The notes under the pieces were generated by a model. That model saw only the letters and a list, made by a program, of their open reading frames with translations, searched no databases and was not told the origin of the DNA. 40,309 nucleotides of DNA from Mobula birostris (Eukaryota): NCBI RefSeq assembly GCF_030028105.1, contig NC_092383.1:97115604-97155912 (forward strand), given 5' to 3'. Both the position numbers and the translations under genes were made by a program. Below are positions 1 to 40,309 of the stretch, piece by piece (within the stretch, counting starts at the first letter, position 1; each line of letters opens with the position of its first letter).

Positions 1-397
1 AGTGTCGGACGCTGATGATTTTTACAGCTTGGAAGGGCTTGTTTTGTGTGATGAATTGAAAAGTTGTGTTCCTGATGAGGTAAGGATACCCAGATGCAGA
101 GGACGCCGCTACCTTGCAGGGGTTTGATAAGAAAACAGACAAAATTGTTTTAACCCACGAGGTTGAGTTTATTCCAGAAAAGAGTTTGCCAGAGAATAGC
201 TGTGAGGCTCGGGGTGAGCTTGAATTTGAAACTGGGACAAGTGATGACAGCCCAGAAGAGGCAGCTGTTCCGATTGACTGTGTTCAGGTTGTGGAAGTAC
301 CTGTGAGTTCACAGGGTTCTGAACCTTGTGTTAAAGCTCAGTTAAAGTCTGAAGTGTTGAACAAGGAATTAGAAACAAGAAAGAACAAAAAAAGAGA

Positions 398-1078
398 ATG
401 GATGATTGTATTGATAGAGTGAGGAAGGCTAAATACCTTATTAAGATAGACCTGTTAAAAGGATGCTGGGGTGTTCCTTTAACAGAGAGGGCTAAAGAGA
501 TATCAGTATTTGTGACACCGTCTAGACTGTATGAGTACAATGTCTTACACTTCGAGATGAAAAGTGCAGCTGGGACATTTCAAAGAATGATCAATTCTGT
601 GATTGGAGAGTTAGAGAGCACAGGGGTTTATATCAAAGATTTGGTGGTCTGGAATGTCACATGGGAAGAGCATATTGCAGTGGTAGAAAAACTGTTTGAC
701 AGACTTTCCAAGGCCAATCTTACTGTGAACCTCGCTAAAAGTGAGTTTGGCTATGACACAGTTACATATCTGGGTTATGTGGTGGGCCAAGGCCAGCTGG
801 CTTCTGTACAGGCCAATGTTCAAGCTATTGCTGAGGTTCCTGTTCTGACTGGCAAGAAAACTTTGAGAAGGATTTTAGGAATGGTTGGGTATTACTGTAA
901 GTGTTGTAAGAACTTTGCTGACATTGCTCTCTCCCTAACAAAACTCCTGGGGAAATGTGAAAGATTTGTATGGAATGACCTTTGCCAGGAAGCATTTGAA
1001 CATTTGGAAACCATCCTGTGTTATCATCCTGTGCTCAAAGCACTTGATTTTTTCAAAGCCATTTTCTATAGCAGCTGA
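398..1078 (+). pseudogene. Gypsy/Ty3 reverse transcriptase remnant (copy 1)
   Basis: Degenerate RT motifs: KIDLLKGCW, YEYNVLHFEMKSAAGTFQRMI, VYIKDLVV (YxDD decayed), KSEFG..VTYLGYVV, LGMVGYY, CQEAFEHL. Confidence 0.9.
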
Positions 1079-1276
1079 TTGGGCAGTCGAGGTCAGGTAA
1101 CCAAACATTTGGAAAGGCTCAAACAGATAAATAGAGGGATAGCTCAAGCGAAGCGGCCAGTGGAAAGTGGCCAGAGCGTGAGTGGGCCAGTGAAGGAGTG
1201 GAGCTTTGAGGCTTTGACTCGAGAGGCTTCGACGAGAAGAGGCCGAGGACAAGCTAGCTCGCAGTTAGTTTTTACA

Positions 1277-2218
1277 ATGTCTCCTGAGACAGTGATGTGC
1301 CTCTCATGTGAGATGTGGCAGTCTTGGGGGAACGCCCCTCTCCCGCAGATTCACATCTGCCAGAAGTGCATACGGCTGGGCGATCTGGAAGACCGTGTAA
1401 GGAATCTGGAGCAGCAGCTGGATGACCTTCGACTCATAAGGGAGAATGAGGCAGCCATAGATGAGAGCTACAGGGAGGTAGTCACACCTAGGCTGTCGGA
1501 AGCAGGTCGTTGGGTGACAGTCAGAGGGGGGAAAGCGAAGGTGAGCAGACAGGTAGAGCAGAGCACCCCTGTAGCCATTCCCCTGAATAATAAGTATACC
1601 ATCCTGGATACTGTTGGTGGGGATGACCGACCAGGTGTGAGCCACGGTGGCAGGGCCTCCGGCACTGAGTCTGACCCTGTGGAGTAGAAGGGTGGGACAG
1701 AGAAGAGGAGAGCTGTCGTCATTGGAGACTCTATAGTCAGGGGAGCAGACAGGAGATTTTGTGGACATGAGAAGGACACCCGCATGGTTTGTTGCCTCCC
1801 GGGTGCCAGGGTCCGGGATGTCTCTGACCGGGTGCACGACATTCTGGTGCGAGAGGGAAAGCAACCAGAAGTCGTGATACATGTTGGGACCAACGACATA
1901 GGCAGGAAGAGGGATGAGGTCCTGAAGTGTGAGTTTCGGGAACTAGGCAGAAGGCTGAAGAACAGGACCTCAAGGGTGACGTTCTCAGGATTGCTGCCAG
2001 TGCTACGTGACAGAGATGGTAAGAATTGGAGGAGATGGCAGTTGAATGTGTGGCTGAGGAGTTGGTGCAGGGAGCAGGGTTTTTGATTTTTAGATCATTG
2101 GGATCTCTTCTGGGGAAGGTGGGGCCTGCACAGATTGGATGGGTTGCACCTGAACTCGAGGGGGAGCAATATCCTTGCAGGTAGGTTTGCTAGCATGGTT
2201 CGGGAGGGTTTAAACTAA
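1277..2218 (+). pseudogene. CR1 ORF1 (CxxC finger, coiled coil, SGNH/GDSL esterase) with two internal stops
   Basis: MSPETVMCLSCEMW...CQKC...LEQQL, VIGDSIVRG and VVIHVGTND lie in one frame, with stops at 1685-1687 and 2084-2086. Confidence 0.9.
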
Positions 2219-2349
2219 TTTGTGAGGGGGATGGGACCCAGAGTGATAGAGCAGTGAAAGAAGTGCATGGAGTAAAGCCAGATCTAACATACAGAGAGGC
2301 TTTGAGGAAAGAGAAGCAAAATAAACGGTGTAAAGACAGTAAGGTAGAA

Positions 2350-5150
2350 GGGCTGAAATGTGTTTACCTCAATGCAAGAAGCATCAGGAACAAAGGTGAG
2401 GAACTGACAGCTTGGATACATACATGGAATTATGATGTAGTGGCCATTACATAGACTTGGCTGGCACCAGGGCAGGAATGGATTCTCAATATTCCTGGAT
2501 TTCAGTGCTTTAAAAGGGATAGAGAGGGAGGAAAAAGGGGAGAAGGGGTGGCATTATTGGTCAGGGATACTATTACAGCTACAGAAAGGGTGGGTAATGT
2601 AGCAGGATCCTCTTTTGAGTCAATATGGGTGGAAGTCAGGAACAGGAAGGGAGCAGTTGCTCTACTGGGGGTATTCTATAGGCCCCCTGGTAGCAGCAGA
2701 GATACAGAGGAGCAGATTGGGAGGCAGATTTTGGAAAGGTGCAAGAATAACAGGGTTGTTATCATGGGTGACTTTAACTTCCCTAATATTGATTGGCACC
2801 TGATTAGTTCCAAGGGTTTAGATGGGGCAGAATTTGTTAAGTGTGTCCAGGATGGATTCCTGTCACAGTATGTCGACAGGCTGACCAGGAGGAATGCCAT
2901 ACTAGATCTAGTACTAGGTAATGAACCAGGTCAGGTCACAGATCTCTCAGTGGGTGAGCATCTGGGGGACAGTGACCACCGCTCCCTGGCCTTCATAATT
3001 ATCATGGAAAAGGATAGAATCAAAGAGGACAGGAAAATTTTTAACTGGGGAAAGGCAAATTATGAGGCTATAAGGCTAGAACTTGCGGGTGTGAATTGGG
3101 ATGATGTTTTTGCAGGGAAATGTACTATGGACATGTGGTCGATGTTTAGAGATCTTTTGCGGGATGTAAGGATAAATTTGTCCCGGTGAGGAAGATAAAG
3201 AATGGTAGGGTGAAGGAACCATGGGTGACAAGTGAGGTGGAAAATCTAGTCAGGTGGAAGAAGGCAGCATACATGAGGTTTAGGAAGCAAGGATCAGATG
3301 GGTCTATTGAGGAATATAGAGAAGCAAGAAAGGAGCTTAAGAAGGGGCTGAGAAGAGCAAGAAGGGGGCATGAGAAGGCCTTGGTGACTAGGGTAAAGGA
3401 AAACCCCAAGGCATTTTTCAATTATGTGAAGGAAAAAAGGATGACAGGAGTGAAGGTAGGACCGATTAGAGATAAAGGTGGGAAGATGTGCCTGGAGGCT
3501 GTGGAAGTGAGCGAGGTCCTCAATGAATACTTCTCTTCGGTATTCACCAATGAGAGGGAAATTGATGATGGTGAGGACAATATGAGTGAGGTTGATGTTC
3601 TGGAGCATGTTGATATTAAGAGAGAGGAGGTGTTGGAGTTGTTAAAATACATTAGGATAGATAAGTCCCCGGGGCCTGACGGAATATTCCCCAGGCTGCT
3701 CCATGAGGCGAGAGAAGAGATTGCTGAGCCTCTGGCTAGGATCTTTATGTCCTCATTGTCCACGGGAATGGTACCGGAGGATTGGAGGGAGGCGAATGTT
3801 GTTCCCTTGTTCAAAAAAGGTAGTAGGGATAGTCTGGGTAATTATAGACCGGTAAGCCTTACGTCTGTGGTGGGAAAGCTGTTGGAAAAGACTCTTAGAG
3901 ATAGGATCTATAGGCATTTAGAGAATCATGGCCTGATCAGGGACAGTCAGCATGGCTTTGTGAAGGGCAGATTGTGTCTAACAAGCCTGATAGAGTTCTT
4001 TGAGGAGGTGACCAGGCATATAGATGAAGGTAGTGCAGTGGATGTGATCTATATGGATTTTAGTAAGGCATTTGACAAGGTTCCACATGGTAGGCTTATT
4101 CAGAAAGTTAGAAGGCATGAGATCCAGGGAAGTTTGGCCAGGTGGATTCAGAATTGGCTTGCCTGCAGAAGGCAGAGGGTGGTGGTGGAGGGAGTACATT
4201 CAGATTGGAGGATTGTGACTAGTGGTGTCCCACAAGGATCTGTTCTGGGACCTCTACTTTTCGTGATTTTTATTAACGACCAGGATGTCGGTGTAGAAGG
4301 GTGGGTTGGCAAGTTTGCAGATGACACAAAGGTTGGTGGTGCTGTAGATAGTGTAGAGGATTGTCAACGATTGCAGAGAGACATTGATAGGATGCAGAAG
4401 TGGGCTGAGAAGTGACAGATGGAGTTCAACCCGGAGAAGTGTGAGGTGGTACACTTTGGAAGGACAAACTCCAAGGCAGAGTACAAAGTAAATGGCAGGA
4501 TACTTGGTAGTGTGGAGGAGCAGAGGGATCTCGGGGTACATGTCCACAGATCCCTGAAAGTTGCCTCACAGGTGGATAGGGTAGTCAAGAAAGCTTATGG
4601 GGTGTTAGCTTTCATAAGTCAAGGATAGAGTTTAAGAGTCGCGATGTAATGATGCAGCTCTATAAAACTCTGGTTAGGCCACACTTGGACTACTTTGTCC
4701 AGTTCTGGTCACCTCACTATAGGAAGGATGTGGAAGCATTGGAAAGGTACAGAGGAGATTTACCAGGATGCTGCCTCGTTTAGAGAGTATGCATTATGAT
4801 CACAGATTAAGGGAGCTAGGGCTTTACTCTTTGGAGAGGAGGAGGATGAAAGGAGACATGATAGAGGTGTACAAGATAATAAGAGGAATAGATAGAGTGG
4901 ATAGCCAGCGCCTCTTCCCCAGGGCACCACTGCTCAATACAAGAGGACATGGCTTTAAGGTAAGGGGTGGGAAGTTCAAGGGGGATATTAGAGGAAGGTT
5001 TTTTACTCAGAGAGTGGTTGGTGCGTGGAATGCAGGAATGCACTGCCTGAGTCAGTGGTGGAGGCAGATACACTAGTGAAATTTAAGAGACTACTAGACA
5101 GGTATATGGTGGAATCTATGGTGGGGGCTTATATGGGAAGCAAGGTTTGA
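2350..5150 (+). pseudogene. CR1 ORF2 (AP endonuclease + RT), disrupted
   Basis: Motifs [59 protein letters not shown]. Stop at 2452, frameshift near 3168, stop at 4413, and further frameshifts downstream. Confidence 0.93.
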
Positions 5151-5228
5151 GGGTCGGCACAACATTGTGGGCAGAAGGGCCTGTACTGTGCTGTACTATT
5201 CTATGTTCTATGTTCTATAACATCAGGC

Positions 5229-5601
5229 GTTAGTGATGAAACTGCTGGGGCAGTACTGTTACAGGAAGGAGTGAATGACATTGAACATCCAGTAGCTTAT
5301 TTCTGAAAGAAATTCAATGTACACCAGAAAAAAAATTTCAACTGTTGAAAAGGAATTACTAGCACCTATTCTGGCTTTACAACATTTTGAGGCCTATGAC
5401 CAGAGACCTCAAAATCTTTCTGTTGCCCAGAGACCACTTGTGGTTTACACGGGTTATAATCCGTTGATGTTTCTAACTAAGATGAAGGATATGAATAGAA
5501 GATTTTAAAATTGGAGTCTGATATTGCAGGAATGTGACTTAAAAATCAAACATGTAGAAGGTACTGACAATATTATAGCTGATTAGTTATCTAGATATTA
5601 A
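5229..5601 (+). pseudogene. Gypsy RNase H remnant, end of pol
   Basis: SDETAGAVLLQEGVNDIEHPVAYF*KK..STVEKELLAPILALQHFEAY..PLVVYT..KHVEGTDNIIAD*LSRY*. Confidence 0.88.
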
Positions 5602-5716
5602 GTTGGAATTTGAACACATTTTTGCTCAGTTATCTGATGATTTTACCTGTATTGTTTCAAACTCTGTAATTTACATTTGGACAAAAGAAATAGTCTTCAT
5701 CAATTGCTTTTCTCCT

Positions 5717-5728
5717 GAGGAAGGGAAG
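5717..5728 (+). promoter_or_regulatory. Polypurine tract (PPT)
   Basis: gaggaagggaag lies immediately before the TG start of the LTR. Confidence 0.8.
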
Positions 5729-6700
5729 TGTGACGGGACCCTGAAGTACCCCTATGAACTGTGCTTTTGAAAAGAGAGAGAGAGAGTTATTTACCACCGA
5801 TATCTTGTTTGTAAAAGAGAGAGAGAGGCGAAGACTAACTGTGGGACTGTCACTTTAAGGAACGAGAAAGAACTGGTTAACTGTTGGATTTCTGCTGGAG
5901 TTGGAGACAGCACCAAGCAGTTCGTAAGTTGCTATGGTGACCGAAGGCAGTGTTATTTAATGGACACTCGATGTTATGATTTTTAGTAGGTTGTTGATAC
6001 TTCTTCTGGGACTTTTTGCCTGCTTGCATTTCTTCACAGAGAGAGGAAGGAGGAGTTATTTGAGTGACAATTGATGCTCAGCACGAGAAGATAAATAGGA
6101 GGTCAGATGACACAGACCTCAGACACATGTTTGGACACTGAATGAGCATTGTTGTGCCTGCAGAAAAAGTGGGTGTTGGAGGATCGATCAGGCGGATCGA
6201 TCCATCGCTCTTGCAGTGAAAAGAGGAAAGGGGTTGACTGGTGGGGAGTTGTCCATGTGTCCACCCTGGCCTGGGGCATAGCTCCACCACAGAAAACCAG
6301 TCCCCTTTGTTAAAGTCACAGTCAGTGACTTTGAAAGGATTTCGAAGGACAACGAGAAGATCGACGGCGTCAGCTCAGCTGAAGATTCAAATCTCTCCCT
6401 CTCTCTCTCTCTCCATCACAACTCAACTCAATATCATGAACTGAACTGACCTTACTCATCATCGTAAGACTGTATTTTTTTACCGCTAGACTTAAAGAAG
6501 CTTGGTTTTTCATACATATATTTCCACACTTACTGATACTTACTTATATAAGTAATCATTGCTAATCTGTTTGATCTATTTACATTTATATTACTGTATT
6601 GCATAGTCACTAATAAATATTATTAGTTTATAGCAATACTTGATGCCAAAGTGCTTTCCATCTCTGCTGGTTCTTTATTCCTGTCACGGGGTTCGTGACA
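5729..6700 (+). repeat. Complete LTR (972 bp) shared between two tandem proviral units
   Basis: Starts TGTGAC, ends GTGACA, has AATAAA at 6612-6617. It is preceded by a PPT and followed by a PBS, and its 3' part is homologous to 11974-12327. Confidence 0.9.
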
Positions 6701-6705
6701 TAAAT

Positions 6706-6723
6706 TGGGGGCTCGTCTGGGAT
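6706..6723 (+). promoter_or_regulatory. Primer-binding site complementary to tRNA-Pro
   Basis: TGGGGGCTCGTCTGGGAT matches the canonical tRNA-Pro PBS TGGGGGCTCGTCCGGGAT at 17/18 positions and starts 6 nt after the LTR end. Confidence 0.92.
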
Positions 6724-6754
6724 ATGAACAAATTGATCGAGAGGCTGGTTTGAA

Positions 6755-7330
6755 TTGATTGGGGGAAAATCCCTCTTGATTTGGTTGTGTAGAAATACAG
6801 CAGAAATAGACGTTAGTGTTGTGGAGTTTATGTTGGAACCAACCCCAGAAGCGTTGGATGATGCTATGAGGGTTGTGCGGTTGGGAATTGCTCAAAAGTT
6901 AAAACTAAAGGTGACCACTATAATGAGGAAAGCTCAGATGCAGATGATAATAGCCCAGCATTATATAGATAAGGGAACGTTTGATGAGGAGGCGTTAGAG
7001 TTGTTCGTGGAAGGTGAATCTGCTGAGGATGAGCTTCAGCTTCAGTTGGAAAAATTAAGAATGGAGCATGAATTGAAATTAAAACAATTCAAGAAAGAAG
7101 CTAGAGAGGCAGCAAGACACAGAGAAGAGGCAGGAAGACAGAGACAGCTCGAAAGGGAGAAATGCCAATGTGAAGATCATGTGGCAGGAAGACAGAGACA
7201 GTTTAAAAGGGAGAGGTGGCAGCAAAGAGGTTTAGTGTCGGACGCTGATGATTTTTACAGCTTGGAAGGGCTTGTTTTGTGTGATGAATTGAAAAGTTGT
7301 GTTCCTGATGAGGTAAGGATACCCAGATGC
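6755..7330 (+). pseudogene. Gypsy gag remnant with internal deletions
   Basis: Follows the PBS. Contains a coiled coil (ELQLQLEKLRMEHELKL) and DFYSLEGLVLCDELKSCVPDEV, which resembles the SCAN-related capsid segment of Gmr1-like gags. Confidence 0.65.
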
Positions 7331-7630
7331 AGAGGACGCCGCTACCTTGCAGGGGTTTGATAAGAAAACAGACAAAATTGTTTTAACCCACGAGGTTGAG
7401 TTTATTCCAGAAAAGAGTTTGCCAGAGAATAGCTGTGAGGCTCGGGGTGAGCTTGAATTTGAAACTGGGACAAGTGATGACAGCCCAGAAGAGGCAGCTG
7501 TTCCGATTGACTGTGTTCAGGTTGTGGAAGTACCTGTGAGTTCACAGGGTTCTGAACCTTGTGTTAAAGCTCAGTTAAAGTCTGAAGTGTTGAACAAGGA
7601 ATTAGAAACAAGAAAGAACAAAAAAAGAGA

Positions 7631-8311
7631 ATGGATGATTGTATTGATAGAGTGAGGAAGGCTAAATACCTTATTAAGATAGACCTGTTAAAAGGATGCT
7701 GGGGTGTTCCTTTAACAGAGAGGGCTAAAGAGATATCAGTATTTGTGACACCGTCTAGACTGTATGAGTACAATGTCTTACACTTCGAGATGAAAAGTGC
7801 AGCTGGGACATTTCAAAGAATGATCAATTCTGTGATTGGAGAGTTAGAGAGCACAGGGGTTTATATCAAAGATTTGGTGGTCTGGAATGTCACATGGGAA
7901 GAGCATATTGCAGTGGTAGAAAAACTGTTTGACAGACTTTCCAAGGCCAATCTTACTGTGAACCTCGCTAAAAGTGAGTTTGGCTATGACACAGTTACAT
8001 ATCTGGGTTATGTGGTGGGCCAAGGCCAGCTGGCTTCTGTACAGGCCAATGTTCAAGCTATTGCTGAGGTTCCTGTTCTGACTGGCAAGAAAACTTTGAG
8101 AAGGATTTTAGGAATGGTTGGGTATTACTGTAAGTGTTGTAAGAACTTTGCTGACATTGCTCTCTCCCTAACAAAACTCCTGGGGAAATGTGAAAGATTT
8201 GTATGGAATGACCTTTGCCAGGAAGCATTTGAACATTTGGAAACCATCCTGTGTTATCATCCTGTGCTCAAAGCACTTGATTTTTTCAAAGCCATTTTCT
8301 ATAGCAGCTGA
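7631..8311 (+). pseudogene. Gypsy RT remnant (copy 2)
   Basis: Translation is identical to 398-1078. Confidence 0.9.
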
Positions 8312-8312
8312 T

Positions 8313-11300
8313 TGGGCAGTCGAGGTCAGGTAACCAAACATTTGGAAAGGCTCAAACAGATAAATAGAGGGATAGCTCAAGCGAAGCGGCCAGTGGAAAG
8401 TGGCCAGAGCGTGAGTGGGCCAGTGAAGGAGTGGAGCTTTGAGGCTTTGACTCGAGAGGCTTCGACGAGAAGAGGCCGAGGACAAGCTAGCTCGCAGTTA
8501 GTTTTTACAATGTCTCCTGAGACAGTGATGTGCCTCTCATGTGAGATGTGGCAGTCTTGGGGGAACGCCCCTCTCCCGCAGATTCACATCTGCCAGAAGT
8601 GCATACGGCTGGGCGATCTGGAAGACCGTGTAAGGAATCTGGAGCAGCAGCTGGATGACCTTCGACTCATAAGGGAGAATGAGGCAGCCATAGATGAGAG
8701 CTACAGGGAGGTAGTCACACCTAGGCTGTCGGAAGCAGGTCGTTGGGTGACAGTCAGAGGGGGGAAAGCGAAGGTGAGCAGACAGGTAGAGCAGAGCACC
8801 CCTGTAGCCATTCCTCTGAATAATAAGTATACCATCCTGGATACTGTTGGTGGGGATGACCGACCAGGTGTGAGCCACGGTGGCAGGGCCTCCGGCACTG
8901 AGTCTGACCCTGTGGAGTAGAAGGGTGGGACAGAGAAGAGGAGAGCTGTCGTCATTGGAGACTCTATAGTCAGGGGAGCAGACAGGAGATTTTGTGGACA
9001 TGAGAAGGACACCCGCATGGTTTGTTGCCTCCCGGGTGCCAGGGTCCGGGATGTCTCTGACCGGGTGCACGACATTCTGGTGCGAGAGGGAAAGCAACCA
9101 GAAGTCGTGATACATGTTGGGACCAACGACATAGGCAGGAAGAGGGATGAGGTCCTGAAGTGTGAGTTTCGGGAACTAGGCAGAAGGCTGAAGAACAGGA
9201 CCTCAAGGGTGACGTTCTCAGGATTGCTGCCAGTGCTACGTGACAGAGATGGTAAGAATTGGAGGAGATGGCAGTTGAATGTGTGGCTGAGGAGTTGGTG
9301 CAGGGAGCAGGGTTTTTGATTTTTAGATCATTGGGATCTCTTCTGGGGAAGGTGGGGCCTGCACAGATTGGATGGGTTGCACCTGAACTCGAGGGGGAGC
9401 AATATCCTTGCAGGTAGGTTTGCTAGCATGGTTCGGGAGGGTTTAAACTAATTTGTGAGGGGGATGGGACCCAGAGTGATAGAGCAGTGAAAGAAGTGCA
9501 TGGAGTAAAGCCAGATCTAACATACAGAGAGGCTTTGAGGAAAGAGAAGCAAAATAAACGGTGTAAAGACAGTAAGGTAGAAGGGCTGAAATGTGTTTAC
9601 CTCAATGCAAGAAGCATCAGGAACAAAGGTGAGGAACTGACAGCTTGGATACATACATGGAATTATGATGTAGTGGCCATTACATAGACTTGGCTGGCAC
9701 CAGGGCAGGAATGGATTCTCAATATTCCTGGATTTCAGTGCTTTAAAAGGGATAGAGAGGGAGGAAAAAGGGGAGAAGGGGTGGCATTATTGGTCAGGGA
9801 TACTATTACAGCTACAGAAAGGGTGGGTAATGTAGCAGGATCCTCTTTTGAGTCAATATGGGTGGAAGTCAGGAACAGGAAGGGAGCAGTTGCTCTACTG
9901 GGGGTATTCTATAGGCCCCCTGGTAGCAGCAGAGATACAGAGGAGCAGATTGGGAGGCAGATTTTGGAAAGGTGCAAGAATAACAGGGTTGTTATCATGG
10001 GTGACTTTAACTTCCCTAATATTGATTGGCACCTGATTAGTTCCAAGGGTTTAGATGGGGCAGAATTTGTTAAGTGTGTCCAGGATGGATTCCTGTCACA
10101 GTATGTCGACAGGCTGACCAGGAGGAATGCCATACTAGATCTAGTACTAGGTAATGAACCAGGTCAGGTCACAGATCTCTCAGTGGGTGAGCATCTGGGG
10201 GACAGTGACCACCGCTCCCTGGCCTTCATAATTATCATGGAAAAGGATAGAATCAAAGAGGACAGGAAAATTTTTAACTGGGGAAAGGCAAATTATGAGG
10301 CTATAAGGCTAGAACTTGCGGGTGTGAATTGGGATGATGTTTTTGCAGGGAAATGTACTATGGACATGTGGTCGATGTTTAGAGATCTTTTGCGGGATGT
10401 AAGGATAAATTTGTCCCGGTGAGGAAGATAAAGAATGGTAGGGTGAAGGAACCATGGGTGACAAGTGAGGTGGAAAATCTAGTCAGGTGGAAGAAGGCAG
10501 CATACATGAGGTTTAGGAAGCAAGGATCAGATGGGTCTATTGAGGAATATAGAGAAGCAAGAAAGGAGCTTAAGAAGGGGCTGAGAAGAGCAAGAAGGGG
10601 GCATGAGAAGGCCTTGGTGACTAGGGTAAAGGAAAACCCCAAGGCATTTTTCAATTATGTGAAGGAAAAAAGGATGACAGGAGTGAAGGTAGGACCGATT
10701 AGAGATAAAGGTGGGAAGATGTGCCTGGAGGCTGTGGAAGTGAGCGAGGTCCTCAATGAATACTTCTCTTCGGTATTCACCAATGAGAGGGAAATTGATG
10801 ATGGTGAGGACAATATGAGTGAGGTTGATGTTCTGGAGCATGTTGATATTAAGAGAGAGGAGGTGTTGGAGTTGTTAAAATACATTAGGATAGATAAGTC
10901 CCCGGGGCCTGACGGAATATTCCCCAGGCTGCTCCATGAGGCGAGAGAAGAGATTGCTGAGCCTCTGGCTAGGATCTTTATGTCCTCATTGTCCACGGGA
11001 ATGGTACCGGAGGATTGGAGGGAGGCGAATGTTGTTCCCTTGTTCAAAAAAGGTAGTAGGGATAGTCTGGGTAATTATAGACCGGTAAGCCTTACGTCTG
11101 TGGTGGGAAAGCTGTTGGAAAAGACTCTTAGAGATAGGATCTATAGGCATTTAGAGAATCATGGCCTGATCAGGGACAGTCAGCATGGCTTTGTGAAGGG
11201 CAGATTGTGTCTAACAAGCCTGATAGAGTTCTTTGAGGAGGTGACCAGGCATATAGATGAAGGTAGTGCAGTGGATGTGATCTATATGGATTTTAGTAAG

Positions 11301-11967
11301 GCATTTGACAAGGTTCCACATGGTAGGCTTATTCAGAAAGTTAGAAGGCATGAGATCCAGGGAAGTTTGGCCAGGTGGATTCAGAATTGGCTTGCCTGCA
11401 GAAGGCAGAGGGTGGTGGTGGAGGGAGTACATTCAGATTGGAGGATTGTGACTAGTGGTGTCCCACAAGGATCTGTTCTGGGACCTCTACTTTTCGTGAT
11501 TTTTATTAACGACCAGGATGTCGGTGTAGAAGGGTGGGTTGGCAAGTTTGCAGATGACACAAAGGTTGGTGGTGCTGTAGATAGTGTAGAGGATTGTCAA
11601 CGATTGCAGAGAGACATTGATAGGATGCAGAAGTGGGCTGAGAAGTGACAGATGGAGTTCAACCCGGAGAAGTGTGAGGTGGTACACTTTGGAAGGACAA
11701 ACTCCAAGGCAGAGTACAAAGTAAATGGCAGGATACTTGGTAGTGTGGAGGAGCAGAGGGATCTCGGGGTACATGTCCACAGATCCCTGAAAGTTGCCTC
11801 ACAGGTGGATAGGGTAGTCAAGAAAGCTTATGGGGTGTTAGCTTTCATAAGTCAAGGATAGAGTTTAAGAGTCGCGATGTAATGATGCAGCTCTATAAAA
11901 CTCTGGTTAGGCCACACTTGGACTACTTTGTCCAGTTCTGGTCACCTCACTATAGGAAGGATGTGGA
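8313..11967 (+). mobile_element. CR1 LINE, duplicate copy, 3' end lost by deletion
   Basis: Matches 1080-4734 with the same stops and frameshift, and is fused directly to LTR sequence at 11968. Confidence 0.95.
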
Positions 11968-12327
11968 GATCCAACAACGAGAAGATCGACGGCGTCAGCT
12001 CACCTGAAGATTCAAATCTCTCCCTCTCTCTCTCCATCACTACTCAACTGAATACCACGAACTGAACTGAACTTTACTCATCATCATAAGACTGTATCTT
12101 CTTACCCCTAGACCTAAAGAAGCTTGGCTTATCATACATATATTTCTACACTTACTGATACTGTACTTACTTATACATATAACCATTGCTAACCTGATTG
12201 ATTTATTTACATTTATATCACTGTATTGCATAGTTACTAATAAATATTATTAGTTTATAGCAATACTGGATGCCAAAGTGTTTTCCATCTCTGTTGGCTC
12301 CTTATTCCCATCACAGGGTTTGTGACA
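11968..12327 (+). repeat. 3' portion of the terminal 3' LTR
   Basis: Roughly 90% similar by eye to 6349-6700. Ends TGTGACA, has AATAAA at 12239-12244, and is followed by non-PBS flanking DNA. Confidence 0.9.
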
Positions 12328-12614
12328 CTAGAAAATATCTGTGACCCCACCCCCACCCCCCCACCTCCCCACCTCCCCACCTGACCATTGATATCCAGCT
12401 GCAGGCTACAACTTCATTTCTGAGAGCCGGGTACAGAGAGTCTAGAGTCCTGATGAAGGGTCTCTGCATGAAACAACACTGACTTTGTGCTGTCTGTCTC
12501 ACGGGGCTGGGAACAACATGATGGGCCGCTTGGCTTCCTCTTTGGCTTTCCCAGGTCTGATTCCTCTTCCTATCACTGACCTCACCTACGGATTGTCTTG
12601 TCTTCTCTCCTCAG

Positions 12615-12935
12615 CTGGGACTGGGTCTCCCCCTACCACTGTGACCGGAACTCAGGGACAGTCAGTCTCCTTACCTTCTGGGATCCCAGTCAGACCGGAC
12701 GATGAGGTTCATTGGTTTCGGGTATCGCCCAGAATCAAGATTGTGAAGTACACGAATGAGAACATCAGCTACTTCAGTAATGAGCAGTACAAGAACAGGA
12801 TAACCTTTCATCCTGGGAACGTTAGTCTGGAAATCTATGACCTACGGAGAGAGGACTCTGGTGATTATGAGCTTATTTTTACTGCAGCAGGATCAGGAGC
12901 TGAAAATAAAACAACAGTGCGACTGGAGGTGTACG
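12615..12935 (+). CDS. Exon encoding an N-terminal V-set Ig domain without the B-F disulfide (CD2/SLAM type)
   Basis: Acceptor tcttctctcctcag, donor g|gtgagt, 321 nt, phase 1-1. Translation includes VTGTQGQSVSLP..VHWF..YKNRITFHPGNVSLEIYDLRREDSGDYELI..VRLEVY, with no Cys and three NxS/T sites. Confidence 0.93.
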
Positions 12936-14084
12936 GTGAGTGAGACCGGTCCCTGAAACACCCCTAATGGATGGGTGAGGGCAGATCCTATGTGTTTCCC
13001 TGTTTACTGAACCCCACTGACTACCCGTGTCCAGAGCTGGGCTCACGGTCCCAGTGTAGTGAGGTTGAGTCAGTGTGAGCTTGGAGGACACACACGCCAC
13101 ATCCACCAAGACTGAGACAGGAGCTGGAAGGGATCGAACCGACATTGGGGAATCTCATGTATCTGAGACGAAGGCAGCTCAGCACACATGGAGAATGGAC
13201 CTGGTGTGAATGGCCTGAACAGTCTGTATTTGTGGGTCACAGTTACACACTGTATCTCCAGTCAAAGGCCTGGTCTGTCATGTTCGGGGATCCCAGTTAT
13301 CCAGTCTCTTTCCCAGACTACTACTTGTTAATTGTCCAGACTGAGGTCTGAGCTCAGCAAGGTGTTTATTCCTCAGCCTTCATGCTGTGCTGTGCTGAGT
13401 GAGACCCTGCATATTCATTACACTGAATATAGTGTCCCAGTGAGTGACAGTACACGGACACAACAGCACACTCACACACAACAATATGGTTCCTGACTCA
13501 CTCTAACAGTAATATCACATTCACAATAATCTCACTCAGCAGCATCTGTCTGGGAAACCCTCTCTGCTTTGTTAGGGTGCATTGTGTAGTTAAGGAATAT
13601 ACAAATATTAATCTCACCACAGCCCATCTTCAGACATGAAGATGGATTGTAGATTGAATTTAAAATGCAGCTCTGAACACTAGTTTTCCTGTAGCTGTGG
13701 ACTGGAGTTGATTGCAAACCTGACAATTCTGATGAACATTCATTTTGTGTGTCTGGAGTGTGGGTGTGAACGACAAGGTAGGTGAAAAATATATGGAGGA
13801 CCAAGGAAGCATTGTTGGTACATTGTACCGGTACAATTATCCTGCATTTACCTTTGACCTTTAGCATGTCACAGTATTATGTAACATTGGGTCAAGAGGC
13901 TGTTTCTTCCAAGATTGTCTCAATATGATGCCTGTTTTTGGTGAATCACACATTTCTATATCCAACAGCTTTGGTGTCTCTCCGGTGACTTCACCTTACA
14001 ACATCCTCCATCCCAGTGTTAATGTTCACCATTTGAAGGAGGAGAACATCAGAAGATGAGAAATAGAAAACAGAATACAGAAAA

Positions 14085-14250
14085 TCATGAACATGGGTTG
14101 GAGACAGAGACCTCCTCTGGGATCGAGTAGAGGAAGAAAGGGATTGACGTTTACAAAATTGAGGGATATTGATAATATAATTGCAAGCAGGCTTTTTCCT
14201 CTGAGGTTGGGTCAGAGTAGAATTAGAGGTCATGGGGTAAGGGTGAAAGG
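14085..14250 (+). mobile_element. Old CR1 3' fragment
   Basis: Encodes LFPLRLGQSRIRGHGVRVKG, typical of the CR1 ORF2 C-terminus. Confidence 0.6.
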
Positions 14251-14286
14251 ACACACAAAAAGACAGTTCAATTGGCGGTACTGGGA
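14251..14286 (-). repeat. 36-bp remnant of the 3' LTR; PPT-like agaggtgagggtac at 14287-14300
   Basis: acacacaaaaagacagttcaa.tgg..gtactg matches 18644-18679. Confidence 0.8.
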
Positions 14287-14339
14287 GTACCCTCACCTCT
14301 ACGGACACCTCCTGGCATCACGACAGGTAGAGCTGGGTG

Positions 14340-14490
14340 CTGACGTCAAAAGTCCCTGAGGAGAGAGAGGTCCAGGATGTTATGGGTGGGAACCCAGCAC
14401 CTCTCCTCAGGACTGTAGCCCTCCCAGTCCACAAGTACTGGAGGCCTGCGACGAACATCCAGCTGTCGATGCACCGTGAAGGCCTCTGAC
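14340..14490 (-). pseudogene. Integrase-fused chromodomain remnant
   Basis: [44 protein letters not shown], with a frameshift or deletion. Confidence 0.85.
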
Positions 14491-17400
14491 CCATCGATGA
14501 GCTGCTGGGGAGGGGTGTTTTAGGGTCAGAACACAGGGGGTGGCTCATGAAAGGCTGGATGTGGGACACATGGAAGGTGGGATGAATGCAGTGGAGAGTG
14601 GAGGGGAGTTTGAGACGGACGGCGGCAGGGCTGATGACTTCAGCAATGGGAAAGGGGCCATTGAAGTGAGGGGTGAGCTTGCAGGAATTTACCTTGAGGG
14701 GCAGGTCTCGGGTTGAAAGCCACACACACAGTCCATCCTGGTAACGTGCGGCCTTGCAGCGATGGCAGTCAGCTTGATGCTTGATCCTAGCAGAGGCACG
14801 GAGAAGGGCAGAGTGAGTGTGCCTCCATGTTCACTGATAACAGCGGATGAATGCCTCAGCAGATGGAACGCCAACCTCCTCCTCCTGGGCAGGAAACAGT
14901 GGAGGTTGGTAACAAAGGCAGCACTCGAAGGGGGACAGACCAGTGGAAGAGGACGGATGAGAGTTTATGGCGTACTCGTCCCAGGGTAGCTGCTGACTCC
15001 ACGTGGAGGGGTTCTGGGAGGCCAGGCACCGCAATACAGTCTCCAGCTGTTGGTTTGCCCACTCGGTCTGGCCGTTGGTCTGTGGGTGGAATCCATACAA
15101 ACCACCGATGAAGGCCTGAGTACACTTGGTTCCAGGGTGACAGGATAACTGGGAACAATGACCCCACTGCAATACCTGTGAGCGGACAGAGCTGGGAACA
15201 TCAACACGATTAGTGGGGCATTGACTAGGGGCTGCCTTGATCTGTTGAGCAGCTTACACAATGGATTCAATGTCCCTTTGCACTGCACCCATGAGACAGT
15301 GAGCAGGGAGGATGACATCAGGTACCTCACGGGTCTTAGTGGAGGGGAATCTTCAGGAGAGGGAATCAGGTTTTCCATCCTTGGAATCGGGGCAGAAGGA
15401 CAGAGTAAAATTGAATCTTGAGAAAAACTGGGAGCAACAAGTTTGACGGGAGTTAAGATGCTTGGTGGTACAGATATATTCCAGATTCTTGTGATCAGTC
15501 CAGACTTAGAATGGCACCTTGGCTCCCTCCAGCCAATGCCTCCACTCCTCCAGAGCGAGCTTCACAGCCAGCAATTCCCGGTTTCCGACATCGTAATTCC
15601 GCTCCGTGGGAGTGAGGCGGTGAGAGAAGAATGTGCAGAGGTGTACCTTCTCATCCTTGGCCGAACGCTGAGAGAGAACAACTCCTACACCAATGTCAGA
15701 TGTGTCCACCTCCAGAATGAACTGCCGGTCGGTGTCGGGTTGAATCAGGATGGGGGCAGAGGAGAAACATTCATTCAGGTCAGAGAATGCTTTTTCAGTA
15801 GCAGGGGATCAGGTACTCTGACAGGCAATGATGCATGGGCAGTGAGGGGTACAGCCATTGTACTGTAATTTCTGATGAAGTGGCGATAGAAGTTAGTGAA
15901 ACCCAAAAAATGTTGCAACTCCTGACAAGTCAAAGGTTGGTTCCATTCGACCACCGCCTTGATATTCTGTTGGTCCATCTGAATGGAACCGCCTGGAATT
16001 ACATACCCCAGGAAGGAGACGGTATTGCGATGAAACTCACATTTCTCAGCCTTCACAAAGATCGATTCTCCAGAAGGGGCTGGAAAACACTGCAGATGTG
16101 ACCTGTGTGCTCAGCAAGGGTCTTAGAAAATAAATCAAAATGTTGTCGAGATACACAAAAACAAATTGGTTCAGCACGTCCCTGAGAACGTCATTTACCA
16201 GGGCTTGGAAGACGGCCAGGGCATTGGTGAGACCGAATGGCATAACCAGATACTCGTAATGGCCTGAGGTAGTGTTGAAGGCTCTCTTCCACTTGTCCAC
16301 TTTGTGCATGGGGACAAGATGGTCGGCGTTACGGAGATCAAGCTTGGTGAAAACTGAGTCTCCTTGCAGTAGTTCAAACACCGAGGTCATGAGTGGAAGA
16401 GGGAAACGGTTCTTAACAGTGACTTCATTCAGTCCCCGGTAATCAATGCATGGACGCAAGGAGCCGTCCTTCTTTTCAAGAAAGAGCAAACCGGCACCAG
16501 CAGGGGAGGAAGACGGCTGGATGATGCCTGCAGCCAGGGACTGTTGAATGTACTTATTCATGGCTTCTGTTTCAGGTACAGACAGGGAATACAGGCTCCC
16601 CTTGGGGAAGATGTGTCAGGCAAGGGGTCAGTGGCACAATCATATGGACGATGAGGCGGCAGGGAAGTGCCCGGGACTTGCTGAACACAGCCTTGAGGAG
16701 GGATGGCACTAAGGTCCGGAATTCCTCGAGGGGAATCTGGGCTTGGAGACAAGGGGATCTGAGCATGGCGGAGACAGTGGGAGTGACAGAATGGGCTCCA
16801 GCCTACAAACTTATGACTGACCCAGTCAATGTGGGGGTTGTGTTTAACTAACCAGGGATGTCCAGGACAATAGGAGTTTGAGGAGTCAATAACATAAAGG
16901 GTTAACTGTTCATGATCATTTCCGGATAAACTGAGACTCACTGGGGCCGTGACATGGGTGATGTCAACCGGTCTCTGACCTTTCAAGGCATTGTCCATCA
17001 ATGGTGACTGGAGAGCAGATGTGGATAATCCCCAATGGGCAGCCAACCCAGAATCAATAAAACACCCCTCCACACCAGAATTGACCAGGATGGAGACTGC
17101 TCGCTGTTGGGCGTCCCACTCCAGAGAAGCAGGTATGAGAGTGAGTGGCATCAAGGAGGGCCAGACAGGGGTCACGTTCACCAATACTCCTCGTCCTACT
17201 GGTGAGCACTTGGCTTTTACTGGACAGGTGGAGATGAAATGTCCTGCTGGGTCACAGTACAGACAGGAACGGGTGCTGATTTTCCTTTGTCTTTCAGTCG
17301 GCCTCAGGCGGGTACAGTCAACGTGCAGAGCCTCGGGCTCTGGAACGGGAATTGTAGATGAGGTCAAACAGCAGGGCAACGTAGACTGACGAGGAGCTTG

Positions 17401-18163
17401 GAACCCCTCGCTCTGCGGCGCTGCTGAAAGCGAACATCAATACGGATGGCCAGATTCGCCAGGGCTTCAAAGGTGGCAGGAAGCTCCTGGGTGACCAGCT
17501 CATCTTTGATGTCTTCGGAGAGGCCGTTCAGGAAGGTGTCATACTGTGCCTCCGAGCTCCAGCCACTGGAGGTGGAACTCTATGGCGTAATCTGACACAG
17601 ATCTGCACCCCTGATGCATGTGCAGCATTTCATGGGCAGCGTCTCTCCCATATTTGGAGTAATCAAACACTTCTCTCATCTCCTCAGAAAATAACTGAAA
17701 ACTATAGCAGAAAGGGGAGCCTGCCTCCCAGACAGCTGTTCCCTATTCTCTTGCCCGACCAGACAGTTGGGTGATGATGTAGGCTACCTTGGCTCGATCA
17801 GTCAGAAATGTTGTTGGTTGTAATTCAAAAACGTGGGTGCACTGGGAAAGTAAAGAGCGACAGGTACCGGGCTCACCTGAGAACCTTTCTGGAGGAGGCA
17901 GACAGGGCTTTTGGACAGGAGGAGCACGCGGGGACACAGAGGGTGGGGTGGAAGATACAGTGACAGAATGTTGATGGACGCTCTGGGGCAGCTGGAGTGA
18001 CTGAGTCTGGGCCACAAGAGGGGCTACATCAGCAGAAACCGACTCCACTGCCCTGAACACCGACTCCAGCTGGTTCTGGGGTCTCACCAGCATCACTCCC
18101 AGTTGTTCCAGGGCAGCTCTCAGACAACCAGGGTCTGTCGGTTCCATTCTGACCAGATTGTAC

Positions 18164-18679
18164 TGTCGAGACACTGGAGCAGGGATCCAATCACAGACCC
18201 AGTACTGTGCACACAGTGATATTATTGAGTTACAAATCCCAAGGTGCAAACAAGGTCAGTGTCAAAGTTCATGCATTGATCAAAAGTTCCAGAGAAATCC
18301 AAAAACCAGAATCAGCAAACAGGCAGAGTTGATATTCAGACAGACAGAGTACAGATACAAATGCTGGAAAGGCTCAGGAAAATTCACTGGCACAATCTGG
18401 CAACAAACAGGTGAAAACACAGGACTGAAATACACTGAGCAATAAACAGAGAGGCAGATGATAGGTTAGCACAATGAGACACAGGGGGCAGCAATACAGG
18501 TAATAATGAGAAACAGGTGAGAGACGGAGTACTCAGTAATACCGGGGCCAGGTAGAGCAGGAGCGGGGACAGGAACACATGGGGCATGAAAACAAACAAG
18601 AGCACATGGAAATACAAAACCACAGACTGACGGCTAGGGGGAAACACACAAAAAGACAGTTCAACTGGAAGTACTGACA
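18164..18679 (-). repeat. 5' LTR (516 bp) of the sushi-like element
   Basis: On the minus strand it starts TGTCAG and ends TCGACA, directly upstream of gag. Its start is duplicated at 14251-14286. Confidence 0.85.
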
Positions 18680-18904
18680 GAATCAGACAGTCGTCAAAGA
18701 AACCCCTTCAGCTGGTTAAACTGTTCTGAACATCAGCTCTATAAAAGGAGAGAGAGCCCCATGTACTGCATCAGATCCAGCTGGAGACGGGCCCTCGTCC
18801 ATTCAATGACCTCCACTGGAGCAACGTCAGAAATCAGAATCAGTGTGTGTCAGAGTGGGAGCAGGATGGAGAATCAAAGTGACAGCAACTCGAACTTCTG
18901 ACTC

Positions 18905-19460
18905 ACAATTGGCAAATGGAATTTAATGCAGACGAGTACGAAGCCTTAACCTTTGGGAACTAAACCAGGGTGGGACTTAAATGAGGAGCAGTCAGGCACT
19001 GAAGAGTGTAGTAGAATAGAGAGATCTGGGAATGGAAAACCATAATTTCTTGAAAATGGTGTCACAGGCAGATAGGGTCATTACAAAAAAGCTTTTGGCA
19101 CATTGGCCTTCATAAATCAATGTATTGAGTATAGGAGTTGGGATGTTATGTTGAAATTGTGCAAGACCTTGGAGAGGCCTAATTTGGAGTATTTGTGCAA
19201 TTCTGGTCACCTACATACAGGAAAAGTATCAATAAGATTGAAAGAGTGCAGAGTATCAGGACTTGAGGACCAGAGTTATATGGGAAGGTGGGGGAATTTC
19301 TTCACTCAGATGGTGGAACAAGGTGGAGGTTGAAGGGTTGGAACCAGGTTTGTTTTCAATGCCTAACAGAAATTTGGATAAATACTGGGAGGGATGTGGA
19401 AGGTGATGTCCAGATGTGTATCAATGGGACTAGGAATGGGCTAGATGGACTGAAGGGTTT
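18905..19460 (+). mobile_element. Old, diverged CR1 3' fragment
   Basis: Contains QMEFNA and AFINQCIEYRSWDVMLKLCKTLERPNLEY, plus a CR1-like 3' end. Confidence 0.7.
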
Positions 19461-20062
19461 GTTTTGACACTGCAATGCTCTATGGTTCAATGGAGTCTCA
19501 TTGAAAGGCCAGGAAGCATAGATGTTGAAGCACTGAATGGGGAGGCGAGTGGGGTAGAAGGAAACGGTCAGAGGAACCTAATGTTTGTTTTCGGTCGGAG
19601 AGGTTATGGGAACAGAGATGAAAGAAATGACACAGACTCAAGCCTTCATCATAATCTGGGCAGGCAGAGTGGAGATGGAGAGACTGACAGAATAGACTGG
19701 GCTGTGTCTTGTATTGGATCAGATTCAGGGCAGGTCAGGGCTGGGGCTCACTCAGGTTTCGAAGGGATGCTGGGACCACACACAGGATTAACTAACGACA
19801 TGGAAATGGAGAGAATTCCTGGAATAGAGAGCTATAAACAGGACATGGAGGAGAGTTTGTAGATGAGTGTGGGTAGTGCACGTGGGAACATCCTCCAGCA
19901 GCAAGTGACTGGTGAGGGAAGGGTTAAACCGTTGGGTAAAAATGAGGTGGGATTGGCTTGAAGTTCACTCTGGAGTGTTGGGGATGGGATGGGGGAGTTG
20001 GGGATCGAGGTGTCCACAAGGATCTCCTTTATTCATCTTTCATCTCTCCCTCACACCCTCAG

Positions 20063-20346
20063 AGCCCGTGTCAGGAGCAAACATCACAGTTCAGAACATC
20101 ACTGGGACTTGTAACCTCACCCTGACTGCTCCATGACCTCTGGCAACCCCACCAGATTCAGTTGGTGGAGAGGAGAAGTTACAGGAGACAACAGCAGCCA
20201 TCACATCTGGAAAGACAGAAAGACGATGCAGGTTGATTGCACAGCAGAGGTGGAGGATGTTGTGTACAGGTGTGAGGCCAGCAACCCCATCAGTGAGGAC
20301 ACCGCACAGGTCCGGCTGGGGGACGTCTGTAATCTGGACACACATC
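20063..20346 (+). pseudogene. Exon encoding a C2-set Ig domain with a CD2/SLAM-type extra cysteine pair; 1-bp deletion at ~20126
   Basis: Acceptor cacaccctcag, donor c|gtgagt. Translation EPVSGANITVQNITGTCNLTL[T]CSMTSGNPTRFSWWR..YRCEASNPISEDTAQVRLGDVC. The exon is 284 nt, one short of a phase 1-1 exon. Confidence 0.9.
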
Positions 20347-20748
20347 GTGAGTGTCGGAGGATGAAGTTGGGATTTAGTTATCTCCCCGTCCCAGGAGTGT
20401 GAGATGGGGCAGCACAGAGGAGCTTCAGTTTGTATCTATTCAGCACTCTGACACTGTTTGAGAGAATACTGTAGAGAACCATTTACTTTATCGGCAACCT
20501 TCATTTTTTGTATTTTATACTCAGGCCTCTGCTCATATTTGTCAGCACAGACTGGGTGAGGAACTGCAGTACATTTTGCAGAAGGTCCACACTGAATCAA
20601 CTGTGCACTGTTGCTGGAGGGAGGGAGTGATTCGATTGGAGGGAAGGATTATTTCGGATAGCTGAGGCATCGAGTGGTCAGGGAGGTGGAGGCTGAGCTT
20701 GAGGAGACTGTTTACTCATTGGGAAATATTTTCTCCTCTGCATTATAG

Positions 20749-20879
20749 CACCTAACACAACAGCAGCAGGAGATGCAGTGACCCTGGTGATCAGATTGTT
20801 CGAGATGGGGACCCTCCTGATCTTTGCTCTCACTGTGGTCCTCATGGTCACACGGAGGAGAAGATCTGAGGGAAGGGAA
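20749..20879 (+). CDS. Stalk/transmembrane exon
   Basis: Acceptor ttttctcctctgcattatag, phase 1. Translation PPNTTAAGDAVTLVIRLFEMGTLLIFALTVVLMVTRRRRSEGRE (hydrophobic helix plus basic stop-transfer). Donor gtaact at 20880. Confidence 0.85.
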
Positions 20880-21033
20880 GTAACTTCAGAGACTGTGTCG
20901 TTGAGTCTAGTATTTGGGGAGGGAGAGAGAGGGGGTGGGCAGGGGGGTGACAACAGGGGTGGGAGAGAGGGGTTAGATAAAGTGGGGAATGGTTTTAGTA
21001 CAGACCCTGTCACCTCTCCTTTCTGTCCCACAG

Positions 21034-21122
21034 ACCAAGCGGAGACGGGCATCATTTACACAAATCTTCAGAGGATGCAGAAGAATCGCAGTGTCTGGCA
21101 GCCCCCCAAGGGGAATGACAGG
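21034..21122 (+). CDS. Cytoplasmic exon 1 with ITIM (IIYTNL, 21051-21068)
   Basis: Acceptor ctctcctttctgtcccacag, donor agg|gtaatg (phase 0). Translation DQAETGIIYTNLQRMQKNRSVWQPPKGNDR. Confidence 0.8.
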
Positions 21123-21404
21123 GTAATGACAGACATGTTACCCCTGGAAAGAGGCCACTGTGGGTCACTCACCCTCCTTGGGGCAGACTGAACATAAGGC
21201 CTACATGTAATCTGCAGAATCCCACGATCAACCACAGGTCCCCGTCACCAGAGATCGTTCCAACCACCACTGCGGAACTCAGCAGCGCACACACGGGGGC
21301 ACAGCAAGATCCCACGTACCACTGAGGAGTCAATTGAAACTTTGCCTCAGTGATCTCCAGGCCTGGTCAGACAGATCGAACAGCAATTGTACACTCCACA
21401 TACA

Positions 21405-21824
21405 CACTGTTACTGGGTACACTGTTCCCACACACCCAGTCACTGGGGTACACCGTCCCCACACACCCGGTTACTGGGGTACACTGTCCCCACACACCCA
21501 ATTACTGCGTACACTGTCCCACACACCCAGTCACTGGGGTACACTGCCCCACACGCAGTCGCTATGGATCCCTGTCTCACACACCCAGTCACCGGGATAC
21601 ACAATCCCTCATTCTCCCAGTCACTGGGGTACCCTGTCCCCACACTCCCAGTCACTGGGGTACCCTGTCCCCACACTCCCAGTCACTGGGTTACCCTGTC
21701 CCCACACTCCCAGTCACTGGGGTACCCTGTCGCCACACTCCCAGTCACTGGGTTACCCTGTCCCCACACTCCCAGTCACTGGGGTACCCTGTCCCCACAC
21801 TCCCAGTCACTGGGTTACCCTGTC
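21405..21824. repeat. 31-bp minisatellite, ~13 units, consensus CCCAGTCACTGGGGTACCCTGTCCCCACACT
   Basis: The period is seen directly at 21616-21824; the 5' units are more diverged. Confidence 0.95.
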
Positions 21825-22079
21825 GCTGTACATGAGGTTATGCCCAGTAGTATGTGCATTTCTGATGATCAGTCGTGGTGTTAATATTTGTGTCAATGGG
21901 CAGTTAGTGAGTTCATTCCGAATGCACTGAGAGTGAGACCGTGTTGATGCTGGGTCAGTATGATTGTTTGTCAGTTGATTGGTGCTGACTGGGTGATCTG
22001 AGTTTCCATCATTGTGTGTCGCTTTGCATGTCCAGGTCTTTTGTGTCCATGTGTCACGTGTCGATGTGCCCAGTCTCAA

Positions 22080-22480
22080 TGTCTCCCCTCTCCAGAGTCC
22101 TTATCTCTGTCTCCAGTCTCCATGTCCTGTCACTAGGTCCTGGTCTATATCTCCCTGTTTCTGTGTCTTGTCTCCCGGTCCTGGTCTGTATCTCCTTGCT
22201 TCTGTGTCCTCGTCTAAATCTCCCTGCCTCTGTGTCCTCATCTGTATCTCCCTGTCCCAGGGTCCTGGTCTGTATCTCTCTGTCTCTTGGTCGTGCTCTG
22301 TATCTCCCTGCCCAGGGACCTAGACTGTATCTCCCTATCTCGATGTCCTGTCTCTGGCTCCCAGTCTGTATCTCCTTGTTTCTGTGTGCTGTCTCCAGGT
22401 CCTGTCTCTGTGTTCTGGTCTCTATCTCCCTGACTGGGTCCTGGACTCTATTTCCCTGTCTGTGTTTCCCAGTCTCCAAG
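22080..22480. repeat. Degenerate pyrimidine-rich tandem repeat (core ggtcctggtctgtatctccctg)
   Basis: The core motif recurs about ten times at irregular spacing. Confidence 0.75.
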
Positions 22481-22554
22481 AGTTCCTGACACAGTGTGTC
22501 TTGTCCCTGTTTCCCTTAATCACCCAGAGCTGACAGGTTCTGTTTCTTTTGTAG

Positions 22555-22671
22555 TTTGCTGGTCCGAAGGTCATTGCCGAGACTAATCCCACTGAGTATG
22601 CTGCAGTGATGCACCATGCCAGACCCCCCATGGACGGGCTGAGGACAGAACCCCCAGACAGTATCCTGTAG
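22555..22671 (+). CDS. Terminal cytoplasmic exon with ITSM (TEYAAV, 22591-22608) and stop codon
   Basis: Acceptor tctgtttcttttgtag; phase 0 matches the donor at 21122. Translation FAGPKVIAETNPTEYAAVMHHARPPMDGLRTEPPDSIL*. It is absent from the ORF track because it is short. Confidence 0.8.
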   Translation, partial: FAGPKVIAETNPTEYAAVMHHARPPMDGLRTEPPDSIL

Positions 22672-22963
22672 CCTAGGATGGATCGTCCCTCCCTCGGCAC
22701 TGGCACAAGGAGGGTACGGACTCTCTGGGAGATCTGCATGTGGGACGGTGGCTTGGAGATGCAGGTTTCCTCTGTGTCCCACTGTTGTGGTGAGGGGTGA
22801 GATCTATGGGACAACAGCATGGCTGCTGTTTGCTGCTGTGCTTTGTAAGTGTTGAATGTTAGTTCAATTATGGTCTCGAGTTTTGTCTGGTGGAAGAGAT
22901 TTTGTCAGAACGTTCCCCTGTAGAGTATCACCTTGATTAATCCTACTCAAACAGTAGTCAATA

Positions 22964-22969
22964 ATTAAA
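22964..22969 (+). terminator. Possible polyadenylation signal ATTAAA
   Basis: Variant hexamer ~290 nt after the receptor stop codon; position is the only support. Confidence 0.3.
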
Positions 22970-23258
22970 TGAATAACGTGAGCCTGTGCCCAGTTACTGA
23001 ATGCTCACGACTCTCCCATTTTGAATGAATAGTTCTGAAACACTGGTTCGACCCGAGGGTTCGGAATTATCACTGGGGAAAGATGGGGATCCAAGAGACT
23101 CTGTCAACCTTCAGCCAGAAATCAGGAAGGGAAGGAAGAGGGCAGAGGGGAGAAGATTTCAGGGTGGTATTGGATTTATGAGGAATGTTTATGAGGTGGG
23201 ACTCAGCGGAGAACAGGGAATTAAGGGAGGGAGAAAAATGGAAAGGTTCAGGGAGCAA

Positions 23259-23387
23259 CAACACACAGACACAAAGTGCTGGAAGAACTCAGCACATCAG
23301 ACAGCATCTCTGCAGGAGAATAATAGTCAACGATTCAGCTGCCTGCTGCCTGAACTGCTGAGTTCCTCCAGCATGGAGTGTGTGTTG
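23259..23387. repeat. Foldback of two inverted Penelope-type terminal-repeat fragments
   Basis: gtgctggaagaactcagca pairs with tgctgagttcctccagca. The motif resembles the Penelope tail at 35665-35712. Confidence 0.6.
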
Positions 23388-23999
23388 ACCAAGATTCCCA
23401 GTATATGGATATGTCTCGGGTTTAAGGGAGAGGGAGTTGTTGGAAAGTGAGGAGAACGAGAGACAGGGATTTAATATAAATGATGCAGGAATACAGCATA
23501 GATGGGGAGTGACCATGTTGTACAGGGTCTGGTCCAGTGATCTCATACTGCCACATGACCATTCGAGCTCTCTACACCTCACTAGGATATAGAAGGCATG
23601 TCCAAAAGTTTAAACTGCTGGGATCCAAGGCAAGTTGGTACATTAATTACAAAGTGAGCTTGGTAATAGGAGGCAGAGAGTGATAGTGGGCTGTTGCTTT
23701 TGTGATTGGAAGCCTATGGCCAGTTTCGACCCATAGGGGTTGTTGCTGGACACTATTTGGGTGCGTTGGATGCGATGTTTCATTGATTCAATTGTGTTTC
23801 TTAGATTTACTGAGTGTGTCCTCAAGAGAATTGACCTCATGTTTGTATACAGTGACATACATGTACATTGATAATAAATTTACTTTGAATTTTGAACGTA
23901 CATTAATGATTTTAGATATGGATGTAGGAGAGATCCAAAGACCCTGATGGAGATCTACAATAGGGCAGCAGAATAGACATGGAGGTTTGTAAATTTTTC

Positions 24000-24590
24000 A
24001 TAGAACCATTGAAACATAGAAAACCTACAACACAATACAGGCCCTTCAGCCCACAATGCTGTGCCAAACATATCCCCACTTCAGAAATTATCTAGGGTTA
24101 CCCATAGCCCTCTATTTTTCTGAGCTCCATGTACCTATCCAGGAGCCTCCTAAAAGACCCTATCATATCCGCCTCCACCACCATCACCGGCAGCCCATTC
24201 CACACACTCACCACTCTCTGCGTAAAAAACTTACCCCTGACATCTCCTCTGTACCTTCTTCCAAGCACATTAAAACTGTGTCCTCTCGTGTTAGCCATTT
24301 CATCCCTGGGAAAAAGCCTCTGATTATCCACACGATCAATGCCTCTTATCATCTTACATACTTCTTTCAGGTCACCTCTCATCCTCCGTCACTCCAAGGA
24401 GAAAGGGCCATTTTCACTCAACCTATTCTCATAAGGCATGCTCCCTTTTCCAGGCAAAATCCTTGTAAATCTCCTCTGCACCCATTCTGTAGTCTCCACA
24501 TCCTTCCTGTAGTGAAGTGACCAGAACTGAGCCCAGTACTCCAAGTGGGGTCTGACCAGGGCCCTATATAGCTGTAACATTACCTCTCGG
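24000..24590 (-). mobile_element. 5'-truncated CR1
   Basis: MLQLYRALVRPHLEYWAQFWS..ANTRGHSFNV, with a catagaa-type tail at 24000-24022. Confidence 0.88.
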
Positions 24591-25409
24591 GTGTGGGTTT
24601 GACTACAGGGAACATTCTCAGCCTACAATAACTTTGGCTCTCCACAGGTACACTTTAGCGTTCAGCAACCAGTGATGTAAGAGCCAAAACCAGCTCAGAA
24701 CTTAAATTAACAGCTGAATGACCTATTAGACTTTTCACATCAGCCAAAATCTTCAACTCACCGCAGAAAATAGAGCATCTTGCCATTAAAATATTCATCC
24801 TCTATGTCTAGGGATATGAACTGGCCATGGCCTGCCTTTCTAGGTACCCCTATTCTATCGGCCAGCGTGAATTCAGTCACATCACTGGTATCGCATTGCA
24901 CATGACTTAATCTCTTTGGCATCCATAATAAAATATCTCATACCAAAAACCACTGGCCTAGACAGACAATTAAGCAGCTTAATCATTCCTTACACAGCAT
25001 TCATACAGCATTCCAATCCCGGAAGAACCCCCAGAAATGGAACCCTCTCACTGTGAGTTGTAACAAACTTGGCTGGTTGGCTAACTCTGGCTAGTAGCCA
25101 CGTGAGTCAGCTTTGCATGGGTTACGGTGAGAAAGCCACCCTCAATAAGTTTCATACGCCTAAGGTCGATATGATTTGGGTTCAGCGGATACTGCAACTT
25201 TGACAGTCACAGAAAAACTGCTAAAATGAAAATACGTCACAGCATAGCAGTAGAAATATAGTAAAATAGGACCTTAGCCTGGACATTACACAAGTAAACA
25301 TGTCGAGTGCGATCAGGTGTTGGATGGTCATCATGGATATGATGGGCCGAAAAGCCTGTTTCTGTGCTGTGTGTCTCTATGACTCCATCCTATTTGACTC
25401 CTTTCACAA

Positions 25410-28400
25410 TGTTACACATCCCGTGAGCTTGATGTAATTACCTCGTAAGCATTATGTCATTATCTCGTGATGGTCATGATTTAATGGTCTCATGATAGCG
25501 GGGTGATGTGCTGTGACGTGATAGCATGCTCCAAACGGTATTTAAACATAGCCCGCCACTGTGACACAGTTCTCATTTTTACTTTTAGTGCAACGTTGTT
25601 GTTGCTGGTCGGATGTTTGTTGCACTTTTATTTTTCCTTTACCGTCCAGTGTCAGAGACTAAAGGCATTACCAGAGTTATCCAAGTTCAAAGGATTGGGT
25701 AAAGTTAATGTCGTTCAGCGTCTTGGGAATGATCGACCTTTTTGAATCTTTGTTCAGGAATTGTGGCATGCACATTTGAATGAAACTGCTGCAAGGTTGG
25801 GAAGATTTTGGAAAGGAGCAAAAATAACAGGGTTGTTCTCATGGGTGACTTTAACGTCCCTAATATTGATTGGCACCTGATTAGTTCCAAGGGTTTAGAT
25901 GGGGCAGAATTGGTTAATTGTGTCCAGGACGGATTCCTGTCACAGTATGTGGACAGGCCGACGAGGGGGAATGCCATACTAGATCTAGTACTAGGTAAGG
26001 AACCGGGTCAGGTCACAGATCTCTCAGGGAGTGAGCATCTGGGGGACAGTGACCACCGCTCCCTGGCCTTTAGCATTATCATGGAAAAGGGTAGAATCAG
26101 AGAGGACAGGAAAATTTTTAATTGGGGAAGGGCAAATTATGAGGCTATAAGGCTAGAACTTGTGGGCGTGAATTGGGATGATGTTTTTGCAGGGAAATGT
26201 ACTATGGACATATGGTTGATGTTTAGAGATCTCTTGCAGGATGTTAGGGATAAATTTGTCCCAGTGAGGAAGATAAAGAATAGTAGGGTGAAGTAACCAT
26301 GAGTGACAAGTGAGGTGGAAAATCTAGTCAGGTGGAAGAAGGCAGCATACATGAGGTTTAGGAAGCAAGGATCAGATGGGTCTATTGAGGAATATAGGGA
26401 AGCAAGAAAGAAGCTTAAGAAGGGGCTGAGAAGAGCAAGAAGGGGGCATGAGAAGGCCTTGGCGAGTAGGGTAAAGGAAAACCCCAAGGTATTCTTCAAT
26501 TACGTGAAGAAAAAAAGGATGACAGGAGCGAAGGTAGGACCGATTAGAGATAAAAGTGGGAAAATGTGCCTGGAGGCTGTGGAAGTGAGGGAGGTCTTCA
26601 ATGAATACTTCTCTTCAGTATTCACCAATGAGAGGGAACTTGATGATGGTGAGGACAAAATGAGTGAGGTTGATGTTCTGGAGCATGTTGATATTAAGGG
26701 AGAGGAGGTGTTGGAGTTGTTAAAATACATTAGGACGGATAAGTCCCCGGGGCCTGATGGAATATTCCCCAGGCTGCTCCACGAGGCGAGGGAAGAGACT
26801 GCTGAGCCTCTGGCTAGGAACTTTATGTCCTTGTTGTCCATGGGAATGGTACCGGAGGATTGGAGTGAGGTGAATGTTGTCCCCTTGTTCAAAAAAGGTA
26901 GTAGGGAGAGTCCGAGTAATTACAGACCAGTGAGCCTTACGTCTGTGGTGGGAAAGCTGTTGGAAAAGATTCTTAGAGATAGGATCTCTGGGCATTTAGA
27001 GAATCATGGTCTGATCAGGGACAGTCAGCATGGCTTTGTGAAGGGCAGATCATGTCTAACAAGCCTGATAGAGTTCTTTGAGGAGGTGACCAGGCATATA
27101 GATGACGGCAGTGCAGTGGATGTGATCTATATGGATTTTAGTTAGGCATTTGACAAGGTTCCACACAGCAGGCTAATTCAGAAAGTCAGAAGGCATAAGA
27201 TCTGGGGAAGTTTGGCCAGGTGGATTCAGAATTGGCTTGCCTGCAGAAGGCAGAGGGCGGTGGTGGAGGGAGTACATTCAGGTTGGAGGATTGTGACTTG
27301 TGCTGTCCCACAAGGATCTGTTCTGGGACCTCTACTTTTCGTGATTTTTATCAACGACCTAGATGTGGGGGGTAGAAGGGTGGGTTGGCAAGTTTGCAGA
27401 TGACACAAGGGTTGGTGGTGTTGTAGATAGTGTGGAGGATTGTTAAAGATTGCAGAGAGACATTGATAGGATGCAGAAGTGGGCTGAGAAGTGACAGATG
27501 GAGTTCAACCCGGAGAAGTGTGAGGTTGTACACTTTGGAAGGACAAACTCCAAGGCAGAGTACAAAGTAAATGGCAGGATACTTGGTAGTGTGGAGGAGC
27601 AGAGGGATCTGGGTGTACATGACCACAGATCCCTGAAAGTTGCCTCACAGGTGGACAGGGTAGTTAAGAAAGCTTATGATGTGTTAGCTTTCATAAGTCA
27701 AGGGATAGAGTTTAAGAGTCGCGATGTAATGATGCAGCTCTATAAAACTCTGGTTAGGCCACACTTGGAGTACTGTGTCCATTTCTGGTCACCTCACTAT
27801 AGGAAAGATGTGGAAACATTGGAAAGGGTACAGAGGAGATTTACCAGGATGCTGCCTGGTTTAGAGAGTATGCATTATGATCAGAGATTAAGGGAGCTAG
27901 GGCTTTACTTTTTGGAGTGAAGGAGGTTGAGCAGAGACATGATAGAGGTGTACAAGACATTAAGAGGAATAGATAGAGTGGACAGCCAGCGCCTCTTCCC
28001 CAGAGCACCACTGCTCAATACAAGAGGACATGGCTTTAAGGTATAAGGGGTGGGAAGTTCAAGGGGGATATTAGAGGAAGGTTTTTTACTCGGGGAGTGG
28101 TTGGTGCGTGGAATGCACTGCCTGAGTCAGTGGTGGAGACAGATACACTCGTAAAGTTTAAGCGACTACTAGACAGGTATATGGAAGAATTTAAGGTGGG
28201 GGCTTATAAGAGAGGCAGGGTTTGAGGTTCCACACAACATTGTGGGCCAAAGGGCCTGTACTGTGCAGTACTATTCTAAGGTAGGTTTGTGCAGTGACCA
28301 CCCTCCAGTCAAAAGGCTAGTTCCTTTATTTCTCCGTGACTTCTTCGGACAAGGCATCTCTCATCTATGATCAGCAGATTCGTCATTACTTCGAAGGAAT

Positions 28401-28661
28401 CGTTGTTTCGGGGAAGTATCTCCTTAATGACTGTATAAAGCACATGGACTTTTGAATTTACCACTTTAAGTCTGTGCTTGGATGGGAACTCGTTAAGAAC
28501 AGTTTATAAGTTTGACTGTTCGATATATTGGCCTAACTGTTAACTTCCGGTTAAGTCATTCGTTCATTTACTTTTCGATGTTTTGAGCATAGGTTAATAA
28601 ATGTTGTTTATTTTGTAAAAGCTCGACTCAAATTCATCTCCATTGCTGCTGGTTCATAACA
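25410..28661 (+). mobile_element. Solo LTR (~770 bp) interrupted by a CR1
   Basis: Termini TGTTAC...ATAACA, 4-bp TSD ACAA at 25406-25409 and 28662-28665, AATAAA near 28597. Confidence 0.7.
25801..28277 (+). mobile_element. 5'-truncated CR1 of the same family as 1080-5218
   Basis: Colinear APE/RT sequence with stops and frameshifts. Tail ctattct; imperfect TSD aaggttgg/aaggtagg. Confidence 0.93.
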
Positions 28662-28669
28662 ACAAACAC

Positions 28670-28915
28670 CTCAAAGTTCAAAGTACATGTATGATCAAAG
28701 TGTGCATACGTTATATAACCTTGAGATTCATCTTTTTATGGACAGTCACAAAACAAGAATCTCAAAAGAACCCATGAAAACAGAACAAAACAAACACCCA
28801 ATGTGCAGAGAGAGAGAGAAACAACACACCAATCGTGCAAACAATAAAAGGCAGCCAAAGCATTCAGAATGAAAGTGAGCCCAGAGAGCATCCGGAGCAG
28901 GCCACACCCTCAGTC
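28670..28915 (-). mobile_element. 3' end of a non-CR1 LINE-like repeat (tail tcaaagttcaaag); related copies at ~23720-23897 (+) and ~38500-38850 (-)
   Basis: A shared caaagtacat/ttgagatt motif and (tttgaac)-like tail occur at three sites. Family not determined. Confidence 0.5.
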
Positions 28916-28920
28916 TTAAT

Positions 28921-29428
28921 AGAGAACATAGAACATAGAACAGTACAGCACAGTACAGGCCCTTCAGCCCACAATGTTGTGCCGACCATGAAACCCTGCC
29001 TCCCATATAACCCCCCAACTTAAATTCCCCCATATACCTGTCCAGTAGTCTCTTAAACTTCACTGGTGTATCTGCCTCCACCACTGACTCAGGCAGTGCA
29101 TTCCACTCACCAACCACTCTCTGAGTAAAAAACCTTCCTCTAATATCCCCCTTGAACTTCCCACCTCTTACCTTAAATTCATGCCCTCTTGTATTGAGCA
29201 GTGGTGCCCTGGGGAAGAGGCGCTGGCTATCCACTCTATCTATTCCTCTTATTATCTTGTACACCTCTATCATGTCTCCTCTCATCCTCCTTCTCTCCGA
29301 AGAGTAAAGCCCTAGCTCCCTTAATCTCGGATCATAATGCATACTTTCTAAACCAGGCTGCATCCTGGTAAATCTCCTCTGTACCCATTCCAATGCTTCC
29401 ACATCCTTCCTATAGTGAGGTGACAAAA
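28921..29428 (-). mobile_element. 5'-truncated CR1 of the same family as 1080-5218
   Basis: Reverse complement of 4710-5218, with a catagaa tail at 28921-28945. Confidence 0.92.
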
Positions 29429-30765
29429 CATGTGACATTCACCTCCAGACCCAACGCACGGCCTTTTCAATCGATCTGGCTCAGTGTTTAAATCATCCAA
29501 ACATCGCTCGACGACCAGGCCCTGTCACATCAACATGATGTAGCCTGGACCCTGCCACCATGTCTCAGCTCGTACCCGAGCTTTCAACGTTGGCCCAGTG
29601 CTAGATGGATCAGACATCGCTCTTGGCAGAGGTGGGCGGGCTCTGCACCCTCTCCACTCCAACTTTTCTCTGTTTTGCCAACCCCAACTCCATCTCAACC
29701 ACATCTCCACCTCGCTCCAACCATCTCTCCCCAACCACGTCTCCACCTCGCTCCAACTTCTCACACCTGCACGCCTCGACCCTCGAGTCAGCCTCGTCTT
29801 CCTTGTGTGCGGAGATCATTTACCACAATCACCTGACAAATAAGACAGCTGTCATTCTTTTCCATACCCTCATGTCTGGGAAACCCTCCCGTTCCAATGC
29901 AGAACAAACATTCCACAATTTATGGAACTTCATATGATGATAACTGTAGCACCCCATTTCTGTTGCCATCTCCTCCAAAAGCACAGGGATGTAGATCATT
30001 GTGTCCTTGGGATTTATTGACGTCAGCCTGTTTCAATGGACTTATTGAATCATACCTATTCCCATCAATTTTTCATTCTCATGTGACTCTTGGTTCTCTG
30101 ATACTTGCAGGTTTGATTTTGCCTTTACCCTTAAAACAGATACAAAGTAAATGTTTAACTCCTCTGTCCCACATCCTTGCCCCTGTCCCTGTGACTGATC
30201 CCCTATTCTGCTCCTTGTTTCCCGTCTCAGAATGTGTCACATCACCAGATTGGAATTAACTTCCTGATTCCACCCCCGATCTGTGAGCCGATGAATGTCC
30301 CTGTAGGGGAGAGGGTGTGTGACTCAGTGCCAGGTTCACACTGAAGCATTGCACACAGTCCCGGTCACAGTCTGGGCTGATCACAGTCCTGGGTCTGCTG
30401 CTCCTGGACCAGATTCAGACACGGTCTGGGCTGGGTCATACCTGGGTGTAGAAGGGAAACTGGGACCACTTACAATAGTGACAACAGATGTGGGCCTGGA
30501 GAGGATTGCTGGGAATCAAAGCCATAAACAGGGCACTGTGGATTTTTTATGGATGTTTGCGGGCAGTGGTCGGGGAAGTGTGAACTTACTCCAGCAACAA
30601 CTGCTGAAATGAAGGTTCAGGGAAGAGTTAATGTGATGGTTGAAATGAACTGGGACTGGCTTAAAGTCCACTTGGGACTATTGGGGATGGAATGCAGGAA
30701 TTGGGAATCGAGGTGTCCATGAGGATCTGCTTAACTCATCTTTCATTGTTCCTGCTCAACCTCAG

Positions 30766-31020
30766 ACCCTGTGTCAGGAACATACATCATGGTTTATTCA
30801 TTTTCATAGACACTGCCTGACCTTTTGAGATCCTACAGCATTTCGTGTGTGTTGCTCATGGTTCTGAACATTACCGGGACCTTTGACCTCACCTGGATCT
30901 GTTCCTTGACCTTGGGCGTCCCACCAGCTTCAGGTGGTGAAGGGGAGGAGAATCTGTGAGAGACTCCAGCATACACCACTTCTGGAATCATGGAGAGATG
31001 GAAGAAGTTCATCACACAGC
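30766..31020 (+). pseudogene. Decayed paralog of the C2 exon at 20063-20346
   Basis: The upstream intron 30565-30765 is similar to 19870-20062. Translation DPVSGTYIMV[insert]LNITGTFDLTWICSLTLG/PTSFRW*RG..SSIHHFW, with a frameshift, a stop, an insertion and a missing 3' half. Confidence 0.85.
30795..30855 (+). mobile_element. 61-bp Penelope-type tail insertion with 8-bp TSD TCATGGTT
   Basis: TSD at 30787-30794 and 30856-30863. The insert resembles catagatgctgcctgacc..cagcatt..gtgtgtgttgctc. Confidence 0.7.
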
Positions 31021-31412
31021 TTAACCCATGCATTGACAATATGATGGGACAGTATATAGCTTCACTTTATGTCAAACATGTGCACATTTATTTTGCAAAG
31101 AGTGGTTTATTTACAATAATTACACTGCTCACAATTCACTCCTTACAAATATTCATGCAGTTAAAACATCAAATTAAATTATGATCATCCTTGCCCAGGA
31201 TGCAATCCAGTCTTTGTAATGTCCACTGATACCTGAACGCATCCAACGTGCCAGTGAACAGTACGTACTCTCTTTCCAAACCCCCATCAAAGGATTGAGC
31301 TGAGTTACTGATTCTCAGCAGATCTGCTGCACTGGAGCCAGAAACAAAAACATAGCCCAAGTCTTTGAGTTGTCCTGGTCCAGCTTGTTCTTCCACCAAG
31401 TGAACACTGGAG

Positions 31413-33332
31413 GGAAGCACAGACAGGAGGTCTCAGACCCCAACCCAGTATGAAATTTGATTTGGACAATCCACATAGTGTAGTGAGAATGGTTGCAGGG
31501 ACAGTGTATTCTGTGTGGTATGTGGGAAGTCTGGGACACCTCCGGTCTCCCAGATAAACACAACTGCATCAGGTGCACCGAGTTTCAGCTCCTGAGAGAA
31601 TATATTAAGAAACAGGATCTCAACTTGACGTCCTTTCACTCATACGGGAGAATGAAGAGGAGATAGAAAAGAACTAGAGGGAGGTAGTTACCCCTGGATT
31701 GCAGGAGTGAGGTAACTGAGAGACTGCCAGGAGAAGGAGGGGAAATGCACAGCCAGTGCAGAGTACACCTGTGGCCATTCCCCTCAATAATACCTTCAGA
31801 TACTCTTGAGGGGGATGACCTACCAGGGAGGAGCCACAATGACTGGGTCTCTGTCACTGAGTCTGGTGCTGTGGTTCAGATGAGCAGAGAGGTGAAGAGA
31901 GCTGCAGTACTGATAGGAGATTCCTTCGTCAGAGGAACAGAGATGAGGTTCTATCGGTGAGTTTGAGATACCCGAATGGAATATTGCCTCCCTGATGACA
32001 GGATCAGTGATGACTTGCTTTGTGTCCATGACATTGCAAGAGCAAGGTTGAGCAGGTAGGTATTGGTACATCTTGCCACCAATGACATAGGTAGATAAGG
32101 TGAGGAGGTCCTGAAGAGAGGTTTTATGGAGCTGGGTAGAAAGCTGAGAAACAGGACCATCAGGATGGTAATCACTGGATTGTTGCCTGTGCCATGTGCC
32201 AGTGAGGGTAAGAATAGGATGATTTGGCAGGTGAATATGTAGCTGAGGAACTGGAGCGTGAGGCAAGAGTTCAGATTTATGGGTCTTTGTGATCTCTCCT
32301 GGGGCAGCTATGACCTGTACAAAAAGGACAGGTTACACCTGATCCCGAGGGTCTCCAATATCCTTGTGGGCAGGTTGGCTAGAATTGTTTGGGTGGGTTT
32401 AAACAAGTTCAGCAGGAGGTTGGGAACTGGAATGATAGTGCTGAAGATAAGCTCTATCAGATGAAATGTACAGTGAGACTCCTAGCAGGGAGACCTACAT
32501 GATAGGGAACAATTGCAGACAACAGGAAGAGTTGTAATGTAAAAGGTGTTCAAAATCGAGAAAGGTGAATACAGAACTAAAGGTGTCATATTTAAATGCG
32601 GGCAGAATATGGAATAAGGTCGATGAACTTGTAGCACAGTTACAGATTGGCAAATATGATGTTGTAGGCATCACTGAATTCAGGCTGAAAGATGATTAAA
32701 GCTGCATTTTATGTCCAAGGTTACACAATGCATTGAAAGAATAGGTCGCAAGACAGAGGTGGTAGCGTTGCTCTGTTGGCAAAAACAGGGCAGGTAGTTT
32801 TGAGGAACTATAGAGTTACAGAACAACTCAGATTAGGAGAATGGGCAAGAAGTGGTAGATAGCGTACAGTGTTGGTATGTGCATGGTCATGCACTTTGGT
32901 AGGAGAAATGAACAGGCTGACGATTTTCTAAATGGAGAGAAAATATAAAAATTCAATAGAATTTAGAAGAATGAGGGATGACCTAATTGAATCCTACCAA
33001 ACGGTATAAGGCCTTGACAGAGTAGATGTGGAGAGGGTCTTTTCTTTGGTTGGAGTTCAAAGACCAGAGGGGACAGACTCAAAGTAGATTGGCATCCTTT
33101 TCGAATGGAGTTGGGGAGGAATTTGTTTATCTAGAGAGTGGTGAATCAGTAGTATTTGCTGCTACAGGCAGCCGTGGAGGCCAATTCATTATGTTTAAGG
33201 CAGAGGTTGACAGATTCTTGATTGGTCAGAACATGAAGGGATACAGGGGGAAGACAGGTAATTGGGGCTGAGAGGAAAAATAGATTAGCCATGATGAAAT
33301 GACAGAGCAGACTCGATGGGCCAAATGGTTAT
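31413..33332 (+). mobile_element. Old CR1 with internal deletions (left arm)
   Basis: ORF1 remnants (CILCGMWEV, LIGDSFVRG), the APE start and the 3' end; TSD CTGGAG at 31407-31412 and 33333-33338. Confidence 0.85.
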
Positions 33333-33734
33333 CTGGAGATCCAGCAGCACATCTTGTTCATGCAACAACTAAGTCAATGCAACTCCCCCGTCATTAGTCT
33401 CTCCAAAGAATCAGGGAACTAAACTTGCAGTATTTTTTGTCCAACAGGGTCTTGCGATCACTGTACTAAATGTCCAAGGCAATCGACCGTACCTTTCTAG
33501 GACTGCGCACAGTCTGGGCACAAATGTAGGCGACAAGTCCAGCTCCATCAATATCGAGCAAGTCGCTGATGGGGTAGTCCTGCAGTAATTGATGTTCTGA
33601 GTCTCCGGCAGTGACTTGTGGATGTAAAATAGACGTACAGGATGAACAAATACACAAATACACCGATCATCAAACACCACTTTACAGCAATACCATTTCA
33701 TTCATCCATCACCTCCCCCACATTTAGATTCCAT

Positions 33735-33985
33735 CTGTGTGGAGTTTGCATGTTCTCCCAGTGAAGGCTCAGTTTACCCCGGGTGCTCCCATTTCCTCCC
33801 AGATTCCAAAGAGACAAGGGTGGTGGGTTAATTGGCCACTATAAATTGCCCCCACTGAGAGGGTGAGGGGTAGAATGTGGGGGAGGTGATGGGATGAATG
33901 AAATGGTATTGCTGTAAAGTGGTGTTTGATGATCGGTGTTCACTCATGGATCAAAGGGCCGGTTTCGGTGCTGTTTGACCCCATG
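33735..33985 (+). mobile_element. V-SINE (HE1-like) fragment
   Basis: V-domain ctgtgtggagtttgcatgttctccc..gggtgctccc.tttcctccca, followed by a CR1-like tail gggccggtttcggtgctg. Confidence 0.7.
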
Positions 33986-35052
33986 GACAGCAGAGGAAGT
34001 CAGAGAATGGACAAGGCAGCTGAGAGAGCAGCAGACAGAGACGCTGAAAGAGACAAAGAGCTTCCTGGATGGGAATTCCCAGTGAGAGAGCTCGAGAATG
34101 TCTGCGGAGAAGAAAGAAACAGCGGGAGGGATGGAGTTGTCAGGGCTTTCTGATTCAGGGTGTGGACAAGCAGAGAACCCAGGAGTGACTACAATGATGG
34201 AGGGTCTGCACACCCACTCAACAAGTCTCAAACATATGTTCCAGCTCTCTACTCAGAGTCCCCCATTACAACTGGTCTTGCCCACCAAGCAGACATGAGA
34301 GAGCGCAGAGGAGGGAGGGGCCCCACCACGTACAGACTCTACATCTGCTTCTGGAACAATGGCGGCGTGCTCAGACACAGCAGCCACTCCGGTGTATTTG
34401 TTCATCCTGTACGTCTATTTTACATCCACAAGTCACTGCCGGAGACTCAGAACATCAGTTACTGCAGGACTACCCCATCAGCGACTTGCTCGATATTGAT
34501 GGAGCTGGACTTGTCGTGCACATTTGTGCCCAGAGTGTGCGTGGTCCTAAAAAGGTACGGTCGATTGCCTTGGACATTTCGTATAGTGATCGCAAGACCC
34601 TGCTGGACAACAAATACTGCAAGTTTAGTTTACTCATTCTTTGGAGAGACCAATGACGGGGGAGTTTGCATTGCTTTAGTTGTTGCGTGTAAAGATGTGC
34701 TGCTGGATCTCCAGATGACCATAAGATATAGGAGCAGGATTAGGCCATTTGGCCCGTCAAGTCTGCTCCGCCATTTCATCATGGCTGATCAATTTTACTT
34801 CTCAGCCCCAATTACCAGCCTTCCCCCTGTATCACTTCATGTTTTGACCAATCAAAAACCTGCCAACCTCTGCCTTAGATATACATAAAGAATTGGCCTT
34901 CACAGCTGCCTGTGACAACAAATACCACTGATTCACCACTCTCCAGCTAAACAAATTCCTCCTAAACTCCATTCGAAGAGGGTGCCAATCTACTTTAAGT
35001 TTGTCCCCTCTGGTCTTCGAAAATCCAACCATAGAAAACATCCACTCTATCA

Positions 35053-35712
35053 AACAACAGGAATTCTGCAGATGCTGGAAATTCAAGCAACACACATCAA
35101 CGTTGCTGGTGAACGCAGCTCTGTCCGCCAGAGAAAGCAGAATCTCCCAGTGGCCACACATTTTAATTCCACATCCCATTCCCATTCTGACATGTCTATC
35201 CACGGCATCCTCTACTGTAAAGATGAAGCCACACTCAGGTTGGAGGAACAACACCTTATATTCCGTCTGGGTAGCCTCCAACCTGATGGCATGAACATCG
35301 ACTTCTCTAACTTCCACTAAGGCCCCACCTCCCCCTCGTACCCCATCTGTTACCTATTTTATGCACAATTCTTTCTCTCACTCTCCTTTTTCTCCCTCTG
35401 TCCCTCTGAATATACCTCTTGCCCATCCTCTGGGTTCCCCCCCCCCCTTGTCTTTCTTCCCGGACCTCCTGTCCCATGATCCCCTCGTATCCCCTTTTGC
35501 CTATCACCTGTCCAGCTCTTGGCTCCATCCCTCCCCCTCCTGTCTTCTCCTATCATTTTGGATCTCCCCCTCCCCCTCCAACTTTCAAATCCCTTACTCA
35601 CTCTTCCTTCAGTTAGTCCTGACGAAGGGTCTCGGCCTGAAACGTCGACTGTACCTCTTCCTAGAGATGCTGCCTGGCCTGCTGCGTTCACCAGCAACTT
35701 TGATGTGTGTTG
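35053..35712 (+). mobile_element. 5'-truncated Penelope-like element with inverted terminal segment and 13-bp TSD
   Basis: GIY-YIG C-terminus NLPVATHFNSTSHSHSDMSIHG..LEEQHLIFRLGSLQPDGMNIDF. 32-bp inverted repeat 35088-35119 / 35681-35712. TSD ATCCACTCTATCA at 35040-35052 and 35713-35725. Confidence 0.88.
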
Positions 35713-36535
35713 ATCCACTCTATCATTCGTTTTACCAGTTGGTAGGTTTCAATTAGGTCATCCTGCATTCTTCTAAATTCCATTGACTATAGGACCAGAA
35801 CAATCAAGCACACTTCATATGACAAGCCGATTTATCCTGGAATAATTTTCATGAACCTCCTTTGTTCCCTCTCCAGTTTCAGCACATCCTTTTTCAGATA
35901 AAGGCTCCAAAACTGCTCACAATTCTCCAGGTGTGGTTTCACCAGTGCTTTATAAAGATTAAACATTTTATCCTTTCTTTTATGTTGTAGTCCTCGTAAC
36001 ATAGATGCTAACAGACTCAATTTGTGACTTAACCTTTAGGGAATCCTACACAAGGACTCCTAAATTCCTCTGCACCTCAGATTTTTGTATTTTCTCTCCA
36101 TTTAGAAAATCGTCAGTACTTTAATGTCTTCAGCCAAATTTGCATGACCATACACTTCTCAACACTGTATTCCATCTACCACTTCTTTACCCATTCTCCT
36201 AATCTGAGTTCTTCTGTAATCTCTATACTTCCTCAAAACTACCTGCCCTCCACCTATCTTCATATCATCTGCAAGCTTTGCAACAAATCCATCAATTCCA
36301 CCATCCAAATCCTTCACATATAATGTAAAAAGAATTAATCCCAACAGAGACCCTAATGGAACATCAATACTCACCGGCAGCCAACCAGAAAAGGCTCTCT
36401 TTATTCCCATTCTTTGCCACCTGCCTATCAGCTACTGCTTTAACCATGCACGAATCTTTCTTGTAATACCATGGGCTCATACATTGTTAAGCAGCCAGAC
36501 GTGTGGCACCTTCTCAAAGGCCTTCTGAAAATCCA

Positions 36536-37076
36536 CGTGAAACACTTTGGTTCCGTCGGCTATGTAAGTCTAGGGAAGACAATCTCCAGCCCGGCAAACG
36601 TGTGAGATTGAGGTGCACGCCGACCCCAAAACCCCGTTTGAGTGGATGCTGCATGATCTGTTATCCTGTTGCAAATAAGTATCACAACATAACAGAGAGT
36701 ACACTGCATACAATTAAATGATTTAGATTTATAATTCATAATTGACTAACGGGTTCGTAAAGAAAATCAAAAAACGAGGGCCTATTTTATTCTAACAGCC
36801 TAATGTGCACAAGTTGGAGCTCACGGTTTCCCCTTCGCCAATCTTCCTTTGATCTCCCTAGGTTTCATTGAATCATGGCCCCGCTCCAGTCGAGTCCTAC
36901 GATCTCTTCTCTCCAGTGTCTTCTCCCTTCATCTGCACCAAACCAAAGACCCAGCTCACACTGGTGTCAGGCACACAACACGAAAACTCACTCCCTTTAT
37001 TGGACGGCTCTGATTCCAAAACACCCGTTATCACTAACCATAACCCAAACACTGCATCTACAGAAAGACCATTACA
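36536..37076 (-). mobile_element. Possible solo LTR inserted in the right-arm CR1
   Basis: Non-CR1 block beginning TGTAATGG on the minus strand, with AATAAA motifs. No TSD found. Confidence 0.35.
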
Positions 37077-39201
37077 TTAGCTCTGCCTTTACCCTTGCAG
37101 TTCCTTAGCTCTATCCCCAACAACTCAACATCTTCTGACCCTATGTCACTTCTTTCTAATGATTTAATTTCATTTTTTATTAACAGAGCCATGCCAGCCC
37201 CTCTGCCTTCCTATCTATTCAGTGATGCCTACAATATCATATTTGCCAATCTGTAACTGTGCTACAAGTTTTTCAACCTTATTCCATATTCTGCCCGCAT
37301 TTAAATATAACACCTTTAGTTCTGAATTCACCTTTCTCGATTTTGAACACCTTTTACATTACAACTCTTCTTGTTGTTTGCAATTATTCCCTATCATGTA
37401 GGTCTCTCTGCTAGGAGTCTCACTACACATTTCATCTGATAGCACTTATCTTCAGCACTATCATTCCAGTTCCCAAACCCCTGCTGAACTTGTTTAAACC
37501 CATCCAAACAAGTCTAGCCAACCTGCCCACAAGGATATTGGAGACCCTCGGGATCAGGTGTTACCTGTCCTTTTTGTACAAGTCATAGCTGCCCCAGGAG
37601 AGATCACAAAGACCCATAAATCTGAAACCTTGCCTCATGCTCCAATTCCTCAGCTACATATTCACCTGTCAAATCGTCCTATTCTTACCCTCAGTGGCAC
37701 ATGGCACGGGCAGCAATCCAGTGAGTACTATCCAGATGGTCCTGTTTCTCAGCTTTCTCCCCAGCTCCATAAAACCTCTCTTCAGGACCTCCTCACCTTA
37801 TCAACCTATGTCATTGGTGGCAAGATGTTTCAGGATTTCTGCCTGCTCAGCCTTGCCCTTGAGATTGCCACGGACGGGAATCGAGATATCCCTGATTCTC
37901 GCACCAGGGAGGCAACATACAATTTGGGTGTCTCTATCTCACCCATAGAACATTTTCTCTGTTCCTCTGATGAAGGAATCTCCTATCAATACTGCAGTCC
38001 TCTTCACCTCTCTGCTCATCTGAGCCACAGCACCAGACTCAGTGACAGAGACCCGGTCATTGTGGCTCCTCCCTGATAGGTCACCCCCCTCAAGAGTATC
38101 TGAAGTTATTATTGAGGGGAATGGCCACAGGTGTACTCTGCACTGGCTGTACGTTTCCTCTCCTTCTCCTGGCAGTCTCTCAGTTACCTCACTCCTGCAA
38201 TCCAGGGGTAACTACCTCCTTCTAGTTATTTTCTATCTCTTCTCTTCTTCATTCTCCCGTATGAGTCAAAGGTCATCGAGCTGAGATCCTGTTTCTTAAT
38301 ATGTTCTCTCAGAAGCTGAAACTCAGTGCACCTGGTGCAGTTGTCTTTATCGGAGAGACTGGAGGTGTCCCAGACTTCCCACATACCACACAAAATACAC
38401 TGTCCCCGCAATTATTCTCACTACACTATGTGGATTGTCCAAATCAGATTTCATACTGGGTTGGGGTCTAAGATCTCCTGTCTGTGCTGCCCTCCAGTAA
38501 ACTTCAAAGTGATCAAAGTAAATTTTATTAATAAAGTACATATGTATCACCATATACAACCCTGAGATTTATTTTCCTTTGGGCATACACAACAAATCTA
38601 CAGAATAGTAACTAAAACAGAATCAATGAAAGATCCACCAGAGTAAAGACAAAAAAAACTGTGCAAATGCAAATATAAATAAATAACAATGAATGTTGGG
38701 TACATGAGATAATCAGATTATGAATCTTTAAAGTGAGATCTTGGTGGAAGAACATTTAATGATGGGACAATGAGGGTAGTTATCCTCTTTTATACAAGAG
38801 CTTGCTGGTCGAGGGGTAGTAACTGAAGGCATGGAAACTGGCTCTGTCACACCTATCCAATACAGTGTGATGGGGAGCTGGCAATACTACTCCAAACAAG
38901 CAAAGAGCACAAGCAGTAAACTCAAACACATCCCATTAACTCTCTCCACATCTCCAACCACAGTCTCTGTCCATCTCTTGCTCTCTCCCTCTCTCAGACT
39001 CCGTTCCTTTACTCACAACCTCTCTGTCTATCTCTCTCGTCCATTCAACTCCCTCTTTTTCATAGTCTCTGACCGCACGTCTCTTTCAATTTACCTCAAT
39101 TTCTCTTCAGAAGTCTCTGTGTCCACGTTCCTCTCTCGGTTTCTTAGTCTATGTCTCTCCCTCTCTGTCTGCATTTTTCCTCATTTCTCAAGATCTCTCC
39201 A

Positions 39202-39204
<3 letters not shown>

Positions 39205-39278
<74 letters not shown>
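39205..39278. repeat. Compound (CT)n(CA)n microsatellite
   Basis: Seen directly in the sequence. Confidence 0.98.
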
Positions 39279-39281
<3 letters not shown>

Positions 39282-39344
39282 GGAAATAAGAACAGGAGTT
39301 GACTTTGGCCCCTCAAGCTACCCAGCCTCTCGCACCATTGAATA

Positions 39345-40265
39345 TACTTAATACTTTATTGTCACCAAACAGTTGATACTGGAACGTACAATCATCACAG
39401 CGATATTTGATTCTGCGCTTCGTGCTCCCTGAAGTACAAATCAATAGTAAATATTATAAATTTAAATTATAAATCATAAATAGAAAACAGAAAAGGGAAA
39501 GTAAGGTAGTGCAAAAAAAAACCGAGAGGCAGGTCCGGGTATTTGGAGGGTACGGCCCAGATCCAGGTCAGGATCCATTCAGCAGTCTTATCACAGTTGG
39601 AAAGAAGCTGTTCCCAAATCTGGCCATACGAGTCTTCAAGCTCCTGAGCCTTCTCCCGGAGGGAAGAGGGATGAAAAGTGTGTTGGCTGGGTGGGTCGTG
39701 TCCTTGATTATCCTGGCAGCACTGTTCCCACAGCGTGCAGTGTAAAGTGAGTCCAAGGATGGAAGATTGGTTTGCGTGATGTGCTGCTCCGTGTTCACGA
39801 TCTTCTGCAGCTTCTTCCGATCTTGGACAGGACAACTTCCATACCAGGTTGTGATGCACCCTAGAAGAATGCTTTCTAAGGTGCATCTATAAAAATTAGT
39901 GAGGGTTTTAGGGGACAGGCCAAATTTCTTCAGCTTCCTCAGAAAGTAAAGGTCCTGGTGGGCCTTCTTGGCAGTGAACTCTGCTTGGTTGGACCAAGTC
40001 AGGTCATTTGTGATATTGACCCCGAGGAACTTAAAGCTTTTGACCTGATCCACTTGCGCACCACCAATGTAAATGGGGTTGTGCGTCCGCTACTCCTTCT
40101 GAAGTCAACAACCAATTCCTTCATCTTGCTGATGTTGAGGGATAGGTTATTGTCTTCGCACCATGCCACCAGGTTCTTAATTTCCCCTCTGTACTCAAAC
40201 TCATTACTCAAGATACGGCCTACAATTGTGGTGTCATCAGCAAACTTATATATTGACAATGGATG
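39345..40265 (-). mobile_element. 5'-truncated Rex1/Babar-like LINE (RT C-terminus plus DUF1891-type region)
   Basis: KFADDTTIVG..WCEDNNLSLNISKMKELVVDFRR and KFLGVNITNDLTWS..LYFLRKLKKF..FYRCTLESIL..SFFPTVIRLLN. Confidence 0.85.
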
Positions 40266-40309
40266 ACCTACCTCAGTCATCAACCCCCTCCCCCCTCCCC
40301 ACTCTCTGA

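Follow-up and report, generated by a model that had tools for sequence, protein, structure and literature searches.

A CD2/SLAM-family receptor paralog in Mobula birostris, probably defective as assembled, and the tyrosine motifs of its intact ray relatives

Results

Five receptor exons lie among retroelements

The host genome is that of a manta-type ray (Mobula), a cartilaginous fish. The window, by which we mean the whole 40,309-nt stretch of Mobula birostris DNA analysed here (NC_092383.1, positions 97,115,604 to 97,155,912), contains the following features, all coordinates being those of the window.

12615..12935, plus strand: V-domain exon; open frame of 106 codons, no cysteine, entered in phase 1 and left in phase 1
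14318..18249, minus strand: decayed Ty3/gypsy-type LTR retroelement; Pfam DUF4939 (gag-like), zinc knuckle, RVT_1 and SH3_Tf2-1 on separate broken ORFs
20063..20346, plus strand: C2-domain exon, 284 nt; a base missing after 20125; stop TGA in the entry frame at 20134-20136
20749..20895, plus strand: stalk, transmembrane and juxtamembrane exon, encoding AVTLVIRLFEMGTLLIFALTVVLMV and then TRRRRSEGREVTSET; canonical donor absent
20896..21033, plus strand: intron between the transmembrane exon and cytoplasmic exon 1; 138 nt, open in frame
21034..21122, plus strand: cytoplasmic exon 1, with IIYTNL at 21051-21068; phase 1 in, phase 0 out
22555..22671, plus strand: last coding exon, with TEYAAV at 22591-22608; stop TAG at 22669-71
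30666..31020, plus strand: decayed second C2 exon, together with the intron upstream of it; interruption of ~70 nt, truncated

A first-pass annotation had proposed that five exons join here into a single receptor carrying an ITIM and an ITSM in its tail. All five exons are present, with AG acceptors and GT donors at the proposed places, and the V exon is open throughout and devoid of cysteines, as had been noted. The last exon with its ITSM is likewise real, and both tyrosine motifs lie where they had been reported, with their tyrosines 36 residues apart. Concatenation of the five exons does not, however, produce the single open reading frame that had been envisaged.

Three of the four proposed junctions were recovered in transcript contigs that are 92-97% identical to the window. 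The 12935/20063 junction is used in a 416-nt X12 transcript contig covering 12801-12933 and 20062-20342; the copy behind this contig is 92% identical to the window, and its V-exon end at 12933-35 passes directly into 20062. The 20346/20749 junction is also joined in X12 (listed as 20343 to 20749, with three mismatching letters between), while the 21122/22555 junction appears as a GT..AG joint in a 1330-nt X17 contig. This contig aligns to 22800 and continues for 480 nt more, indicating that the 3' UTR runs past 22800 in paralog transcripts. In addition, both ends of the C2 exon are spliced in a transcript that is 97.5% identical to the window in this exon, and a paralog transcript covers cytoplasmic exon 1 at 21032-21121. 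The fourth proposed junction, 20879/21034, proved to be out of frame: an exon that stops at 20879 ends in phase 0, whereas the IIYTNL frame needs phase 1, and the join translates to TKRRRASFTQIF... instead of IIYTNL.

The retroelement at 14318-18249 sits inside the 7.1-kb intron between the V and C2 exons. By blastn, two segments of the second C2 copy match 19963-20212, one of 124 nt at 79% identity and one of 128 nt at 73%. Conserved flanking genes in the window number zero.

The locus belongs to a ray branch of the CD2/SLAM family

The assignment to the CD2/SLAM family made in the first-pass annotation is borne out by Pfam, by sequence and fold matches in the PDB, and by the names of RefSeq homologs. 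The V exon matches V-set at E=3.5e-10 and reaches 22.1 bits with Receptor_2B4, for which the cutoff is 21, whereas the small exons gave no informative Pfam hit. The best PDB sequence matches of the V exon searched alone are CD48, 2B4, SLAMF5 and SLAMF6. The canonical B-F disulfide is missing from this domain, which reads DSGDYEL in place of Y-x-C. Searched against the PDB, a profile of the family scored CD48/CD2 at 5e-18, SLAMF6 at 1e-16 and CD2 at 9e-16, with CEA (5e-17) and CEACAM1 (9e-17) among these values. The AlphaFold model of the closest homolog matched CD48 with a TM score of 0.76, CD2 with 0.76-0.77, NTB-A with up to 0.78 and CD58 with 0.75, the CD2 family as a whole spanning 0.72-0.78, compared with 0.66 for CEACAM1b (rank 41) and 0.61 for CAR. 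A fold search against Swiss-Prot models placed SLAMF1, 5, 7 and 6 at the top, interleaved with CAR/CLMP.

It is very unlikely that the ray family consists instead of CEACAM-like or CTX/CAR-like V-C2 adhesion receptors, even though the CEA and CEACAM1 profile scores lie near those of CD48 and SLAMF6, CAR and CLMP are high-ranking fold hits, and RefSeq labels a few ray members CEACAM5-like or HEPACAM2-like. The ectodomain TM scores are best with CD48, CD2, NTB-A and CD58; CTX/CAR V domains keep the V disulfide, unlike the ray V domain; the ray C2 domain has four conserved cysteines; the ITSMs of the ray tail occupy separate exons; and the majority of RefSeq names are SLAM, CD48 or Ly-9. Taken together, the closest relatives are CD2, CD48, CD58, 2B4 and SLAMF proteins, with CEACAM and CAR/CLMP close behind at a modest margin.

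Among the 76 proteins that matched with E<=1e-10, nearly all are from rays and few from sharks; most are CD48-, SLAM- or Ly-9-like in RefSeq, under names such as "CD48 antigen-like" and "SLAM family member 5/8/9-like". The close homologs of the window gene are all batoid, and the closest comes from Mobula birostris itself, where many paralogs lie on the same 99.8-Mb record. The best match, P0161, is an M. birostris "CD48 antigen-like" RefSeq model with 86.5% identity over 318 aa; over about 310 aa, the M. birostris paralog P0160 is 81% and P0154, a Hypanus sabinus "SLAM family member 8-like" protein, 75% identical to the window. In the tree, the window copy is sister to P0161, although at 85/86 the support stays under the 95/80 threshold set for the tree, and the two fall inside a Mobula clade (100/98) and a myliobatiform clade (100/100). 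The terminal branch of the window copy (0.075) compares with 0.062 for P0161.

These three relatives share with the window copy the exon order, the domain order and a tail in which ETGIIYT(D/N)LQ is followed by TEYAAV with tyrosines 36 residues apart. Their models are intact; the window copy, by contrast, carries a frameshift and lacks both a canonical donor on its transmembrane exon and a leader. Substitutions private to the window copy include the N in place of D in IIYTNL and an Arg and a Glu in the transmembrane helix.

A one-base frameshift interrupts the C2 domain

At 284 nt, the C2 exon is not a multiple of three in length, and the remainder of the domain (CSMTSGNP...) sits in another frame. 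An extra C after 20125 restores TCNLTLTCSMTSGNP, and this base is found in all four aligned runs, three of them RNA-type and one represented by a DNA contig that matches the window at 99% identity over 20022-20654. The decayed second C2 copy also has the extra base. In the family alignment, C162, C168, C216 and C235 are invariant or nearly so, and the window copy has the four only across the gap at 20125; the spacing in the ray family is C-x5-C, compared with C-x6-C in the CD48/CD2 chimera alignment. The TC..C..C..C pattern that had been read from this exon is thus present if one base is added after 20125 but absent from the sequence as assembled. The frameshift may be an assembly error or may belong to a single haplotype.

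The transmembrane exon has no GTAAG donor and the window no recognizable leader exon

The donor chosen in the first-pass annotation, at 20880 (GTAACT), is the one that leaves the tail out of frame. The transmembrane exon of expressed paralogs ends about 19 nt further on than 20879, at a GTAAG donor that is absent from the window copy; in paralog transcripts this exon aligns to 20895 and then joins 21032/34 via three extra bases. Paralog read-through isoforms end in TEGKWI, TEGEWI, TEGKSI or TESKWM and therefore imply a donor of the form ...ACTGAAG/GTAAG, compared with ACTG TGTCGTTGAG in the window. The transcript contigs and read-through isoforms of the paralogs thus point to a loss of the donor in the window copy. 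Since a DNA contig of run X1, obtained independently, is identical to the window over 20803-20965, the donor-less region is not an assembly error.

The ORF at 20778-21191 reads through the 138-nt intron, retention of which would add 46 codons and leave IIYTNL in frame, and there is a weak phase-compatible donor at 20904/20905. A tailed protein may therefore arise from the window copy through the open intron or this donor. No RNA contig covers 20910-21005, and no use of a window-type donor was seen in the RNA contigs. Joining the donor at 20880 or 20895 to the third AG (21043-44) would also be in frame; we rejected this join as unlikely because it skips two better-placed AGs.

Neither regular-expression searches nor tblastn found a leader exon in the window, where the 12.6 kb upstream of the V exon are filled with retroelements, and a six-frame search of the window with four signal-peptide sequences of the family gave scores at the level of shuffled sequence. 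The leader exon might be located upstream of the window, although the whole P0161 gene spans only 14.7 kb.

Because of the one-base C2 deletion, the lack of a GTAAG donor on the transmembrane exon and the lack of a leader exon, the window copy as assembled cannot encode the reconstructed protein. We considered whether the copy might nevertheless be fully working, the frameshift being an assembly or consensus error, the leader lying upstream beyond the retroelements, and the transmembrane exon being spliced from a weak or non-canonical donor or read with its intron retained. The extra C in every aligned contig, the retention of 40 of the 41 family-conserved residues on a branch that is not long, the open frame of the intron, and the C2-exon transcript at 97.5% identity spliced at both ends all favor this reading, while the independently confirmed donor-less region, the RNA contigs and the missing leader in 12.6 kb, against 14.7 kb for the entire P0161 gene, speak against it. 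The comparison of expression, which used assembled contigs of RNA-type and DNA sequencing runs, points the same way. Exact V-exon words of the window were scarce in RNA-type runs (0.12-0.19) relative to DNA runs (0.65-0.73), although the absence of an exact window copy from RNA contigs is weak evidence, assembled contigs being all that was compared. Spliced paralog contigs were found in three RNA-type runs, one of them encoding exactly the P0160 tail (IIYTDLQWVKKNHS). On balance, we regard a fully working copy as unlikely, if still worth keeping in mind. Since the coding sequence is otherwise well kept, the most probable reading of the window copy is a paralog that was disabled or crippled only recently, and it is possibly a null allele.

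The tail pairs an ITIM-type motif with an ITSM at a fixed spacing

The published consensus sequences are S/I/V/LxYxxI/V/L for the ITIM and TxYxxV/I for the ITSM (PMC8631942); the ITSM consensus of the SLAM subgroup was taken from PMC3958483. Tandem ITIMs or ITSMs occur in at least 32 human receptors. TEYAAV fits the ITSM in the form TxYxxV/I/L, whereas IIYTNL, with Ile at -2, does not. The corresponding segment reads ETGIIYTDLQ in P0161, P0160 and P0154, all of which keep the pair of IIYTDL and TEYAAV. A spacing of 36 is found in 18/18 two-motif members of the family, in which the proximal motif is T-type (Thr at -2) in 12/18 and I-type in 6/18, and TEYAAV is kept in 10/18. Comparison of these tails indicates that the pairing of IIYT(D/N)L with TEYAAV, which one Mobula/Hypanus clade keeps, goes back to an ancestral tail with two ITSMs and a fixed 36-residue spacing. 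The ITIM and ITSM tail first reported at this locus is real and is conserved in intact paralogs, although the locus as assembled has no single frame running through all five exons.

The "PD-1 arrangement" that had been seen in the order of the motifs is a weak description of what is better seen as a SLAM-type double-ITSM tail, spaced at 36, whose first Thr has become Ile. PD-1 and BTLA do resemble the window copy in placing an ITIM before an ITSM, and TEYAAV resembles the PD-1 ITSM (TEYATI, as quoted in the first-pass annotation); by analogy, bivalent binding of SHP-1/2 is plausible. PD-1 has a single V domain, which keeps the canonical disulfide, whereas the ray proteins have V and C2 domains and a cysteine-free V. 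The tyrosines of PD-1 and BTLA are 25 residues apart (PMC8631942), compared with 36 in the ray family, and the tails differ in evolutionary origin. An intact, lineage-specific checkpoint receptor of PD-1 arrangement at this locus, recruiting SHP-1/2 or SAP/EAT-2, is accordingly improbable: both motifs match the published consensus (PMC8631942) and Mobula and Hypanus both keep the pair, but the locus is not intact, the ectodomain and spacing are unlike those of PD-1, and the tail shares its ancestry with the double-ITSM tails found within this ray family.

Discussion

The window probably holds the V, C2, transmembrane and two cytoplasmic exons of one paralog in a ray-specific, tandemly expanded CD2/SLAM-family cluster, a copy that is defective as assembled. 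The gene had been called uncharacterised. Our literature search turned up no paper devoted to SLAM/CD2-family receptors of cartilaginous fish, and in a bamboo-shark single-cell paper SLAM appears in a reference only, so the description holds to that extent; however, intact sister genes are already computer-annotated in several ray genomes (manta, stingray), and some are expressed. The window copy is a new, probably defective member of the ray CD2/SLAM family.

The mammalian double-ITSM receptors SLAMF1, SLAMF5/CD84, SLAMF6/NTB-A and SLAMF7 resemble the ray family in having a V domain without a disulfide, a C2 domain, a transmembrane segment and a TxYxxV/I tail, and mammalian SLAM receptors are its best fold and sequence matches. 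They differ in that identity is ~20%, with no one-to-one orthology shown, in that the ray proximal motif is ITIM-type (Ile at -2, Leu at +3), and in that the ray family is an independent large expansion. In CEACAM1-L, too, the N-terminal V domain lacks a disulfide, C2 domains are present, and the tail combines an ITIM with an ITSM-like motif; its family-profile score is close, but its fold score is lower (0.66 versus 0.76-0.78), and the ray proteins have four conserved cysteines in C2 and a consensus tail with a double ITSM. A further parallel is mouse SLAMF7, whose first motif, ADYDTI, breaks the ITSM rule, fails to bind EAT-2 and behaves differently (PMC3958483), as the first motif of the window clade is likewise off-consensus.

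The intact paralogs are predicted to combine a V domain lacking the disulfide, a C2 domain with four cysteines and a single transmembrane helix with a SLAM-type tail, in which the two tyrosine motifs sit on separate small exons and their tyrosines are spaced by exactly 36 residues. Within the clade of Mobula and Hypanus to which the window copy belongs, the membrane-proximal ITSM (TxYxxV/I) has probably become the ITIM-type IIYT(D/N)L, with the distal TEYAAV retained. Engagement of the ectodomain would lead Src-family kinases to phosphorylate both tyrosines; going by consensus rules alone, the proximal motif would lose SAP/EAT-2 and favor SHP-1/SHP-2, while the distal ITSM would take SHP-2, or SAP/EAT-2, such that the net outcome would be biased toward inhibition. 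More tentatively, the change of the proximal switch motif to an ITIM might have given the myliobatiform clade SAP-independent, SHP-recruiting inhibitory SLAM receptors, forming a paired system with short-tailed and charged-transmembrane paralogs in one cluster. The window copy would then represent a null or splice-altered allele of such a gene that is still segregating; we consider this full scenario doubtful.

The value of this locus is corrective, in that the protein proposed for it is not makeable as assembled and the intact genes are the predicted paralogs. Rays carry their own large CD2/SLAM-type expansion, in which a switch motif has probably turned into an inhibitory motif at a constant 36-residue spacing. 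The ray clade may thus represent a natural experiment in which SLAM receptors moved from SAP-dependent switching to plain inhibition.

Family assignment

The window gene belongs to the CD2/SLAM family, as the first-pass annotation had proposed, although CEACAM and CTX-type receptors trail it by a modest margin. The V exon alone matched V-set and Receptor_2B4 in Pfam and CD48, 2B4, SLAMF5, and SLAMF6 among PDB sequences. A profile of 30 family members matched a CD48/CD2 chimera (5e-18), SLAMF6 (1e-16), and CD2 (9e-16), with CEA and CEACAM1 only slightly behind. The AlphaFold model of the closest homolog (ectodomain pLDDT ~90) had CD48, CD2, NTB-A, and CD58 as its top folds (TM 0.72-0.78), compared with 0.66 for CEACAM1b and 0.61 for CAR; among models of reviewed proteins, SLAMF1, SLAMF5, SLAMF7, and SLAMF6 ranked at the top with CAR/CLMP interleaved.

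Among 1.8 billion representative proteins searched, 389 relatives turned up, the close ones exclusively from rays and sharks, with RefSeq names such as CD48 antigen-like, SLAM family member 5/8/9-like, and Ly-9-like. The best full-length match was a Mobula birostris "CD48 antigen-like" protein (86.5% over 318 aa, when the window gene was read with the frameshift masked as X and its TM exon extended to 20895). Literature searches found no publication on the ray CD2/SLAM-like family; the annotations of several ray genomes already include predicted, named members that are intact, and the window gene is an additional, probably broken, one.

Exon structure and reading frame

All five exons of the first-pass annotation are present, with correct AG acceptors and GT donors:

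12615-12935, + strand, V exon, open, phase 1 at both borders, without cysteine
20063-20346, + strand, C2 exon
20749-20879, + strand, TM exon as first delimited
21034-21122, + strand, cytoplasmic exon carrying IIYTNL
22555-22671, + strand, last exon carrying TEYAAV, stop codon at 22669-22671

The predicted lack of cysteines in the V domain was borne out, and both tail motifs were found in the expected order with a tyrosine-to-tyrosine spacing of 36 residues. As one reading frame, the five exons fail on translation. The C2 exon is 284 nt long, although phase-1 borders on both sides require a multiple of three; in the V-exon frame it reads EPVSGANITVQNITGTCNLTLTAP and then meets a stop at 20134-20136, with the remaining C2 domain (CSMTSGNPTRFSWW...YRCEASNP...DVCNLDTH) in a different frame. 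Contigs with the same organism label were aligned to the gene, from three runs of RNA type and one of DNA; all four sets carried an extra C behind 20125, which restores the reading (TCNLTLTCSMTSGNP). The DNA contig with this C is 99% identical across 633 nt, intron included, and so represents either the window locus or a very recent copy. These contigs would fit a functional gene into which assembly introduced the frameshift, a reading that we consider less likely when set against the leader and donor defects reported below.

Three of the four proposed junctions (12935/20063, 20346/20749, and 21122/22555) occurred in transcripts; 20879/21034 did not. A 416-nt contig from the RNA-type run X12 splices 12801-12933 straight to 20062-20342, the 20346/20749 joint also occurs in X12, and a 1330-nt contig from X17 joins 20062-20342, 20815-20895, 21032-21121, and 22554-22800. 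The molecules using these junctions match the window at no more than 92-97.5% identity and therefore stem from paralogs or alleles that have diverged. For the V exon, exact 31-mers were recovered at a share of 0.65-0.73 in DNA runs versus 0.12-0.19 in RNA-type runs. There was thus no sign of transcription of exactly the window copy, although contigs are weak evidence that transcription is absent.

The TM exon encodes AVTLVIRLFEMGTLLIFALTVVLMV, then TRRRRSEGRE. The 20879/21034 junction also clashes in phase: a TM exon ending at 20879 finishes in phase 0, the IIYTNL frame requires phase 1, and the joined product consequently reads TKRRRASFTQIF.... In paralog transcripts, the TM exon extends ~19 nt beyond this donor; three more bases (AAG) give a phase-1 end, reading ...EVTSGTEDQAETGIIYTDL. 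Paralog read-through isoforms terminate in TEGKWI, TEGEWI, TEGKSI, or TESKWM, implying the paralog sequence ...ACTGAAG/GTAAG. The window has ACTG TGTCGTTGAG at this position, and an independent DNA contig agrees letter for letter across 20803-20965, so the canonical donor is truly missing from the window copy. Only two alternatives are in frame: a weak donor at 20904/20905, or a transcript that keeps the 138-nt intron, whose 46 extra residues would leave the tail readable. None of the aligned RNA-type contigs covers this intron (20896-21033), which is rich in G and has no stop in the coding frame (ORF 20778-21191).

The TM helix of the window copy (20778-20870) contains both Arg and Glu (LVIRLFEMG). 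At nearby positions, the paralogs P0156, P0162, and P0159 have one Arg, two Arg, and Glu, respectively; P0161, the closest M. birostris paralog, has neither.

State of the window copy and its surroundings

No family-type leader exon (MNTRHLLISCWLTLCASL) was found anywhere in the window. Retroelements fill the 12.6 kb upstream of the gene, among them a 4.7-kb block present twice with 99.98% identity; the entire gene of the closest homolog covers only 14.7 kb. Lacking a leader and a proper TM-exon donor, and possibly frameshifted, the window copy is probably defective. Of 41 residues conserved across the family, 40 are intact in it, and its tree branch is no longer than that of its sister P0161, so any loss of function would be recent.

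The block copies (1-4734 and 7234-11967; period 7233 bp) differ at one base in 4734 and contain an LTR-type RT fragment plus LINE endonuclease and RT; they reflect a tandem duplication of very recent date or else a false duplication made in assembly. The block has older copies at 25800-28278 (93%) and, in inverted orientation, at 28920-29437. A retroelement ORF at 6806-7024 is 87% identical to the N-termini of the M. birostris RefSeq models P0159 and P0162, which join a transposon-derived first exon to the V exon and lack a signal peptide; in several paralogs, this element thus precedes the V exon. Immediately 5' of the V exon, 12000-12520 is a high-copy repeat with summed contig depth of thousands to hundreds of thousands in DNA and RNA-type runs. 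At 21415-21824 and 22143-22465, the intron between the cytoplasmic exons carries a 31-bp tandem repeat (13.4 copies, 83% matches) and arrays of 21-28 bp repeats, which result in several long spurious ORFs. A decayed, truncated second C2 exon with 100 nt of upstream intron and a ~70-nt split (30666-31020) has no V, TM, or tail exons nearby and is a relic of another paralog.

Origin of the tail motifs

Among two-motif family members, the spacing is exactly 36 residues and the distal motif TxYxxV in 18 of 18; proximally, 12 members have a T-type motif (e.g., TIYAQV, TVYANI, TEYAVV) and six an I-type one. In the tree (support threshold 95/80), the window gene is sister to P0161 (85/86) within a Mobula clade (100/98), itself within a Mobula-Hypanus-Hemitrygon clade (100/100). 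All full-length members of this clade carry IIYT[D/N]L plus TEYAAV, and sister-clade tails carry TVYANI, TVYADI, or IVYADI plus TEYAAV or TVYAAV. By this clade-wise distribution, the proximal "ITIM" is a derivative of the membrane-proximal ITSM in a double-ITSM tail of SLAM type.

The tail therefore does not follow the PD-1 design proposed earlier. The spacing is 25 residues in PD-1 and BTLA, in contrast with 36 in the ray family, and tandem ITIM/ITSM tails are widespread, found in at least 32 human receptors (PMC8631942). A SLAM-family precedent is mouse SLAMF7, whose first motif, ADYDTI, deviates from the ITSM consensus and shows no binding of EAT-2 (PMC3958483).

The proximal motif reads YTNL in the window copy and the family protein P0158, and YTDL in P0161, a further M. 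birostris paralog (P0160), and a Hypanus sabinus homolog (P0154). YTNL fits the pYxN rule for Grb2. In intact paralogs, ectodomain engagement would lead to phosphorylation of both tyrosines. The proximal motif should then refuse SAP/EAT-2, because it has no Thr at -2, and favour SHP-1/2, while the distal ITSM could take SHP-2 or SAP/EAT-2, and the net outcome may tilt towards inhibition.
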